A stretch of DNA of 64,000 nt from Gammaproteobacteria bacterium (GTDB lineage: Bacteria > Pseudomonadota > Gammaproteobacteria > Eutrophobiales > Eutrophobiaceae), in NCBI GenBank assembly GCA_965222155.1, contig CBDCTH010000012.1, forward strand, positions 3,296,001 to 3,360,000, given 5' to 3'. Shown here in pieces: positions 1 to 64,000 of the stretch. The notes below the pieces were generated by a model that worked only from the letters and a program-made list of their open reading frames with translations, did no database searches and was not told the DNA's origin. Position numbers and translations under genes: made by a program. How positions within the stretch are numbered: position 1 is the first letter of the stretch; each line of letters begins with the position of its first letter.

Positions 1-1329
1 TGCCAATGGCCCGGGGGGCAGGATTGCGCCACCTGGCCCGAACGGTGCGCCGGTCAGGACACTGGTGGCATCGTAAAAATTGGCAAAGGAATCCCAGTCG
101 TTTTCCTTCTTGGAATTAAATGCACCGACAATCCACTCAAGCGAGCCTTCGTTGTTGGAGGTCACCCGCAGCTCGTGGGTCATGAACTCGGTTAACTCCG
201 GGCGATACAGGTCGAAGCCTACTTCGCTGGTCACGTCAAGGTCGGTGGTCCTGTAGCTTTCCGTGTCCGTATAGGAGCCCAGGTAGGTAACCGTCACCGG
301 CCCGGCGTCCCAGTTGAGTTCCCAGGTGCCGGCGTAGGTTTCACGGGTATGTCTGCCGGCAAACGTCAGTTCGCGCTCGCGACTGTAGGTCATGTTGTTC
401 GGTACTTCGACGCGCCAGTTATTATTGCCGACATCCCATTCGTTATAACGGACTGAACCGAAGAATTCGATAGTGTCCGTAATGTTGCCCAGTACGGAAA
501 CGCGCACCCCATTCTCTTCGCGCTCATTCGGTCGGCCGCGCCATTTTTCCGCAATGTCAGGAATCATACAGTTGGGAACAAATGGTCCGAACGGCGCAGC
601 GCAAGCGTTGTCGCTCGGCCAGAATCTGTTCGTTGTTCCCCCTCCCGGCAAGGGAATACTGGTGCTGTCCTCACCATTAAGCCGTGTAGGATCGCTTGCT
701 TTCAGGAATCCGTCGTCCTCTTCGTGATAACCAAAGATGCGAATCGCGAGTTTGTCCTCTATAAGAGGCATACCGACTGTGCCGGAAAAGTTGCGGGTAT
801 CCTGCTCACCCAGAGTTACCATCAGGTTCCCCACTTTTTTCTCCAGGTCCGGCCGTTTGGTAATGAACTTGATCGCTCCTCCCACATTGCTTCCTCCATA
901 CAACGTACCTTGCGGGCCCTTCAGGACTTCCATTCGCTCAAGATCACCGAATTTTGACGAGGCATCGGTAACGACTTGCACACCGTCCACAAAAAATCCC
1001 ACGCCCTGGGTATTGCCAAACGAGCCCACCCCGCGGATGGTTACATTGGGATAGCCGTCGGCGCGGGTCGTGAGGGTCAGGTTGGGTACGCGACCGCCGA
1101 TGTCATTAATCTGGTCGATATTGGCCATCTCAAGCTCGAAGCTTGACAGACTGGTAATCGATTCCGGAATCTCCTGCAAACTCTCTGAACGTTTACGCGC
1201 GGTCACCACGATTTCTTCAAGCGCCTGCGCTATGGCGTAACCGGGTATAAGGGCGCCACATAACGCCGTCAGAATGACAAGTCTGCCCGTCTTCAACAGG
1301 CTTTCGCCTTTATAGTTTTGATAGAACAT
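1..1329 (-). CDS. TonB-dependent receptor (5' part; runs off the window)
   Basis: Not in the ORF track. Manual translation from the ATG at 1329 gives a signal peptide, a TonB-box-like LEEIVVTARKRSESLQEIP, and plug motifs TIRGVG and ERMEVLKGPQGTLYGGSNVGGAIKFIT. Confidence 0.9.
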   Translation of the reverse strand, partial: MFYQNYKGESLLKTGRLVILTALCGALIPGYAIAQALEEIVVTARKRSESLQEIPESITSLSSFELEMANIDQINDIGGRVPNLTLTTRADGYPNVTIRGVGSFGNTQGVGFFVDGVQVVTDASSKFGDLERMEVLKGPQGTLYGGSNVGGAIKFITKRPDLEKKVGNLMVTLGEQDTRNFSGTVGMPLIEDKLAIRIFGYHEEDDGFLKASDPTRLNGEDSTSIPLPGGGTTNRFWPSDNACAAPFGPFVPNCMIPDIAEKWRGRPNEREENGVRVSVLGNITDTIEFFGSVRYNEWDVGNNNWRVEVPNNMTYSRERELTFAGRHTRETYAGTWELNWDAGPVTVTYLGSYTDTESYRTTDLDVTSEVGFDLYRPELTEFMTHELRVTSNNEGSLEWIVGAFNSKKENDWDSFANFYDATSVLTGAPFGPGGAILPPGPLA

Positions 1330-1610
1330 TGTTTTCCCCCTTGCCCCGCTCTTTTGGGACTGATCAGACTATATTTCGCATCAGTAAAATAATATGTGTA
1401 AAGGAATTCAATATCTTGTAGTACAGCGCAAACAGAACTTTCTCCTGATGCAACTAACTCAAGGGTTGGACAGATGAAATCAATTGATTTTCAGGACGGA
1501 GAATTGCGGTATTATCTGATAATTAACGAATGGACGAACTGTTGAATGCAAAGGAGATGGCGGTTATCTTCTGCCTGCAATCATGATCCCCTGAGCTTGG
1601 AGGAAAGCTG

Positions 1611-2078
1611 ATGAATATTCACAGATTAGCGCTTTTGATTATCCTGTTATGCGCATCTTCTCTGTGTGCCGGAGAGAAGCGTCACGGCCCCGAGGCCATT
1701 GAAATCAAGGTGAGTGTCGGTACTGCCGATGAAGAAATGAAGTTTGTCCCGGATACCTTTTCTTTTGAACGAGGCAAATACTACAAACTGGTGCTGCATA
1801 ACCCCAGTTCAGAGGAGCATTACTTTACCTCGGATGCACTCTCGACACATATCTTTACCAGAAAGGTGGAAGTCGCGGACAAGTCCGGCAAGACTGTCGC
1901 GGAAATACACGGCGATATTAACGATATCGAGCTTAAACCCGGCGCCACCGTCGAATGGTTTTTCTATCCCATGACAAAGGGGAGAAACCTGAAACTCTAT
2001 TGTCACAAGGACGGCCATGAGGAACAGGGCATGGCAGGAACGATCAATATCAGCGGCCCACCGCCGTTTAGTAAATAA
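1611..2078 (+). CDS. Exported cupredoxin-domain copper-binding protein
   Basis: Signal peptide; EHYF His and C-terminal YCHKDGHEEQGMAGTI (C-x4-H-x4-M type 1 copper ligands); GGAGG RBS. Confidence 0.8.
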   Translation: MNIHRLALLIILLCASSLCAGEKRHGPEAIEIKVSVGTADEEMKFVPDTFSFERGKYYKLVLHNPSSEEHYFTSDALSTHIFTRKVEVADKSGKTVAEIHGDINDIELKPGATVEWFFYPMTKGRNLKLYCHKDGHEEQGMAGTINISGPPPFSK

Positions 2079-2114
2079 TATGTGGCCGGAAATTCGGAAA
2101 CAGGAAGCAAACTA

Positions 2115-2145
2115 AGGAACCTCTGATTAAGTCTCAGAGGTTCCT
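2115..2145. repeat. 12-bp perfect inverted repeat AGGAACCTCTGA/TCAGAGGTTCCT (terminator or IS5-like end scar)
   Basis: Seen in sequence with a 7-nt loop, downstream of the cupredoxin gene. Confidence 0.5.
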
Positions 2146-2224
2146 GCGATACAGGGATGTATGGTCATGCAGTTGGTTTTACCCGACAAGTGGAAATATC
2201 TTCTACTGTGGAAGTATCTTCTAC

Positions 2225-2269
2225 TTGACTGAAAATCCCAATATGACTATAGTTATGACCATGGTCATA
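2225..2269 (+). promoter_or_regulatory. Sigma70 promoter and palindromic operator of the Phd/VapC operon
   Basis: TTGACT (2225-2230), 17 bp spacer, TATAGT (2248-2253); perfect palindrome TATGACCATGGTCATA (2254-2269); an 18-bp tandem duplication lies at 2190-2225. Confidence 0.75.
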
Positions 2270-2282
2270 TTAGGGTATTACT

Positions 2283-2510
2283 ATGAAAACTATCAAAGCA
2301 TCGGAATTTAAGGCCAAGTGTTTAGGAATAATGAACGAAGTCGCAGATACGGGGGAACCCGTCATAATTACCAAGAACAGTAAACCGATCAGCAAACTTG
2401 TTCCCTGTTACCAGAAACCCGCGTCATTATTTGGATTGCATCGCGGAATTATTAAAAGCCATGATGATCTGATTGCTCCCTCCGGTGATGTCTGGGATGC
2501 CGACCGTTGA
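2283..2510 (+). CDS. Phd/YefM family antitoxin
   Basis: MKTIKASEFKAKCLGIMNEV...GEPVIITKNSKP; 4-nt overlap with the PIN toxin. Confidence 0.9.
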   Translation: MKTIKASEFKAKCLGIMNEVADTGEPVIITKNSKPISKLVPCYQKPASLFGLHRGIIKSHDDLIAPSGDVWDADR

Positions 2511-2908
2511 TTATCCTTGATACCCATGCCCTCATATGGCTTGACGAGGGTAGTTCGCGTTTAGGAAAAAAATCCAGGGGGCTAATCGATGAGGGATTGG
2601 ATAACGAAATGCTTGTCGTCTCGGCAATTAGCTTCTGGGAAATCGCCATGCTCATTCAAAAGCAACGTCTCTCCCTGTTGACCCCGCTCTCACAATGGAT
2701 GCGGGACCTGTTGCAACAAGGGCTGCAGGAAGTCCCTGTGACTGGTGAGATTGGGATTATTGCTGCCGGAATACCAGGTTTTCATGGCGACCCGGCTGAT
2801 CGCCTTATTGTAGCGACAGCTATTTCCAATTCAGCAACACTGATTACTGCCGACGAAAACATACTGAACTGGAATGGCAATATACAACGCCACTGTGCTG
2901 CCAACTGA
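2507..2908 (+). CDS. vapC: VapC family PIN-domain toxin
   Basis: IILDTHALIW, SAISFWEI, HGDPADRLIVATA and LITAD motifs. Confidence 0.9.
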   Translation: MIILDTHALIWLDEGSSRLGKKSRGLIDEGLDNEMLVVSAISFWEIAMLIQKQRLSLLTPLSQWMRDLLQQGLQEVPVTGEIGIIAAGIPGFHGDPADRLIVATAISNSATLITADENILNWNGNIQRHCAAN

Positions 2909-2917
2909 TGGGTTAAG

Positions 2918-3646
2918 TCAGTTGGTTATATAAAGTTTGCCTCCAATTTCCACGCCCAGGTGGTTCGCCGCGCTGCCTCCGTTCACGGCGATTTCGATCA
3001 GTCCCTGTGAGTTGCGATACCAGAAGGCATTACCATGGGTGACAGATGCAAAAGTGTCGGCATAGGGGATATTGATCCCGTTTATCTGTATCACTCCGGT
3101 GCTTTCCAGCATTACAGCCCTGATCCCGGTCATGCAGTTGCCGAAGTGATCGATATAGATGACCTCGTTCAAATCATCCGGCCAGCCATGCCGGTCTTCC
3201 CAGCGTATTGCCGTACCGGGAATGTCTTTATTCCTGATCATTGCTGCCGTCGGAGCGTATAAATCGCGGCCATGAAAGCTGGCCGATAATGTTTCGGGCC
3301 GCCAGTCCAGACGCCAACATTCTACCTCCGAACTATGCCGACAAACGATATCGAAAAGACCGTTATCCGGCCCCAGATACCACTGCCCGTTCGCCTTGAG
3401 TACCACCGGCCGGTCCTGAAAACTGCCTACGCCGGGGTCAACCACGGAAAAGAAGATCGTCTCCGGTTCCGCGGTAAATGCCCGGCTGAACGCGAGCAGG
3501 AGATACGCCGAAGCCCTGGGGTTGTTACGCGGCGCATCGGCCAGCAGGTTGATCACGTTTTCTGCCGGGAGAATCCTGTGCAATACCGCTTGCACCTGTC
3601 CCAGGTAGGGGCCTTGTAAACCATAGTCCGTAAACAATACGATCAT
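2918..3646 (-). CDS. SAM hydroxide adenosyltransferase / SAM-dependent halogenase family (DUF62)
   Basis: LFTDYG, VVDPGVG, GPDNGL, SASFHGRDLYAP and YIDHFGN motifs; start re-assigned to MIVLFTD at 3646. Confidence 0.88.
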   Translation of the reverse strand: MIVLFTDYGLQGPYLGQVQAVLHRILPAENVINLLADAPRNNPRASAYLLLAFSRAFTAEPETIFFSVVDPGVGSFQDRPVVLKANGQWYLGPDNGLFDIVCRHSSEVECWRLDWRPETLSASFHGRDLYAPTAAMIRNKDIPGTAIRWEDRHGWPDDLNEVIYIDHFGNCMTGIRAVMLESTGVIQINGINIPYADTFASVTHGNAFWYRNSQGLIEIAVNGGSAANHLGVEIGGKLYITN

Positions 3647-3756
3647 TATTGTTTTAGCACGTGAGACTGTTCGCAGATAAAAAACCGGGTATCCTATATG
3701 TAAATTTATTATGGGCATATCCCCGCGTTAATTCAAACTGGAGACAGGCAAAACTT

Positions 3757-4371
3757 ATGGCGCAACAAAAAGCGACAAATGTACATTGGCATCACGGTGA
3801 TATTACCCGCGAGGACCGAAACAGGCTTTTGGGGCAGAAGGGGGCGACGCTCTGGTTTACGGGACTCTCAGCCAGCGGTAAGAGCACTATCGCCGTCGCG
3901 CTGGAGGCAGTCCTGTACGAACAAGGGAAGCTATGTTATCGACTGGACGGCGATAATATCCGTTTCGGGATAAATAAAAACCTCGGCTTCTCTGCAGAGG
4001 ATCGCGCTGAGAACATCCGGCGAATCGGTGAAATTGCCAAACTGTTTGTAGATTCGAGTTTGATTGTATTATCGAGTTTCATCAGTCCCTACCGGAAAGA
4101 CCGCGAGCAAGTACGGAAACTGCATGATGACGCCGATTTTAAATTCGTTGAGGTATTCGTCGATTGTTCGCTGGAGACGGCGGAACAACGTGACCCAAAA
4201 GGGTTGTATAAAAAAGCGCGGGCTGGGGAGATTAAGAATTTTACCGGGATTGACGATCCTTATGAAGCGCCGGAAAACCCGGAAATCCACTTGCATACTG
4301 ATCAAATGACGCTTGAGGAAGAGGTTGAAATAATCGTCGAATATATGAAGGAGAAAAGTATTATCAGTTGA
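3757..4371 (+). CDS. cysC: Adenylyl-sulfate kinase
   Basis: WFTGLSASGKST, LDGDNIR, RDPKGLYKKAR and FTGIDDPYEAP; start at MAQQ after GGAG. Confidence 0.95.
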   Translation: MAQQKATNVHWHHGDITREDRNRLLGQKGATLWFTGLSASGKSTIAVALEAVLYEQGKLCYRLDGDNIRFGINKNLGFSAEDRAENIRRIGEIAKLFVDSSLIVLSSFISPYRKDREQVRKLHDDADFKFVEVFVDCSLETAEQRDPKGLYKKARAGEIKNFTGIDDPYEAPENPEIHLHTDQMTLEEEVEIIVEYMKEKSIIS

Positions 4372-4417
4372 TGTCCGGCGAGTTGCTAAGATATGCCGGT
4401 TAAAAGTACGCTCGCCG

Positions 4418-5104
4418 TCAGACGATAAACTGCAAGACCTTATCCATATATCTATTGATAGTGGAGTAACAGGAAGTATCAACCCCAAGTATCTCCGCCT
4501 CGGTTTGCACGTAACGGGAGGGCTGTAATTCATCCCGGCAGTAGTGGGCAAGTGCGCGGGCGCTCACCGGTGTTGTTTCCAGGTGAAACTGCATGCCGAT
4601 CACCCGCCGGCCCAGTTGAAAAGCCTGGTTCTCACAGGCATGACTCCTGGCAAGCCGTATTGCCCCCACCGGCAGGTCGAAAGTCTCGCCGTGCCAGTGA
4701 AACACAAGCAGTTCTTCCGGGAAGGGGAATAAGTCTCCCGCGCCGCTCGTCGATTCTCCTGCAACAGGAAACCAGCCGATTTCTTTTTCCTTATTCGGGC
4801 GAACGGCGGCGCCCATAGCGTTGGCAATCAACTGCGCGCCCAGGCAAATACCGATAACGGCCTTGTCTTTCTCAATGGCCGTACGTATCAACTCCTTCTC
4901 CGCTACAAGCCAGGGAAAGTCTGCTTCATCGTTCACGCTCATGGGGCCGCCCATAATGACCAGTAAATCAAGGTCATCCACGGCCGGCAACGTCGGGTCC
5001 TCGAAGAGCCTGGTGCCTGTAGTCTCGGCATGGATAGATTGCAACCAGGAATCGATGTTGCCTAAACCCTCGAATGGGACGTGTTGCAGGTAATGGGCGC
5101 GCAT
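4418..5104 (-). CDS. Class I glutamine amidotransferase-like protein
   Basis: LQHVPFEG, MGGPMSV, GICLGAQ and QFHLE; start at MRAHY (5104). Confidence 0.88.
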   Translation of the reverse strand: MRAHYLQHVPFEGLGNIDSWLQSIHAETTGTRLFEDPTLPAVDDLDLLVIMGGPMSVNDEADFPWLVAEKELIRTAIEKDKAVIGICLGAQLIANAMGAAVRPNKEKEIGWFPVAGESTSGAGDLFPFPEELLVFHWHGETFDLPVGAIRLARSHACENQAFQLGRRVIGMQFHLETTPVSARALAHYCRDELQPSRYVQTEAEILGVDTSCYSTINRYMDKVLQFIV

Positions 5105-5108
5105 AAGG

Positions 5109-8100
5109 TTAGGAATAGACCCACTCCCGCCAGCCGCGCAGCAGTGGGAAGTACAGACCCAGGCGGATAGGTCTGTCATCCAGTGCGGACATGATGTCGG
5201 CGTATTTCTCTAACTGTTCCCGGTAGCGGTCCTGCTGGAGGTCCAGGAACCGGTCAACGTCCCCGGACTCATGGCGTGAGGTCTTGTAGTCAATAATCCA
5301 GCGGACGCCTTCCTTGTCGACAAAGGTTCGGTCGATGATGATATTCACGACGTCCCCCCGGTGGATGCCGCTGAGGGCGTGTTCGCTGGCTTGTTCCCGG
5401 TGGTAGGCCAGCAACCACTGTCCGCGCGGGTCTGTCAGTAATGCCATCAACGCTTGTTCCACCAGGTCGCAGGCCGTATCCAGTTCCGCATCAGGCACAT
5501 CCAGAACACGCAGGGATTCCCGGTAGTATTGCCGCCAACCGGTGATTTTTCCGGCGTTCCACTGGTCGATTCCCGCCGTTGCCATCACCTGTATGCACCG
5601 GTGTACGACGCTACCCACGTGCATGATGGTGCGTCCGGCCCATTGGTATTCAATCCTGCCGTTTTCAGTTTCGATGTCTCGCCGCTCTGCGCCAGGATCA
5701 GTCGCTTTGATCCAGTGCGCCGCAGGTGGTGGTGCAGGCAACTGCCAATCCGCGCTCAGGCGTCGCAAGGGTGCGGCTTGAACCTCGGCAGGTGACGCCG
5801 TCTCTCCGTCCACCGGCGGCCGGTTTTCCAGGTGTGTCCGGAAACACTCCTCAACGACAGGCCATAACTGCGCCAGCAAGGTGTTGTCCGGGGGCTTTGT
5901 CAAGTCGCCGTCTTTGTTCTCCTCCGCGCTGCCGATCAGGTGCAGTTGTTTACGCGCCCGGGTGGCCGCCACGTACAATAAGCGTCCCTCCTCGTGGTGT
6001 TGCTTTTTCTTCTCCAGACTCCTGATGAAATCGTAGATAGGTGAAAAGTCCTCGTGGCTTGCCTTGACGGGCGCCAGCAACAGGTCGGAGTGATCCTGGT
6101 GTGGGCTTTCCGACCAGAGTAGCAACTGTGTATCGTCACTGCGACTACGCTTGGACAGGCCGGGCAGGATCACATGGTCGAATTCCAGCCCCTTGGCTTT
6201 ATGGATGGACATGACCTGAAGGGAATCATCGGCCCGGACATCGGCGCTTGCATACAGGGTATCCACTCGGTCGATGAACTCATCCCTGCTACCCAGGTCG
6301 CCGCCCACATCCAGTTCATCCAGCAGGTCAAAAAAAGTGTTGGCGTTGTGCAAATCGGTGGCTGAATCCAGGGTGGCCGGGCCACCCAGGTTAAGCCAGA
6401 CACCCTCGACCCAGCGTCGCAGCGGCATTCTGCCCTGCCGTGTGAACGCCTCTTCAAGAACAGGGCATAACCGGTCCAGTTGGCGCTGAGCGTCCGCGCT
6501 TGGTATTTCTCGCCTGCCTTTATCTTGCAGGCAATGCCAGATGGTTTCATCCTTCGCATCCGCCGTCAGGGCCAGGAGGTCCTCCAGGCGCAGCCCGCAC
6601 CAGGGCGCGCGCAGCAGGGCCAGCCAGGCGACCCGGTCGGCCGGGTGGTGCAGGGCGCGGGTCAACGCCATCAGGTCCTGGATGACGGGCCGAGTCGCCA
6701 GTCGCTCAATTTCGATGGCCCGAAAAGGCAGCCCGGACCTGGCCAGCATGGCTGTAATAGATTGCAGGTGGGGGCGGCTCCGTACCAGTATGGCAATGCT
6801 CTCCGGTTTCGGCGCGTTCAACCGGATTGTCTTGACCTGTTCCAGCACCAGCGCCGCTTCCAGCTCGTCATCCCGACCCAATATGGGGTGTATCTGTACC
6901 CTGTTTTCTGCTTTGTGCGGATGATGTGCGTCCGCCGCTGTGAAACTGACCGCGCCGCGGGCCGCGTCCGACTTGTCCGGCAGCGCCTCCCTGAATGCCC
7001 TGTTGACCCAATCCACAAGGTTCTTGTCGGAACGAAAGTTGACCTCGATATTCACCGGTTCAACCGGCACTTGTCCCAGTCGTTGTTGCTCCCAGGTAGC
7101 CAGGAATACGCCCACCTCGGCGTCCCGGAAGCGGTAGATGGACTGCATGGGGTCGCCCACCAGGAACAGGCTGTGACCATCTTCCGGAGCCCAGCCGGCG
7201 GTCAACTTCTCCAGCAATTTACCCTGGTTGATGGAAACGTCCTGGTACTCATCCACCAGGATATGACGGATCCGGTAATCCAGGTACAACGCAAGGTCGG
7301 TGGGGCTGTCCTCATTGCCCAATGCCCGGAGAGCCGCCAGGGAGATCCCGGTAAAATCCACCTGGTTGCGCTCGGCAAACAGCAGGTACAATTGCGCGTT
7401 GGCCAGCACCAGTAATTTGTATAAAGCCTCGAGCACCCGCCATTCCTCGTCGCTGTAGCCGGGCGGAGGCAGTCCGCGTATTTCCAGGAACAGTTCCTGT
7501 AATCGTTCATTATCCGCGCACCGGCTTAACAGGGATTGAAACCGGTGTTTCATGTCCTTGCCGGTATCACCCGGCGGGAATCCTTCGTTGACACTCAGCC
7601 GTTTACGCCAGTCACCTTTCCCGGTCAGACACAGGGAGATTATGAATTGCCAGCGCCGGAGATCAGTGGCGCCGGCGCCGGGTAATTCCTCGATAATGTA
7701 TGGCGACTCCGTAAGGTTCTGCGTGGCGAAACGAAGGCAGTCTGTAAATTCCGGCAAGAATTCCTGGGGCAAAGCCTCCAAAACATAATCCAGTGTTGTC
7801 TCTACAATATGTCTGAGGGCGCCCTCCAGGATCTTGCGGTCAGGACGTTGCCCCACCAGGTGACGGAGCCACTGGTCCCGTTTGCGCAGCATACCAGCCA
7901 GCATGTCCCTGGTCCGTGGCAGGTCGTTATCCAGGTGTTCCAGCAGCGCTTCAACAACATCGCTCCAACCCGCGTTGCTGCCCGGTTGCCCCCCATTCTC
8001 CGAAGCGCCGTCGTCCAGTTGCTTCAGAGTATTGGCCGCCGCCTCCCGATACAGGTCTTCGGCGTCCTCAATGACCTCCGGTTGCCCCCCCAGCTTCGAC

Positions 8101-8516
8101 AACAGGGGCATTTGCCGGGTCAACACGGCGCAGAAGGAATCGATGGTCTGAATCCTCATGCGGGCGGGATTACGCGTCAGTTGCCAACCTAGTTCCTTAT
8201 CTCTGTTCAGTACCAGGATGGCCAGTTGTCGACGGGCCTGTGCATTGGTGTCCTGATTATTGCTGTTACCGGCTTGCGTAGACTCCGCAGATTCCAGCGC
8301 CTCAATAATCCTGTTACGCATCTCGGCAGCCGCCTTGCGGGTGAAGGTGATGGCAACGATCTCTTCCGGCGAATCAACGACTGTAAGCAGGCGCAGGTAA
8401 CGCCGGACCAGCAATTCGGTCTTCCCGGAACCGGCCGGCGCCTGGACGATAAAGGACAGATCCGGGGCTAATACCCGTGTACGGATTTCCTGGTCGGCCG
8501 GCCTGATTTCAGTCAT
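5109..8516 (-). CDS. addA: AddA-like UvrD helicase / PD-(D/E)xK nuclease
   Basis: QAPAGSGKT, VDEYQD, VGDPMQSIYRFR, SIHKAKGLEFD, YVAATRA and C-terminal IDR...IIDYKT. Start placed at MTEIRP; the ORF-track extension is repeat DNA. Confidence 0.9.
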   Translation of the reverse strand: MTEIRPADQEIRTRVLAPDLSFIVQAPAGSGKTELLVRRYLRLLTVVDSPEEIVAITFTRKAAAEMRNRIIEALESAESTQAGNSNNQDTNAQARRQLAILVLNRDKELGWQLTRNPARMRIQTIDSFCAVLTRQMPLLSKLGGQPEVIEDAEDLYREAAANTLKQLDDGASENGGQPGSNAGWSDVVEALLEHLDNDLPRTRDMLAGMLRKRDQWLRHLVGQRPDRKILEGALRHIVETTLDYVLEALPQEFLPEFTDCLRFATQNLTESPYIIEELPGAGATDLRRWQFIISLCLTGKGDWRKRLSVNEGFPPGDTGKDMKHRFQSLLSRCADNERLQELFLEIRGLPPPGYSDEEWRVLEALYKLLVLANAQLYLLFAERNQVDFTGISLAALRALGNEDSPTDLALYLDYRIRHILVDEYQDVSINQGKLLEKLTAGWAPEDGHSLFLVGDPMQSIYRFRDAEVGVFLATWEQQRLGQVPVEPVNIEVNFRSDKNLVDWVNRAFREALPDKSDAARGAVSFTAADAHHPHKAENRVQIHPILGRDDELEAALVLEQVKTIRLNAPKPESIAILVRSRPHLQSITAMLARSGLPFRAIEIERLATRPVIQDLMALTRALHHPADRVAWLALLRAPWCGLRLEDLLALTADAKDETIWHCLQDKGRREIPSADAQRQLDRLCPVLEEAFTRQGRMPLRRWVEGVWLNLGGPATLDSATDLHNANTFFDLLDELDVGGDLGSRDEFIDRVDTLYASADVRADDSLQVMSIHKAKGLEFDHVILPGLSKRSRSDDTQLLLWSESPHQDHSDLLLAPVKASHEDFSPIYDFIRSLEKKKQHHEEGRLLYVAATRARKQLHLIGSAEENKDGDLTKPPDNTLLAQLWPVVEECFRTHLENRPPVDGETASPAEVQAAPLRRLSADWQLPAPPPAAHWIKATDPGAERRDIETENGRIEYQWAGRTIMHVGSVVHRCIQVMATAGIDQWNAGKITGWRQYYRESLRVLDVPDAELDTACDLVEQALMALLTDPRGQWLLAYHREQASEHALSGIHRGDVVNIIIDRTFVDKEGVRWIIDYKTSRHESGDVDRFLDLQQDRYREQLEKYADIMSALDDRPIRLGLYFPLLRGWREWVYS

Positions 8517-8550
8517 CCGGCAGCCTGTCAATATTGTTTTGATAATTACG

Positions 8551-8979
8551 TGACTCGGCACACTGACGAATACCAGCATCCATACGTGACCCATCATACC
8601 GACGAATACCTGCATCCATACGTGACCCGTCATACTGACGAATACCAGCATCCATACGTGACCCGTCATACCGACGAATACCAGCATCCATACGTGACTC
8701 GGCACACTGACGAATACCAGCATCCATACGTGACCCGTCATACCGACTTGCATCCATACGTGACCCGTCATACCGACTTGCATCCATACGTGACCCGTCA
8801 TACCGACTTGCATCCATACGTGACCCGTCATACCGACTTGCATCCATACGTGACCCGTCATACCGACTTGCATCCATACGTGACCCGTCATACCGACGAA
8901 TGCCTGCATCCAGTCGATTAAATGATTCCTTATAAGGAAGTGTTATTTGACTGGATTCTGGCATTCTCCAGAATGACGG
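8551..8979. repeat. Tandem array (5x36 bp + 5x30 bp + 1 unit) amplified from the left arm of a GTCAT..ATCCAG REP-like doublet
   Basis: Units tgacccgtcataccgac(gaatacca/tt)gcatccatacg at 8551-8912. The last unit (8885-8915) is an inverted repeat of 8949-8979 (25/31 match). Confidence 0.9.
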
Positions 8980-9017
8980 TTGGTCGCTATACGGTTGGCC
9001 ACGCCTTGATGGTTGTT

Positions 9018-11762
9018 TCATGAAGATACCTCATGAATACGGCACAGGGGTTGTTGGTCGCAGTGGTCGCAGGCGCCGCGCTTCGGGGTGACCGTGGCTA
9101 CGCCCTGACGGAATTCGGTTGCCAGGTCTTGCAACACGATGCGCCAGTTATCGAACAGATCCTCCCAGGAAGGCGCTGTTTCAGCCGGCCCCGCCTCGTG
9201 CTCAGGAATAAACCTTTGCGCCTGGCGGTCCTGCTCAAAAGCCTTGGTTCCCGGCAGGATATCCCCGGTTTCTGCCAGACCTGCGAAACCGAAATCTCCC
9301 CCCCGCTTCAGTCTGGCGAAGGCAACGGCGGCGACGACTCCGGGGTGGGTAACGGCATATAACGGCATTTGCGGCTCATCGGGCCGGTCTGTTGCCCAGG
9401 CATTGACATTGGCCTTGCCGCTCTTGTAATCGATGATCACGCGCCGGCCGTCCTCCAGAGCGTCAACGCGGTCCAAGCGGGCGGAAAATTCCACGTCGGC
9501 AATGGCATACCGGGCTTTTCTCTCCACGTTGACGACGCTAAACGGCGCCCGTTGCAGTTCCAGTTCCAGCCACTCGCGCAGCACCTGCGCCAGCCGCCTG
9601 GTTTCAATGGCGCAAAATCGCTGCGTGAAGATCAGAGGGTTATATCTGCGGGAATCCGTTATCAACTCCTGTACCCGGGATTCGATCAATTGCTCCCGTT
9701 CTTCCATGGTCATGGCTGCGAGCCTGTCCCGGCTTTCCAGTTGCGACCAGATATTTTCCATGAGCTGGTGCAACAGGGTGCCTCGTTGCGCCGCATCCAG
9801 GCCGATGTCTGCTTCGGCCAACTCCCGGGAATGTAAACGATGTCTGGCAAAGGCCCGAAACGGGCATTGGGACTGATCCCGGAACAGGTCCGCGCCGCCG
9901 CCGGCATAAAGGCTGGTGATGGGCGGTGCTGTCGTATCTACAAAGGTTTCCATAGTCCCGTTGTCGAAAATCACCTGCGAATACGGTTTTATCTCCGTCC
10001 CTTGCTTCGACTCGTTGACCGGTGTTGGCCTGTCAATAAGGTTAGCCGCTTCAGTTACCCCTTGTATCGTCACGTCGGTAAGTGTCGGGAGGTCACGCAA
10101 CAGGGGACTCCTCAGGAGTGGCCTGTCCCCCTCATTGCGGGAATGGCTCAGGATAATATTCGGCGTGGAACCGACCAGCGCCTTTTGCAGGCGCTCGGCC
10201 TGTTGCAACGCGTTGTCTGCGTCGGCGCCCGGAATCCCGTACTTTTTCTGCAAGGCGATAGGGATGAAGGGATTGGGTATGGGTCGGGGCGGCCAGGTCT
10301 CTTCGCTCAACCCCAGCATCCAGATATGATCCAAGGCCATGGCCGCAACACCGTGGGGATCAAGGATCTGTACCGGGGTTTCCGCAGTTTCCGGTTGAAA
10401 GCCGAGCCTCGTGGCAATACGGCGTATATGGGACAGCGCCTCAAAGCGGGACATGACCGGGCTCACCTTGCGCAGGGAAACAAAGCTGTCCAACACCGAA
10501 TGCCACGATTGCACCTGCTGATATTCAGCGCTGTCCAGCGTGCGTTCTCCAGGCCAGCCGAACAGCTCCAGGAAAACCGTAAAGCTTTCAGTCCAGGCCT
10601 CCGGTGGTTGTCGTGCCGGCAGTTCCTCCAGGGCTGAACCCGCTTCGCGCAGTATGCTCGTCAGGGTCGGGATGGCTTGTCCTTTGTCAGCGGCCGCGTC
10701 AGCGAAGTAAAGCACATCCGTCAGGGTAAACGTGAGTTGCTTACGGGAACGGAGTTTTTCATCCAGTAATGCGCGTCCGGCGCGTTCCCGGTCGTGGCCT
10801 TTGATAAACGGCGTACGCAACAGGACGCCCAGGGTTTCCAGCGCCAGCGCCGCCTTGTTCAACCCGAGAATGGAGAAGATTACGTGGATAAGCGGATAAT
10901 CCGCCAGCGCTTGTCCCATTGAGATACTGAAGGGCAAGGGCGCCGCTGCCTCCCGATAGCTCAGGTTTCCGGGCGCCAGGATATCCTCAAAGATATAACG
11001 AATGTGATTGCGTAGTTTGCGCAAATCCGGTACGAGAATACCGATAGTGATCTCACCGTTCTCTTCAATGAGCCGGCGCGCCCAGCCGGCTGCAGCCCGG
11101 ATTTCTTGATCTGCGTCTGCAAAATCCGCTACCTGTGCGGAGATGTTCCGATCCTCTATCGGACACTCGTCCACGGGAATCCCGGCGGTCTTCATTCCCT
11201 TGCATAACATTATCTGTTGCGGGGTTAACTGGTCAAACCCGGCCAGAGTCACTCCACGGCCAAAGACACCCGGGTCCGTGGCTGCATCAGGACGCAGTAT
11301 TCCCGCCAGTGACGCGTTATCGATCCAGTTGTTATGTCGGCAGCGCGACTGGAATTCGTCCACCCAGGATTTGAAGGCAAAAATGTCCTCATTCATGGGT
11401 GTGCCTTCGGGGAAAATCGGGACGTTGTATTCTTTCAGGCGTTGCCAGGCGCCGACGGCCTGCTCTGCCACCGAGGATATTTGCAACAGATTGTCCCTAT
11501 AATCGGAATCCTCGATGATTTGTTGCCAGAGTACGCTTTCCTGATCGCTGGACAGCAAGAGTTTGGTGACGCCGTTACGTTCACGGCGGGAATTCCAGCA
11601 GTGCCGCAACCATGCCCGATACGGCAGTATATCCGGGGTCTCCCAGGCGCGCCGACCCTGGCGCAACTGCTCCTGTGCATACAGGTGTTTCAGGCGATGC
11701 GCCAGCCGAACATTGGCGCAGACAACGGTATGACCGCGCTCAATATAATCGTTAACGCGCAT
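9018..11762 (-). CDS. addB: AddB-like inactive helicase / PD-(D/E)xK nuclease with Fe-S cysteines
   Basis: QCPFRAFA, RLDRVD, IIDYKSG, PQMPLYA and CDHCDQQPLCR; adjacent to addA. Confidence 0.85.
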   Translation of the reverse strand: MRVNDYIERGHTVVCANVRLAHRLKHLYAQEQLRQGRRAWETPDILPYRAWLRHCWNSRRERNGVTKLLLSSDQESVLWQQIIEDSDYRDNLLQISSVAEQAVGAWQRLKEYNVPIFPEGTPMNEDIFAFKSWVDEFQSRCRHNNWIDNASLAGILRPDAATDPGVFGRGVTLAGFDQLTPQQIMLCKGMKTAGIPVDECPIEDRNISAQVADFADADQEIRAAAGWARRLIEENGEITIGILVPDLRKLRNHIRYIFEDILAPGNLSYREAAAPLPFSISMGQALADYPLIHVIFSILGLNKAALALETLGVLLRTPFIKGHDRERAGRALLDEKLRSRKQLTFTLTDVLYFADAAADKGQAIPTLTSILREAGSALEELPARQPPEAWTESFTVFLELFGWPGERTLDSAEYQQVQSWHSVLDSFVSLRKVSPVMSRFEALSHIRRIATRLGFQPETAETPVQILDPHGVAAMALDHIWMLGLSEETWPPRPIPNPFIPIALQKKYGIPGADADNALQQAERLQKALVGSTPNIILSHSRNEGDRPLLRSPLLRDLPTLTDVTIQGVTEAANLIDRPTPVNESKQGTEIKPYSQVIFDNGTMETFVDTTAPPITSLYAGGGADLFRDQSQCPFRAFARHRLHSRELAEADIGLDAAQRGTLLHQLMENIWSQLESRDRLAAMTMEEREQLIESRVQELITDSRRYNPLIFTQRFCAIETRRLAQVLREWLELELQRAPFSVVNVERKARYAIADVEFSARLDRVDALEDGRRVIIDYKSGKANVNAWATDRPDEPQMPLYAVTHPGVVAAVAFARLKRGGDFGFAGLAETGDILPGTKAFEQDRQAQRFIPEHEAGPAETAPSWEDLFDNWRIVLQDLATEFRQGVATVTPKRGACDHCDQQPLCRIHEVSS

Positions 11763-11763
11763 T

Positions 11764-12543
11764 TTACTGGGAAAGTCGGCGGGCCAGGGACTTCAACTTG
11801 GTAATTCGTTCAATCGAAGACGGGTGTGAACCGGAAAACCCTCCGGACAGGTGTTTGGTTTTTTTGAATACCAGTTCCTGCAGACGCACCGCCCCATTAG
11901 GGTCGTAACCGGCTTCAACCGCCCAGATTGCGCCCAGGTAGTCTGCCTCACGTTCATTGTCACGACTGTATTTGGTGTTGGATGCTGTCATTATGTCGGT
12001 TCTGCGCCTGGTCTTATTATCTTCGCCGTGATTTAACTTAAGATGGCCCAGTTCATGACCGATCAGGGCGGCGGCCATGTGTACGTCCAGACCCAGTAAA
12101 TCGAGCATGCCGAAATTGATGCCTACTATGTTGATTTCTACGGCGTTTTCTTCATCGATCGGTTTTGTATCCTTGATAGCTTTTCCCTGCAGGCTTGTTT
12201 CTTCACTGCCTGTTTCGGCTTCACCCTCAACGCCGGCATCTACCGGCACCAGTTCAGCCATGCCCTTGGTGGCAAAGGCATTGGGTGTTTCGCCATTAGT
12301 AATGATCAGTTCCGACCTGAGTTCCGAGACTTCCTCGATGGCCTGCATTACCGAATAAAGATAGATCATCTGCTTTGCGTCTATCCTCTTCAGCAGCCTG
12401 TTTTTATTATCACGTAACTCGACGGTCTCGGCATTTGTCCGGGCGAGGTCTTCAATCTTCCAGGTGTAACTGAACGGCGCGGCAAGGCCGTGGCTTGAGA
12501 TTAGTAGCACCAGACAGGCGCTCAGGACAGTCTGTTTAATCAT
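11764..12543 (-). CDS. M48 family metallopeptidase, exported
   Basis: PNAFA, HELGH, YSRDNEREAD and SHPSSIERI; signal peptide from MIKQ. Confidence 0.88.
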   Translation of the reverse strand: MIKQTVLSACLVLLISSHGLAAPFSYTWKIEDLARTNAETVELRDNKNRLLKRIDAKQMIYLYSVMQAIEEVSELRSELIITNGETPNAFATKGMAELVPVDAGVEGEAETGSEETSLQGKAIKDTKPIDEENAVEINIVGINFGMLDLLGLDVHMAAALIGHELGHLKLNHGEDNKTRRRTDIMTASNTKYSRDNEREADYLGAIWAVEAGYDPNGAVRLQELVFKKTKHLSGGFSGSHPSSIERITKLKSLARRLSQ

Positions 12544-13002
12544 GAATGTTATTTCCCATTGCCAGAAAACCGGTAAACCGACCACCCGTACACATCAATC
12601 TTGACTTTGGATTGGAGAGTAATTTAATTGTATGATCAAATTCAGCAGTAGGTAATTTCGACAGGCTTGCTACCAGCCTATTTTGATGTAACTGGGTAAC
12701 ATAACGTTCTACACGCTTTCTCTGAAGTTTCCGTAGTTGGATTTTTCACAATACATGGTTTTTTCTGCTTAAACACGTAAAAAAACATATTTTAGAATGT
12801 ATTATAGAGAATCATAGCGGTACTGCCCCTGAGGGGCAAATTACAATGAATTAGCCGAAGATATTGTCACAGAACCGCCTATACCCTATTATTACCTGAT
12901 CGGGTGCGGGAACATTTAGCACTGATCCCTATCTAACTTTAACGTGGTATACGCAGTGGATGTTTGAACTATAATTTACTAATCGGGTACGGGGATGAAC
13001 TT

Positions 13003-13887
13003 ATGAATTTCGCTAATGTTGTGGGTGGAGCGCTACGATTCTCAGTCATGATTTCCGTGATGGCGCTTGTCACGGCCTGCAATACGACACCTGCCGTTCG
13101 ATCGTCAGGGGCTCCAGGCTCACCAGGGGCTCCAGGCTCACCAGGCCCATCTGGTTCGCCGGGTTCATCGGGACCTTCCGTTCAGGTAGGGGTATCGGGT
13201 ATGCCGCAAGTGCCGGGGTTACCGGGTCAGCCCACGGCCGGCTCAGGGGGAACACCGGATACTCCCGTCCCCGGCAGGATCTCAATACCCGCTACGCAAA
13301 CCGGCGAGAGTAATTTACCGAACGGGTCAGGATCTACTGCCGAAATGGGACGAGAAAAGACCGATGATGAAATCCTCGCCGAAGCTTTGCAGGAACTCAG
13401 GAAAAGGCGTGAGCCGGGGCAACAGGGCGCAGGCGCTGCCGGGCAAATGCCCCGGGCCGGCGCAGGCGATTCGGCAAAGACTGATACAGAGAAGAAACAG
13501 GCTCTCGGCAATGAACTGGAAGAGGGCTTTTCAGAATTTGACAGCCTGATGCTGAGTGAACAACAGGCCATTAATGAACAAGCCAACCAGGAAGGGTACG
13601 GTGGTTTTCTCGAAGGCGATGATTTTCCCGGAGAGAGCGACCCTGCACAGGGCCTTGGGGAGGAGCCATTGCAGACGGCAATGGTCGACTCTGACCCTGT
13701 GTCTATTAAGGGCGAGGGGAATATCCCGACCAGAAGCCACAGCCAGGTTCCTCCTGATCTTGTTGACGCCAAGGGAGACGATATCATCGCCCGTCAACTG
13801 CGTGAGGCCGCCATGAAAGAACAGGACCCCGAGTTAAGGGATAAACTCTGGGATGAATATCGTAAATACAAGCGAGATTTAAGATGA
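13003..13887 (+). CDS. Lipoprotein with Gly-X-Y low-complexity segment and helical C-terminus
   Basis: Lipobox LVTAC; GAPGSPGAPGSPGPSGSPGSSGPS; C-terminus DDIIARQLREAAMKEQDPELRDKLWDEYRKYK; ATGA overlap with the next gene. Confidence 0.75.
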   Translation: MNFANVVGGALRFSVMISVMALVTACNTTPAVRSSGAPGSPGAPGSPGPSGSPGSSGPSVQVGVSGMPQVPGLPGQPTAGSGGTPDTPVPGRISIPATQTGESNLPNGSGSTAEMGREKTDDEILAEALQELRKRREPGQQGAGAAGQMPRAGAGDSAKTDTEKKQALGNELEEGFSEFDSLMLSEQQAINEQANQEGYGGFLEGDDFPGESDPAQGLGEEPLQTAMVDSDPVSIKGEGNIPTRSHSQVPPDLVDAKGDDIIARQLREAAMKEQDPELRDKLWDEYRKYKRDLR

Positions 13888-15077
13888 AATCAAGTCATGT
13901 AAAGCTGGTTACAGCAGTTGTTTCACTGTGTTTCAGCCTGGTCGGCTGTAACACAACCACGGTAAAGTCGGCCAGTTATGAGAAGGTGGTGCTGGAATCG
14001 GAAGTAACACCGGAAGAATTACTGCTGGACGTGGGAGTTGGTATTTTCAATCCCGGAACTGATGCCTTAAGTGTAGAGGAAGAAGGTGTGTTTCCTAAAA
14101 TACGCGAGGCTGAGGCGCGTTTTATGCCGTACAAGCTGATGGAAACCCTGCAGCATACGGGTAACTGGGGTGTGGTGCGGTTAATCCCGGACCGGTTAAG
14201 CGAAATGGACGTGTGGGTGGATGGTGAAATCCTGAAATCGGACGGTGAAAACCTCTGGTTGCAGGCAACGGTGGAAGACTCTACGGGAAAACGCTGGTTC
14301 AGCAAAAAGTATACGGGATTGGCCGGCAAGTACTCGTATGATGACACTACAGCAAACCGCAGTGAACCGTTCCAGAAGATCTATAACCAGATCGCAAACG
14401 ATATGCTGGCTTATCGCAACCAGTTCGATGCCGCTGGAATCAGTAATATACGCACCGTTGCCGAACTGAAGTTCGCCAGGGACTTTTCTCCGGATGTGTT
14501 CCACGATCACCTGGGTGTGGATAAAAAGGGACGTTATTTCGTTAAACGCCTGCCCGCCGCAGGTGATCCGAGTATGCAACAGATCCGTCAGATCCGGGAA
14601 CGTGACTATATATTTGTCGACACGCTGCAACAGTATTATGCCTCGTTTGTCAACCAGATGGAGGACCCGTACCGGGAGTGGCGCGAAGCCTTCTACCTGG
14701 AAAGTCAGGCTTTGAAGGAAGTCAAATCCGAAGCGAACGCCCGGCTGGTCGGTGGCGCCCTGGCGGTGCTGGCCGGGATACTGGCCCAGGGGGTTGACAG
14801 CCGTACTGCACGGACAGCCGGCTGGGTAGGCATAGGCGCCGGCGCTGCCGCGATCCAAAGCGGCCTGCAAAAGCGTGAAGAGGCCAAGATTCACGTGGAA
14901 GCACTGGAGGAAGTTTCCGCTTCCCTCGATTCAGAGATAGAACCCCACTCCATAGACCTGGAGGACCGCACCGTCACTCTTTCCGGTACGGTAAACGAGC
15001 AATACGGTCAATGGCGCCGGATACTGAAAGAAATTCATGCAACGGAAACCGGGTCAGCCACTGATGCCGGCAAATGA
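13884..15077 (+). CDS. Uncharacterised lipoprotein
   Basis: Lipobox SLVGC; glycine-zipper-like GGALAVLAG...GIGAGAAA; overlaps both neighbours by 4 nt. Confidence 0.8.
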   Translation: MKSSHVKLVTAVVSLCFSLVGCNTTTVKSASYEKVVLESEVTPEELLLDVGVGIFNPGTDALSVEEEGVFPKIREAEARFMPYKLMETLQHTGNWGVVRLIPDRLSEMDVWVDGEILKSDGENLWLQATVEDSTGKRWFSKKYTGLAGKYSYDDTTANRSEPFQKIYNQIANDMLAYRNQFDAAGISNIRTVAELKFARDFSPDVFHDHLGVDKKGRYFVKRLPAAGDPSMQQIRQIRERDYIFVDTLQQYYASFVNQMEDPYREWREAFYLESQALKEVKSEANARLVGGALAVLAGILAQGVDSRTARTAGWVGIGAGAAAIQSGLQKREEAKIHVEALEEVSASLDSEIEPHSIDLEDRTVTLSGTVNEQYGQWRRILKEIHATETGSATDAGK

Positions 15078-16639
15078 CGGATAGCAAGGATTCCGGTTTT
15101 GTTCCCATCAAGCCGGTGGCTGTCGACCTGACTGCCGCCGCAACACCGCAACAGCAAAAAAGCAGGCGCTTCGGCAAACAGCCTTTATTATGGCTGGGAG
15201 CCGGCGCGGCGCTGTTGATTGCAATCAGCGTTATTTTCCTGCTTCCCCATTGGGTGGAGAAGCCTGTCATGGAGCCCGGCAATGCGATCAGCCTGACCCA
15301 TCCTGATGAGTCCGGTCAGGGAATTTCCCCTGGGAGTGCGCCACAAGTGGCAGGGGGTACGTCTCCGACGGGTGATGCTCCGTGGGGAAAAGCGCAACAA
15401 TTCTCTCAGCGTAAAGAGAGCCAGGAAATACTGGGGCAGTTGCTGGAAGCACAGAAAATTCTGCAGGAAAGGGGCGTGACCGTGTGGGGCAAGAAGGAAT
15501 ATGCGCGGGCGATAGAACAGGCCAAGTCGGGTGATGCAGAATACAGCCGGCAAAATTTCTCCCAGGCCCATGACCATTATGCGCGGGCACTGGATATTTT
15601 TACCGGGCTGCTGCAAGGCATGGAAGAGTTGTTTACCGCAACGATGGAAGCCGGCGATATTGCATTATCTGCAGGTGATGTCGCTGCGGCCCGTGAGGCT
15701 TTCAGCATCGCCCTCGCCATTGATCCTATTGACCGGACCGCTCTGCTGGGGATGGAACGAGCCGGGACCCTGACTGAAGTCATAGCCCTGGTTGACAGGG
15801 GAGATGTGTTGTTGCGCGCTGGAAAAGCCGAACAGGCCAAAGCACTGTATCAGCAGGCGCTGGCGCTTGATGGCTACTCGGACCGGGCAAGACAACAGGT
15901 GCAGTTGGCTGCAGACAGAATCAACGAGAACGCATTCAACCTTGCCATGTCTTCCGGCTTCCGGTTGCTTGAACAGGGGAGCTATGCGCAGGCGCAGGAT
16001 GCGTTTTCCAGGGCGCTGAAGATAAAACCCCGGTCGCGTGATGCGCGCAGCGGGCTCGACCAGGCGCAACATCGTATAACCGCTGGAAAAATCAACGCGT
16101 TACTGAAACAGGCCGAAACAGCAGAGCAGAATGAAGACTGGCAGGAGGCCGTATCCGGCTATGACGCTGCCCTGAAACTGGACAACAACCTGGGCAATGC
16201 GCGGGAAGGCAAACGACGAGCAACCCTGCGCAGCGAAATACACAATAAGCTGGAGCAGGTACTAGCCCGGCCTGAGCGGCTGTTTGATCGAAACGCGTTT
16301 AACGAGATCGTCAGTTTCCGTGACAAAATTCAGGCGCTCTCCGAACCCGGGCCGGTGCTGACCGGGCAGTTGGCAAAACTCAACCAGTTACTGAGGTTGG
16401 CCGATACGCCCGTTACCGTACAGCTCAGGTCCGACAACCTGACTCGGGTTACCCTCTACAAGGTCGGCGAACTCGGTTATTTCACCAGCAAAAGCCTGTC
16501 ATTGCGCCCGGGCTACTACGTGGCGGTCGGACATCGTGACGGCTACCGTGACGTGCGCGTTGAATTTTTTGTTGGCCCGGACCAGGCTATGGAACCCGTC
16601 ATTGTCAGCAGTGATGAAAAGATAGCCCTGGGACGTTAA
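15074..16639 (+). CDS. Membrane-anchored TPR protein with C-terminal beta (PEGA-like) domain
   Basis: One TM helix; TPR-type motifs (AFSIALAIDP, YQQALALD, AFSRALKIKP); LRPGYYVAVGHRDGYRDVR. Confidence 0.8.
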   Translation: MTDSKDSGFVPIKPVAVDLTAAATPQQQKSRRFGKQPLLWLGAGAALLIAISVIFLLPHWVEKPVMEPGNAISLTHPDESGQGISPGSAPQVAGGTSPTGDAPWGKAQQFSQRKESQEILGQLLEAQKILQERGVTVWGKKEYARAIEQAKSGDAEYSRQNFSQAHDHYARALDIFTGLLQGMEELFTATMEAGDIALSAGDVAAAREAFSIALAIDPIDRTALLGMERAGTLTEVIALVDRGDVLLRAGKAEQAKALYQQALALDGYSDRARQQVQLAADRINENAFNLAMSSGFRLLEQGSYAQAQDAFSRALKIKPRSRDARSGLDQAQHRITAGKINALLKQAETAEQNEDWQEAVSGYDAALKLDNNLGNAREGKRRATLRSEIHNKLEQVLARPERLFDRNAFNEIVSFRDKIQALSEPGPVLTGQLAKLNQLLRLADTPVTVQLRSDNLTRVTLYKVGELGYFTSKSLSLRPGYYVAVGHRDGYRDVRVEFFVGPDQAMEPVIVSSDEKIALGR

Positions 16640-16656
16640 CTCGGATGATCACGGCC

Positions 16657-16689
16657 ACAGAGCCTGCCCCTGCACGTCGTAAGCAGGGG
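16657..16689 (+). repeat. Short palindromic element ACAGAGCCTGCCCCTGC-N-GCAGGGG (copy 1)
   Basis: Other copies at 21541, ~36166 and ~36314; a related inverted form at ~36444. Confidence 0.8.
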
Positions 16690-16705
16690 GGCACAGACAA
16701 AAACG

Positions 16706-18787
16706 ATGGATGAGAGGACAAAGAATCCGGTAACAAACTCCCGTGCCGGCGCCCGAATTGAAGCGGCGAAGTTTGAACCGCTGAGGTCTGAAAGGACCAC
16801 CTGGACTGTTGCGCTTAATGCGCGGTTTTGCCTGATTATTGTTCTGCTTGCAGTCGGCGTGTTCAGTGCCTGGTTTATGTTGACCGCCAAAGCGGTATAT
16901 ATTGAAACTGAGCCGTTGAATACGAATGTCGATATATCCGGTGCTCTGAAGCTGAAACTGGCCAATCGTTATCTCATACGTCCCGGCACTTATGATCTTG
17001 GTCTGTCTGCACAGGGTTATCGCCCGCTGCAGGAAAGACTCGGTGTCACCGAAGAGGCGGCTCAGCATTATATTTACCGGCTGGAGAAACTGCCTGGACA
17101 CTTACGGATTGACAGCGGCGAAATAACGGGCGCCAAAGTACTTATCGATGGTATGGGCAGAGGAGAAACGCCTGTTACCATCAGGGACCTCCCTCCCGGA
17201 GAATATCTTGTGGAGATCAGGGCGGAGCGACATTTCCCTTTGCGCGCGGAAATTACGCTGGAAGGACTCGATCACGAACAGTCCGTCAGTGCTGAGCTGA
17301 AGCCTGCGTGGGCAAAGATCAGTTTCGCTTCGGAGCCATCTGACGCACAGGTATTCAACGGAGATGAACTGCTCGGCAGGACGCCCCTGACGGCGGAATT
17401 GCTGGAAGGCAAACACAATGTCAGGATTAAGGCAGCAGGCTATAAAGTCTGGCACGATACGATGGCAGTGGTCGCGGGGACACCACAGTCCTTCACCGAT
17501 ATCAAGCTGGAGCCGGCGGATGCCACCTTATTCCTGGTGTCCAAACCGGCACGAGCCAATGCCACCATCAATGGGAATTACCTGGGTTTGACACCGTTGG
17601 AAGTGCCCCTGACGCCGGGACAGACCACTCATGTGCGGTTGTTCAAGCAAGGTTACAAACCAGCGGCCAGGTCCCTGACCGCTGCATCAGGCGAACGGAA
17701 GAAACTGTCTGTCACACTGGAACCGGAACTGGCCTCCGTAGCAGTCAGGGTCGAACCTGAAGATGCATCTGTGTACGTTGACGGAGCACTGGTCGGGATG
17801 GCTGACCGCACCCTGCGGTTATCGACCAGCAAGCATCGTATAGAGATCCGCAAGCAGGGTTACGTGGATTACAAGACCACCCTGACACCGCTTGTGGGGG
17901 TTGAACACGAACTGAACGTGCAACTGAAGACCATCAAGCAGGCAAAACTGGAAACCATCAAACCGGTGATCACGGCGCCGGCCGGACCGGCACTGAAGCT
18001 GTTTTACCCGGGCGCTTTTACCATGGGAGCGTCACGTCGGGAGCCGGGGCGCCGGGCTAATGAGACCATTCGCAATGTCAAGCTGACGCGGCCCTTTTAC
18101 CTGGGATTGAAAGAGGTGACAAACAAGGAATACAGGTTGTTCGACAAGGGCTTTTCATCCGGTATCGTGCGCGGTAACAGTCTTAATGGAGAGACCCAGC
18201 CGGTAGTCAACCTCACGTGGCAACAGGCGGCAAGTTATTGCAACTGGCTGAGCAAACAGGCTTCGTTGAAGCCTTTCTATATTGAAAAAGAGGGCCGGAT
18301 TACAGGTTTTGACAAAACGGCCGACGGCTACCGCCTGCCGACGGAGGCGGAATGGGCCTGGGCGGCGCGGGTCACCAATACAGGTGAGATACTCAAGTTC
18401 CCTTGGGGCGGGGAGTTGCCGCCCGGGAAAAACAGCGGTAATTTTGCCGACCGTAAGGCAGCGGCCTTGTTCGGCAGGATCATCGGCAACTATGATGACG
18501 GTTATGTGGCCAGCGCACCGGTGGGCAGCTTCACGCCTAACGACAAGGGAATATTCGACCTGGGCGGCAACGTCGCGGAATGGGTTAACGACTACTACGA
18601 CGTTGTGATCAACGCCGAGAAAAAAGTTGAGGTTGACCCCGTGGGACCAACAAGCGGAGAGTTCCACGTCATGCGCGGCTCAAGCTGGGCCCACGGCGCC
18701 ATTACCGAGCTGCGCCTGTCGTTCAGGGACTACGGCAGTAAGTCAAGGCAGGATGTGGGCTTCAGAATAGCCCGTTATGCGTATTAA
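16706..18787 (+). CDS. PEGA-repeat + FGE-sulfatase (SUMF1-like) domain membrane protein
   Basis: N-terminal TM; several PEGA repeats (GETPV, GRTPL, GLTPL); FTMG, YRLPTEAEWAWAAR, DLGGNVAEW and VGFR. Confidence 0.9.
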   Translation: MDERTKNPVTNSRAGARIEAAKFEPLRSERTTWTVALNARFCLIIVLLAVGVFSAWFMLTAKAVYIETEPLNTNVDISGALKLKLANRYLIRPGTYDLGLSAQGYRPLQERLGVTEEAAQHYIYRLEKLPGHLRIDSGEITGAKVLIDGMGRGETPVTIRDLPPGEYLVEIRAERHFPLRAEITLEGLDHEQSVSAELKPAWAKISFASEPSDAQVFNGDELLGRTPLTAELLEGKHNVRIKAAGYKVWHDTMAVVAGTPQSFTDIKLEPADATLFLVSKPARANATINGNYLGLTPLEVPLTPGQTTHVRLFKQGYKPAARSLTAASGERKKLSVTLEPELASVAVRVEPEDASVYVDGALVGMADRTLRLSTSKHRIEIRKQGYVDYKTTLTPLVGVEHELNVQLKTIKQAKLETIKPVITAPAGPALKLFYPGAFTMGASRREPGRRANETIRNVKLTRPFYLGLKEVTNKEYRLFDKGFSSGIVRGNSLNGETQPVVNLTWQQAASYCNWLSKQASLKPFYIEKEGRITGFDKTADGYRLPTEAEWAWAARVTNTGEILKFPWGGELPPGKNSGNFADRKAAALFGRIIGNYDDGYVASAPVGSFTPNDKGIFDLGGNVAEWVNDYYDVVINAEKKVEVDPVGPTSGEFHVMRGSSWAHGAITELRLSFRDYGSKSRQDVGFRIARYAY

Positions 18788-18948
18788 CCCGTATTATCCC
18801 GCATATCACCAAAAGACGCGTTGAGCGTACGTTGGTGCTTTCGGGCACCTGTGTAGAGACTCACGTATTGCCCTTCCACAGCTCGGTTTCGTCCCCTTTT
18901 ATGTGGCAGTGATACAATGTGAAACGTAGAATAATCAGATAAACAGCT

Positions 18949-19719
18949 ATGGGCAGTAAACTCAAGTACACGATGGGAAATCCCGGCGATATCATCAAGC
19001 ACGGTCTACTGGCCGAGTTTGTTGCCTGGTGGGGCGAAGCTCACAACAATCGCATCTTGCGGTTTGCTGACCCGTTTGGTGGCTGTCCGTGGGGTAATAT
19101 TGAAGAACCTGTTAAAAATAGATTGGAGATATTATCAGGAACCATTCTTGCTCAAGCGCAGAATAACGGCGGCAAGGGTAGAAAGTATTTAGGTTCCGGT
19201 CATTTGGTTCAGCAAGCAGCAAAAGATTGCGGGGTTGATGTTTGTGTTCTTGTATCAGATAAGGATGAAGGTGCGCGGTGTGATCTGATAGATTCGGGTT
19301 TGGATCTCATAGAACCCCGCCTGCCGGGTGATGATGGCTATGGAATTCTTGATGCCATGTACCCGCAAAAATATGATTTGATATTATTGGACCCGTACAG
19401 CGATTTTTTATTAAACGAATACCAAAATAAAAACAAGCGGTTTGATCAAATTCAAAATGAAGTAAACAGGAATTCCGAATTGTTTATAGCAGTTTTTGTT
19501 TTGGATATGGATACCAATAATACAATCGGTCGGAATTTTGCCAATTACAAAGAATCCCAATTATCGGATTGGGCTTTTTCCATCCGCTGTCCTAAAATGG
19601 AAAATTCGAAGTACGATTGGGAGATTTTGCTTATCAGCCGACAAATCAAAGAACGTAAATGCAAGCACGTCATCACGAACGTCTGCAAAGTTTTGCCGGG
19701 CAGACTGAAGGTGCATTGA
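18949..19719 (+). CDS. Divergent RlmJ-like SAM-dependent methyltransferase-fold protein
   Basis: GNPGDIIKH (cf. RlmJ GNxADVxKH), ADPFGG, YLGS and LILLDPY; AT-rich; 3' end possibly frameshifted. Confidence 0.55.
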   Translation: MGSKLKYTMGNPGDIIKHGLLAEFVAWWGEAHNNRILRFADPFGGCPWGNIEEPVKNRLEILSGTILAQAQNNGGKGRKYLGSGHLVQQAAKDCGVDVCVLVSDKDEGARCDLIDSGLDLIEPRLPGDDGYGILDAMYPQKYDLILLDPYSDFLLNEYQNKNKRFDQIQNEVNRNSELFIAVFVLDMDTNNTIGRNFANYKESQLSDWAFSIRCPKMENSKYDWEILLISRQIKERKCKHVITNVCKVLPGRLKVH

Positions 19720-19744
19720 AAACACCATTGGAATTATGGGGCGG

Positions 19745-20053
19745 ATGATTTCGGAAATTGCGAAGCGGGACATAGAGTTGGAGCAGCTTTGTGTCCGTTA
19801 CCATGTACGGCGGCTCGACCTGTTTGGTTCAGCCGTAACCGGTCGGTACAACCCGAAGGAAAGTGACCTGGACTTCGTGGTTGAGTTTCAACCACTGCCT
19901 GCCGGCGAATACGCCGACACCTACTTCGGTTTACTGGAAGCTCTGGAACGACTCTTCGGGCACCCTGTAGACCTGATAATCGGATCGGCCATCAAGAATC
20001 CTTATTTTCTGCAATCGGTTGAAAAAACGAGAACTGCGGTTTATGAGACTTGA
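19745..20053 (+). CDS. MNT nucleotidyltransferase antitoxin (MntA-like)
   Basis: LFGSAVTG...SDLDF and VDL motifs; start at 19745 or 19736. Confidence 0.9.
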   Translation: MISEIAKRDIELEQLCVRYHVRRLDLFGSAVTGRYNPKESDLDFVVEFQPLPAGEYADTYFGLLEALERLFGHPVDLIIGSAIKNPYFLQSVEKTRTAVYET

Positions 20054-20381
20054 GGCCAGAAAATACTTGTATGATATTCAGCGCGCCGTCGAATTGCTGA
20101 GGGAATTTACTGCTGGAAAGACACTTTCGGATTATGAAGAAGACGCCATGCTACGTGCAGCAGTTGAACGTCAGTTCGAAATTATCGGCGAAGCTATGGC
20201 ACAACTTGCCAAAGGTGACAAAACAGTAGTTTCCCGGATCAGCAAATACCAACGCATCATCGCGTTTCGCAATATCTTGATTCACGGCTATGCGTACGTG
20301 GATGATAGATTGGTATGGGATGTGGTAGAAACATATTTATCAACTTTAGGCAGCGAAATTGAAGTTTTGTTGGGAGAGTAA
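20043..20381 (+). CDS. HEPN/DUF86 ribonuclease toxin (HepT-like)
   Basis: AVERQFEIIGEA and RNILIHGY (R-x4-H); start at MRLEARK. Confidence 0.9.
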   Translation: MRLEARKYLYDIQRAVELLREFTAGKTLSDYEEDAMLRAAVERQFEIIGEAMAQLAKGDKTVVSRISKYQRIIAFRNILIHGYAYVDDRLVWDVVETYLSTLGSEIEVLLGE

Positions 20382-20450
20382 AAGGAGGTAGAGAAGACCA
20401 CAAATTACGTCTCCGAATGGAAAACGCGAAACAGACAAATCTTCAGAAAG

Positions 20451-20675
20451 GTGTTCAATTTGATGGTTAAAATGATTTTTATTCTTGCGATGTTTGCTGC
20501 TGTTACGGTAGCGGCGCAGCAGCCCCCCGTTGCAGCGGAGCCTGACAGCGTGGAAACGCAGGAGAAAGAGGAAAAGCAGGGCGCGCAGGATGCCGCTGAA
20601 GGCGCTCCGGAAACCTTCGATCCGACTGAGGAGATTTCCGAGGACTATTCCATAGAATTTCCAGTCGATATATAA
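20451..20675 (+). CDS. Small exported acidic protein
   Basis: Signal peptide; acidic linker; C-terminus FDPTEEISEDYSIEFPVDI; immediately upstream of the ExbB-like gene. Confidence 0.7.
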   Translation: MFNLMVKMIFILAMFAAVTVAAQQPPVAAEPDSVETQEKEEKQGAQDAAEGAPETFDPTEEISEDYSIEFPVDI

Positions 20676-20682
20676 AGTTATC

Positions 20683-21480
20683 GTGAAATATAACCAGACG
20701 ACAGATTTTTTCTACCAGTTGTTTACGCTGATTGCCGCAATTATCATCGTTCATGCGGCTTATCTCGCCGTGATCCGGCCGAACGCGGAAGCCATCCTGG
20801 AGGAACAGCGCATCCAGCAACAGGCAGGTGAAAACTACGAAGTGAAACGTTCCGTTTTTATCGTGATCAAGGATTTTGAACAGGAAGCCTGTTTTATCCT
20901 GGCCCTCTGGGTCGTTGCCATTATCGGCCTGAAAACCAGGGTAGCGCTGTCCGAAAGACGCCTGCTGAACCGGTCCCTGCTGGAGGTGGCTGCCGGCGCT
21001 GCCATCCTGCCCGAGGATACCCGCCAATATATCAGGCCGTTACAGGCCCTGGCGCAGGATGAACGGGAATACCTGTTGCCGCGTGCCCTGCAGGCGGCAT
21101 TGCAACGATTTGGCTCCACCGCTGATATCCAGGACGTTTCATCAGCCATCCGGGAAATATGTGAGACGCAATCCGACCGGCTGGATTCCGAACTTTCCAT
21201 GATCAGGTACGTTATCTGGGCCATACCCTCCATCGGCTTTATCGGCACGGTGCGCGGTATCGGCGAAGCCCTCGGCCAGGCGCACCGGGCGGTTGAAGGC
21301 GACATCGTAGGGGTGACCGTCAGCCTGGGTGTCGCCTTCAACTCCACCTTCATCGCCCTGATTATCAGTATTTTCATCATGTTCCTGATGCACCAGTTAC
21401 AGCTGATGCAGGAAAGACTGGTGCTGGATACACAGCATTACTGTGACGTAAACCTGCTGCGACACCTGCAGGTCAGGTAG
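20683..21480 (+). CDS. MotA/TolQ/ExbB proton channel family protein
   Basis: WAIPSIGFIGTVRGIG and LGVAFNSTFIAL TM motifs. Confidence 0.92.
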   Translation: MKYNQTTDFFYQLFTLIAAIIIVHAAYLAVIRPNAEAILEEQRIQQQAGENYEVKRSVFIVIKDFEQEACFILALWVVAIIGLKTRVALSERRLLNRSLLEVAAGAAILPEDTRQYIRPLQALAQDEREYLLPRALQAALQRFGSTADIQDVSSAIREICETQSDRLDSELSMIRYVIWAIPSIGFIGTVRGIGEALGQAHRAVEGDIVGVTVSLGVAFNSTFIALIISIFIMFLMHQLQLMQERLVLDTQHYCDVNLLRHLQVR

Positions 21481-21506
21481 ATGAGGCAGACAGGAGAGGT
21501 CGGGAC

Positions 21507-21580
21507 GTCATGCCGGACAGGGATTGTCCGGTATCCAGTCACAGAGCCTGCCCCTGCATGCAGTAAGCAGGGGGATGTGA
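21507..21580. repeat. Nested REP-like elements
   Basis: GTCATGCCGGAC..GTCCGGTATCCAG followed by TCACAG[AGCCTGCCCCTG..CAGGG]GGATGTGA. Confidence 0.7.
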
Positions 21581-21611
21581 GAGATGCGGGTTCACGTCAT
21601 CGGTGGCATGA

Positions 21612-22931
21612 ATGAGTGACTCTGTTATAGAGCTGAATGACTCTGAGGTGACGATTGTTCAGTCCGGGAACATCGTGGCCAGCAGCCCTGGTATTGCGGT
21701 GCTCAGGCAGGATCGGATCGAACTGGGACAGGCAGCCTTGCAATCCACGCATATCGACCCGAGGAATACCTTCAGCCGCTTCTGGAGCAATCTCAACCAG
21801 GACAGCTTCAAGCAGCGGACGACACTGGCCAGACATAATGCCGACCTGGCCTTCGCCCACCTGTTATCCCTGCACAAGACGGCGGGCGAGGTGGATAAAG
21901 CGGTCTTTGCGGTACCCGGCAGTTTTACCACAGGGCAACTAGCGCTGTTGCTTGGCCTGGTAGAGGCTTCTCCGTTTACCGCAACAGGTCTGGTCGACGC
22001 CGCTGTTGCGGCGACGGCTGCGACGGCCGGCGCAGGCAGGTATAACCACCTGGACATCCACCTGCATCACACCGTCGTCACCTCTCTGGAGGTCTCGGAA
22101 ACAGTGAAGCGTACGGCAGTCAAGGTCATAAATGACGTTGGCCTGCTGGATATTCAAGACAAGTGCGTGAATCATATTGCCGACCTGTTTATTCAGCAAT
22201 CCCGGTTTGATCCGCTGCATCATGCCGCAACGGAACAGGCGCTTTGCAACTGCCTGGCGCAATGCCTGCATGAGTTGGAAAGGGAAGTTGACACGATGGT
22301 TGAGATTGAGTTTGAGAGTACCCGCTACCAGGCCCGGGTAAACAGGGAGCGCCTGGTGGAAGCGCTGCGACCGCTGTACAATAAAATCAGCGCAGTCGTT
22401 GATGCTTCCTGCATCTCTCTGGTAACCAAGCGCCTGGCTAGTCTTCCCGCGTTCACCGATCACCTGGCTGTAGCAAGCAAGAAGGCCGTGGTCCTGGATG
22501 AACGCGCGGTGTTCGTCGGCTGTATGGGCTTTATGCTGGAAGATAAAGCTGCGGATGAAGAGATTTATTTCGTCACCCAACTCAAGGCTGCTGCAGAACC
22601 TGTGATAACCCATGCAGCAACAACGGCAAGCCTGGAACAAAAGCCTGAGCTTGGGGCGACCCACGTCCTGGTGGATGCTAAGGCCCACCCACTCGGACCG
22701 GTTCCGTTATATCTGTCCGCGCAAGGTGTGTTAATGGAGTCCAGGGGGCAGGACTCCTTTTGCTCCCTGATATTGAGGGATTCTTTTGCAAGCCTTGCCC
22801 TTGCAGACGACTCTGTACCTGTTTTTGTCAATGGCCGGGTTGTCACCGGCAACACCGGACTCAATCCGGGTGACGTGATCGGTTTTACCGGCTCGACACA
22901 CGAATTTACCCTTATCAGAGTCCTGACCTGA
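21612..22931 (+). CDS. Putative actin/Hsp70-like fold protein with C-terminal FHA-like domain
   Basis: VIELND, SPGIA, VFAVPGSF, GLVDAAVAA and HLDIHLH pattern; C-terminal VFVNGRVV...LNPGDVI. Confidence 0.55.
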   Translation: MSDSVIELNDSEVTIVQSGNIVASSPGIAVLRQDRIELGQAALQSTHIDPRNTFSRFWSNLNQDSFKQRTTLARHNADLAFAHLLSLHKTAGEVDKAVFAVPGSFTTGQLALLLGLVEASPFTATGLVDAAVAATAATAGAGRYNHLDIHLHHTVVTSLEVSETVKRTAVKVINDVGLLDIQDKCVNHIADLFIQQSRFDPLHHAATEQALCNCLAQCLHELEREVDTMVEIEFESTRYQARVNRERLVEALRPLYNKISAVVDASCISLVTKRLASLPAFTDHLAVASKKAVVLDERAVFVGCMGFMLEDKAADEEIYFVTQLKAAAEPVITHAATTASLEQKPELGATHVLVDAKAHPLGPVPLYLSAQGVLMESRGQDSFCSLILRDSFASLALADDSVPVFVNGRVVTGNTGLNPGDVIGFTGSTHEFTLIRVLT

Positions 22932-22966
22932 CATGTCGCGCGCGGACAGACATTTCAGAGGCCAGC

Positions 22967-22991
22967 GGGGACAGATTTGAAATCTGTCCCC
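22967..22991. repeat. GGGGACAGATTT(G)AAATCTGTCCCC palindrome (REP-like)
   Basis: Further copies at 25232-25257 and 44605-44628. Confidence 0.8.
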
Positions 22992-23012
22992 TGTCACGGC
23001 GGTAGATGAGAT

Positions 23013-24104
23013 ATGCGGGCTAAGAGACTGCTTACCCCCTTCAGCCTGTCGTTTCTGGACATCATGTCCTGTAGTTTCGGCTCAGTGGTGTTGTTGTTTC
23101 TCATCATCGAGCATAACATTGATACCAACGTCCCCGTCCCCATTCCTATCGATGCCCGCGACCAGACTGCCGAGGTCATGCTGCTGGAGGAGGAGATACT
23201 GGAAGGCAAACGAAATCTCGCGCAGACCCGCAATACCATCTCGGAAATCGATGAGCAACTGGTGGTCGCGCAAGGCCTGGCCCGGCGTATCATGGAAAAA
23301 ATCCGGGAGACCCGGTCCCTGATAGATCAACTGTCAGAGACTACTGATTCCGTCGAACTGGATCGGCTGAAGCTCAATATCAAGAAGCTGGAGGAGCAGA
23401 AACAGCAGTTGCAGGAGGAAATCAAGGAAACAGGGGATGACGCCCGGCGCCTGGTCGGTGACGGGAACCGCGAGTACCTCACGGGCTTGAAACTGGGCGG
23501 CAAGCGAATATTAATCCTGCTGGATATCTCCGGCAGCATGCTGCACGATACCATCGTCAATATCATCCGGTTTCGCAATATGCCGGACGGGAAGAAGCGC
23601 ATCGCGCAAAAATGGGTGCAGACTTTGAAAATGGTGGACTGGCTGACGGCCAAATTTCCCAGGGACAGTCAATATCAAATCTACGTCTTCAATACTGAAA
23701 CGCAATCGGTGCTGCCCGGACTGGACGGAAAATGGCTGGAGATAGGAAACAAGACGGAATTGAATTCGGCTATTGAGGCACTCGGAAGGATTGTGCCGGA
23801 GGGCGGCACCAACCTGGAGAAGGCCTTTGCCGCTATCGGTAAACTGCGGCCGCGGCCTGACAACGTCTACCTGATCACGGACGGTTTGCCCACCCAGGGA
23901 TCCAGAACGATCCGGGGCGCTAAAATTAGTGGCAGACAACGACTCGACCTGTTTACCAGGGCCGTAAAACAGCTTCCGGGCAATGTACCCGTTAATGTGA
24001 TCCTGGCGCCGCTGGAAGGAGACCCGGAAGCGGCCTACGCCTTCTGGCGTCTGGCCATGACTACCGACGGTTCGTTCCTGGTGCCGAGTGAGGACTGGCC
24101 ATGA
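23013..24104 (+). CDS. vWA-domain protein with ExbD-like N-terminal TM helix and coiled coil
   Basis: FSLSFLDIMSCSFGSVVLLFLII; coiled coil; MIDAS LLDISGSM, GGTN and LITDG. Confidence 0.85.
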   Translation: MRAKRLLTPFSLSFLDIMSCSFGSVVLLFLIIEHNIDTNVPVPIPIDARDQTAEVMLLEEEILEGKRNLAQTRNTISEIDEQLVVAQGLARRIMEKIRETRSLIDQLSETTDSVELDRLKLNIKKLEEQKQQLQEEIKETGDDARRLVGDGNREYLTGLKLGGKRILILLDISGSMLHDTIVNIIRFRNMPDGKKRIAQKWVQTLKMVDWLTAKFPRDSQYQIYVFNTETQSVLPGLDGKWLEIGNKTELNSAIEALGRIVPEGGTNLEKAFAAIGKLRPRPDNVYLITDGLPTQGSRTIRGAKISGRQRLDLFTRAVKQLPGNVPVNVILAPLEGDPEAAYAFWRLAMTTDGSFLVPSEDWP

Positions 24105-25096
24105 GAAAGAAACGGCGGGAAAACGAGGCGTTCAGTATTTCATTCCTGGACGTCATCACCTGCGGTTTCGGTGCAATCATACTGTTGCTCATGATCGCCA
24201 AAACAGGGGACAGTCCCATACTGGAGAGAGCGCTCGAATCCATGCACGGCATCGTGCGGGAATTGCAGGTGCAATTATTTGAAATCCGCGGCGAGGCCAA
24301 AATCCTGGACCGTGAGTTGGACGCCAGGCATGAACAGCGTTCCGAATGGGAGGAGCGGGTTGCGCGACTTGAGGCGGAATTGGCAAAGGAAGAATTACGC
24401 TATAACAGTGTGCGTGACGACTCGGCTGTCGGCGTCATCATCAAGGGGGAATTTGAGCTGGCCCTGCAAAGACTGACGGCAGAAATGAAGCGCCTGTTGT
24501 CACAAAGAGACCCTGTACGGACCGATTTGATAGGCGGCATACCGGTCGACAGTGAATATGTCATTTTTATCATCGACACCTCGGGCAGCATGATCAACTA
24601 TCATTGGGAAAACATGATCAACCAGTTGATTACCACCCTTAACGTCTATCCCCGCCTCAAGGGGATACAGATCATGAGTGACATGGGCGAATACCTGTTT
24701 TCCCAGTACCGGCGCAGCTGGATTCCCGATACGGAAGGGAGGCGCAAAGTCATCATCAGGACCTTGCGTAGCTGGCGCGCCTTCAGTAACAGCAGCCCGG
24801 TGGAAGGCATCACCCAGGCGATTCGCAGCTTTTATGACCCCGGAAAAAAGATCAGTATTTTCGTGTTCGGCGACGAGTTTACCGGCCCTTCAATCAAGGA
24901 AGTCCTGGATACGGTGGAGCGCATCAACCCGAAAGACAAGGATGGGAAAACCCGAGTGCGCATCCATGCGGTCGGTTTTCCTGTTCCCTCCAGTGCAGGT
25001 GAACATTTCCTTTTGACCAACAAACGTTATGCTTCACTCATGCGCGAACTGACCCGCAGCAACGGCGGCGCGTATGTCGGTCTGAATGAAAAATGA
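24101..25096 (+). CDS. vWA-domain protein with ExbD-like N-terminal TM helix and coiled coil (paralog)
   Basis: FSISFLDVITCGFGAIILLLMIA; IIDTSGSM, VFGDE and IHAVGF. Confidence 0.85.
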   Translation: MRKKRRENEAFSISFLDVITCGFGAIILLLMIAKTGDSPILERALESMHGIVRELQVQLFEIRGEAKILDRELDARHEQRSEWEERVARLEAELAKEELRYNSVRDDSAVGVIIKGEFELALQRLTAEMKRLLSQRDPVRTDLIGGIPVDSEYVIFIIDTSGSMINYHWENMINQLITTLNVYPRLKGIQIMSDMGEYLFSQYRRSWIPDTEGRRKVIIRTLRSWRAFSNSSPVEGITQAIRSFYDPGKKISIFVFGDEFTGPSIKEVLDTVERINPKDKDGKTRVRIHAVGFPVPSSAGEHFLLTNKRYASLMRELTRSNGGAYVGLNEK

Positions 25097-25231
25097 ACGC
25101 CATGAATATGTCGGCGGCTCAGCAACTTTTCTTTGTTGAACAGGCTACACCGGGATAGTGGCAAGCGCAACGGTCATAAAGGTTGCCGCCCATCAATACC
25201 CCGCTAAATCGAGGTGAATACAGAAGACAGG

Positions 25232-25257
25232 GGGGGACAGATTTAAATCTGTCCCCC
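25232..25257. repeat. Perfect 26-bp palindrome GGGGGACAGATTTAAATCTGTCCCCC
   Basis: Seen in sequence; a second REP-like hairpin follows at ~25301-25353. Confidence 0.8.
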
Positions 25258-25456
25258 AGGAGTCCCGGGCATACTCTGACCATAAAGGGGCCTATTTCCC
25301 TGGGAGGGAGGGCGTCTCGCCCTCCACGAGGGCAGGATGTCCTCGATCCCGGGAGTTAGCGGGAACTGCTGCATCAATACAAAGTTTGTGGACTACCACT
25401 CAGTTAAGGTCAATAATACAGGTATATCAAGATACGAAGTACCGGATAGGGCCAGA

Positions 25457-26086
25457 ATGACTAACAGACTCATTTACGCAGTCAGCTTATTGCTAATCCT
25501 GACGGCGTGCGAGCAGTCTATGACCCTCAGGGTGGAAAGTGAAATACCCACCCCGGTGGTAGAACGGATGCCGGTAAAGATCGGTGTATTCTATCAGGAC
25601 GAGTTGCGCAACTACGTCTCAGAGGAAAATTCCGATGAACGACCCAACTGGAAGATCGAGAGCGGTTCCTCCCACGTAGCCTTATTCGAGCAAATTCTTT
25701 CATCAATGTTCCAGGAAGTGACAGAAGTCACCGGTACGACCACTGCTGCAACGGTTGATGCCGTGCTGGCGCCGAGGGTTGCTGAAATGCAATTTGCCCT
25801 GCCGGCGGAAACCAAAACAGATTTTTATGAGGCCTGGGTCAAGTACGATATGGAGCTTTATAACCAGGACGGCAGCCGGATTGCAAACTGGTCGGTGACA
25901 GGGTATGGCAAATCCTCGACCGAATTCATGAAAAGTCGTGATAAAGGACTCAACGCGGCGGTAAACCAGGCCCTGCGGGATGCAGGCGCCAAATTAGCGC
26001 TTGGTTTCCCCAAGGTAGGGGAGATCAGCGTCTGGCTGGAGCAGAAGGACAAAAAATCCGCAGATTACGCAGATGAACGCAGATAA
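25457..26086 (+). CDS. Uncharacterised lipoprotein
   Basis: MTNRLIYAVSLLLILTAC lipobox; its C-terminus is contributed by a repeat arm. Confidence 0.75.
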   Translation: MTNRLIYAVSLLLILTACEQSMTLRVESEIPTPVVERMPVKIGVFYQDELRNYVSEENSDERPNWKIESGSSHVALFEQILSSMFQEVTEVTGTTTAATVDAVLAPRVAEMQFALPAETKTDFYEAWVKYDMELYNQDGSRIANWSVTGYGKSSTEFMKSRDKGLNAAVNQALRDAGAKLALGFPKVGEISVWLEQKDKKSADYADERR

Positions 26087-26202
26087 GTTATGATATTTTA
26101 TTCAGAGGTACAGCATAAAAACCAATACTGCCATCAGCGGTCACCTCAATCATCTGTGAACCAATAAGTTTTTATCTGCGTTCATCTGCGTAATCTGCGG
26201 AT
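26056..26202. repeat. Perfect 31-bp inverted repeat pair with an 85-bp spacer (MITE/REP-like)
   Basis: ATCCGCAGATTACGCAGATGAACGCAGATAA (26056-26086) and its reverse complement (26172-26202). Confidence 0.9.
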
Positions 26203-26256
26203 AAAACATCTATAATCTTCGGATGTAACATAAGCCTTGGTGAGTGGCATGTGAGC

Positions 26257-26925
26257 ATGAATATCCTGTCAGCTATCACGTTGTTAATCGGTCTGTCCCT
26301 GTTGGCGGGGTGCAAGAGCACCACGGTTATAGACGAGTATCGTGAAGCTTCTACAGCGGCGATCGGCCAGGGTGAGGCCATCGTGATACTGGGACGCCGG
26401 CATAGCTCCAGCTACGAGACCGAGGACGATTTCATAAGCTGTGTGGGCAAGTCACTGGGGCAGGGGCAATCCGACATAGACGTGATCCCGGAAAAAGTCT
26501 TCGTTGATGGCATGTATCCTTATTTTGAGACCAGCACCGCGCCCATGGATGTCAGGAACCTGAATAAACTGGTCGAGATCCCCGCTATCGCCGCTAAATT
26601 CAATGAGTTCAACATCCGTTTTTTCGTCTGGATCGACGGCGCCACTGAAAGAACGGATTCATCGGGTTCCGTCTCCTGTGCGGTCGGACCCGGCGGCGGC
26701 GGCTGTTTCGGGTTTGCCTATTGGAAGGATGAAGCCAACTATGAGGCCAGTATATGGGACTTCAAGAAGTTGGCCCTGTCCGGAAAGATCAATGCCGAAA
26801 CCAAAGGCACGTCATACATGCCGGCTGTAATCATTCCAATCCCCATGCTCGCCCGAGTCCAGGAAAACGCCTGTAAATCCCTGGCCAACCAGATCAGGAT
26901 ATTCTTCTCGCAACAACCGGGTTAA
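26257..26925 (+). CDS. Uncharacterised lipoprotein
   Basis: Lipobox LLAGC; SCAVGPGGGGCFG motif. Confidence 0.8.
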   Translation: MNILSAITLLIGLSLLAGCKSTTVIDEYREASTAAIGQGEAIVILGRRHSSSYETEDDFISCVGKSLGQGQSDIDVIPEKVFVDGMYPYFETSTAPMDVRNLNKLVEIPAIAAKFNEFNIRFFVWIDGATERTDSSGSVSCAVGPGGGGCFGFAYWKDEANYEASIWDFKKLALSGKINAETKGTSYMPAVIIPIPMLARVQENACKSLANQIRIFFSQQPG

Positions 26926-27202
26926 CCTGTCGTCATTCCGGCGAAAGCCGAGTAGTGGCACATGGATGTGCCGTTTACGAACCAAAGGATGGAAATCCAG
27001 TTCAAGCGTCGTGCCGATCCGGAGGCCATATTGGAATTTCTGAAATTACGCACTATATTCCAACGTGTACCAGGTTGTCGAGTTCAGGCAAGGCCATCTT
27101 CCAACCTGCAAATAGTGATAATGTACGGAAAAGTGCTGTACATTATAGCCAATGCTGATATGCTTGACAGTAAGTTAAAATATTCGGTGGAGAAGCTAAA
27201 TC

Positions 27203-27472
27203 ATGGCAACATCACGTATAGATATGAGGGTCGATGAGACCATTAAGGCGGCTGCAGAAAAAGCAGCGGCTCTTGAGGGTATGAAGAGTCTGACTGAATA
27301 TGTAGTCCGACTGATTGAGAAGGATTCACAACGGGTAATCAAGGAGTATGAATCGGTCACCCTCAAGGATGACGTATTTGATCGATTTATCCGGGCCTGT
27401 GATGCAGCACAAGCGCCTAATCAAAAACTGCGGGAGGCCAGGGAGCTTGCCCGGCAGAAGAATATCCGGTGA
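27203..27472 (+). CDS. DUF1778 (RHH) antitoxin, TacA/AtaR-like
   Basis: SRIDMRV...AAAL...SLTEYV and APNQKL; overlaps the GNAT toxin. Confidence 0.9.
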   Translation: MATSRIDMRVDETIKAAAEKAAALEGMKSLTEYVVRLIEKDSQRVIKEYESVTLKDDVFDRFIRACDAAQAPNQKLREARELARQKNIR

Positions 27473-27990
27473 TCCCTTCGTCCCAATTCGTTGAATTGGA
27501 TAAAGTCGTTCATGATCGCAAATCTTTTGATTGCGGCGCGGAAGAGTTGAACCTGTTTCTTCAGCAGTTTGCTGTCAAGCACAGAACAGCAGGTATCAGT
27601 ATGACAATGGTGTTGCCGGCCAAAGAGAGCAAAGCCGGTATCTGTGCCTACTACACGCTGTCCCACACTGAGATAAAACGACAGACGTTACCGAAGTCAG
27701 TCGCAAAGAAGTTACCTTATTATCCGATTCCAGTGATGCTGATAGCGCAACTCGCAGTGAATAAGAAAGCTCAGGGTCAAGGGCTTGGTAAAATCACACT
27801 GATTCGTGCATTACAACATGCCGGCGAAATCAATGAGCATTTGCCCTCTTATGCCATAGTGGTTGATGCGTTGGATAATCAAGTTCAGGGATTTTACGAG
27901 CAATTCGGTTTTACAGCTCTCGACACCCACAGCCATCGCAAACGCCTCTACATGACCATGCAAACTGTAGTGCAATTATTCAGTGAATAA
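27469..27990 (+). CDS. GNAT acetyltransferase toxin, TacT/AtaT-like
   Basis: HDRKSFDCG, LAVNKKAQGQGLG, VDAL and FYEQFGF. Confidence 0.9.
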   Translation: MIPSSQFVELDKVVHDRKSFDCGAEELNLFLQQFAVKHRTAGISMTMVLPAKESKAGICAYYTLSHTEIKRQTLPKSVAKKLPYYPIPVMLIAQLAVNKKAQGQGLGKITLIRALQHAGEINEHLPSYAIVVDALDNQVQGFYEQFGFTALDTHSHRKRLYMTMQTVVQLFSE

Positions 27991-27999
27991 GGGGATAAT

Positions 28000-28069
28000 A
28001 ATTTAGGACACCCGTATAATCAAGACGGCCCAGACATTTTTACGATGCAATTCATGGGTGTCCTGAATT
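28000..28069. repeat. 14-bp inverted repeat pair AATTTAGGACACCC / GGGTGTCCTGAATT
   Basis: One mismatch; lies between convergent genes. Confidence 0.6.
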
Positions 28070-28147
28070 CGATGCTGAATTCGTTCGATGGTAGGGACTG
28101 AATGATGGTCTACAAAAACAACCGTAGCACCCAAGTCCGACGGACTG

Positions 28148-29395
28148 CTAGCCTGCAGCCATCTCCAGCATGGCGTGCAGCAGCACGTTGCAACCTGCTT
28201 CCAGGTCTTCCTTGCCGGCGTTTTCTGCTTCATTATGGCTCAATCCGCCCTCACAGGGGACGAATATCATACTGGTCGGCGCCACCTTTGACACATTGAC
28301 CGAGTCGTGTCCTGCGCCGCTGACCATCTCCATGTTGGAGTACCCCAGCGAATCAGCCGCGTTACGGACTGCGGTTATGCAATCACCGTCAAATTTTATG
28401 GCAGGGGCGTTCCACTCCTTTTTGATCTCCGCAACGAGGCGATATTTACTGCATTCATTCACGACGATTTCCCGCATTATCCGTTCCATATACCCTACCT
28501 GCTCCTGGTCGGGATGGCGCATATCGACGGTCATGACCAAACGTTCGGGCACAGTATTGCGTGAACCGGGTTCAGCCCTGATATCGCCGAAAGTCATCCT
28601 TGCCCAGGGTTTGAAATCATCAGCGACCTGGTACAGCTTGTCGAGAATCCCGTATAAGGCCATAAAAGGATCCCGGCGGATTTCCATCGGCGTCGTGCCC
28701 GCGTGACACGGCACGCCCTCGATAATCAAATCGTACCAGCCCATGGCCTGTACCCCGCTCACCACGCCGATCCGGAGGCCCTGGTTTTCCAGGATGGGGC
28801 CTTGTTCGATATGTACCTCGAATGCGGCCTTGACAGGTTTTGGCCGGCATTCCCCAGCGCCGAGATAGCCGATTCGCTGGAGCTCATCCTTTGTGGTCCG
28901 CCCCTCTTTATCCGTTCGACTGTGACCGTATTCCAGGTCGAACGTGCCCGCCCAGACACCTGATCCCAGAATGGCCGGTGAAAACCGCGCGCCTTCCTCA
29001 TTGGTCCAGCAGATCACCTCAATCGGGTGTTCAGTGCCAAGATTGTTATCGTTCAGTGTGCGGATCACTTCCAGGCCGGCAAGTACCCCGTAGACACCGT
29101 CAAATTTTCCGCCGGTAGGCTGGGTATCCAGGTGCGAACCGGCGATGACCGGGGGGAGCGAATCGTCCCTGCCCGGACGCCGGGCAAAGATATTACCCAT
29201 GTTGTCAATGGTGATATCGCAGCCGGCCGCGCGGCACCAGGAAACAAATAAATCCCGCCCATGTTTATCCTCATCGGTGAGGGCCTGGCGGTTACACCCC
29301 CCCCGTGGTGTTCTGCCTATCTCTGCCATTTCCATGAGCGAGGACCAGAGCCTGTCACCGGCTATTCTTATCGAGGATGTGTTTGCTGATGTCAT
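28148..29395 (-). CDS. M20 Zn-dependent hydrolase (N-carbamoyl-amino acid / beta-ureidopropionase family)
   Basis: GSHLDTQPTGGKFDG, NEEGARF, EVHIEQGP, HAGTTPM and SGAGHD. Confidence 0.9.
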   Translation of the reverse strand: MTSANTSSIRIAGDRLWSSLMEMAEIGRTPRGGCNRQALTDEDKHGRDLFVSWCRAAGCDITIDNMGNIFARRPGRDDSLPPVIAGSHLDTQPTGGKFDGVYGVLAGLEVIRTLNDNNLGTEHPIEVICWTNEEGARFSPAILGSGVWAGTFDLEYGHSRTDKEGRTTKDELQRIGYLGAGECRPKPVKAAFEVHIEQGPILENQGLRIGVVSGVQAMGWYDLIIEGVPCHAGTTPMEIRRDPFMALYGILDKLYQVADDFKPWARMTFGDIRAEPGSRNTVPERLVMTVDMRHPDQEQVGYMERIMREIVVNECSKYRLVAEIKKEWNAPAIKFDGDCITAVRNAADSLGYSNMEMVSGAGHDSVNVSKVAPTSMIFVPCEGGLSHNEAENAGKEDLEAGCNVLLHAMLEMAAG

Positions 29396-29654
29396 GTTGA
29401 AATCCCTGGAAATCACGCACTATATCCCAGCGGGTCAGTATTGCCAATTCCATAAAGCCGCATCGTCATTCCGGCATGCGCTGGAATGCCTGCCCCGGCA
29501 TGTTGTCAGGCAGGGACGGACTGAGTTTACAGTTGGTTTTCTGTCCTTTGAGGCGGAATTTGAAAGTATGCGGTTGCCCTGTGACTTGGAGGCTGACAGG
29601 TCTTGCACAGGATGCTATTGTAAACAACCTGTTAACTGTTCATAGGAAACATAC

Positions 29655-30395
29655 ATGAAACTCTTTTATTCACCTTTTCATTCGCTTATTCACAAAGTCC
29701 TGGTTACGATCCATGAGGTTGGACTGTGGGACGACGTCACCTTTGTGCCAACCTATCCGTTCAATAACCGCGCCGGCGAGGATCAGGGAGATAAGTATTC
29801 TATCGCGCCTGTTAATCCTCTTGATAAGGTACCGACACTGGTTCTCGACGATGGACAGGCCATCTACGCCAGTCAGGCAATAGTGGAGTGCCTCGATAGC
29901 ATGAGCAAATCAGGACAAAGACTGTACCCGGAGAACGGCCCGAAAAGATGGGACGCGATTACTCGCCTGGCCCTGGCCGATACCATGTTCGAATCGACCG
30001 TCATGCTGGCGATGGAAGGCTGGAATCCAATAGAAAAACAACGCATCGAATTTTTTGAGTGGATATGGCCGAAGATCATCAGGGGTTGTGACAAACTGGA
30101 AGCTTATTGCAAACGTGGGTTTGATGACTTTGATATCGGTCAGGCTGCAATGTTGCACGCCGTCAGTTATGTGGACTTCCGGGTGAATTTCTACGAAGCA
30201 AAAGACCCGCTCTATCCTGCCTTCGATTGTTTTGAAAACAGACCAAACCTGGAAGCGTGGTGGAAGGACGCCATTCAGCGTCCCTCCGTTACTAACCACT
30301 ACAATGTCGATTTTGAAGGTGATGATTCTGCCGAATTTTGTCAGAAGCATGTTCGGGAAGTGCTTGAATTACAGAAGAAGAATGGCACCCTATGA
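29655..30395 (+). CDS. Glutathione S-transferase family protein
   Basis: MKLFYSP, NPLDKVPTL and SQAIVECLD. Confidence 0.85.
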   Translation: MKLFYSPFHSLIHKVLVTIHEVGLWDDVTFVPTYPFNNRAGEDQGDKYSIAPVNPLDKVPTLVLDDGQAIYASQAIVECLDSMSKSGQRLYPENGPKRWDAITRLALADTMFESTVMLAMEGWNPIEKQRIEFFEWIWPKIIRGCDKLEAYCKRGFDDFDIGQAAMLHAVSYVDFRVNFYEAKDPLYPAFDCFENRPNLEAWWKDAIQRPSVTNHYNVDFEGDDSAEFCQKHVREVLELQKKNGTL

Positions 30396-31093
30396 TTAAA
30401 CATTACTACTGGCCCACGCCCAATGGCCACAAGACTGCAATTATGCTGGAAGAAATCGGCATTGAATATGAAGTCCACCCCATCGACATACATAAAGGCG
30501 CACAGTTTGATGCCGAGTTTATCAGGATAAGTCCCAACAACCGTATCCCTGCTATCGTTGATACTGATGGCCCTGACGGTAAGCTTTACAGCATATTCGA
30601 GTCAGGCGCCATCCTGCTTTATCTCGCGGAAAAAACCGGCAAGCTCTGGCCGGAGGATTTGCAGTCACGCTATGACGTCATGCAGTGGCTGATGTTCCAG
30701 ATGGGGAACGTTGGTCCCATGTTTGGTCAGAATGGCTACTTTCAGGGTTATTGTCCGGAAGATGTTCCGTTGGCAAAGGAACGCTATCACAATGTCTCAA
30801 AGCAAATTTACGCTGTGTTAGACAAACGCCTTGGTGAATTTGCTTACCTGGCGGGTGATGGTTACTCAATTGCCGATGTCGCGACCTACCCGTGGACCAT
30901 GCCCAAGCAACGAACCATGCACAAGATTGAAATAGACGACTATCCAAACGTAAAAAGATGGGCCGATGAGATTTCACAAAGACCTGCGGTACAACGCGCT
31001 GTTGCCGTACTGGCAGGTGACATGAAAGTCGGCAATCCTACCGAGGAAACCTACAAAAACATGTTTGGCAGCGGGCAGTTCGGCCGAGCTTAG
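30392..31093 (+). CDS. Nu-class GST (YfcG-like)
   Basis: WPTPNGHK, SPNNRIPAIVD, FESGAIL and YSIAD. Confidence 0.9.
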   Translation: MIKHYYWPTPNGHKTAIMLEEIGIEYEVHPIDIHKGAQFDAEFIRISPNNRIPAIVDTDGPDGKLYSIFESGAILLYLAEKTGKLWPEDLQSRYDVMQWLMFQMGNVGPMFGQNGYFQGYCPEDVPLAKERYHNVSKQIYAVLDKRLGEFAYLAGDGYSIADVATYPWTMPKQRTMHKIEIDDYPNVKRWADEISQRPAVQRAVAVLAGDMKVGNPTEETYKNMFGSGQFGRA

Positions 31094-31100
31094 TTATAGC

Positions 31101-31973
31101 TTAATCTTTAATGGGTTTGCGCGCCGTCTTGTAAGCTACATAGCTGTCCGTACGCGTGACCCAGGGCGCGTCGGATTGGACAAAGCCGGGATTCCTGGAT
31201 TCAACATACTCCAGTACGGCCGGCGAAACATCCGACATATCGCTGATTTTTTTCCCTTGCCCATGCCAGTAGTTCACTCCCGGCTGCTTGCCCATCAGGA
31301 AGAACGGATACCAGGGATTCACGTGATTGATGGTGAGATGCGCAGGTGCACTGACCAGGTCTTCGTTTTCAAGGTCGGAGACCTTACCCCGAAATCCATC
31401 CAGGTAGAGCATATTCAGGAATTCCCCGCTGGATGCCAGCGGCCATTCGTCAGGGTCCAGTTTGTTCACAAACCTGAAATGATTGGGTTCAGTCACCCAG
31501 ATGTCATCTCCCGATCGAGTCCATGGATACTGTTTAGGTGTAACCACCACGTCGAACGGTCCACCTTTAACGTCGATGGGACGATTAATCTTATCGGTAA
31601 ACGGATTTACGAATTCATCAATCCGTACATCGCTTCCGGGTTCGGTGAAGTAAGACAGATCGTAGTTACGAAAGTGAAATGACCCGTTACCCAGGTTGCG
31701 CCAAACCATTTTCAGCAGCCCGGTCCAGCCCACCATCGCCTTGGTAGCGTCATGCGTAACCCCGTATATCGTACCCTGGTACCAGTAATGCACCATCCCG
31801 TTTTCCAGCGTGCCTGCGAGCTTGGCATATGCCCGTACGCTTTCCATATTATTCGAGAAATCTATAGCGACCCTCGGTCCGGAACGGGCAGGGCTGACAC
31901 CCAGAGCGCCGCCGGCTGCGGCAAGGGCGCCCGCCCCCTGCAGCAGGGTGCGTCTGTCAATCTTTGCGGTCAT
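31101..31973 (-). CDS. Tat-exported DUF1838-like protein
   Basis: DRRTLL Tat motif; YWYQGTIYG, FVNPFT and PWYPFFLMG pattern. Confidence 0.65.
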   Translation of the reverse strand: MTAKIDRRTLLQGAGALAAAGGALGVSPARSGPRVAIDFSNNMESVRAYAKLAGTLENGMVHYWYQGTIYGVTHDATKAMVGWTGLLKMVWRNLGNGSFHFRNYDLSYFTEPGSDVRIDEFVNPFTDKINRPIDVKGGPFDVVVTPKQYPWTRSGDDIWVTEPNHFRFVNKLDPDEWPLASSGEFLNMLYLDGFRGKVSDLENEDLVSAPAHLTINHVNPWYPFFLMGKQPGVNYWHGQGKKISDMSDVSPAVLEYVESRNPGFVQSDAPWVTRTDSYVAYKTARKPIKD

Positions 31974-32055
31974 AATGCTGAACCTGTACGGTCATTATTC
32001 ATAGACACAACCCGGTAAACCTGGATGCGTTTCCATGTGCGATCATTTGTTTCAA

Positions 32056-33912
32056 TCACTCATCATCACTGATGTAGTCAAGCAGGTTGGTATGGGTAAC
32101 CGCTTGTCTGTCGTGAGAACCCACCAGGGTAGTGACGTCCATCCCGTGGGCCTTGATCCCTTCAGCCAGGGATACCGCCGAGTGGAAGGGAAGGATATTC
32201 GCCGGTCGTTTCTTTCCCGCGCGCAGGTCTCGCGCCAAGCCGCTGACATAAAGGTCCCCCGCGTAGATAAGCTTCTCATTATCAACGAGCAAATACAGCA
32301 TGTCCGAGACGTGTCCCATCTCCAGCGGATAGACGGTCACCGGTTGTAACGCGTCATCGATGCGATAGGGTTCCTCACTCGAAACGCCCACTATTTTCGC
32401 TGTCGCGGGATTACGGTCCAATGCATCCTGCAACACCGTGGAAGGCGGACGAGATGTTTGAGCCTCGAAAAAATCGACTGCCGCTTCATGAACCACCAGT
32501 GTCGCTCCGACAGCAGCGTAGGGGCGTACGCCTGCTCCGTGGTCGTTGTGATGATGGGAAACAATCAAATGGCTGATGGGTTTGTCCGGAAAGTGCTCTC
32601 CAATCCAGGCGATGATCTCCTCGCCTTTCAGATCATTTTGTCCCGGTTCCATTACTACTATGCCATTCCCCTGTTCGACAACAAATGTATAAATTCCGTC
32701 AATCGGGGACGCATAAAGGAGATACAGACCGGGGCTGAGTTCGATGGATTCGATGTCGGGTCTACCAACCCCGGCAAAGCCGAACATCAGCAGAGACTGG
32801 CTGAGCCGTCGGGCCCGTGCGGCAATCTCCTTATTATGCTGGTATTCGATACCTTCGGGCGGAGTGAAGGCAGTACCGAAGTCCGGATTGACAGCCGCTT
32901 CGCTTCGATTCACGTCTATACGCGGCGCTCCGCCAATCGACATTTGAAGCCGGTTGGGAAAATAGACCCCATCTATCGCCTGCCAATCGTGATAGTTGAC
33001 CTCCAAGGGTACATCACCATAGACGACATCCCATTCCATGGTCCTGAGTTTGCTGATGTGTCCCGTTTCCCTGTCGATAAACAGCGTGATCGGAAATACC
33101 TCATCTTCAATAACAAGCCGATGGTGAGCTGCCTCATCGATTTGCGTGCTTTCATGCCAGCGGCTGAGCCAGTCGTTGTCAACCTGGGTTTTTTCAACCA
33201 TGAGTTCGTGAAAACGGGTGTCTTGAGACCGCTGCAGCCATTCGTCGGTAACAATGAGCGTGCGTTTTCCCGTCTGTCTGACCCGATCAATCGTCACCGG
33301 GAAAACGTCAGCATCAGTGAACAAGCGACCTGTCGGCTGATCAGCATCTGCCGAGGCCAGGGTCGCTGACGAGGGATCGTTCAATACTTCCTTGAGGAGC
33401 ATATGCGGGTTGAGGAGCCGCTCAGTCTTGATCGTCCCGGCAATTTTGTCCGGGGTGGACGGTTTATCCTTTCTTTTCAGGATTCCCAGGAAGTCGTCTT
33501 CGTTCAGGTACCCTGATTGTCCAATGATGAGCTGGATACTCTCGCGCTTGTTGTAGCCGCCGCCCCTGGCAGGAAAGCTCGAAGTCGTATCAAGACGCAT
33601 CTGCCGTCCGGCGAGATCATGTCTGACTCTGACCGACGCTGGCAGAAGTTTCATGAGGCCGTGACCCGGCTCCGGCCCCTGTCCCATGATATGGTAATCC
33701 CGCTGTTCCAGGGCGGAAAACCCATTCAGGTTCGCCAGCGCCTCTTCCCCGCCGATACCACTCACGGCCAGGGCAATGACGTCTGATACGCCAGGCGATG
33801 CAGACCCGTTCGCAGTTTCTTCGGCTTTCTGGCAACCGGTTACGACAGAAAACACTGCCATGATCATCAGCACGCGCATCAAACCGTTCATTTTGTCAGT
33901 ATTTATGAACAT
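32056..33912 (-). CDS. Lipoprotein with C-terminal metallo-beta-lactamase fold
   Basis: VTGC lipobox; SHHHNDHG, GH, AGD and GSH; GGAGG before the ATG at 33912. Confidence 0.8.
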   Translation of the reverse strand: MFINTDKMNGLMRVLMIMAVFSVVTGCQKAEETANGSASPGVSDVIALAVSGIGGEEALANLNGFSALEQRDYHIMGQGPEPGHGLMKLLPASVRVRHDLAGRQMRLDTTSSFPARGGGYNKRESIQLIIGQSGYLNEDDFLGILKRKDKPSTPDKIAGTIKTERLLNPHMLLKEVLNDPSSATLASADADQPTGRLFTDADVFPVTIDRVRQTGKRTLIVTDEWLQRSQDTRFHELMVEKTQVDNDWLSRWHESTQIDEAAHHRLVIEDEVFPITLFIDRETGHISKLRTMEWDVVYGDVPLEVNYHDWQAIDGVYFPNRLQMSIGGAPRIDVNRSEAAVNPDFGTAFTPPEGIEYQHNKEIAARARRLSQSLLMFGFAGVGRPDIESIELSPGLYLLYASPIDGIYTFVVEQGNGIVVMEPGQNDLKGEEIIAWIGEHFPDKPISHLIVSHHHNDHGAGVRPYAAVGATLVVHEAAVDFFEAQTSRPPSTVLQDALDRNPATAKIVGVSSEEPYRIDDALQPVTVYPLEMGHVSDMLYLLVDNEKLIYAGDLYVSGLARDLRAGKKRPANILPFHSAVSLAEGIKAHGMDVTTLVGSHDRQAVTHTNLLDYISDDE

Positions 33913-33996
33913 TTTTTCCTCCAGTGTTCGTTTCTTTGTTCCGTAGATCAACGGGTACGATGGAGCTGTCCCCGTTAACCGTACTTCGTACCTGTC

Positions 33997-34405
33997 TCAT
34001 ATCGAGGGTTTGATATTGGCGTTCAACTGCAGAAGGTTGCTTGGATCGTACTTGTTTTTCAGTTGTACCAATCGTTCATAGTTGCCCTGATAGGTCACTT
34101 TCACCTTATCCTGCTCTTCATCCATGATTTCGTTAACGTAAAAACTCTCAGCCGTAAATGGCTCCAGTGCGTCCCAATAGTCCCGCCCCCAATTTACAAA
34201 TTTCTCTGAATTCGCGGGGTCAAGCCAACTGGCGCCCACTTCCAGGTCCCACACCGCGTCGCGGTGCGGCCAGGCGGTCGCAGCGCGGGCTACCTGACCA
34301 ACGGCACCGCCAAAACGGACAAGCCGCATCGTATTAAATCTTCCGTCCGCATGATGCCAACGCTCCATGATGATATCGTTCATCACAGGGTCGAAGTTGT
34401 TACCG
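33997..34405 (-). pseudogene. 3' remnant of an FAD-linked oxidase (BBE domain)
   Basis: GGAVGQV..ATAWPHR and YQGNYERLVQLKNKYDPSNL; no FAD-binding N-terminal half; paralog of 41793-43286. Confidence 0.8.
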
Positions 34406-34503
34406 CGGGAGTGTCCGGGCTACTGGGCGCAATTCTCCTTTGGCTTGGGCTCAGGCCATTTCAGGCGGAGGCTGCCGTTCACTTGCGATCCAAATCAGAC
34501 TGA
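34400..34503 (+). pseudogene. Possible 3' remnant of a membrane protein (MFS-like last helix)
   Basis: VTAGVSGLLGAILLWLGLRPFQAE...KSD*; hydrophobic helix followed by LRPF. Confidence 0.45.
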
Positions 34504-34597
34504 AAAGTTTACGAAAACTTTTTTTGCCACCTACAAAAACCCTGTATTTGTCTGGATTCCATGGCTGTTCAGGCGTTAACGGGAATTGCTGGCAGAA

Positions 34598-35851
34598 TTA
34601 CCACATCAGGTCGAACGGGACGGCCCACAGGGTGTCGTCGAACGGGATAACTTTATTGCCACGGTAGAGCACTACTCCACAAATAAAATCCGTTCCGGTA
34701 TGTGCGCGTAATTCCATCAAGCCCTTGAAGTCCGCGTGGACAACGGAGTCGCGCCCCTTGACTTCGATAGCGGAAAGGGCGCCATTTGGACGCTCCAATA
34801 CAAAATCCACTTCTTTTCCGTCACTTGTTCTGAAATGATGCAAGCCGATCAACTCATCCGATGCGGCCAATTGCTTCAGGAGTTCGCTCGCCACGAAGTT
34901 TTCCAGAATATGCCCGAAGACGTGGGGATCGCTGAGCGCAATTTTTTCAAGGTTGACCTGTCGCAGGTGACAGAGAAGGGAGGTATCGACGATGTAGCCC
35001 TTTCTTGACTTGACCAGCCGCTTTCCTATATTTCTGAACCACGGCTTGACATCGAAAGTCAGGAACATCATTTGCAGCAGTACGCGATAATTCCTGGTCG
35101 TTACCGCATTTTGTCCAATGTCACGGGCAATGTCGGCTTCATTGACAAGTCCGCCCGCCCTGCTTGCCAAAACCCGTAACAGGTTCGGCAGCACCCCCAG
35201 TTTTGCTATATACGCAAGCTGACGGACATCCCTTTGCAATATAGTCGTGATATAGCTTTCGAACCATTGCCGGCGCCTGCTATCATCCTGGTCCGTTATC
35301 TCTGGAAAAGTTGCCCGCTTGATAACGTTTACCAGGGACATTTTCCTGTTTATCGTGCGGGCATTGAAACTGTTGTTCATCAAGTGCCAAAGGAATCCGC
35401 CCTTGCCGTTGGTTACCTCCAGTGCTGAAAGTGGATAAAGGGTAAGAACGCTCATCCTGCCAACCAGCGCTTCAGAAAGTTCAGGCAGCGCCATGATATT
35501 AGCCGATCCGGTTAGAAGATAGCGACCATTGGCGCTGGCTTTATCGGCGAACCTTCCCTCATCAGCCAGCATCTTTAGAAAGCGAAACAGGCCGCGAACC
35601 AGTTGTGCCTCATCAAGAATCAGGCGCCCTTCATAGGCGCGCAGGAAACTTTCGGGGTTGGCTTCTGCCGCACCCAGCATGGTCGCTTCATCAAAGGTGA
35701 CATATTCGGCGGGCCACTCCCTGGCCGCAAGACTCTGCACCAGCGTACTCTTCCCGGCCTGTCGGGGTCCGTTGACGTACACTACCGGAAATCCCTGTAG
35801 TGCATCCAGGATATTTCGACCCAATTGCCGCTTTATCATGGCGTCGATCAC
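34598..35851 (-). CDS. AAA+ ATPase with DUF4143 domain
   Basis: GPRQAGKST, ILDEAQ, LTGS, ENFV and EVDFV...IEVK. Confidence 0.9.
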   Translation of the reverse strand: MIDAMIKRQLGRNILDALQGFPVVYVNGPRQAGKSTLVQSLAAREWPAEYVTFDEATMLGAAEANPESFLRAYEGRLILDEAQLVRGLFRFLKMLADEGRFADKASANGRYLLTGSANIMALPELSEALVGRMSVLTLYPLSALEVTNGKGGFLWHLMNNSFNARTINRKMSLVNVIKRATFPEITDQDDSRRRQWFESYITTILQRDVRQLAYIAKLGVLPNLLRVLASRAGGLVNEADIARDIGQNAVTTRNYRVLLQMMFLTFDVKPWFRNIGKRLVKSRKGYIVDTSLLCHLRQVNLEKIALSDPHVFGHILENFVASELLKQLAASDELIGLHHFRTSDGKEVDFVLERPNGALSAIEVKGRDSVVHADFKGLMELRAHTGTDFICGVVLYRGNKVIPFDDTLWAVPFDLMW

Positions 35852-36065
35852 TCACTTAAATTTTGTAAAAATAAATATGCCCTATATAAATACAAAAAGC
35901 AACTTTTATATCTACAAACAATTAGCGTTTAAACTGTTAACCCGCATTTCTCACCAGTTCGCTTGTCGTCATCGGCTAGTTGTTTGCTGTCAATACGTTA
36001 TGATAATCTGCTCACTATATCAACATAACAGATTGCGCTTGATGCGTTCATTGCGCACATCCATG

Positions 36066-36470
36066 TACGCAACCCTGCGGGCGGCTGTTGCCGTGCAAAT
36101 CGGCTATCCTGCCGATTTGTCTCGCTTGTCTTTTTGCTGCGCTCCATCCCCCTGCTCAACTCCATACAGAGCCTGCCCCTGCGGTTGTAAGCAGGGGGGC
36201 AGGCTCTGGAGCGCCCCCTTCGGGCACTCTTCGAGTGTCCAAATCCATTCCAGATGGATTTGTGCCGCCAGCGGGCACGTGTTCATTGCGCCCATCCCCC
36301 TGCTCAACTCCATACAGAGCTTGCCCCTGCGGTTGTAAGCAGGGGGGCAGGCTCTGGGCGCAACCCTGCGGGCGGCTGTCGCCGTGCAAATTGTCTGTCC
36401 TGACAATTTGTCCCTCAACCGTAGCTACGGCTATGCTTTCGGTCCCCGTATCAAGTACGGGGCAGGCTCC
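36066..36470. repeat. Composite REP/BIME-like cluster with internal direct duplications
   Basis: ~66-bp near-identical copies at 36144-36209 and 36292-36357; duplicated GCAACCCTGCGGGCGGCTG..GTGCAAAT..ATTTGTC at ~36069 and ~36360; CCCCGTATCAAGTACGGGGCAGGCTC at ~36444. Confidence 0.85.
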
Positions 36471-36530
36471 GGCACCCGCTGGCGGCAAAAATCCGGCGCG
36501 ATCATCGCATCAACTGGTAAGAAATGCGGG

Positions 36531-37517
36531 CTAACGGAGAATTTTCATCTCTTCAATAGGGCCGTTTCCTATCCGGGTACCCTCTGCGTAGGTTACTTCA
36601 AGCCACATACATCCTGAATTCGTCACCGGACCCGTATCCCATCTCCATATACTTCTTGGTGGCTGATCAATAAAAAAATCTTTGGTAATCGTCATATTCC
36701 TACCGGCGTCATCAGGGCCGTCCGACATCAGAACTTTCATATCGCCGTATAAAACGTAGATGAACCGCTGCGCTTTCTCGAAATAAGTTTTTTCAGGCGC
36801 GCGTGGATGTGTCCAGCCAGGTGGCGCGTAACGCAGCCTGGCCCGAAAGCCCCCTTGCCAATCATCGCTCAGCCACTTGACACTTACACCGGGAAGTTCC
36901 ACGTCTTCCTCCCATTCCATCGCCTCGGTGGTTGCCGTGTCCTGAAAATGGGCGTTAGTAAATTGTTTCACCTCGCGCCACTCATCACTGTAAATTTTAC
37001 TGTTCGGATTCAGGCTGATCGTCTTTCCACCTTCGGCGAAGAGTAATTGTAATGAGCCAGGGGTCACTTTCTGCCGCTGCATGGCGTCGGCGCGATTGCC
37101 GTGAACACTGTAAGCGGGTCGATCCATCCAGGTCCCGGGCCGCATATCGACCAGTGTCCCCATGGTTTGTTCCGGGCTGACGAATTCATAAAGAATAAAA
37201 TCTCCTTCGAGCACATAGCCCCATTCATGGAAGTCATGGTAATGGCGATCTTTGGTTTCAGCGTCCCAACCGGGTGAAAATTGAACATAGAACATAATTG
37301 CGCCGCTATCGTTCCTGTAAAGCAGTTTGCTGGTTGATGTTCCCTTTTTTCCCATGCGGAAGCGGTCGTCCCATTCCAATGCGTTGACATCAACAACCTG
37401 TAATGTCTTCCAGTCTGCCGAGGTTTCCTTATCCTGTGCTTGTACATTGCTGGATGTGAGGATGCAGAACAACAAGCTCATGCAAATTGTGATACCCGAC
37501 GGGACAATATTTTTCAT
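36531..37517 (-). CDS. Exported double-cupin-like protein (paralog A)
   Basis: Signal peptide; HYHDFHEWGYVLEG and YSVHG cupin metal motifs. Confidence 0.65.
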   Translation of the reverse strand: MKNIVPSGITICMSLLFCILTSSNVQAQDKETSADWKTLQVVDVNALEWDDRFRMGKKGTSTSKLLYRNDSGAIMFYVQFSPGWDAETKDRHYHDFHEWGYVLEGDFILYEFVSPEQTMGTLVDMRPGTWMDRPAYSVHGNRADAMQRQKVTPGSLQLLFAEGGKTISLNPNSKIYSDEWREVKQFTNAHFQDTATTEAMEWEEDVELPGVSVKWLSDDWQGGFRARLRYAPPGWTHPRAPEKTYFEKAQRFIYVLYGDMKVLMSDGPDDAGRNMTITKDFFIDQPPRSIWRWDTGPVTNSGCMWLEVTYAEGTRIGNGPIEEMKILR

Positions 37518-37587
37518 GAGGAAGGCCCTGTATTCTGTGTTTGTTATTTCCTGGAGAACTTATCTCATCTTGACAACAGCTTGTAGC

Positions 37588-37601
37588 TTATCAGATGATA
37601 A
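37588..37601. promoter_or_regulatory. Palindromic operator TTATCAGATGATAA (candidate TetR site)
   Basis: In a divergent promoter, just downstream of TTGACA (37570); same motif at 49817 and 56719. Confidence 0.6.
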
Positions 37602-37673
37602 ATAAAGAATATAATAATAGATTACAATCGATAAACCGAGCGAAAAAAGAGCACAGTGTAATTCAGAATATCT

Positions 37674-39254
37674 ATGGCTGACCTGAAAAAATTAAGGCGA
37701 AGAGAAATAATCAAATTTGCCGCGTTAGGGGCTGGAGTGGGCGCCTTGGGTGGTTTGAGTGGCAAACAAATCCGGGCCGCTGATGACAATGATAAAGTCC
37801 GGCTCGACATCCCTGATGCTGTTGTCGACATACTGATTGTCGGCGCCGGCAATGCCGGGATGCCGGCCGCGATCCAGGCAGCCGATCTTGGCGCCAAGGT
37901 CTTGCTGCTGGATAAAAATCCTTTTGTCGGCGGAATGTTGAACATCTCGGGTGGCCATATAAGCGGCGCCGACAGTAAAGTTCAGATCGCCAAAGGCATC
38001 GAGGATTCCCCTGCGTCGCATTATCGGGACGCCATGCGCATGGGCAGGTACAGGAATAACTCCGAGTTATTGAAGATTGCCGTTGAAAATGCGGCGGCGA
38101 TGATCGACTGGCTGGTTAAAATCGGTGTCGAATTCACACCTGAATCGCCTTTTCTCGAAGACGACCATGACCATTACAGTGCGCCGCGTACGTATGTGGG
38201 ACCTGACTATGCGCGGTCGCTTTTAGGACCCTTCTGGACAGAGTTGGAAAAACGTATCGAGCGAGGTGATGTAACGCTGCGACTGAATACCCGGGTCACA
38301 AGACTCATCAGGGATGATGCCGGCAAGATTATCGGCGTCGCAGTTGTTGATGGCGCCGGGAACAGTTCCAGGCTGATGGCGAAAGCAGTGATTCTGGCAA
38401 CGGGCGGTTACGGGGCCAGTGAAGAATTGAAGGAAAAATATAACCGGAAGATCGCAAAATCCAAGGTGATCTGTCTGTCACATGCGACCGGAGATGGCAT
38501 AGTCATGGCTGAACAGGTTGGCGCGAATTTGACTAACATGGACATTTTTATCTCCTTCCCGGGCACCGTAAAGGGTGCGTCCGGGCGCTTGCAACACCCC
38601 CCCGATCACTATATTGACGGCATTTGGGTTAACCAACAAGGTTTGCGGTTTGTTAATGAACACGCCGACAGTCCCGATGAAAGAGAGAGAGCCTTTCTTG
38701 AGCAAGCCGACTTAGGTTTCTTTTACGTCTTTGATGAGAGGATAAAGAATCGTGATAATCCGGGCGGACTGGATTGGACCCAAGAGCAACTGCGGCGTGA
38801 AATTTCGCGTGGGGTTGTCAAGAAAGCAGCGTCGATTCGGCAACTTGCTGCCAGGATCGGTGTCAATGCAAATCGCCTGAGCCGGACGGTCACAAAATAT
38901 AACAATTTTGTGACACGCGGTGTCGATGAAGAATTTAACAGGGTGAAGTTAGGCGATAAACTCACTCATAGGCCATTTTACAGTATTCCGATAACCGGCA
39001 GTATATTGATTTCTCATGGCGGGGTTTCAGTAAACCATTCACTACAGGTAACCGACAATAACGCTAAGGTGATTCCCGATCTTTACGCGGTTGGGGAAAC
39101 ATTGGGCTGCGCTCAAATGATGGGAAACGCAGTCTTGAGTGGAATGAGTGTCGGACCCGCGATCACTTTGGGGCGTATTGCGGCGAGAAATGCCTGTCAA
39201 TATGCACAATACCAGCAAGATCAAACCCAGGTTTGTGCGGAATCCAGCGCTTGA
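37674..39254 (+). CDS. Tat-exported FAD-dependent oxidoreductase (flavocytochrome c / FAD_binding_2 family)
   Basis: RRREII Tat motif; GAGNAG, LATGGY, TGDG, RFVNE and LYAVGE. Confidence 0.85.
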   Translation: MADLKKLRRREIIKFAALGAGVGALGGLSGKQIRAADDNDKVRLDIPDAVVDILIVGAGNAGMPAAIQAADLGAKVLLLDKNPFVGGMLNISGGHISGADSKVQIAKGIEDSPASHYRDAMRMGRYRNNSELLKIAVENAAAMIDWLVKIGVEFTPESPFLEDDHDHYSAPRTYVGPDYARSLLGPFWTELEKRIERGDVTLRLNTRVTRLIRDDAGKIIGVAVVDGAGNSSRLMAKAVILATGGYGASEELKEKYNRKIAKSKVICLSHATGDGIVMAEQVGANLTNMDIFISFPGTVKGASGRLQHPPDHYIDGIWVNQQGLRFVNEHADSPDERERAFLEQADLGFFYVFDERIKNRDNPGGLDWTQEQLRREISRGVVKKAASIRQLAARIGVNANRLSRTVTKYNNFVTRGVDEEFNRVKLGDKLTHRPFYSIPITGSILISHGGVSVNHSLQVTDNNAKVIPDLYAVGETLGCAQMMGNAVLSGMSVGPAITLGRIAARNACQYAQYQQDQTQVCAESSA

Positions 39255-39276
39255 ATCTCAGCCCTGCAATCTACCT

Positions 39277-40680
39277 GTGAGTATTCTTTCCTTATCCGCC
39301 GCCGACTTCAGCCTGGAACTAGACGTTGCTGTCATCGGCGCAGGCGCCTGCGGGTTATGCGCCGGTTTGGCCGCCAGACAGGCAGGCTCCGAAGTGTTGA
39401 TTCTCGAGCGGGATCCCAGTCCGCTGGGAACAACTGCAATGTCGACCGGACTGATACCGGGAGCCGGGACGTCATTTCAGCAAGCCGCAGGAATCCACGA
39501 CACGGCCGAACAGTTTGCACACGATGTTTGTGCAAAGACGGGTTTCAGGACAGATGAGAAAATCGTCCTGGCGCTCGCCAGGGAATCGGCCGCCACCATT
39601 GAATGGCTGGTCAATAATCAAAAAGTCCCTTTGTCCCTGGTCGACAGCTTTCTTTACCCGGGTCATTCGGTGATGCGTATGCACGGCACGCCAAATCGAA
39701 CCGGCTCCGAACTCATGGGCAGCCTGTGCAACGCGGCAGACAGGGCAGGCGTCGATATCCTCACCGAAGCATGTGCTACCGACCTGTTCGCTGATGAAGA
39801 TGGTCGCGTGCATGGGGTACGTTGTCGGAGGCCGGATGGTAAATATGAGGATTTAGCCTGCCGCGCTCTCATCCTCGCCTGCTGTGGCTTTGCCGGAAAC
39901 CCGGAAATGGTCAGCAGGTATATTCCCGAAATTGAGAATGGCGAGTTCTTTGGTCATCCGGGCAACAAAGGTGACGCGCTGCTCTGGGGCGAGGCGCTTG
40001 GCGCTGCGGTTGCCGACATGAGCGCATACCAGGGACATGCCGGCCTGGCAAAAGGTTACGGGATCCCGATTTTGTGGCCTACTATCGTCGAGGGCGGCAT
40101 CCAGGTCAATCAACAAGGCCGGCGTTTCTCCAATGAGGCGCGCGGTTACTCGGAACAGGCAGTCGATGTTCTTCGCCAACAGGATGCTGTCGCATGGACA
40201 TTTTACGATGAAAAACGCCATGAACTGATGCTGGAATTCGATGATTATCAGGATGCCATCTCGGCCGGCGCGATTCGATGCGGCGAATCCCTGGAAGCAA
40301 TTTGCGAGCAGACAAATTTACCTATCGATGCGCTGACGGAAACTCTGGCGGAAATTACCGGGTTGGTCGATAGTGATTCTACTGACAGCTTTGGAAGGAG
40401 TTTCAAGGGCAAGCACGTTCTGACCGCGCCCTTCTACGCGGTCAAGGTGACCGGCGCCCTGTTTCATACGCAGGGTGGCCTGAAGGTTGACGAAAACGGC
40501 CGCGTACTACGACCGGACGGCTCGCTATTTCCGAACCTCTACGCCGGCGGCGGCGCTGCCAGGGGCATATCCGGACCCGACGCATCCGGCTACCTGGCCG
40601 GAAACGGATTAATGACGGCGACTACCTTTGGTCGTCTCGCGGGGCTTGCGGCGGCTGCAAACGCGAGGGCGGCTCGATAG
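39277..40680 (+). CDS. FAD-dependent oxidoreductase (FAD_binding_2 family)
   Basis: GAGACG, GRRFSNE, HTQGGL, LYAGGGAA and GNGL; start uncertain (GTG at 39277). Confidence 0.85.
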   Translation: MSILSLSAADFSLELDVAVIGAGACGLCAGLAARQAGSEVLILERDPSPLGTTAMSTGLIPGAGTSFQQAAGIHDTAEQFAHDVCAKTGFRTDEKIVLALARESAATIEWLVNNQKVPLSLVDSFLYPGHSVMRMHGTPNRTGSELMGSLCNAADRAGVDILTEACATDLFADEDGRVHGVRCRRPDGKYEDLACRALILACCGFAGNPEMVSRYIPEIENGEFFGHPGNKGDALLWGEALGAAVADMSAYQGHAGLAKGYGIPILWPTIVEGGIQVNQQGRRFSNEARGYSEQAVDVLRQQDAVAWTFYDEKRHELMLEFDDYQDAISAGAIRCGESLEAICEQTNLPIDALTETLAEITGLVDSDSTDSFGRSFKGKHVLTAPFYAVKVTGALFHTQGGLKVDENGRVLRPDGSLFPNLYAGGGAARGISGPDASGYLAGNGLMTATTFGRLAGLAAAANARAAR

Positions 40681-41647
40681 GGCCGTGACCCACCCACGTG
40701 CCTTCGGCATAGGTAACTTCGAGCCACATCACGCCATTTTCCGTTAGCGGGCCTTCCTGCCAGGCCCAGATGCTCAACGGCGGCCGGTCGATGAAGTGGT
40801 CCTTCTTTACCAGGATGGTTTGATTGGCTTCGTTGGGACCGGCAGCTGTTCCTACTTTCAGGTCACCAAACAAGATGTAATAAAACCGTTGCGCCTTCTT
40901 GAAATAACTGCGTTGCGGCGCCTGTGGGTGTGACCAGCCGGGCGGCGCGTATCGAAGCACGGAGCGAAAACCGCCCTGCCAATCGTCGCTCAGCCATTTG
41001 ACGCTCACCCCCGGCAACTCTTTGTCTGCTTCCCATTCCATTTCCTCAGGGATTGCCGAGTGCTGAAAATGGGCATTGGTCCAATGTTTGACCTGTTTCC
41101 ATGAATCGTTATACCTGCGCGACTCCGGGTCCAAAGAGATCGTCTCGCCACCCGAGGCGAACGCCAGATGCACCGAGCTGGGCGGTATCTTCTGCCGCGC
41201 CATGACATCCGACCGATTGCCGTGAATACTGTATGCGGGTCTGTCCATCCAGGTGCCTGTTCGCATGCGCACCATAGAGCCCAGTTTTTGCACAGGACTG
41301 ACGAACTCATAATGTATGAAATTCCCTTCCAGCACATAGCCCCACTCGTGGAAGTCGTGATAATGCCAATCCTTCAAATAGGCATCCCAACCCGGGACAA
41401 TGTCCAGGTAAATCAAGGTGGCTCCATCCGCATTGGAATACAGCAGCTTCCCCTTACTCCTGCGGTGTTTGCCCATACGAAACCGGTCATCCCACTCCAG
41501 TGTCTTGACGTCTACCACATTCAGGGACTGCCAGACGCCATCAGACTCGTCTCCATGGACGGCAGTTGTAGTGGTGAAGAGGAGCAGGCAAAGTGACAGC
41601 GCCGTGCAGGCCAGGCGCAAGCATGGAATTCTATTCGGTTCAATCAT
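40622..41647 (-). CDS. Exported double-cupin-like protein (paralog B)
   Basis: WHYHDFHEWGYVLEG; long identical stretches shared with 36531-37517; 59-bp convergent overlap with the upstream flavoprotein. Confidence 0.65.
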   Translation of the reverse strand: MIEPNRIPCLRLACTALSLCLLLFTTTTAVHGDESDGVWQSLNVVDVKTLEWDDRFRMGKHRRSKGKLLYSNADGATLIYLDIVPGWDAYLKDWHYHDFHEWGYVLEGNFIHYEFVSPVQKLGSMVRMRTGTWMDRPAYSIHGNRSDVMARQKIPPSSVHLAFASGGETISLDPESRRYNDSWKQVKHWTNAHFQHSAIPEEMEWEADKELPGVSVKWLSDDWQGGFRSVLRYAPPGWSHPQAPQRSYFKKAQRFYYILFGDLKVGTAAGPNEANQTILVKKDHFIDRPPLSIWAWQEGPLTENGVMWLEVTYAEGTWVGHGPIEPPSRLQPPQAPRDDQR

Positions 41648-41792
41648 GGTTTTGTCTTATCCTCGCTCTCATTTTAGCCCGGATATTGCACCAGATCGCT
41701 TGTCATAAACGGAAAGTCCAATGCTGTCAATGAGTTACTCACAGTTTATCACTTTCATCGCTGTCGTAAGCTGCGCTGGTTCAATATCCTGG

Positions 41793-43286
41793 CTAGCCGA
41801 CACTTGGTCGAACGTTTGAGTTTAACCTGAATAAATTTGTCGGATCGTATTTGTTCTTAAGTTGGACCATTCGGTCATGGTTGCCCAGGTAGTTGGACTG
41901 CGCCTTGCTTTGAGTTACCGCGAACTCATCGTTGCTGTAGAAACCATAGGTGAACTCCTCGACTCTTTTCCAGTATTGCCGGGCCCAACGCACGTGCGGC
42001 GCAGTTTCGGTCCCGCGTTTCCACACTGCTGCTACTGTCAGATTGTGGCTGGGATAGCGATGCGGAAAGGCCGTCGCCTCCGGGGCAATGCGTCCAACTG
42101 CGCCGCCTGCCTGCTGGAAGAAAGCCATGCCGCCGCGCTTCGGGTTTGACTCCAGGTTATCCACCAGTGCGTCGATGAGACCAGGGGAAATCTCAGTGGT
42201 AAAGCCGCTCTTCAGGTACTGGCCGGTCCCGCGCGGGTCGGTGTCATCGCTGTCGCGTTGTAAGACAACATAGTCGATGGCCTTGATGTCATCGCGCAAG
42301 GGTTTTCCGGCACGCCGTAATGGTTCGAGGACGCGCTCTGCGTGCTTATGAGGACCGGAATAGCACACGTTGAAATAAACCATGTGACCCATACCTGCAG
42401 GGGGCGCGAAGAGCACGATATCAGCGTACATCTCGTCGGGCATATCATGGCAGTAATCGGCATAGAACTTCAGGAGGTGCTTGGCTTGTGAATAGGGAAA
42501 GAAAATTTCGCCGCCAATCACCTGATGTTCCAGGGGATGAAGTTGAAACTCGAAGGAGGTGACCACGCCGAAGTTGCCGCCGCCACCACGGACGCCCCAG
42601 TAGAGATCCGGATTCTCCTTAGCGCTGGCGCGTCGAAACTGACCATCGGCGGTAATGATATCCACAGCCGTGACATTATCCGAAGCCAGACCGTACTGGC
42701 GCGCGAGCCGACCAAATCCACCTCCCAGGGTGAGACCGCCTACACCCGTGTGGGATACCGTCCCGGAGGTAGTGACCAGTCCGAAGGCCTGGGTCTCCTG
42801 GTCCAGGGCCGCCAGCAATGAGCCTCCGGCGACGCGGGCGCTACGAGCCAGTGGGTCGACCCGAACACCTCGCAGTGGCGACAGGTCGATCATAATGCCG
42901 CCGTCACAGCTGCCTTTGCCGGCAACGTTGTGGCCGCCACACCTGACTGCCGTAAGAAGGTTATAGTGGCGGGCAAAGTTCACGGCATCGCGAACGTCTC
43001 CGGCGCCGGCACATTGAGCGATGAGCGCCGGGCGTTTATCAATCATGCGATTGCGTAATTGACGAACTTCGTCGTAACCCTCACTGTCAGGCAACAACAG
43101 TCGCCCGCGCAAGCTGTTGCGCAGATCTTCAATGGCAGTCCTTTCCACTGAGACTGCATCACCCCCGCCCGTTACTGCACTGATCTCCGTCACCAACGGA
43201 TTAGCGGATACGTAACCTCGCCAGGTTGGAAATGAAACTGCCGCTACAGCAGCCAGGCTGGTTTGGCAGAATGTTCTTCGATCCAT
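41793..43286 (-). CDS. Tat-exported FAD-linked oxidase (FAD_binding_4 + BBE)
   Basis: MDRRTF; RCGGHN covalent-FAD His; GGGGNFGVVT; KNKYDPTNLF. Confidence 0.9.
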   Translation of the reverse strand: MDRRTFCQTSLAAVAAVSFPTWRGYVSANPLVTEISAVTGGGDAVSVERTAIEDLRNSLRGRLLLPDSEGYDEVRQLRNRMIDKRPALIAQCAGAGDVRDAVNFARHYNLLTAVRCGGHNVAGKGSCDGGIMIDLSPLRGVRVDPLARSARVAGGSLLAALDQETQAFGLVTTSGTVSHTGVGGLTLGGGFGRLARQYGLASDNVTAVDIITADGQFRRASAKENPDLYWGVRGGGGNFGVVTSFEFQLHPLEHQVIGGEIFFPYSQAKHLLKFYADYCHDMPDEMYADIVLFAPPAGMGHMVYFNVCYSGPHKHAERVLEPLRRAGKPLRDDIKAIDYVVLQRDSDDTDPRGTGQYLKSGFTTEISPGLIDALVDNLESNPKRGGMAFFQQAGGAVGRIAPEATAFPHRYPSHNLTVAAVWKRGTETAPHVRWARQYWKRVEEFTYGFYSNDEFAVTQSKAQSNYLGNHDRMVQLKNKYDPTNLFRLNSNVRPSVG

Positions 43287-43548
43287 AGCTTCTTAGCCTC
43301 CGGTGGATTGCGCGGCGATGAGCACGACGAATCTCTGTAATTACAGGACAGGCCGGGTGTGAATCTATCCTATATTACCTGTTAGAATGTGATGAGAGAG
43401 ACAATAAAAGAGGTGCTCTTAAATGTCAAGTTTTCCATATACAAGGATTAATTGTTCATATATAAGAATATTGTTACACTATCCGGAACATAAATGAGAG
43501 TACCAAGATGGCAAATCAAACCAAACGGCTCAACCTGTGCAGGTTGCC

Positions 43549-44589
43549 ATGATGATTACAGAACCGAAGGAACTGTCATATCCCTTCAGTGACAAGCCGC
43601 CGCCCGGCGAGCTTGTATTTGTCGCGCCCGGTGTGGCCTGGCTGCGAATGCCGCTGCCTATCGCCTTGAACCACATTAATCTGTGGCTGCTGGAAGACAA
43701 GGAGGGTTGGACGATTGTAGATACCGGAATCTCAAACGATGAAACCCGCGATCTCTGGGAGCAAATTTTTGCACGTCGTTTGAACGGTAAGCCTGTTACA
43801 CGTTTGATCGTGACACATATGCACACAGACCATGTCGGTCTGGCAGGATGGCTCGCCAAACGCTGGAACGTGGATTTGTGGATGACGAGCCTGGAATATT
43901 TCACCTGCCGCGTGCTGGTCGAGGACACCGGTAAAGAGGCGCCGGAAGAAGGTCTGCGGTTTTATTCCGAGGCGGGGTTTGACGAGGAATCCCTGGATAT
44001 TTACCGCAGTCGTTTCGGCATGTTCGGCTCATTTATCGGCGCGCTCCCCCAGTCATTCCATCGATTGGCCGAAGCTGACCGGCTGCGTATGGCCGAACAG
44101 GATTGGCAGGTTATAATCGGCCGCGGACACTCACCGGAACATGCGTGTCTGTTCTGTCCCGCGCTCAACCTGCTCATCGGCGGTGACCAGATCCTGCCCA
44201 GGATTTCATCCAATGTGAGTGTTCGACCAACCGAACCCGCCGCAAACCCGTTGCAGGAGTGGCTGGATAGCCTCAGGGAAATGCAAAAGTTTCTGCCGGC
44301 AGACGTCCTGGTTCTGCCTTCCCATGGTTACCCGTTTCACGGCGCACACCAGCGCCTGCAACAGTTGATTGATGGTCATGAAAGCGCACTGACCAAGCTC
44401 CACGAACTATGCCGGGAACCGCAACGTGCGGTCGATACATTCCCTGCTTTATTCAAGAGAGCCGTTGACCAACGCAGCTTGATCATTGCGACCGGAGAGA
44501 GTCTGGCCCACCTGAATTATTTACTTGAGAAAGGGCAACTGCGCGTGTATCGCGGCCAGGATGGGGTTAAACGCTATGCCAGTGCCTGA
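43549..44589 (+). CDS. MBL-fold metallohydrolase
   Basis: THMHTDHVG, GHSPEH, GD and PSHG. Confidence 0.9.
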   Translation: MMITEPKELSYPFSDKPPPGELVFVAPGVAWLRMPLPIALNHINLWLLEDKEGWTIVDTGISNDETRDLWEQIFARRLNGKPVTRLIVTHMHTDHVGLAGWLAKRWNVDLWMTSLEYFTCRVLVEDTGKEAPEEGLRFYSEAGFDEESLDIYRSRFGMFGSFIGALPQSFHRLAEADRLRMAEQDWQVIIGRGHSPEHACLFCPALNLLIGGDQILPRISSNVSVRPTEPAANPLQEWLDSLREMQKFLPADVLVLPSHGYPFHGAHQRLQQLIDGHESALTKLHELCREPQRAVDTFPALFKRAVDQRSLIIATGESLAHLNYLLEKGQLRVYRGQDGVKRYASA

Positions 44590-44604
44590 TGACCGGGGGA
44601 GAGG

Positions 44605-44628
44605 GGGGACGGATTTAAATCCGTCCCC
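44605..44628. repeat. Perfect palindrome GGGGACGGATTTAAATCCGTCCCC (possible bidirectional terminator)
   Basis: Between convergent genes; compensatory A/T to G/C change relative to the other two copies. Confidence 0.75.
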
Positions 44629-44633
44629 GGACG

Positions 44634-45545
44634 CTAACTTTGCACCATACTGCGTAATACCGAGCAAACCGCGGCGGTATCCTGTTGCCCGCGACCATCC
44701 TCGATCGCGCTTTGATACAACTTGGCACTGGCCGTAAAAAGCGGTGTGGTGACGCCGTATTTCTCTGCAAACTCGCGGATCAAATCCAGATCTTTCTGCC
44801 AGACATCGAGCTTCATGGTCGCGGGTTCGTACTCATCGCGAATCATCAACGGGCTACGTAACTCGAACACACGAGAAGTACCGCCGCCGCTGGCAATCAC
44901 TTCACAGAGCATGGTGAGATCGATACCGCAGCGCTCGCCCAATAAAACTGCCTCGGCCGCGGCCACATTGTGGATGGCAACCAGCAGGTTGGCGATGAGC
45001 TTTGCCCTGGTGCCGTTTCCGAACTCACCGAGATAATGGCCGGCTCTGCTGAAGTCCGCAAAGACGGGTTTACATTTCTCCCAGCTTGCAGCATCGCCGC
45101 TGGCGTAAATAGCGATATCACCGGTAACAGCCTGGGAGCCGGTGCCACTAATCGGGCAATCGAGTAAGGGTATACCTGCTGCTGCCAGCCTGTCCCGGTT
45201 GGCGGTTTTGCATTCCAGTGACAATGTGCTGAGCTCAGTCATAATGAGGCCGCCAAGCCGACCAGACTCGATGTTGACAATCTCAGTTACATTGTCATCA
45301 AGCGCCTGAGGGCCAGGCAGGCTCGAAAGCAGAAGATCCGACTTCTCAGCAACGTCTGTCGGAGTTTCGACGATAATGACACCCATCTCCCCGGCTTTCC
45401 GGCACTGTACCGGATACGGATCAAAGCCAACTACCTGGTGTCCGGCTTTTATCAGGTTACGGGCAAAAGCTGAACCCATGATGCCGAGCCCGAGGATCCC
45501 CACACTGCGCGGCCAACTATCACCTTGTTCGGTATGCTGCGTCAT
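44634..45545 (-). CDS. NAD(P)-dependent beta-hydroxyacid dehydrogenase family
   Basis: GLGIMG, DCPISG, KLIAN and KDL. Confidence 0.88.
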   Translation of the reverse strand: MTQHTEQGDSWPRSVGILGLGIMGSAFARNLIKAGHQVVGFDPYPVQCRKAGEMGVIIVETPTDVAEKSDLLLSSLPGPQALDDNVTEIVNIESGRLGGLIMTELSTLSLECKTANRDRLAAAGIPLLDCPISGTGSQAVTGDIAIYASGDAASWEKCKPVFADFSRAGHYLGEFGNGTRAKLIANLLVAIHNVAAAEAVLLGERCGIDLTMLCEVIASGGGTSRVFELRSPLMIRDEYEPATMKLDVWQKDLDLIREFAEKYGVTTPLFTASAKLYQSAIEDGRGQQDTAAVCSVLRSMVQS

Positions 45546-46189
45546 AACTCACTTTTGACATTCAGACCTTTGAGCATCGTAGTCACACCCTGCGAGACTA
45601 CGGCGGAAAAGTCCTCATTGACCTTGCTGTGATAAATGTGTTTGCGTACCGCGTAGTAGAACAATCCCCCATGCAGCACCCATACCTGCTCCAGCTCGAG
45701 CTCTGTTATGGGTTTCTCCTGCACGGAAGGCAAGCCGCAATAGTCGCGCAGCTCTGCGCAAATCGGCTTCAGAAGCTTATCCTCCACGACCCGAATATAG
45801 CGACGATTGAGCCCCTCGCCTCTAAGCCCTGAAAACATGTAAATCCTGATCCATTCGTAACGATGGGTAGCGTCAGAATATTTCCCGTAAAACTCACAGA
45901 GGCGATCATGCAGTGACTTGGAACGGTCTCGTAACAACGAATACCAGGATGGATCAATGCGATTGATATAGACTTCATCGAAGACCCGCTCGATAAGATC
46001 CTGCTTGGTGGGAAAGTATTTGTATAGAAGTGGCTGGGTTATACCGAGGCGCTGCGCCAGTTCCCGTGTCTGTCCGGCAAAACCCACTTCGGCGAAAAAA
46101 CTAATCGCTTCCTTGACGATTTGTTGCTCCCGGTCGCTGGCCGAAAGCCGTCGGCGAACTGTGGCAGTATCTTTGAGTCCAGATTTCAT
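45542..46189 (-). CDS. TetR/AcrR family regulator
   Basis: TRELAQRLGITQPLLYKYFPTK HTH. Confidence 0.92.
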   Translation of the reverse strand: MKSGLKDTATVRRRLSASDREQQIVKEAISFFAEVGFAGQTRELAQRLGITQPLLYKYFPTKQDLIERVFDEVYINRIDPSWYSLLRDRSKSLHDRLCEFYGKYSDATHRYEWIRIYMFSGLRGEGLNRRYIRVVEDKLLKPICAELRDYCGLPSVQEKPITELELEQVWVLHGGLFYYAVRKHIYHSKVNEDFSAVVSQGVTTMLKGLNVKSEL

Positions 46190-46204
46190 AAGTTTGTTTT
46201 ATAT

Positions 46205-47467
46205 TCAACTCATCCAGCGTACCACGCCGGCGACACCATCCACGGCAACCATCGAACCATCGGGGATTCGTTCTGTCGCGTCAAGCACACCCAGAACCAT
46301 GGGTATGCCCCGCTCCCGGGCAAGAGAGGCAAAATGAGACGTGCTGCCACCCAGTTCCGCGACCACACCGGACACGCTCGGCAAGACGTGGCTTAATGCC
46401 GGTCCGGCTACCTTGGTGACCAGGATGTCTCCGGGCGCTACCCGGGTGAGTTCGCATTCACAATTCACAACGCAGGCGCGCCCGCTACCCCAGCCGACGC
46501 CGGCGGGATGGCCATTGAGCCGAGGGTGACGCAGCCAGATTTCATCGGGTACTGTTGCTGTGGCAACCTGCAGAGGCCGTGCCTGGAGGAGCTTGAAACC
46601 CAGGTCGTCCAGCGCCCACTCAATCTCTGTCGGCCCACCGATGACGTCTTCAGCGCGCAGCAGCAATTGGCCAAGCTTGATTGCCTGTTCTTTACTCAGA
46701 CATTGGCTCTCCACCAGGTCTCGTTCAACGCGCTGGGCGCCATGCACACAAGTAACCGCATGGAACTTGCGTCCGCACCGGGCCTCGCGCAGATTGCCGT
46801 CACGACTCAGCAGATATCTGTCCGGGACGATTTCACCCTGGGCAATTGCCGATCCCAATCCCCACGTGGCGCTCAACAGCATGTCCCCATCCGGCGTCCA
46901 GCTTAAGCCACCGCCGCTGACACGCGCCGCTACCAATGGTTGAATGATCAATGCCATTGCCGTAGCGGCAGGGTCCATGCTGTGCCCGGCCATGTAGCGC
47001 AATGCCCGGGTTGACCAGAGCGCCGACCAGCAGGCTCGCACCGCAGTGAAAAAGTCCTGCTGCTGCTCGATACCCAGGAAACTTTCAAACTGGCCGGCAA
47101 AATTTGAACCAGCGCGATCCTCAACCAGCGCCGAGGAACGGACCACATTCTCCGTCTTTTCAAACTCTTGCCAGGTCGTGAGCAGCGTGGCCTCAACAGC
47201 TTTTTCCAGGGCTCCATCCATCAACGCGAGTTTTATCCGGAGCGCGCAACGCCGGGCCTTCAAGCCCTCACCGGCAAACACCTCGCGGGCAACTTCCGTC
47301 AATCCAAGCGAGTCCAACTGCAGACGATAGGCCTCGGCATCCAGAACACTGCCGCCGGGCACAGGTAACCCGGCCTTGCCGAGTTTCGCCAGGTTTGCAG
47401 CCTTGGGACCGAAGCGATTGGGGTCGGCGGCTTCGTTCGAGTTCAGTGGAACCAGTAATTCTGTCAT
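46205..47467 (-). CDS. PEP-synthase-like ATP-grasp domain fused to a phospho-His swivel domain, no acceptor domain
   Basis: GPKAANL, VRSSALVED, FAGQFES, LLQARP and GGSTSHFASLARE; only 420 aa. Confidence 0.85.
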   Translation of the reverse strand: MTELLVPLNSNEAADPNRFGPKAANLAKLGKAGLPVPGGSVLDAEAYRLQLDSLGLTEVAREVFAGEGLKARRCALRIKLALMDGALEKAVEATLLTTWQEFEKTENVVRSSALVEDRAGSNFAGQFESFLGIEQQQDFFTAVRACWSALWSTRALRYMAGHSMDPAATAMALIIQPLVAARVSGGGLSWTPDGDMLLSATWGLGSAIAQGEIVPDRYLLSRDGNLREARCGRKFHAVTCVHGAQRVERDLVESQCLSKEQAIKLGQLLLRAEDVIGGPTEIEWALDDLGFKLLQARPLQVATATVPDEIWLRHPRLNGHPAGVGWGSGRACVVNCECELTRVAPGDILVTKVAGPALSHVLPSVSGVVAELGGSTSHFASLARERGIPMVLGVLDATERIPDGSMVAVDGVAGVVRWMS

Positions 47468-48504
47468 GAGGCGTCGATCACTATTCTCAGGATACGGCTT
47501 GAGTTATGTTCGAATTCCATAAAGGCCTCCGGGGTAGCATGCAATGGATAGGTCGTCGAAACGAAACCAGCCACGTCTACCTGGCCTGATGCAACCAGAT
47601 CGATGGAGGGAGCCATGTCCCCAGGCAACAATGCGCGAGAACCGATGATACTCACTTCCTTGAAATAAAGCGGGAAACTGGAGAAGTCCGTTATTGTGTG
47701 GTGACTGACTGCGAACGCGGATAAACGACCGCCCGGTCGCAGCATGTCGACACTCGGGGCAAGGGTTCCTGCCCCCCCGGCGGTATCCACGACTACGTCG
47801 GCGCCCTCCCCACCCGTCAACCGCATCACTTCTTCCACGGCCTCTTCGACACCGGTATTGATGCAATGATGCGCGCCCGTCCCGGCTGCCATGTCCAGCT
47901 TCCATTGAGTCCTGGAGATTGCGATGACCGGATCAGCGCCGGAGAGCACAGCCAGCCGTGTATGCAACAGGCCTGTGGTGCCTTGACCTACTACAACTAC
48001 GGATTCTCCTGCCTGGATACCTACCCGGTTTTGCGCATGCCTTACCGTTGCCAGTGTTTCGATCAACGTAGCCTCGGCCAGGGGCAGGTGAGCCGGCAGT
48101 GGGTACACATAGCGACTCGCCAGACACACGAATTGACTCAGGGAACCTTCTACTTCGCGTCCGAACAACCCCGCGTTGCGGCACAGGTTCTCCCTGCCGT
48201 TCATGCACGGATCGCAATTCCCGCAGGCAATGATGGGGTTGATCAGCAGCGGCTGCCCTGGTTCAAGGCCGGCGACACCGGCGCCGACTTCGGCCACCGT
48301 TCCGGTGGCCTCGTGACCCATGACTACAGGATAGTTCACGCCAGGGTGGCGGCCGGTATAGATTTCAAGATCGGTACCGCAAACCGCAGTGGCGGCGACA
48401 CGAACCACTACTTCGCCGGGGCCGGCAACCGGCCTGGGACGAGACTGAAGCTCGATACGTCGCGGCGCCTGAAGTACGGCAGTCTGGGTTTGCGGGTAGG
48501 TCAT
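47464..48504 (-). CDS. Zn-dependent alcohol dehydrogenase (MDR family)
   Basis: CGTD, GHE, CxxCxxC-x7-C and GQGTTG. Confidence 0.9.
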   Translation of the reverse strand: MTYPQTQTAVLQAPRRIELQSRPRPVAGPGEVVVRVAATAVCGTDLEIYTGRHPGVNYPVVMGHEATGTVAEVGAGVAGLEPGQPLLINPIIACGNCDPCMNGRENLCRNAGLFGREVEGSLSQFVCLASRYVYPLPAHLPLAEATLIETLATVRHAQNRVGIQAGESVVVVGQGTTGLLHTRLAVLSGADPVIAISRTQWKLDMAAGTGAHHCINTGVEEAVEEVMRLTGGEGADVVVDTAGGAGTLAPSVDMLRPGGRLSAFAVSHHTITDFSSFPLYFKEVSIIGSRALLPGDMAPSIDLVASGQVDVAGFVSTTYPLHATPEAFMEFEHNSSRILRIVIDAS

Positions 48505-48515
48505 TGATAATCCGT

Positions 48516-49784
48516 TCAGCGGTTTGCCAAAGTCGAGTACCCTGGTAAAGGATCGACAACGGTAATCTGCTCCACCGGGAAGTTGGAGATGATCTCAATG
48601 CTGTCATCGTGAACAATGAGCATTTCTTCAATGCGCACGCCCCACTCAAACTGCTTACCGTGTTGGGTCTCCAACGCGAACACCATGCCCGCTTTAATCT
48701 CCACCGGATGCTCCAGCGACCAGATGCGCGAAATCACAGGCTGATCGTACTGGGCCAACCCCAGCCCGTGACCCCAGAGATTCGCTGCCGCCTGATCCTC
48801 TTCCTCGTATCCCCATGCCTCCTTGGCCGAGGGCCACTGGGAGGCGATCTCCCGCGTTGTGGTGCCGACTTTCACCGCTTTGATGGAGTCATACAGCCAT
48901 TTAAGGGCGGTGGCATAGACGTCTTTTTGTTCCTGGCTTGGCTCCTTGCCGACGCAGTAGGTACGATAATAACAGGATTTATAGCCGTTCCAGGTCAGCG
49001 CCGCCAGATCCATAAAAACAATATCACCCGGCTTGATGATACGGTCGGAGAAATTCCGCCAGTTCGGCCATGTGTTGGGTCCCGATGACACGATAACGTC
49101 CTCGACATCTTCCATGCCGGGGATGGCATAAAGGAACTCCATAAGGTGGGCCGTCACGGCGTTTTCCGTGCGCCCGGGTTGCAGGAACTTCATACACTCC
49201 CAATGTGCGGCATCACCAATCGCGCCCACCATACGCATACATTCATGTTCATCGACATTCTTGATGGCCCGTGCCTCCATCATCGGAGTCATGCCATCAG
49301 TCCAGTCGATGCCGGCATCTTTAAACGCCTGAATCATATTAATGTCGACAAAGTCGACACCGAGCTTGCCACCCGCCACGTTACTCTTTTTCATTTCCTG
49401 GACGATGGCATTGGTGAATTTCTTCACCTGTTGTGAAGATGCCGCACCCGCGGCGCCTTTGATCCAGGCATAGGACCAGCGGACGTTTTCCTTCGGCAAC
49501 CAGGGTGAGTGACGCTCAACTTGCATCCCCACGTCGCCCTGTTCGAACAGCACCGGCGCATCGTCTCCGCACAACATCGCGTAACGCAGTCCCGGTTTCA
49601 GTCGATTCCAGCCGGGTGTCAGTGTGCTCGTGACATAACGGACATTTTCATCGTACATGAGCAGTAAGGCACTCAGGCCGTGGGCCTTCATACGCTCCCG
49701 CGCCCGCTCCAGGCGATACCTGCGCAGTCGGTCCCAGTTGATGCGTTGTTGCCAATCCAAACCTGCAATTCCAAAATTCGCCAT
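48516..49784 (-). CDS. M24 (Xaa-Pro peptidase / creatinase fold) hydrolase
   Basis: FMDL, GYKSCYYRT, WGHGLG, ALET and GVRIEE. Confidence 0.88.
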   Translation of the reverse strand: MANFGIAGLDWQQRINWDRLRRYRLERARERMKAHGLSALLLMYDENVRYVTSTLTPGWNRLKPGLRYAMLCGDDAPVLFEQGDVGMQVERHSPWLPKENVRWSYAWIKGAAGAASSQQVKKFTNAIVQEMKKSNVAGGKLGVDFVDINMIQAFKDAGIDWTDGMTPMMEARAIKNVDEHECMRMVGAIGDAAHWECMKFLQPGRTENAVTAHLMEFLYAIPGMEDVEDVIVSSGPNTWPNWRNFSDRIIKPGDIVFMDLAALTWNGYKSCYYRTYCVGKEPSQEQKDVYATALKWLYDSIKAVKVGTTTREIASQWPSAKEAWGYEEEDQAAANLWGHGLGLAQYDQPVISRIWSLEHPVEIKAGMVFALETQHGKQFEWGVRIEEMLIVHDDSIEIISNFPVEQITVVDPLPGYSTLANR

Positions 49785-49816
49785 AACCGTTCTCCAATTT
49801 GTACGTCCTGATCAAG

Positions 49817-49830
49817 TTATCATATGATAA
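49817..49830. promoter_or_regulatory. Perfect palindrome TTATCATATGATAA (candidate TetR operator)
   Basis: In the 93-bp divergent intergenic region between the M24 operon (which contains tetR) and the RidA gene. Confidence 0.7.
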
Positions 49831-49877
49831 ACTAATCTTTTAAAACAATCGATACATGACCTTTGGGGTAAGAGAAA

Positions 49878-51257
49878 ATGGCCGACACCAACCCACAATC
49901 TAAACCAGAGGCAGTATGGCCGGGCCTGGAAGCCGGCGTACCGAAGCCGCTCATGCCTTACAGTCCTGCTATCAAGGCGGGAGGCTGGGTATTCATTGCA
50001 GGACAACTCGCCAGTGACTTTAAGACGGGAATTGCGCCGGAAGCCAGACCCGGGAACCCTTATGTTGAAAACGAACTGGAACTACAGTCCCGCTATGTGT
50101 TAAATAATCTGACCAACACCATCAAGGCCACAGGTTGCGACATCAGCCGTGACATGGCCAGGATCTGGGAATGGTTTGTGTCGGCCGAGCCGACACCGGC
50201 AGCATTCGAGCGTGGTGATAATTGGACGGGGCTCTGTATTGATCCCTACCTGGCTATTCGCAGGGCCATGATCGATGGACCTTGCCCACCATCCTCTGCG
50301 CTGGGCGTACGAGAATTGATGTGCCTTGGTACCAAACTCGAAGTAGACATGATTTGTTTCGACGATGATGACGAATCGGTTTTCTACGGTTTGCCTGGAG
50401 ATCGGCAGTCAACATGCGCCGGTCATGCGCCGGCCCTGCGCCGCGGTGATTGGGTATTTCTGGCCGCTGAAAGCCCGGTGGATTGGGTCGGGGATAGTTT
50501 AAGCCCGACACATCTGGGGAAACCAACCGCCATTGCTGACAAGGCCCGGGTAAACCCGAATTATTGGATCGGTGAACCCGTAGAACGACAAACCGACTAT
50601 GTGCTTGAGAAGCTTGCCAACATCGCTGCCCTGGCCGGCGCTTCACTTGAGAACACGGTCAAGGCCGACGTTTATATCGGTCATCCCCAGGATTTTGCTG
50701 CCATGGACCGGGTCTGGCGCAGGTGGTTTCCTGAAAATCCACCGGCCCGTGTGGTCATTCCCTATATGGGCATGGGTGGTCGGGGTAGCCGGGTTGAGAT
50801 TGCCCTGACCTTGCTTGCTGATGATGCCGAACAAAAGAAACAAACCATCGAAACATCAGGGGCGCCGGAACCCCTGGGTCATGAGGCCCAGGCTATCAAG
50901 GCCGGCAACTTCCTGTTTTTCAGCACTCAGATGGCCTTCGACTGCGCCGGTAAACTGGCGGACGGCATGAGCCGCCACCCGAATTTTCCCTGGTATGGGT
51001 CGCCGGCACAGGCGCAGATGAGATATATGATGAAGAACGTTGCCGCTATCTGTGAGGCGGCCGGTACCTCGGTAGAAAATATTTGCCGGCGTGCCTGCTT
51101 TCATAGTGACCTTCAATGGTTTGCCGAGTCCATTGAGGAATGGGCCGGCTATTTTCCGGGCGACCGGCCCGCGTCCACCACCATCGGGCTGCATGCTCCC
51201 TTCGTGGTGCCCGGCGCCAATACCCTGCTGGATCTCATTGCCTATGTCCCCGAATAA
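49878..51257 (+). CDS. Triple-domain RidA/YjgF family protein
   Basis: Three repeats: YSPAIKAGGWVFIAGQ, HAPALRRGDWVFLAAE and EAQAIKAGNFLFFSTQ. Confidence 0.85.
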   Translation: MADTNPQSKPEAVWPGLEAGVPKPLMPYSPAIKAGGWVFIAGQLASDFKTGIAPEARPGNPYVENELELQSRYVLNNLTNTIKATGCDISRDMARIWEWFVSAEPTPAAFERGDNWTGLCIDPYLAIRRAMIDGPCPPSSALGVRELMCLGTKLEVDMICFDDDDESVFYGLPGDRQSTCAGHAPALRRGDWVFLAAESPVDWVGDSLSPTHLGKPTAIADKARVNPNYWIGEPVERQTDYVLEKLANIAALAGASLENTVKADVYIGHPQDFAAMDRVWRRWFPENPPARVVIPYMGMGGRGSRVEIALTLLADDAEQKKQTIETSGAPEPLGHEAQAIKAGNFLFFSTQMAFDCAGKLADGMSRHPNFPWYGSPAQAQMRYMMKNVAAICEAAGTSVENICRRACFHSDLQWFAESIEEWAGYFPGDRPASTTIGLHAPFVVPGANTLLDLIAYVPE

Positions 51258-51411
51258 ACCCGATGGATTTTGTACCGGCACAGCTTGAATCAATATGATT
51301 AGCTCGCATATCGCATCCAGCGCAGTGTGTGATGGTAGTAAAAGTGATATGATCACTGTAGCTTATTGACAGCAAAGAGTTTTCCGTTGATGACAAGCGA
51401 ATTGGTGAGAT

Positions 51412-53160
51412 ATGCGGGCTAGACAAGCATCAGAAGTTCGGGACGGAATGCTCATCGACTGGGATGTCATGATCGAAATGGATGATGGTCTGAAGCTGCG
51501 TGCGGATGTATTCCGTCCGGTCGAACAGGGACGCTACCCGGTGATCCTGAGCTACGGTCCCTATGCCAAGGGCCTGGCGTTCCAGGAAGGTTATCCCAGC
51601 GCCTGGCAGCGGATGGCGCAGGAGCATCCGGACGTTAGCGCAGGCTCAACAAACAAATATCAGAATTGGGAAGTCGTCGACCCGGAAAAGTGGGTGCCTG
51701 AGGATTATATCTGTGTTCGAGTGGACTCCCGCGGCTGTGGCTGTTCACCCGGCTACGTCGATCACTTTTCACCACGGGAGACCCAGGACTTTGTCGCGTG
51801 CATCGAATGGGCGGGTGAGCAATCCTGGAGCAACGGCAAAGTCGGTCTCAGCGGCGTGTCTTACTACGGTATTAATCAATGGCAAGTCGCCAGCAGACAA
51901 CCGCGTTACCTGGCAGCGATGTGTATCTGGGAGGGGGCTGCCGACTGGTATCGCGACATGACCCACCACGGTGGCATCTTGAGCACCTTCTGGGCCAACT
52001 GGTACGACATGCAGGTGAAAACCGTGCAATACGGCCTTGGTGAACGGGGTCCCAAAAGCCGAGTGACGGGCCAACTTGTGTGCGGCCCCGAGACCCTGAC
52101 TGATAAGGAGTTGGCTGGCAATCGTTGCGATTTCGGCGCTGATATTATTGCTCATCCCCTGGATGACGAATACCATCGCGCCCGTTCACCGGACTGGTCC
52201 AAGGTGACGGTACCGTTCCTGAGCGCAGGCAATTGGGGTGGCCAGGGCCTGCATCTGCGGGGAAATTTCGAGGGATTTGTGCGCGCCGCGTCGACTCATA
52301 AATGGCTGGAAGCTCACGGGCTTGAACACTGGACAGAATTTTATACGGACTATGGCGTGCAACTGCAAAAGCGCTTCTTCGGTTACTTTTTGAAGGGCGA
52401 GGATAATGGCTGGAAAACACAAGCGCCGGTTCACCTCAAAGTGCGGGGTATCGACGGCTTTGTTGAGCGTAGCGAGGACGACTGGCCAATCCCCAGAACA
52501 CAATGGACCAGGCTCTACCTGGCGGCCGGCGGGATGAGCCTGACTGTTACGCCGCCAGGTGATGGCGGCCGAATCAGCTTTGCTGCCCAGGGAGAGGGGA
52601 TCACTTTTTTTTCAGCGCCGCTGGAGGTTGACACCGAGATTACCGGGCCCTCCGCCGGTAAACTCAGGATATCCTCTTCGACCGCCGATGCGGACCTGTT
52701 CCTGGTACTGAGAGTGTTTGACCCGGGCGGCAGGGAAATCGTTTTTCAAGGCGCCATTGATCCCTGTACACCCATCGGCCAGGGTTGGCTGCGCGCATCT
52801 CAGCGCAAGCTGGATGAAACTCTATCTCAACCCTGGCGCCCTTATCACAGCCATGATGAGCGACAGCCACTGACGCCGGGTGTCCCCGTGGACCTGAATA
52901 TCGAAATCTGGCCTACCTCACTGGTGATCCCGGCAGGTTACCGCATCGCCCTGAGTGTAAGGGGCAAGGATTATGAGTGTCCCGATGCCAAGGGCGCGCG
53001 CCTGTCCAATTTCAAGAACGAGTTGCGTGGCTGCGGACCCTTCCTGCATGATGATTTACGGGACCGACCGCAGGAAATCTTCGCCGGGGAGACGACAATT
53101 CACATCGGGCCGGAGCAACCCGGCTACTTGCTGTTACCGGTTATACCAGCAAAAGATTAA
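51412..53160 (+). CDS. CocE/NonD family hydrolase
   Basis: LRADVFRP, GPYAK, WSNGKVGLSGVSYYG and a C-terminal PepX-like domain. Confidence 0.9.
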   Translation: MRARQASEVRDGMLIDWDVMIEMDDGLKLRADVFRPVEQGRYPVILSYGPYAKGLAFQEGYPSAWQRMAQEHPDVSAGSTNKYQNWEVVDPEKWVPEDYICVRVDSRGCGCSPGYVDHFSPRETQDFVACIEWAGEQSWSNGKVGLSGVSYYGINQWQVASRQPRYLAAMCIWEGAADWYRDMTHHGGILSTFWANWYDMQVKTVQYGLGERGPKSRVTGQLVCGPETLTDKELAGNRCDFGADIIAHPLDDEYHRARSPDWSKVTVPFLSAGNWGGQGLHLRGNFEGFVRAASTHKWLEAHGLEHWTEFYTDYGVQLQKRFFGYFLKGEDNGWKTQAPVHLKVRGIDGFVERSEDDWPIPRTQWTRLYLAAGGMSLTVTPPGDGGRISFAAQGEGITFFSAPLEVDTEITGPSAGKLRISSSTADADLFLVLRVFDPGGREIVFQGAIDPCTPIGQGWLRASQRKLDETLSQPWRPYHSHDERQPLTPGVPVDLNIEIWPTSLVIPAGYRIALSVRGKDYECPDAKGARLSNFKNELRGCGPFLHDDLRDRPQEIFAGETTIHIGPEQPGYLLLPVIPAKD

Positions 53161-53178
53161 TGGGTACGCCCACGCCAC

Positions 53179-53238
53179 TCATGAAGCGGCGTCCGCGCTT
53201 ACCCAGTTAAACCGGCTGCGCATCCTCACGAAACGGTT
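53179..53238 (-). repeat. Orphan copy of the amidohydrolase 3' end (direct repeat of 54268-54327)
   Basis: 56/60 identical; translates NRFVRMRSRFNWVSADAAS*. Confidence 0.9.
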
Positions 53239-53361
53239 TGCATTGATCTTTCCCCTGAATCCAGTCCAAACCAATTGAGGAAAAATGGGTCATATCATGC
53301 TGTCAGTTGTGCGAACACAGCCAGCGGTGATCCGGTTCAGAGCGGGCCGGGAAATATGCTC

Positions 53362-53390
53362 TTGACAACATATGCTTTTTGGATCATATT
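53362..53390 (+). promoter_or_regulatory. Sigma70 promoter, probably giving a leaderless toxin mRNA
   Basis: TTGACA, 17 bp spacer, CATATT, then the ATG 6 nt later with no RBS; overlapping ATATG..CATAT inverted repeats. Confidence 0.7.
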
Positions 53391-53396
53391 TAAAGC

Positions 53397-53765
53397 ATGA
53401 ACTGGGAAGTCGGATTCGATCCGGCCTTCGATCCGGCCTTCGATGCCTTGCCCACCGCAGTGCAGGATGAGTTGCTCGCGCAAGCGAAGCTTCTTGAGAC
53501 ATTCGGACCGGCACTTGGCCGCCCAAGGGTGGACACCCTGAACGGATCGCGTCACGCCAACATGAAGGAGCTTCGCTTTCAGGCCGATGACGGGGTGTGG
53601 CGAATCGCTTTTGCCTTTGATCCCCAGCGGAAGGCCATCCTGCTCGTGGCTGGTGACAAATCGGGTGTAAACGAACGACGTTTTTACAGACAGCTGATCA
53701 AGAAAACGGACACCAGGTTCAATACACATCTCGACCGGCTGAAAGATGAAAGGAGGACAAGATGA
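53397..53765 (+). CDS. RelE/HigB (Gp49-like) toxin
   Basis: GPALGRPRVDTL, MKELR, WRIAFAFDP and LLVAGDK. Confidence 0.9.
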   Translation: MNWEVGFDPAFDPAFDALPTAVQDELLAQAKLLETFGPALGRPRVDTLNGSRHANMKELRFQADDGVWRIAFAFDPQRKAILLVAGDKSGVNERRFYRQLIKKTDTRFNTHLDRLKDERRTR

Positions 53766-54100
53766 AGACACTCACCGAAAGACTGGACAAACTGCCCCCG
53801 GCGCGCCGGAAGAAAGTGGAGGAGCGCGCCAAGGAATTGATCGCCGAAGAAATGTCTCTACGAGACCTGCGCAAGGCGCGTAAGCAGACGCAGATGCACG
53901 TTGCAAAGGAACTCGGGATCAACCAGGAGAATGTATCCCGTATAGAAAAGCGTAGCGATCTACTGATTTCCACACTCAGTGGCTACGTTGAGGCGATGGG
54001 AGGAAAACTGAGTCTCGTAGCGGAGTTTCCGGACAGACCGCCGGTGGCGCTCACTGGCATTGCCACGCTGGACGATGGGAAACCTACAGCTAAGATGTAG
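53762..54100 (+). CDS. XRE-family HTH antitoxin
   Basis: LRDLRKAR.QTQ.HVAKELGINQENVSRIEKRSD...YVEAMGG. Confidence 0.9.
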   Translation: MKTLTERLDKLPPARRKKVEERAKELIAEEMSLRDLRKARKQTQMHVAKELGINQENVSRIEKRSDLLISTLSGYVEAMGGKLSLVAEFPDRPPVALTGIATLDDGKPTAKM

Positions 54101-54111
54101 CCCAGTTCAAT

Positions 54112-54210
54112 CATCAGGCGCTCTCGAACGTCGTGAACTGCCGCTCCCGCATCCCGGGTGAAATGGCTGTCCGACTGGCCAGGACCTTCGGTTCGACCAC
54201 GGAGATTTAT
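54112..54210 (+). pseudogene. HigA/VapI antitoxin remnant
   Basis: Translates HQALSNVVNCRSRIPGEMAVRLARTFGSTTEIY; no start codon. Confidence 0.65.
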
Positions 54211-54267
54211 AAATCTGACTCGGAACGGACAAACAGCCCCCAAATCCCGGTTTGCGGGAACTGCTGA

Positions 54268-55722
54268 TCAGGAAGCGGCGTCCGCGCCTATCCAGTTAAA
54301 CCGGCTGCGCATCCTCACGAAGCGGTTAGCGTCACACTCATCCAGCAGTACCTGTTGCAAGGTATCCGAACGTTGCACGGCCTGATGCCGATCTACAGAG
54401 ACATGTTCACCATCGCGAACCACCGTCTGACCCTTGACCATTACCCTCCGAATCGAATCCGGGCTTGGTCCGTTGCCGAGGACGAGGTTGGGTATCAGGG
54501 CGGCCGGTGGGGACAACTGGGTTTCACCACGCCGGTCGATCAACAGAAGGTCCGCATCCTTACCCTGTTCCAGTGAACCAATATATTCGTCCATCATCAA
54601 CGCACGCGCGCCGCCAATAGTAGCAAGTTCAAGAGCCAGTTCAGCACTACCGTAAAGTATCTCGTCTCCTGTCCAGCGCGCCTTGGTGTCGGCTGTCAGC
54701 CGTCTGTGCTGGTCCCCCATACGCTGCGCCGTGAGGAAGGCGCGCATGGCAGCCCACAGATCGTGCCCGTAGGCCACGACTGGGCCGTCGACGCCAAGCC
54801 CACAGGTAGCGCCCGCATCCAGGTACTGGCGCGCATTAAACGTAACCAGGCCGAGTACCTGTTCCATATCCGGAACCAGGGCAATTGCCGCGCCGCGGTC
54901 ACGGATCAGTTCTGCCTCACCGGGTCGGAGGTTTTGCGCATGGGCAGCGATAACATTGGGACCGAGAATGCCCACGTCGTCAAGCCACTCAAATGACCCG
55001 CCTTCCCAGCCGCGCCGCTCTGCCAGGTATTTCTGGTCGAAAACGGCAGGGGCGTGGATGTCGAACTGACGATCGTGCTCATCGGTCCATTCCCACAGGG
55101 CTTTGAGTTGATCAGGTTCGCAGTAGGTAATACCGATGGTCGACGCGGTAACGGAGATTAATTCATCTTCCCATTCCGACTTGACGCGCTCAGTCTCAGC
55201 AAGACCGGTATCCAGGTCTTCCCGGAAACCATCCGGTACGGCATTGGCATCATTAATTGTAAGGCGCGCCATCCGACAACGCATACCGGTAGCGCGCACT
55301 GCAGCCAGGACACCATCGATTGAGCGTTTGTGCAGGTGGGTGAAATGGTCATCCGCGGTTGTCGTCACGCCGCGCCGAAGCAGGTCCAACAGCGGCGGCA
55401 TGGCAGCATCGTAGGAGCGCTGTTCATCACAGGCGCCTGTCATCGGATAATAAAACCCGAACAGACGTTCCTCGAAAGTGGTGCCTTCCGCCATGCCGCG
55501 GATACAGCCCTGGACGAGATGGGAATGGACATTGACCAGACCCGGCAGTACCAGGTAGCCATCGCCGCCAATCTCTTCATTCGCAGAAAAATCGCAGGTC
55601 TTCGATGGACCAACTGCGCTGATACGCCCTCCGTCAATGGCGACATAGCCATCCATATAGACATTCCGCGCCTCGTCCATGGTGATGATCATGCCTCGTA
55701 AGAGTTTGTCACAATGTGTCAT
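54268..55722 (-). CDS. Metal-dependent amidohydrolase (AtzA/SsnA/deaminase family)
   Basis: PGLVNVHSH, DIH, AAH, GVDG, ATIGGARAL and GSLEQGKDAD. Confidence 0.9.
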   Translation of the reverse strand: MTHCDKLLRGMIITMDEARNVYMDGYVAIDGGRISAVGPSKTCDFSANEEIGGDGYLVLPGLVNVHSHLVQGCIRGMAEGTTFEERLFGFYYPMTGACDEQRSYDAAMPPLLDLLRRGVTTTADDHFTHLHKRSIDGVLAAVRATGMRCRMARLTINDANAVPDGFREDLDTGLAETERVKSEWEDELISVTASTIGITYCEPDQLKALWEWTDEHDRQFDIHAPAVFDQKYLAERRGWEGGSFEWLDDVGILGPNVIAAHAQNLRPGEAELIRDRGAAIALVPDMEQVLGLVTFNARQYLDAGATCGLGVDGPVVAYGHDLWAAMRAFLTAQRMGDQHRRLTADTKARWTGDEILYGSAELALELATIGGARALMMDEYIGSLEQGKDADLLLIDRRGETQLSPPAALIPNLVLGNGPSPDSIRRVMVKGQTVVRDGEHVSVDRHQAVQRSDTLQQVLLDECDANRFVRMRSRFNWIGADAAS

Positions 55723-55746
55723 TCGATTTTCCTCTTCATTGGAATT

Positions 55747-56694
55747 TCAGGGTTTATCGATTGTCCGGGCGACCCGAAAGCCGAAATTGTAGTAGCGCAT
55801 GTTTTTGCTGTCAGCCCCACCGAAGAAAAAGCCATAACGATTCGCTGAGCGTAAGAACCTTGGATCGTCGTGCCACGACGCGCCCCGCAAGATCGGGCGG
55901 GAGCAGTCGCCGGTCATCCATGCCGAACCATCAAGGGGAGCGCCGGTGTAAGAGTCGTTCCAGCAGTCCTCGACCCACTCTGCCACGTTACCCAGCATGT
56001 CGTGAAGGCCGAAAGCATTCGGCTGCAGCGATCCTGCGGGTGCGGTATAGGTGTGTCCATCCTGGCACAGAGCAACCTTCCAGCCGGGAAGGTCTGTCTC
56101 ACCAGTCAGATCAGCGCCATTGGCGTAGGTGCATCCATCATTTTCAGAGCTACCCCAATGCCTCTCACTCTGTGTGCCTGCGCGGGCCGCATATTCCCAT
56201 TCCGCTTCGCTCAGGAGCCGGTATCGCTCACCGGTCTTCTCGCTTAACCAAGCTGTATAGGCATGTGCATCATGCCAACTTACACAAACAACAGGATGAT
56301 CATCGGTTTGCGGGTATCCCGGGTTGCGCCAGCTGAGTGAACTGCTTTTTTCCGGCATCCTGCCCGTGCGCTGAAAACAACCATCTTCGCTCGTCATGCC
56401 GGTATCAATAATAAATTGTGCAAATTCACCCCGCGTAAGTTCGAACTTGCCGACGGCAAATGGCTTTGGAATGTGCACTTGATGTTGAGGTGCTTCATCA
56501 TTCTGTTGCTGTGTATCGTTTGCGCTTGCTCCCATCATAAATATGCCTGATGCAATGACCACCATTAATGGACATTGACTACAATCACGAAATTCTCTCC
56601 CCGGGGTAAGATTATCACTGGAACCGGCAAGCAATAAGGAAGATGAAAAGCCCAGAATGGAGAGAGTTGCAAATGTCAGAAATAGAGGTCTCAC
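55747..56694 (-). CDS. Exported FGE-sulfatase (SUMF1-like) domain protein
   Basis: FRDCSQCPLMV, PVVCVSW, YRLLSEAEWEYAARAG and GNVAEW. Confidence 0.9.
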   Translation of the reverse strand: MRPLFLTFATLSILGFSSSLLLAGSSDNLTPGREFRDCSQCPLMVVIASGIFMMGASANDTQQQNDEAPQHQVHIPKPFAVGKFELTRGEFAQFIIDTGMTSEDGCFQRTGRMPEKSSSLSWRNPGYPQTDDHPVVCVSWHDAHAYTAWLSEKTGERYRLLSEAEWEYAARAGTQSERHWGSSENDGCTYANGADLTGETDLPGWKVALCQDGHTYTAPAGSLQPNAFGLHDMLGNVAEWVEDCWNDSYTGAPLDGSAWMTGDCSRPILRGASWHDDPRFLRSANRYGFFFGGADSKNMRYYNFGFRVARTIDKP

Positions 56695-56718
56695 GATGCG
56701 TATATGATTAACTCTTGT

Positions 56719-56732
56719 TTATCAAACGATAA
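56719..56732. promoter_or_regulatory. Near-palindrome TTATCAAACGATAA (third candidate operator)
   Basis: One mismatch to TTATCA-N2-TGATAA, ~25 bp upstream of the FGE/amidohydrolase unit. Confidence 0.5.
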
Positions 56733-56760
56733 TTTTAATGCCAATTCTTTAATTGTAAAA

Positions 56761-57225
56761 CCCTAATCCCGCATTAGAAAGTGCGGGAATCAAAAAAGCC
56801 TTGTCTGTATGAAGTTATGAGATTAACGACTATCAGCCGATGGGTGCACAGACAAGGCTTATGCAAATCATACCGTACAGAATCGCAACTACCAACGATT
56901 GATTGACCGGGCGCGGTGGCCTAGTGTGTGTTGTCGAATGACTGCGGCAGATAGGGTTTTCGGCCTGGGTGGAGGAGCACTTTCCTGTGCCCGGCAGCAA
57001 TCGGGGTTACCGGCCCTCGGACGTAGTGTCCTTATGGATGCTGATGTTGCACGACGGGGCGCGTTGTCTGGAGGACGTTCGGCCTATCCGGCAAGACAAG
57101 GCATTGAGGAAGTTGTCAGGGTTGCGGCGGCTACCGAGAGCGGACCTGTTGGGGGACTGGTTGCGGCGCCTGGGCAAGGGCGAGGTTGGTATCAAGGCGT
57201 TGGTGGCAATGAACCGGCGGGGGGC
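56761..57225 (+). mobile_element. Truncated, frameshifted IS1380-family element (left end + 5' of transposase)
   Basis: End-like CCCTAATCCCGCATT; MQIIPYRIATTND..., HFPVPGSNRGYRPS, LEDVR and LGDWLRRLG; broken frame and no DDE core. Confidence 0.75.
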
Positions 57226-57479
57226 GGGTCACCCATCCCTGTCTTATCGTCCTGACCACGTTAATCTGCCCGGTATGGTCCAAATCCAGCGTGAGCGCGC
57301 GATAACCTACCCTATACAAGGGTAAACCATGGCTCATTGCTATTGAGTAAGGCACTACAAATAGGCAGAATGCGCCTTGAATGACTGTTTCAAATCTCTA
57401 ACGCGGGATTTGGGATCCTGGATGTTTTTGATAAGTTAAGGATAAAATAACACTTGCCAAAGAAAGAGGAGTATCGTCG

Positions 57480-58703
57480 ATGAAAATCGATCTGGAAATC
57501 TTGAAGAACGCGGTAGCCGGAACTGCTGCTGCATTTCGTTGTGTTACTGACTATCAACCAGCGGGGGGCGCAGGTGATAAAATATTTCCGCCGACTTACG
57601 CAGGTGGGAAATACGCAACCGAAGAACGCATCGACACTGAAACTGGAGAAGTTCGTAAATGCGTTCTACTGGATTCAGTACAATCGCAAGCTAACCGTAT
57701 GGAGTTGGCCTTGCTGGACGCGCAGCGCGCCGGCAAGGTGGACCTGCCATTGCTGCTGACTCGTTTCGACCAACCAGAGTTACCCAGAAAATTTACAGTC
57801 ACCAGCCTTGAAGCGCCTCACCGCATAGCCGACGCGTTATTTCGCGACAGTCTGCTGAATGGCACAATTTTTCGCAAGTCGGACAAAGGCAGACTGCTCG
57901 ACTCAGCAGATATACGCAATGCCACCGGGTTGTTCGGACTTTGCCCTACTGCTCTGGCGTTCGGGTTGTGGGATTCGGTAGGACCTCGCGGGCAGCTTGG
58001 GTGTAAATTTCAAAGGGCAATTGTATCGGAAATTGTGGGGTATGACGCGATCCCCGGAAAAAAAACGTCCAGCCGCCTTGACCCGGCTCAAATAATGCTT
58101 GACGCAGGCCCGCTATATGCACGGGAAGCAGCTGGAGATGATGCGCCGGATTGGACTCTGGATGACGGGTCTGCTGTAACTGAAAAATCCAAGCCTAAAA
58201 AAGTGGGTAAAAAAGGCAAAGGCAACCCATCAGACGTGCTTCATGGAAACATAGCACCAAGTGTTTCAGATGGCGGCTTCACCATATCCAAAGCAAAACA
58301 AACGACAACTTTATCTTTAGCTGTCCTGCGCCGTCTACGCTTCCCGCTCAACGGCGGCACAGACTCGGATCATGATAATATAAATCTGGCGGCACGCACT
58401 ACTTTAGCGGCTTTAGGTTTAGCCGCCGGCAGCCTGGCACGGGTCGATACAGACCTTCGTTCCCGGTGCCAGTTGTTTGCGGAGCATGAGCCGGTCTGGG
58501 TGCTGCTCGACCGTCCTGGAGAAATTGCCCAGGAATACGAGCTAGCCCCTGGTGACGCTCTCAATCTGCTCCAAGCGACAATTGCCGAAGCCAAATCTGT
58601 CGGCCTCCCCTGGGAGGATGAAATCGAGTTGACCCCGTCTCCTGATCTTGTTGAGTTAGTACGGCGCAGCCAGGAACTGGCAATCGCCCAGAGAACTGAC
58701 TAA
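57480..58703 (+). CDS. cas7: Type I-G (I-U) CRISPR-associated Cas7/Csb1
   Basis: KIFPPTY, LLDSVQSQANRME, APHRIADA, PTALAFGLWDS and LRSRC; GAGGAG RBS. Confidence 0.93.
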   Translation: MKIDLEILKNAVAGTAAAFRCVTDYQPAGGAGDKIFPPTYAGGKYATEERIDTETGEVRKCVLLDSVQSQANRMELALLDAQRAGKVDLPLLLTRFDQPELPRKFTVTSLEAPHRIADALFRDSLLNGTIFRKSDKGRLLDSADIRNATGLFGLCPTALAFGLWDSVGPRGQLGCKFQRAIVSEIVGYDAIPGKKTSSRLDPAQIMLDAGPLYAREAAGDDAPDWTLDDGSAVTEKSKPKKVGKKGKGNPSDVLHGNIAPSVSDGGFTISKAKQTTTLSLAVLRRLRFPLNGGTDSDHDNINLAARTTLAALGLAAGSLARVDTDLRSRCQLFAEHEPVWVLLDRPGEIAQEYELAPGDALNLLQATIAEAKSVGLPWEDEIELTPSPDLVELVRRSQELAIAQRTD

Positions 58704-58708
58704 ATCCG

Positions 58709-61048
58709 ATGTTTGCCCTTGGCATCAACTACCTGAACGGGTGGTCGATGGCCGCTGCCGACGGCGCCGGAAAAGAACAGGCTGAATGGCCGCCCCATCC
58801 GGACCGGGTTTTCATGGCGTTGGCTGCTGCCTGGTTCGAAACGGACGAAGATCCTGTAGAAGCTGAAGCGTTACGCTGGCTTGAAACTCTACCTCCTCCC
58901 GCCATTGCCGCTTCAGGTGCGACCTACCGCAGCAGTTTTACCAGTTTTGTGCCGGTGAACGATGCCAGTCTCAGAAAGATACCCAATAGCAGAGAACTGA
59001 AAAAACTCAAGGCTGCCGGGCTCGCCCTGTTGCCAGAGTATCGCTCACGTCAGCCGCGCGGTTTCCCGGTTGCCATTCCCCATGACCCGACGGTGTACCT
59101 GATCTGGTCAGAAGCAGAATTGGGCATACATCGTCCGGCAATGAAAAAGCTGGCATTCAAGCTTACCCACATAGGACATTCTGCTTCTTTTGTGCAGGCT
59201 TGGTTAGAGGAAGATAGCAATGTTACCCAACACTGGGTACCTACAGATGGTATTGCCGACCACAGATTGCGAGTTCCTTCCACAGGCAGACTGAATCAAC
59301 TTGCCCAGGCTTGCAATCAAAACGAATGGTTCGCTTATCATGATCTGCGCAATGAAATAGAACGGGCAGAAGCAGACCACAAGGCCATGAAGCATCCACC
59401 TAGGGTACCTTGGGGAGATTTTCCGGACGCAGTATTATTGGTCGGCGAATCTGAGACCAAACAGCATACGGAATATCACAATGCCAAAACAGGCAATGCC
59501 GTTGCAGCCGGTAATCTTGTTAGCGATCTGGTTGACGATGGGGGAATTGCATCAGTCAAGACGCTGATTTCAGAATTCTGTGATAGCGGAAAGCTCACTC
59601 TGGTGAGCGCACACGCCCGGGAACGAGAAGGCATCAATGCAATTCCAATCGCTTTGGCAAGATTGCTCAGCGAGAGACTCGAAATAGAATATGAATCTAC
59701 CGTCGTACAGACAAATGTGGTATCTCACACAGGCGCAGATGGCTATGGACGTCTTGCCCGTCAGGCTCACTTTACTGGCAAACTCGATAGAGGAAACGAA
59801 TACATCATGGTAGATGACTTCATCGGTCAAGGCGGAACAGTGGCAAACCTGCGTGGCTGGATTGAGCAACAAGGCGGTAAGGTCATCGGCGCTGTAGCGC
59901 TGACCGGTAAGCCTTATTCTGCTAAACTAAGCCCCACACAGGAGCAATTAAATGAACTCAGACAACAACACGGCACGGATTTTGAAAAATGGTGGCGGGA
60001 ACACTTCGGCCACACCTTCTCTTGCCTTACTCAATCAGAGGCTCGGTACCTCACTCGCTCCCCGGACTTTGACACCATACGAAATCGACTTGCTGCAGCA
60101 AAGCAAAAAGGAGATAGCACAAGTGGTGTACGAAGTCCTCGCGAACAAGAAAAATACAAATCGGAACTGAAAACGCGTCTGCAAACCCGGTTCCCTGATG
60201 GGCAGCCTGTAACCCTGCGTCCGGGACCAGGTCGCTGGCAAGGGTACAGCAGACACCTGGAAGTTCCATTATCCACAGAAGCGCCCGGTTCGGTCTTTGA
60301 CCCCCGCTTTATCGTTCTCTGCATAAAAGGAAAACGCGTATCCTTGCCGACAACCCTTAAACTTACCGCGGCCCTGCGCGGTCTGCTGATGACCTGTTCT
60401 TCAAGCCAACCTCCACCGGAATGGTTTAGCGGCCACCGCTCGGATGGGACGCCGTCCACAGCGCCGCATATTGCATTGGTTCCTCTCCCTTTTGTTGGCG
60501 CCGAACATGCAGATGGGCGGATTATGGGTTTGGGTCTGATCCTGCCTGCAAAACTGGACCCGCATGATGCCAAAAACTGCCTTGAGACCTTCCTGCACGA
60601 TCCTGCTACGGGACTGCCGCATCAGCACACGCTCTTTGACGGTCAATGGTTCGAGAGCATATTGGAACTGGAAACGCGTGAACGTCCACCGAAAAATCTT
60701 ATCCCGCACACGTGGACCAAGCCGTCACGTGTCTGGGCCAGTGTAACACCGGTGGTTTTGAACAGGCATTTTAGCGGAGAGGACAAATTTCAAAGGGCCA
60801 CAGAAAGTGTAAAAGACGCTTGCGAACATATAGGATTGCCACAGCCTCGTGAAGTATTGCTGTCTCCCGTTTCTATGGTTGAAGGCGTCCCTCCTGCCCG
60901 GAACTATCCAAAGCTGATCCGTAAAAAAGATAACGGAAAACAAAGCCACAACCATGCAATCATCGTCTTTGACGAACCTGTGAACGGGCCGGTACTCATC
61001 GGCGCTGGCCGTTTCAGAGGATACGGACTGTGCCGTCCTCTGGATTAG
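58709..61048 (+). CDS. csb2: Type I-G Csb2 (Cas5/Cas6 fusion) with an internal PRTase domain
   Basis: N-terminal EWPPHPDRVFMAL, FVPVND and IGHSAS; C-terminal WASVTPVVL and GPVLIGAGRFRGYGLC; insert at ~59387-60115 containing VDDFIGQGGT. Confidence 0.92.
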   Translation: MFALGINYLNGWSMAAADGAGKEQAEWPPHPDRVFMALAAAWFETDEDPVEAEALRWLETLPPPAIAASGATYRSSFTSFVPVNDASLRKIPNSRELKKLKAAGLALLPEYRSRQPRGFPVAIPHDPTVYLIWSEAELGIHRPAMKKLAFKLTHIGHSASFVQAWLEEDSNVTQHWVPTDGIADHRLRVPSTGRLNQLAQACNQNEWFAYHDLRNEIERAEADHKAMKHPPRVPWGDFPDAVLLVGESETKQHTEYHNAKTGNAVAAGNLVSDLVDDGGIASVKTLISEFCDSGKLTLVSAHAREREGINAIPIALARLLSERLEIEYESTVVQTNVVSHTGADGYGRLARQAHFTGKLDRGNEYIMVDDFIGQGGTVANLRGWIEQQGGKVIGAVALTGKPYSAKLSPTQEQLNELRQQHGTDFEKWWREHFGHTFSCLTQSEARYLTRSPDFDTIRNRLAAAKQKGDSTSGVRSPREQEKYKSELKTRLQTRFPDGQPVTLRPGPGRWQGYSRHLEVPLSTEAPGSVFDPRFIVLCIKGKRVSLPTTLKLTAALRGLLMTCSSSQPPPEWFSGHRSDGTPSTAPHIALVPLPFVGAEHADGRIMGLGLILPAKLDPHDAKNCLETFLHDPATGLPHQHTLFDGQWFESILELETRERPPKNLIPHTWTKPSRVWASVTPVVLNRHFSGEDKFQRATESVKDACEHIGLPQPREVLLSPVSMVEGVPPARNYPKLIRKKDNGKQSHNHAIIVFDEPVNGPVLIGAGRFRGYGLCRPLD

Positions 61049-61065
61049 ACCGAAAAGAAAGCCTG

Positions 61066-64000
61066 ATGATGCCCCCGACAGAATTACAGCCGACGGATTT
61101 TCTCGACTTTTTTATAGCGCTCTGGGGAGAAGACAAACCGCCGTTCGCCTGGCAGCAACAACTGGCAAACAGGGTATTGGAAAATGCGCCGGAACTGAAT
61201 AGAGACAAGTCAACTTCCGAAACGTCTGACAAACAAACACCAAGGTCGCCCTGGCCCGGCGCCATCGCCCTGCCGACCGCATCCGGCAAGACAGCTTGTA
61301 TGGATATCGCGCTATTCGCTTTGGCAAGTCAGGCCTGTCGAATGGCTGACAAGCAAGCTATGACTGCCCCGCGTCGCATATTCTTCGTGGTGGACCGACG
61401 AATGATCGTGGATGAGGCCTATGAACGCGCCCGATACCTGAGCAATAAACTGAAGCAGGCTCAAGAGGGCATACTCAAGCGCGTTGCGGACAATCTGCGA
61501 GTTATTGCCCGCGGGGAAACCACTGATTCCGACCAGGAACGGCCGCTGGAGGCTTATCTCTTGCGCGGCGGGATGTACCGATCCGAAGCCTGGGCGCGCA
61601 ATCCCCTGCAACCGATAATAGTTGCATCGACTGTTGATCAAATCGGTTCCCGTCTGCTTTTTCGCGCCTATGGCCGAAGTTCAGGAATCTGGCCTATCTA
61701 TGCGGGACTTATCGCCAATGATAGTTTAATCCTGCTGGATGAGGCTCATTGCGCTCGGCCATTTCTGCAAACCTTAAAAGCAATACAACGCTATCAGACA
61801 TGGGCGCATGAATCCTTGGGCCGGCCATTCTACCCTGTCGTTATGTCTGCTACACCGCCCCCGAATATAAACGATGTATTCGAGGATTTGTCAGAGGAAA
61901 AGTACAATCCCGAGCACCCGTTGGGCCGTCGCTACAGGGCTTCCAAGCCCACGAAACTTAATGTGGTAGAAGATGCCAAGGGAACGCAGGCAACAACGAA
62001 GTTAGCTAAAGCCATGGCTGATGCTGCATCAGACCTGATCAATGAAGAACGCCGCGCTATCGTGATATTTGTAAACCGTGTGGCCACGGCGCGGGAGACT
62101 TCCCGGTTGCTAAGCGCAGACTATGGAGAACGAGCTATCTTGCTAACAGGCCGCATGCGCCCCGTTGATAGAGACGCCATCGTGCGGAAGCATTTGCATA
62201 TTCTGCGATCTGACCAGTCCGCTCAGCGGTCACTACCGGAACCTCATATCGTCGTAGCCACCCAAACACTGGAAGTCGGCGCTGATCTTGACTTTGATGG
62301 CCTTGTCAGCGAATGCGCCAGTCTTGATGCGCTACGCCAACGCTTTGGCCGCTTAAATCGCACCGGCAGACCGATTGAAGCAAGAGCGACAGTACTCATT
62401 CGCGCCGACCAAGCTGACAATATGAAAAACAATGACGACCCTGTCTATGGCATGGCCCTGACCAAAACCTGGGATTGGCTACAGAAAAACAAGGATGAAA
62501 ACAATGTGGTCGATTTCGGCATTGCTTATCTTAATGAGAAGTTGCCTGCAGGCGAATGCCCTCACTGAATTGAACTCTCCCTCAGTCGACGCACCCGTTA
62601 TGCTGCCCACCCATGTCGATTGCTGGGCGCAGACCTCGCCGGCGCCACAACCCTCTCCCGACGTTGCCCCGTTCCTGCATGGTCCCCGTGAAGGCGCAGC
62701 GGATGTGCAGGTATGCTGGCGCGCAGATATGGATTTAACAAATGACGCAAGTCAAAAAGAGGCTATCGAATCATTGTCTCTATGTCCACCGAGCAGCAGT
62801 GAGACATTGCCGGTACCGTTCAACGTTTTTAAACACTGGTTAGCTGGAAATGACAAGGAAGACAACAGCGCTGACCTGGAGGGCTCGCAAACGGAAGCTG
62901 ATATAGACAAAACAAGCCCAGCGGCTGCCGACGCCCATGTAATCCGATGGTTCGGCGCTGATACAAAACTGGAATACATCACAGCAGATCCCGCAGAGAT
63001 ACGCCCTGGTGATGGTATCGTTATCCCGGTTGACCATCCGTATCCCAGGCATCGACTTGGTGACCTGCCAGAAGACGCAGACCTGGACGTGGGAGATCGG
63101 GCCTATAGATTAAATCGGGCAAAATCCATTTTGCGTTTACACCCGCGTCTGGTGGATAGCTGGTCTGTCCCTGATGAGATCAAAGACAGCGCCCGCGTAT
63201 TGCTGAACGACCTGCAACGAAAACAAGATGAAGACCCGGATGAGATAATCAGGTCATTGCACAGTCTGCTATCTGAACTTGCCAGTGTACCCGAACCATC
63301 TTGGTTATCTGAAGTCGCTGACGAACTCATGAATGAGTTTCCAGAGCAAAAACTGGGGCAGGCTTACCACATTATCAACGATAATCACCTCATAATCCGT
63401 GGACGCCGCCTGATCCTCGAACTCACACCTGAAGCTGATAGCTTCAGTGATGAGGACGATGTCAGCGCATCCGGCATTTCACACCGTAATGGCCAACCCG
63501 TCCGGCTTAGCGCGCATCTCCCCGGTGTTGAGAACTTTGCCCGCCGTCATGGGGCAGCTTGTGGATTGCCGGACGAGTTGGTTGAAGCCATCGCTCGCGC
63601 CGGCCTGTTACATGATTTAGGCAAGGCCGACCCTCGATTTCAATCGTGGTTGCGTGGTGGCGTTCCCTGGTTGGGAGGCGATCCGTTTGCCAAGTCTGCC
63701 GGGATACCAAAGACCCGTGAGGCCCGGCGGCGTGCTTATAAGAACTCCGGGTATCCGCGTGGTGGCCGACATGAATTACTGTCTGTACGTATGACCGTAA
63801 ACACCCCAGCCCTACTGCCTGAAAATAATGATCTGTGCGATTTGGTCCTGCACTTAATCGCCAGCCATCATGGATACTGTCGCCCCTTCGCACCGGTTGT
63901 AATCGATAAACAGAACGTGCAAGTCAATTTTGAGTTAGGTGGTCATCATCTGCACTGGCGCGGACCCACCGGTCTTGAACGTCTGGATTCCGGCGTTGCC
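61066..64000 (+). pseudogene. cas3: Type I-G Cas3 (N-terminal SF2 helicase, C-terminal HD) split by a frameshift at ~62557; runs off the window
   Basis: LPTASGKT, LDEAH, MSATP and QRFGRLNR up to the stop at 62568. The +1 frame from 62558 is open to the window end, with PVMLPTHVDCWAQTSP, LSAHL, LHDLGK (63611), RHE and SHHG. Confidence 0.88.

What the first reader, a model, noticed from the sequence alone, without database searches (positions are those of the whole stretch)
13003..26925. Uncharacterised ~11-gene trans-envelope machine built on an ExbB/MotA channel and two vWA-tipped ExbD-like subunits
Seen: co-oriented, often overlapping genes for four lipoproteins, a TM-TPR protein, a TM-PEGA-FGE protein, a small acidic exported protein, a MotA/TolQ/ExbB channel, an actin/Hsp70-like-FHA protein and two vWA proteins. 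No canonical ExbD, TonB or Tol-Pal gene is present. Established: ExbB/MotA-type channels form 5:2 ion-driven motors. The Myxococcus AglRQS motor uses one TolQ-like and two TolR-like subunits with TPR/FHA/vWA partners, and FGE-like domains are structural in T9SS GldK/J and T6SS TagR. Inference: a distinct PMF-powered envelope system for secretion, surface motility or outer-membrane remodelling. Similar clusters probably exist in other marine Gammaproteobacteria, but I know of no functional description.
Basis: partly seen in the sequence, partly recalled or inferred. Interest (0 to 1): 0.8.

Follow-up and report, generated by a model that had tools for sequence, protein, structure and literature searches.

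The report
Ion motor with adhesion-headed axle
A gene cluster kept in the same order in many mostly marine bacteria encodes a TolQ-like ion channel, two stalked proteins with adhesion-type (vWA) heads, a tiny conserved exported peptide and outer-membrane lipoproteins predicted to have channel-type folds, and it likely builds an ion-driven motor that works a gate in the outer membrane; only its three-gene core has been predicted in print, and its job is untested.

Summary
All 11 genes are real. The cluster is conserved: 38 of 400 class genomes carry the channel gene, and in 27 sampled loci with full flanks the vWA pair is in 25 and the upstream genes in 23-24. The core is eight genes, including a peptide ending FPxDI; the Hsp70-like/FHA gene and the last two lipoproteins are accessory. 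Both vWA proteins keep the membrane Asp and intact metal sites, and the channel keeps both pore threonines. That core matches the 'TPH-vWA' motors predicted in 2025 (PMC12204202), so 'no description' is only partly right. The rest was not found in print: the core lipoprotein has a predicted PelC/CsgG fold plus a hydrophobic helical hairpin, a second has CsgG-like beta-hairpins, and 49 of 89 relatives add an exported TPR-TonB_C gene. Best reading: an ion-driven 5:2 motor working an outer-membrane lipoprotein channel (0.45; the motor alone about 0.85). No complex could be folded. This scan met the system before on other DNA. New variant of a known kind.

The parts
13003..13887 (+). A: lipoprotein; long low-complexity linker, then a conserved ~45-residue C-terminal helical motif with an acidic DDD patch (core)
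   Evidence: lipobox; tail consensus from 81 sequences; linker 167-413 residues in 61 homologues
13884..15077 (+). B: lipoprotein; predicted PelC/CsgG/FlgT/TolB-N fold (45-181) plus long helical hairpin with a hydrophobic Gly/Ala-rich tip (286-326); candidate outer-membrane ring or pore (core)
   Evidence: AlphaFold model pLDDT 87; Foldseek and VIA-align Z 10.9-9.4; hydropathy over 71 sequences
15074..16639 (+). C: single membrane helix, periplasmic TPR scaffold, C-terminal beta domain (PEGA-like by eye, no Pfam hit) (core)
   Evidence: N-terminal Ser/Thr kinase fused in L022, L036, L132
16706..18787 (+). D: single membrane helix, five PEGA repeats, non-catalytic FGE/SUMF1-fold head (core)
   Evidence: Pfam; catalytic Cys motif in 0 of 106 homologues; nearest solved FGE and PorK at similar E
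18949..20381 (+). Insert, not part of the machine: unknown 256-aa protein, nucleotidyltransferase, HepT-like RNase
   Evidence: Pfam; BLAST hits only in L152-L154 of the same genus, at the same site
20463..20675 (+). E: small exported peptide ending in a conserved F-P-x-D-I C-terminus; candidate ligand of a vWA metal site (core)
   Evidence: pattern upstream of F in 130 of 134 loci against 20 of 14097 background ORFs
20683..21480 (+). F: MotA/TolQ/ExbB-family channel subunit with an extra N-terminal membrane helix and a conserved DxEQE motif (core)
   Evidence: PF01618; alignment to TolQ; T189 and T222 in 137 of 137
21612..22931 (+). G: cytoplasmic Hsp70-like fold without ATP loops plus degenerate FHA; likely adaptor (accessory)
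   Evidence: weak profile hits; motif counts in 83 sequences; 13 of 27 class loci
23013..24104 (+). H: Asp-bearing membrane helix, coiled-coil stalk, vWA head with intact MIDAS (core)
   Evidence: D16, D171, S173, S175, D290 in 96 of 96
24101..25096 (+). I: paralogue of H; Asp helix, stalk, vWA head with conserved MIDAS (core)
   Evidence: D17 82 of 83; D159, S161, S163, S231, D258 83 of 83; hhalign to H 99.85%
25457..26086 (+). J: lipoprotein, possibly the same fold as B's N-domain (accessory)
   Evidence: lipobox; hhalign to B 71% over 133 columns, weak; not folded
26251..26925 (+). K: lipoprotein; predicted PelC/CsgG fold with two long beta-hairpins with hydrophobic tips (accessory)
   Evidence: model pLDDT 90.8; Foldseek PelC 6e-6, CsgG 9e-6; VIA Z 9.8-9.3
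11764..12585 (-).
   Evidence: PF01435; in 56 of 87 loci holding K, in none without K

Best explanation
The eight-gene core likely builds an ion-driven 5:2 motor (five F around one H and one I) whose vWA-headed axle would work a channel-like ring of lipoprotein B in the outer membrane. Shown by sequence: H and I each have a membrane helix with an invariant Asp, a stalk of about 140-150 residues to the metal site, and an intact MIDAS; F keeps the two threonines that line the pore in TolQ; C and D are membrane-anchored with large exported parts; E ends in a conserved FPxDI. Predicted by folding: B and K have the PelC/CsgG fold with membrane-compatible hairpins. Inferred: ion flow (H+ or Na+) past the two Asp turns the axle relative to the F ring; C and D hold F and bridge the periplasm, as a stator frame; the heads grip an acidic ligand through Mg2+ (E's penultimate Asp, or the DDD patch on A's leash); the torque or pull opens or assembles the B ring. 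In the extended version G (inactive Hsp70/FHA adaptor), J, K, an M48 protease and an exported TPR-TonB_C protein add regulation, a second pore, quality control and a strand-grabbing hand. The cargo is unknown; export or surface display is slightly favoured over import because the nearest folds are secretion channels.
For: Synteny in 23-25 of 27 unbiased loci and in Zetaproteobacteria. Asp and MIDAS invariance; T189/T222 invariance and TolQ alignment. No ExbD-like domain in 140 loci with a three-sequence profile. PMC12204202 reports AF3 models of a TolQ-like pentamer with a heterologous TPH-vWA pair (passages). B and K folds match PelC, CsgG, FlgT, PqiC; B's tip is two apolar helices of 18 and 15 residues. 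E pattern in 130 of 134 loci. TPR-TonB_C directly upstream in 49 of 89 loci.
Against: The same fold is shared by non-pore proteins (TolB N-domain, LptE, tie within 1 Z unit), so a ring or pore is not shown. B's tip has the lowest confidence in the model (pLDDT 52-67). No conserved cargo, biosynthesis or receptor gene in the flanks of 104 loci. F occurs without the cluster in 2 of 27 loci and with only H and I in 1. TPR-TonB_C is upstream in only 3 of 22 unbiased loci and absent from this window. F lacks an acid at TolQ's E173 position.
Confidence: 0.45

Rival explanations
1. The same motor is a Tol-Pal-like tensioner: it pulls on outer-membrane lipoproteins (A's leash, B) to hold, constrict or remodel the envelope, with no channel.
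For: B and K also match TolB's N-domain (Z 9.4-9.8); no cargo gene is linked; the core is kept in genomes of 1.6-2.0 Mb, which fits a housekeeping role; F's best solved match is TolQ.
Against: No Pal/OmpA, TolA or TolB gene in the cluster; only about a tenth of class genomes carry it; the window's genome has three ExbD/TolR-family genes elsewhere; B and K carry apolar hairpins that TolB lacks.
Confidence: 0.2
2. It is a stand-alone adhesion or gliding motor, working like Agl-Glt or GldLM-GldKN, moving a surface adhesin through B/K.
For: vWA, TPR, FHA, TonB_C and FGE-fold parts echo those systems (system make-up recalled, papers PMC9946355 and PMC11761067 seen as listings only); long axle like GldM (recalled); independent of flagella (FliG in 19 of 44 carriers); this genome has neither FliG nor PilT.
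Against: GldK model scores 116.6 against a cut-off of 350 and D is a membrane-helix protein, not a lipoprotein; the vWA heads are predicted periplasmic, not surface-exposed; no adhesin gene is linked; 38 of 44 carriers already have PilT.
Confidence: 0.15
3. It is a Ton-like uptake energiser with a detached TonB: the exported TPR-TonB_C protein grips receptor TonB boxes and is pulled by the motor.
For: TonB_C in 29 of 50 Z proteins by Pfam and profile hits to solved TonB at E 1e-10 to 1e-8; cleavable signal in 45 of 50, SxxxH in 3; 60 receptor-like ORFs and three full Z homologues in this genome.
Against: Z is missing from the minimal eight-gene version (3 of 22 unbiased loci); receptor genes in only 2 of 140 loci; the role of B, E and A is left unexplained.
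Confidence: 0.12
4. It is a sensing or defence device: D's lectin-like FGE head detects a ligand or invader and the ion channel and kinase/FHA layer relay the signal.
For: Kinase fused to C in L022, L036, L132; a distant sister cluster in this genome joins a MotA-like gene to kinase-FGE proteins, FHA, PP2C, bAvd and a reverse transcriptase; FGE domains act as variable binders in conflict systems (PMC7159879 passages).
Against: No PADLOC match beyond a coiled-coil hit; D's FGE head is conserved rather than variable; stable vertical-looking gene order; G's FHA lacks the phospho-binding motifs.
Confidence: 0.08

Closest known systems
TolQ-like motors with heterologous 'TPH-vWA' pairs (second vWA family of Williams-Jones et al., Mol Biol Evol 2025, PMC12204202, Fig. 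4c-d; prediction only)
   Same: tolQ homologue beside two different membrane-anchored vWA genes, no tolR/exbD, Asp in the trans-pore helix, Thr ring, no SHLS motif
   Different: The text and text supplements name no PEGA or formylglycine protein and describe no lipoproteins, peptide E, Hsp70/FHA protein or TPR-TonB_C for this family; figure labels could not be seen. Whether its Idiomarina query is this same sequence family was not testable.
ExbBD-TonB and TolQRA (Ton and Tol-Pal)
   Same: MotA/TolQ/ExbB pentamer subunit, Asp helix, pore threonines; TonB_C domain in the accessory gene of relatives
   Different: ExbD/TolR periplasmic domain replaced by coiled coil + vWA; extra N-terminal helix in F; no acid at TolQ E173; TonB_C is on an exported TPR protein without membrane anchor; no Pal, TolB or linked receptor
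Type IX secretion/gliding motor GldLM with GldK/PorK ring
   Same: Works-like analogy (recalled): long periplasmic axle of a 5:2 motor beside a non-catalytic FGE-fold protein
   Different: F is TolQ-family, not GldL; D is anchored by a membrane helix through PEGA repeats, below the GldK cut-off; no Spr/Por beta-barrel genes
Myxococcus Agl-Glt gliding machinery
   Same: TolQ-like subunit with two different Asp-helix partners; TPR, FHA, TonB_C and vWA parts in the kit (recalled)
   Different: AglQ/S are TolR-like and the vWA (CglB) is a surface lipoprotein; here the vWA is fused to the axle; no Agl/Glt family hit
PelC, CsgG, FlgT, PqiC outer-membrane lipoprotein rings
   Same: Predicted fold of B's N-domain and of K; K has two long beta-hairpins like CsgG
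   Different: 8-15% identity; B adds a ~120-residue helical hairpin with an apolar tip; none of these is known to be driven by a 5:2 motor (recalled)

Membership tests
TPH-vWA / TolQ-like motor (PMC12204202) | tolQ homologue tightly linked to membrane-tethered vWA genes | tested here: met
   H and I with F in 25 of 27 class loci
TPH-vWA / TolQ-like motor (PMC12204202) | no co-occurring tolR/exbD/motB | tested here: met
   no Pfam hit in the window; 0 hits in 140 loci with a profile of only three ExbD/TolR domains, so sensitivity is limited
TPH-vWA / TolQ-like motor (PMC12204202) | heterologous pair | tested here: met
   H and I are paralogues at 16% profile identity, probability 99.85
TPH-vWA / TolQ-like motor (PMC12204202) | conserved Asp in the trans-pore helix; no SHLS motif | tested here: met
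   D16 96 of 96, D17 82 of 83; SxxxH in 0 of 133 H and 1 of 126 I helices
TPH-vWA / TolQ-like motor (PMC12204202) | threonine ring in the pentamer subunit | tested here: met
   T189 and T222 in 137 of 137, aligned to TolQ T145 and T178; by sequence only
TPH-vWA / TolQ-like motor (PMC12204202) | predicted 5:2 complex with the helices inside the pentamer | not testable with these tools
TPH-vWA / TolQ-like motor (PMC12204202) | same sequence family as the paper's Idiomarina query | not testable with these tools
   sequences not found in the text supplements
Ton (ExbBD-TonB) | ExbD periplasmic domain on the dimeric subunit | tested here: not met
   H and I carry coiled coil + vWA instead
Ton (ExbBD-TonB) | membrane-anchored TonB with SHLS helix and TonB_C | tested here: not met
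   none in the window; the relatives' TPR-TonB_C has a cleavable-type signal in 45 of 50 and SxxxH in 3; SxxxH 0 of 109 C, 0 of 119 D
Tol-Pal | tolA, tolB, pal in the operon | tested here: not met
   no such Pfam or NCBIfam hit; TolB likeness is limited to the N-domain fold
Type IX secretion / GldLM-KN | GldK/PorK lipoprotein; GldL and GldM homologues | tested here: not met
   GldK 116.6 bits against 350; lipobox-like motif in 1 of 101 D; no GldL/GldM hit
Agl-Glt gliding motor | TolR-type AglQ/AglS and outer-membrane beta-barrel Glt proteins (features recalled) | tested here: not met
   no TolR/ExbD domain, no such family hit among the cluster proteins
Zorya (ZorAB) | ZorA/ZorB profile match; OmpA-type domain on the B subunit | tested here: not met
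   no Zorya model among PADLOC hits for 13 proteins; no OmpA domain
Formylglycine-generating enzyme | catalytic cysteines near the C-terminus | tested here: not met
   motif in 0 of 106; 105 of 106 have no Cys in the last 60 residues; aligned against solved FGE
PelC/CsgG-type ring lipoproteins (B, K) | fold | tested here: met
   predicted models, Z 9-11, tied with TolB N-domain
PelC/CsgG-type ring lipoproteins (B, K) | ring-shaped oligomer in the outer membrane | not testable with these tools

The most novel reading that the evidence does not exclude
An undescribed trans-envelope transport system, a Proteobacterial counterpart of the type IX rotary machine built from other parts: a possibly sodium-driven 5:2 motor turns an integrin-like vWA axle that grips a 17-50-residue exported peptide and drives an alpha-helical outer-membrane pore (B), with a CsgG-like second pore and a free TPR-TonB_C hand in its extended form, present in about a tenth of sampled Gammaproteobacteria-class genomes, streamlined marine ones included, and in Zetaproteobacteria.
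Probability: 0.3. Interest if true: 0.85.

Novelty: new variant of a known kind. Interest (0 to 1): 0.62.

Why it matters
Ion-driven 5:2 motors power flagella, nutrient uptake, envelope constriction, gliding, type IX secretion and phage defence. This cluster points to a further output, kept even in 1.6-2 Mb genomes, and names all the parts from inner to outer membrane. It makes the 2025 proposal (vWA proteins as the motor's own axle) directly testable in cultured hosts such as Microbulbifer, Kineobactrum, Halioxenophilus and Mariprofundus, and adds concrete handles: a peptide ligand candidate, a pore candidate and a TonB_C adaptor.

Tried and rejected
Complex prediction (B oligomer) was not available: the queue was full and nothing was folded, so no oligomer, 5:2 or peptide-binding model exists here. 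ESM Atlas: no answer for K; B matched only unnamed clusters; A's tail gave nothing at 0.9. Sequence and profile searches of B, J, K against PDB and Pfam gave no real hit; the H profile drew only coiled coils and one weak vWA-region hit. B-K and J-K profile matches rest mainly on signal peptides. Promoter scan: 14 sites against 11.9 +/- 4.1 expected, uninformative. Sequencing runs: no RNA holder listed. My first profile called E absent from distant loci (11 of 27); reading the D-F gaps showed it present as a shorter ORF, so 'E is accessory' was rejected. One count (31 of 32 for H and I) double-counts a locus and is not used. FGE enzyme, active Hsp70 ATPase and phospho-binding FHA were rejected by motif counts. 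A tie to flagella or type IV pili was rejected. Literature searches that found no description of the whole cluster; the library lacks most subscription journals.

Full report
Observation. All eleven genes are in the window on the + strand, here called A to K. Lipoboxes are present in A, B, J and K and single membrane helices in C, D, H and I. Pfam gives TPR for C, five PEGA plus FGE for D, MotA_ExbB for F and vWA for H (weak for I), nothing for B, G, J, K, and no ExbD, TonB_C or Pal. Their homologues occur only in three loci of the same genus at the same site, so this is an insertion spot.

Conservation. F was found at E <= 1e-30 in 38 of 400 scored class genomes, the own one included (one of the 38, G063, is unpublished, counted only in that tally and not read). 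I fetched 37 loci from the other 36. In the 27 with at least 7 kb upstream and 6 kb downstream, H and I were in 25, B, C, D in 24, A in 23, G in 13, J and K in 6; F stood alone in 2 and with H and I only in 1. In a phylum sample 11 of 401 genomes had the H/I pair, seven from one family of another class; one of these proteins is named Mariprofundus and the gene order there is the same. Eighty further loci (the best matches to F, so biased to close kin) include Microbulbifer, Porticoccus, Kineobactrum, Halioxenophilus and Arenicella and show the long version. E, missed at first, is present in distant loci as a signal peptide plus about 17 residues: a stop-ended [FMLIY]P-x-[DN][IMLV] lies upstream of F in 130 of 134 loci against 20 of 14097 background ORFs (the pattern was drawn from E itself, so residue counts inside it are partly by construction). 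The core is therefore A, B, C, D, E, F, H, I.

Motor. F aligns to TolQ (weak alone, E 0.42; Pfam E 7e-15): T189 and T222 match T145 and T178 and are in 137 of 137 sequences; S221 (134) and N220 (136) are conserved; the TolQ E173 position is V/I/L/T in 136. PMC10374538 (passages) ties Na+ selectivity to three hydroxyls, PomA T158, T185, T186, with Ala at two of them in proton stators; F's T/S/T pattern resembles this, but the mapping to PomA is my inference and the ion is open. H and I are paralogues with membrane Asp in 96 of 96 and 82 of 83 and both metal sites conserved; the Asp-to-MIDAS span has medians of 153 and 142 residues. A three-sequence ExbD/TolR profile found nothing in 140 loci and SxxxH is absent from C, D and H helices.

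Periplasm and outer membrane. D's FGE head has lost the catalytic cysteines (0 of 106) and is about equally near FGE and PorK. B folds well (pLDDT 87): residues 45-181 match FlgT, DUF330/PqiC, PelC, CsgG and TolB-N (Z 10.9-9.4, rmsd 2.2-4.9), followed by a long helical hairpin whose tip is two apolar Gly/Ala-rich helices of 18 and 15 residues around a polar loop, the least confident part of the model. K (pLDDT 90.8) matches PelC and CsgG and has two long beta-hairpins with apolar tips. TolB-N ties with the ring-formers, so fold does not prove a pore. G has weak Hsp70 and FHA likeness but lacks the ATP loops (0 and 1 of 83) and phospho-binding motifs (4 and 5 of 83).

New neighbours. Clustering 1083 flanking ORFs from 104 loci gave one dominant family, in 50 loci: signal peptide, TPR and TonB_C (TPR_12 in 50 of 50, TonB_C in 29 of 50; solved TonB at E 1e-10 to 1e-8). 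It lies directly upstream of A on the same strand in 49 of 89 loci, always with G, but in only 3 of 22 unbiased loci; its signal looks cleavable in 45 of 50. It is not in this window, though the genome has three full homologues elsewhere. An M48 peptidase is in 56 of 87 loci with K and none without (duplicates and close kin included). Receptor genes are in 2 of 140 loci. C carries a kinase in three loci, and D an N-terminal extension that looks FHA-like by eye in four. Carriers have FliG in 19 of 44 and PilT in 38 of 44; this genome has neither.

Mechanism. Most likely F5 surrounds the H/I helices and ion flow past the two Asp turns the axle relative to the ring (about 0.85 for the motor, from conservation and family knowledge). 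With no wall-binding domain on H/I, C and D would act as the frame. The heads would grip an acidic ligand, E or A's tail, and pass force to a B ring (0.45 for the whole reading). Rivals: envelope tensioner 0.2, adhesion or gliding 0.15, detached-TonB uptake 0.12, sensing or defence 0.08. No complex was folded, so every contact is inferred.

Prior art. My search found PMC12204202; I read its abstract, outline and passages including the relevant part of section 8 and searched its text supplements. It predicts, with AF3, TolQ-like pentamers holding heterologous 'TPH-vWA' pairs, no tolR/exbD, function unknown. Five of its features are met here by sequence; the complex and identity with its Idiomarina query were not testable. 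PEGA and formylglycine do not occur in its text or text supplements; figure labels and model files were not visible and may show more of the cluster. PMC7159879 (passages) covers FGE domains in conflict systems and has no MotA/ExbB/TolQ. PMC9946355 and PMC11761067 were seen as listings only. Searches found no account of the full cluster. Ton, Tol-Pal, type IX, Agl-Glt and Zorya membership fail on tested features. Earlier notes of this scan report the same system in other genomes; they are leads, not support.

Verdict. Real, conserved, untested. The motor design is predicted in print; the eight-gene envelope system around it, the peptide, the pore-like lipoproteins and the TPR-TonB_C link were not found described. 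New variant of a known kind; interest 0.62.

Noticed in passing
G000:C12:1294043-1314607 (L136, L137): A second, distant motor-like cluster: MotA-like gene, one protein with an Asp-bearing helix and coiled coil but no Pfam hit, three Ser/Thr kinase-FGE proteins, FHA proteins, PP2C, trypsin-FHA, then bAvd and a reverse transcriptase, which looks like a diversity-generating retroelement aimed at the FGE heads. Template repeat not checked.
   Followed up: partly
L087:2054-3481 and 48 other loci; G000:C12:732528-733889, C4:404647-406029, C4:408257-409606: Exported TPR-TonB_C family without membrane anchor or SHLS motif; no paper found.
   Followed up: partly
window 18788-20450; L148, L150, L152-L154, L157: The D-E gap is an insertion spot in this genus, holding nucleotidyltransferase/HepT pairs and other genes of up to about 4.5 kb.
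   Followed up: partly
L018 (G201), L037 (G291), L035 (G268): Close F homologues without the cluster (45-64% identity), and one locus with F, H, I only; other parts may lie elsewhere in those genomes, not searched.
   Followed up: no
L022, L036, L132, L020: Lineages where C has an N-terminal Ser/Thr kinase and D an FHA-like extension.
   Followed up: partly
window 8509-9021: Tandem repeat array at the junction of the two helicase/nuclease-like genes (5109-8909 and 9018-11762, - strand), read as short repeated peptides in three frames.
   Followed up: no
window 27203-27990: TacA antitoxin plus GNAT pair just downstream of K.
   Followed up: no
G000:C12:2230004-2230300 and 47609-47872: Two further weak MotA_ExbB-family matches in the own genome with no ExbD match nearby.
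   Followed up: no

Follow-up and report, generated by a model that had tools for sequence, protein, structure and literature searches.

Type I CRISPR-Cas systems are, to our knowledge, thought to work solely through guided DNA binding and degradation by Cas3. Enzymatic side-arms characterize type III systems, and class 1 effectors with such add-ons include type III Cas10, which signals to ancillary effectors, and Cas7-11, which works with the Csx29 protease. Among type I systems, the closest described relatives of the locus analysed here are the type I-G complexes of Thioalkalivibrio sulfidiphilus and Geobacter-type systems. Their description (PMC9638904) portrays Csb2 as a Cas5-like N-terminal part, a linker, and a Cas6 C-terminal part, and presents Cas3g as stably bound in the I-G effector. 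Phosphoribosyltransferase (PRTase) domains are known as defence effectors in type III retrons, PsyrTA, and Ophion, according to a recent preprint (bioRxiv 10.1101/2025.09.30.679545), and the ShosT effector is reported to disrupt purine metabolism (PMC11961720). A PRTase family carried by phage MuF and polyvalent proteins has a role that its describers call enigmatic, and the available sections of their paper mention no fusion to a Cas protein (PMC5512222).

The window, the whole stretch of 64,000 nucleotides analysed here, carries a csb2 gene that resembles those of the described type I-G systems, with a Cas5-like part, a linker, and a Cas6 part, and that sits with csb1, cas3g, cas4g/cas1g, and a CRISPR array. 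Unlike them, it encodes a protein about 250 aa longer, with a PRTase module in the linker. We conclude with high confidence that the protein is a genuine type I-G Csb2 holding a complete ~253-aa gene of a mobile-element PRTase family, in frame, in its linker. The features of the reading frame are as follows.

58709..61048, forward strand: csb2 with PRTase insert, whole open reading frame (P0001), 779 aa, start ATG
58709..59383, forward strand: Cas5-like N-terminal part, aa 1-225, whose last stretch is the first charged segment YHDLRNEIERAEADHKA
59384..60142, forward strand: inserted PRTase module, aa 226-478, with an AMK...PPR motif at its start; equivalent to a full-length standalone gene
59801..59839, forward strand: putative PRPP-binding loop YIMVDDFIGQGGT, Y365-T377 (D369, D370, G375, T377), which aligns with the PRPP loop of APRT
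60143..61045, forward strand: return segment (REQEKYKSELKTRLQTRF...) and Cas6-like C-terminal part, aa 479-779

Identity of the csb2 reading frame

The frame has the position, strand, ATG start, and length reported in the earlier note, and all motifs read there are present in the translation (EWPPHPDR, FVPVND, IGHSAS, WASVTP, GAGRFRGYG, YHDLRNEIERAEADHKA, MKHPPRVPWGDFPD, YIMVDDFIGQGGT, and EQEKYKSELKTRLQTRF). Profile matches identify it as a type I-G Csb2 at levels far above chance. NCBIfam TIGR02165 matches the frame in two stretches (E 1.3e-87, 295 bits vs a cut-off of 45), one of which aligns Csb2 residues 1-244 with model positions 1-240. The PADLOC model Cas56g (PDLC01777, E 8.6e-120) aligns its positions 167-428 of 431 with residues 489-779 at the C-terminus. 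Pfam PF09609 recognizes both ends: residues 1-225 match model positions 28-222 of 552 (E 1.1e-14), and the C-terminal third matches positions 328-552 of 552 (E 4.5e-11). H576 and H587 of Csb2 are invariant in a 29-sequence alignment (A1). The Cas6 catalytic histidine for pre-crRNA cleavage is H503 in the Thioalkalivibrio sulfidiphilus protein. A sequence search with the Csb2-PRTase protein matched no solved structure.

Boundaries and family of the insert

The insert spans ~253 aa (residues ~226-478) in the linker between the Cas5-like and Cas6 halves. When 18 insert-less orthologues are aligned, the insertion falls between ~K229 and ~Y482, and a standalone open reading frame of 257 aa aligns with the insert without gaps at 65% identity (its residues 3-255 vs 225-477), which upholds the proposal that a complete standalone gene was inserted. 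The block had originally been drawn at 59387-60115, from M227 (nt 59387), where MKHPPRVPWGDFPD starts; its place stands, while its extent proves slightly wider by the insert-less orthologues and the standalone homologue.

The family of the insert emerges from its match to phrog_22413 (E 3.1e-62, model positions 13-238 of 242), which, along with the split TIGR02165 match, agrees with the claim that Csb2 carries an in-frame, full-gene-length PRTase-family module in mid-protein. Among cluster representatives, 2090 relatives were found at E<=1e-3, of which 350 reach E<=1e-30; MuF fusions are among the relatives, as are proteins of 2000-4600 aa that contain LPD37, LPD39, and LPD22 domains. These similarities assign the insert to the mobile-element PRTase family phrog_22413, which phages carry in MuF fusions and which also forms part of giant polyvalent proteins in phages and conjugative elements. 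The insert shares with that family (PMC5512222) full-length homology at 35-57% identity, a length of ~240 aa, and the same invariant residues, including the DD pair. It differs in that the window's copy lies inside csb2 of a chromosomal cas operon and not in a virion- or conjugation-delivered protein, and in that the I-G-linked copies form their own clade. The insert is a homologue by descent of the MuF/polyvalent family in a different setting.

This ancestry bears on one explanation of its function, counter-counter-defence, in which phages of these hosts would inject a PRTase of this family as an early helper or anti-defence enzyme, and the Cascade copy would compete for, reverse, or pre-empt its reaction, or would serve as a decoy that draws off some phage factor. 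Beyond the I-G clade, the closest relatives are found as standalone, MuF-fused, or polyvalent proteins; relatives occur on 136 viral contigs with identity up to 57%, and copies of the I-G clade, which are 60-77% identical, were not seen among the viral contigs listed. The argument is purely circumstantial, however, and the window's genome has a single copy of the family, so it offers no resident prophage copy for comparison. We give this explanation little credence.

The earlier note had named the toxic PRTase effectors of ShosTA and some retrons, and the domain is not of their kind. PADLOC returned no ShosT match, and its retron matches are limited to PRTase_III-A at E 0.0034-0.066 and to the PRPP loop (~20-30 residues), so that the insert is no more than remotely alike. 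The likeness to ShosT (ShosTA), retron type III-A, PsyrT, and OpnC of Ophion is that of a PRTase-superfamily domain within an anti-phage system. Unlike these, the insert is covalently part of a crRNA-guided complex, and the conserved neighbours of the fusion loci include no antitoxin, reverse transcriptase, rSAM, or ShosA/DprA-like partner.

Sequence evidence for a probable phosphoribosyltransferase fold

Membership of the insert in the PRTase superfamily rests on sequence comparison. A profile of the insert family searched against the PDB gave 38 matches, of which 36 are PRTase-fold proteins (best E 6.1e-7). The window's insert itself scores below the Pfam threshold for PF00156 (16.7 bits vs a gathering score of 26.3, E 0.0045), and one of eight family members scanned passes it (P0121, 29.8 bits). 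With three APRTs, hhalign reached 92% probability over 44 columns only, covering the PRPP loop, a helix, and a strand; a phmmer alignment with the APRT 4mb6 covers insert residues 55-177 (E 0.006). Similarity to classical PRTases is limited to ~40-120 residues.

Within this region, the loop has the form expected for PRPP binding, in which a hydrophobic strand is followed by two acidic residues and by ..GGT. The note's assertion that the loop is intact agrees with the conservation of D369, D370, G375, and T377 in 54 of 54 inserts. The same holds for each of K260, E305, N310, Q334, R348, F355, and E444. The D, D, and T of the loop are found in 116/116 other family members and R348 in 115/116; R232 and R348 are nearly invariant. 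The window's insert has 12 of the 12 invariant columns of alignment A2.

Such a domain could also bind its ligand without turning it over. PRT domains of PurR-type regulators act as ligand sensors, and PurR repressors with a PRT domain (1p4a, 1o57) are among the PDB profile matches at E ~0.005. The insert might accordingly bind PRPP, (p)ppGpp, or another nucleotide and tune crRNA processing or interference to the metabolic or infection state. A sensor would need no partner gene, and the flexible site between the Cas5-like and Cas6 parts (PMC9638904) could pass on a conformational change. Against a sensor, the full catalytic-looking signature is kept equally in phage-borne members, which have no Cascade, and we regard this role as doubtful.

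Spread and selection

The insert is present in 359 protein clusters related to the window's reading frame, and 118 of the 120 listed carry PF09609. Full fusions occur at 54 of 80 fetched genome loci, in 7 phyla. In a tree with 116 other family domains, the Csb2 inserts form one clade (support 0.977), which points to a single capture, and the deep branching is common to insert and host gene. Pairwise identity averages 0.642 in the insert and 0.635 and 0.652 in its flanks. In 23 non-overlapping pairs, dN/dS ranges over 0.14-0.49 in the insert, 0.07-0.32 in the N-terminal part, and 0.115-0.405 in the C-terminal part. The insert is under purifying selection like its flanks.

These data speak to the possibility that the insert is a functionless passenger or an artefact, arising either by chimeric assembly or as a neutral selfish insertion tolerated in a flexible linker. 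The insert can indeed be deleted with the reading frame intact: secondary deletions are visible in four loci whose frame is still open (L058, L061, L062, and L065). At least one likely single-base assembly error also lies nearby, in cas3g. Yet 53 other full fusion loci have the same junctions, and contigs from two studies (P1 and P2) bridge both of them. The low dN/dS, the 11 signature residues kept in each of 54 inserts, and the matching deep branches of insert and host gene likewise contradict this explanation, which we consider highly improbable.

Several expectations of the earlier note are borne out by these results: the fusion is no singleton, its insert is selected, and its junctions are real. 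The proposed capture of a complete gene also stands, but it was not a one-off event in the window's genome. The I-G-linked copies are an old, laterally spread clade, and they also occur as separate genes of ~250 aa. The repeated loss of the insert means that it is not essential; with four deletions that leave the frame open and a gene set unchanged with or without it, the insert is an accessory module.

The cas locus

The genes on either side of csb2 in the window are as follows.

57480..58703, forward strand: csb1 (cas7g), 407 aa, type I-G effector backbone subunit, adjoining csb2 upstream (PF09617 E 2.8e-51; TIGR02570 E 1.1e-21)
61030..64000, forward strand: cas3g, in two frames, 61030-62568 and 62495 to past the end of the window (end 64126)

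The locus contains csb1, csb2, cas3g, a 'Cas3-extension' gene, cas4g/cas1g, a putative cas2, and a CRISPR array. Csb1 adjoins csb2 in 78 of the 81 loci compared (80 fetched and the window). The two cas3g frames match TIGR02621 model positions 29-420 and 423-797, with a single additional base near 62552-62557 accounting for their split. In L002, the orthologue is a single frame of 1041 codons, and contigs of two runs (X1 and X2) have one letter fewer than the window at 62557; the extra base is likely a single-base assembly error. The array, at 67889-68070 in window numbering, has 3 repeats only (Rfam CRISPR-DR16, 38.6-39.4 bits vs a gathering score of 35). Upstream there is an IS1380 fragment. 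On the basis of the short array, this fragment, and the cas3g frameshift in the assembly, the CRISPR system in the window's genome may be weak. Fusion-locus systems are live, as judged by adjoining arrays of 40-89 repeats and by cas3g reading frames of at least 950 aa in 41 of 54 fusion loci.

Unlike canonical I-G loci, whose large subunit is Cas8g (Csx17, TIGR04113) or Cas8g2 (TIGR04106), the window's locus has no detected Csx17: the TIGR04113 search gave no match in the window's genome, and the same search was silent in control genomes too. In place of Csx17, the window locus and its fetched relatives have a Cas3-extension family gene (NF049934). The locus is an otherwise normal member of an I-G variant that apparently has no Csx17. 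Its gene set is equal in loci with and without the insert, and across 55 fusion loci (54 fetched plus the window) no sensor, antitoxin, second effector, or other partner gene is conserved beside the fusion. The sole gene enriched nearby encodes a protein with AAA-ATPase_like and PDDEXK_9 domains (9/55 fusion loci vs 0/18 insert-less loci).

Among the minority of standalone relatives placed in genomic context, a few partial copies are found away from CRISPR genes. In L164 and L165, a standalone PRTase gene lies 15 nt upstream of cas3g-cas8g2-csb1-csb2. This arrangement, and the order csb1-csb2-cas3g in which csb2 directly precedes cas3g, recall DNA uptake, where the PRTase-like ComFC partners the helicase ComFA; fusions of a PRTase to a helicase that are linked to DprA belong to the same model. 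By analogy, the module could bind ssDNA or a nucleotide cofactor and help to load or pass the displaced strand to Cas3g, with no making or depletion of nucleotides. The two cases would be alike in the genetic coupling of a PRTase-superfamily protein with an SF2 helicase, which in the I-G loci is Cas3g. The near-universal R348 agrees with such a role, as does the stable place of Cas3g in the I-G effector, and a conserved Arg is common to ComFC and the mobile-element family (PMC5512222). However, the family's sequence similarity is stronger with APRT-type enzymes (E 6.1e-7), whereas with ComF, as solved in 7p0h, it is marginal (E 0.51), and the setting is interference, not DNA uptake. All acidic and Thr residues of the PRPP loop are kept, and a pure DNA binder would need none of them, although ComFC also keeps the loop motif. 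Insert-less orthologues, moreover, share the same Cas3g and Cas3-extension genes. We view a ComFC-like accessory role as unlikely.

Proposed function

The reading we favour is that the insert is a working, PRPP-using enzyme, carried by Cascade as an accessory that the complex can do without. This reading is the most likely of those considered, with a probability of roughly 35-40%. We favour an active enzyme because the family-invariant residues are all kept, including the DD..GGT of the PRPP loop, and because constraint on the insert resembles that on the Cas5 and Cas6 parts. From here we infer the catalysis, its substrate, its coupling to target binding, and its effect on invaders. With the PRTase, interference would have a second arm, directed at nucleotides. 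Fixed to the crRNA-guided complex beside the stably bound Cas3g, the enzyme would consume PRPP or convert a base or nucleotide once the complex is engaged. The invader's nucleotide supply would thereby be starved or poisoned, by a logic like that of the unrelated PRTase toxin ShosT. The PRTase would not be required for crRNA processing or DNA cleavage.

A stricter form of this proposal is a target-gated enzyme, in which binding of the invader would switch the built-in PRTase on, leading to a drain of PRPP or nucleotides or to an unusual nucleotide; where the PRTase is encoded beside cas3g, it would act in trans. We hold this form to be possible, though on balance unlikely. Phage family members are delivered along with DNA, as would be expected of a helper or an anti-defence factor more than of a toxin. 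Like Cas10 signalling and Cas7-11 with Csx29, the favoured arrangement would join an RNA-guided complex to an enzyme whose substrate is other than the target nucleic acid. Unlike in those type III systems, a subunit of type I Cascade carries the enzyme, which would be a PRPP-type transferase, and there is no signalling partner.

Implications

A search of the full-text literature found no published Csb2-PRTase fusion, in line with the earlier note, and this conserved design is apparently undescribed. Csb2-PRTase is a real, new type I-G variant. Its importance lies in a metabolic-type enzyme domain that is conserved and selected as part of a Cascade subunit, that has spread laterally and is present across 7 phyla and 359 clusters, and that also occurs as a neighbouring gene. 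Natural controls are at hand in orthologues that have lost the insert and in forms split into separate genes, and the widespread PRTase family of phages and plasmids gains a functional handle through a tractable assay system. If the target-gated form were true, a type I system would have a second line of action resembling abortive infection or type III systems, borrowed from the phage arsenal. The finding suggests that hosts have recruited mobile-element weapons into adaptive immunity.

Csb2 and its locus

The open reading frame at 58709–61048 is, by its profile matches, a type I-G Csb2. An earlier note had described a 779-aa Csb2 with a set of characteristic motifs, and translation agrees on the frame and on the place of every motif. 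Three models match both ends of the protein: NCBIfam TIGR02165 in two stretches (E 1.3e-87, 295 bits against a cut-off of 45), PADLOC Cas56g (E 8.6e-120), which is interrupted and picks up again at residue 489, and Pfam PF09609, whose positions 28–222 correspond to the first 225 residues and positions 328–552 to the last 305. The Csb2 models skip the middle of the protein, which is therefore extra.

Features of the cas locus. Coordinates above 64000 lie on the contig past the window; L001 is the window's own locus.
56969–57325: IS1380 transposase fragment (E 4.4e-10), bordering the cas locus just before csb1
57480–58703, + strand: csb1/cas7g (family model matches)
58709–61048, + strand: csb2 with insert, 779 aa, ATG start (ORF call, translation)
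61030–62568 and 62495–64126, + strand: cas3g in two frames (family model matches)
64053–65063 (L001:1053–2063): 'Cas3-extension family' gene (NF049934, E 2.8e-58)
65655–67391: cas4g/cas1g (NF049935, E 1.6e-252)
67397–67687: 96-aa ORF in the cas2 position (putative cas2)
67889–68070 (L001:4889–5070): three repeats (two spacers), match to Rfam CRISPR-DR16

The two cas3g frames overlap at 62495–62568 and meet near 62552–62557. Faulty assembly or strain variation, rather than gene inactivation, probably explains this break, because the orthologue at the related locus L002 is a single 1041-codon frame and contigs from two sequencing runs, X1 and X2, have one letter fewer than the window at 62557. 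The window's array holds three repeats only, against up to 89 in related fusion loci (L035 89, L048 57, L021 51, L036 50, L047 47 and L005 40). The I-G variant of the window appears to have neither Csx17 nor Cas8g2 and carries instead the ~330-aa NF049934 gene, which has no Pfam match; no Csx17 was found in the window's genome by a search whose control was positive nowhere. The NF049934 gene is present in 64 of 81 loci (80 fetched plus the window), including 43 of 55 with a fusion and 17 of 18 without the insert, and its protein may replace the large or the small subunit.

Csb2 occurs in only two of 60 other genomes of the window's family, insert-less in both and 33–49% identical, and the locus therefore arrived by lateral transfer. 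Elsewhere on the same chromosome (G000:C12:2241053–2241214), an open frame of 71 codons contains a 54-residue stretch that shares 87% identity with Csb2 residues 649–702, the relic of another copy of csb2. At 8547–8912 in the window, ~11 tandem copies of a 36-nt unit (periods of 30 and 90 were scored too) lie inside an ORF at 5109–8909 (− strand, 1266 aa) and probably encode a repetitive protein segment.

Boundaries of the insert

We sorted the csb2 ORFs of 80 fetched genome loci into four groups: full fusions of 763–803 aa (54 loci, including L002 and L003, two contigs of one MAG with identical sequence), ORFs with part of the insert only (L058 and L062), csb2 shortened or running off a contig end (six loci), and insert-less csb2 of 469–569 aa (18 loci). 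The Csb2 alignment has 73 rows and omits L003 as a duplicate, L053 (off contig), L056, and the ORFs under 500 aa (L009, L054, L059, L071 and L074). In insert-less orthologues, the segment '...DL......KGK.K' is directly joined to 'K.L...L..RF....P.SLRP', whereas in the fusions these two charged segments are separated by ~253 residues. A published study (PMC9638904) divides Csb2 into a Cas5-like N-terminal domain and a Cas6 C-terminal domain, joined by a linker around R260, and states that the cryo-EM maps do not show Csb2. On this two-domain layout, the insert is placed in the inter-domain linker. Flanks of the fusion type are retained in L061 and L065, which resemble clean secondary deletions of the insert. 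The module is dispensable for an open ORF and an otherwise intact locus.

Identity of the insert

Homology to one phosphoribosyltransferase (PRTase) family accounts for the whole insert, which we assign by sequence to a phage-family PRTase module. An intein or another self-splicing element was set aside on that ground. The insert aligns end-to-end with phrog_22413, a phage family of unknown function (E 3.1e-62). The earlier note had named the PRTases of ShosT and some retrons; a PADLOC search of the ORF rejects membership in that group, and the family assignment is corrected to phrog_22413. Iyer, Burroughs and Aravind (PMC5512222) treat the family as a distinct group with a DD motif and conserved features of its own. 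Matches to general PRTase models are partial: the insert alone scores 16.7 bits with PF00156 (cut-off 26.3) and matches adenine PRTase (APRT) structures at E about 0.006 over insert residues 55–177, and an hhalign comparison with three APRTs reaches 92% probability over 44 columns only, comprising the PRPP loop, a helix and a strand. When the family profile was compared with the PDB, 36 of 38 matches were solved PRTase-fold proteins (best 6.1e-7).

Relatives were sought exhaustively among 1.84 billion cluster representatives; 2090 reach E<=1e-3, 1457 of them E<=1e-10 and 350 E<=1e-30. Three kinds can be told apart: standalone proteins of ~240–250 aa, phage MuF fusions, and domains of 2000–4600-aa proteins with LPD37 and LPD39, two 'large polyvalent protein' domains. 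In IMG/VR, 136 contigs encode relatives; at the 15 top loci these lie mostly in ORFs of 1618–3878 aa, with some fusions of 556–658 aa, and of five ORFs scanned, one carries MuF and another LPD22, GNAT and PF00156. A reading that we rank fourth would have the insert counter such phage-delivered homologues.

Reality, spread and selection

A chimeric assembly was considered and rejected: contigs cross the junctions, and identical junctions recur in 53 other full fusion loci. X2 record 9 covers 58709–60687 and X1 record 1 covers 58709–60019, although both runs may come from the window's own source sample; records 17 and 18 of run X3, which belongs to another study, cross the 5' and 3' junctions, so that contigs from two studies span both. 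The fusion is not a singleton either. When the search was limited to the insert region, 359 protein clusters matched, with proteins of 428–1364 aa; among the 120 listed, identity over the insert is 65–78%, and 118 carry PF09609. The 54 full fusion loci span seven phyla: Pseudomonadota (29), Acidobacteriota (9), Binatota (7), Latescibacterota (5), Nitrospirota (2), Gemmatimonadota (1) and Myxococcota (1). In 41 of these 54, the fetched flanks include a cas3g ORF that is 950 aa or longer.

Selection acts on the insert as on the rest of the protein. In 23 non-overlapping pairs, dN/dS (Nei–Gojobori) is 0.14–0.49 for the insert, 0.07–0.32 for the Cas5-like N part, and 0.115–0.405 for the Cas6 C part, and pairwise identity averages 0.642, 0.635 and 0.652, respectively. 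Eleven residues (K260, E305, N310, Q334, R348, F355, D369, D370, G375, T377 and E444) are each present in all 54 inserts compared (the window and 53 loci) and nearly universal in 116 other family domains. In alignment A1, made of 29 proteins hand-picked across the 120 listed, the first Asp of the DD motif is replaced in two (G in P0068, N in P0097). As read from these comparisons, the linker of a Cascade subunit contains a complete module that selection maintains and whose conserved signature looks catalytic. A role as ligand sensor ranks third among the readings of this module.

Standalone relatives

At the insert's own length, a search returned 761 proteins at E<=1e-10. The best 120 are mostly of 239–272 aa and 57–78% identical, and two of them bear the NCBI name 'phosphoribosyltransferase'. 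Within this set, 102 cover the insert only, with starts clustered at residues 225–229 and ends at 470–474; the other 18 retain Csb2 flanks and are fragments of fusions. A regular split into three genes (Cas5-like, PRTase and Cas6) was considered as the source of the standalone relatives and is unsupported. Short proteins matching the N part only (193 at E<=1e-20) have lengths scattered over 131–394 aa and mostly one member each, and so look like fragments rather than a gene class.

The genomic context of one standalone gene is known from loci L164 and L165, where a 257-aa PRTase ORF ends 15 nt ahead of a full-length cas3g (TIGR02621), followed by cas8g2 (TIGR04106), csb1 and a 721-aa csb2. The L164 ORF aligns without gaps to window Csb2 residues 225–477 at 65% identity, which supports the earlier proposal that a complete standalone PRTase gene was captured. 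The same enzyme is linked to I-G systems in two arrangements, as an insert and as a gene beside cas3g, and this double linkage speaks for a functional connection with the effector. The reading that we rank second would make the insert a helper of the Cas3g helicase, similar to ComFC. In the csb2 of this locus (L164:13560–15722), the Csb2 models stop at residue 490 of 721, leaving a ~230-aa C-terminal extension with no Pfam or NCBIfam match.

No further standalone context was found in three sets of 400 other genomes: the window's class gave three weak matches; the phylum of genome G421 gave two more matches, an 817-aa frame of fusion length and a 420-aa frame with an internal TGA; and the phylum of genome G881 gave one more fusion. 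Of ten genomes with fetched loci, nine have the fusion copy only, and in G884 none was found. Partial ORFs of 111–163 aa, holding the C-terminal half from the PRPP loop onwards at 49–66% identity, occur at L220:1655–2146, L230:1474–1941, L231:2004–2471, L232:5179–5514 and L236:7968–8363. Neighbours of partial PRTase ORFs on metagenome contigs include a MADS3-like AAA ATPase and a Snf2-family helicase at L220, which looks like a defence island, a Fic protein at L242, and an IS481 transposase at L230. At L210, a 110-aa ORF 3' of the PRTase is cas4-like by local HMM only (3e-9), with no NCBIfam hit.

History of the insert

Our insert tree kept the 119 of 160 domain hits that aligned over at least 200 aa. 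All Csb2 inserts fall into one clade among 116 other family domains (support 0.977), which suggests that the module was captured once; outside this clade, two short standalone proteins and a 2313-aa polyvalent protein lie closest. In a second tree, which took in the L164 ORF and 108 of 118 short proteins (those of 225–300 aa), 102 of these 109 standalone sequences are intermingled with the Csb2 inserts in a single clade (support 0.81).

In its deep branches, the insert tree mirrors the Csb2 core tree, on which insert-less lineages are interleaved among insert-bearers. Monophyly of insert-bearing Csb2 on the core tree is rejected (AU test, p 0.004, at least four changes); the tested group was named after seeing the FastTree tree and the tree model was a quick LG+G4, and therefore the result cannot separate repeated loss from recombination. 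Four deletions of the insert are directly visible, and the other interleaving reflects either more loss or recombination. In the close pairs L068–L016 and L004–L017, dS is 0.73–0.82 in the insert versus 0.23–0.32 in the flanks, a two- to three-fold excess that suggests exchange of the module between loci by recombination.

Proposed role

No conserved partner gene of the fusion was found across the compared loci. Only a gene for a ~520-aa protein that combines AAA-ATPase_like (PF09820) with PDDEXK_9 (e.g., L004:5823–7367) is enriched, in 9 of 55 fusion loci (54 plus the window) versus 0 of 18 insert-less loci.

In public annotation, the fusion proteins go by no other name than 'type I-U CRISPR-associated protein Csb2', and we found no description of a Cas–PRTase fusion in the full-text literature searched, which includes few subscription journals. 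We take the fusion to be an apparently undescribed form of the known type I-G, in which a PRTase of a phage family is built in. We infer that the insert turns over PRPP; in the reading ranked first, it would form a nucleotide-directed accessory effector arm on Cascade.
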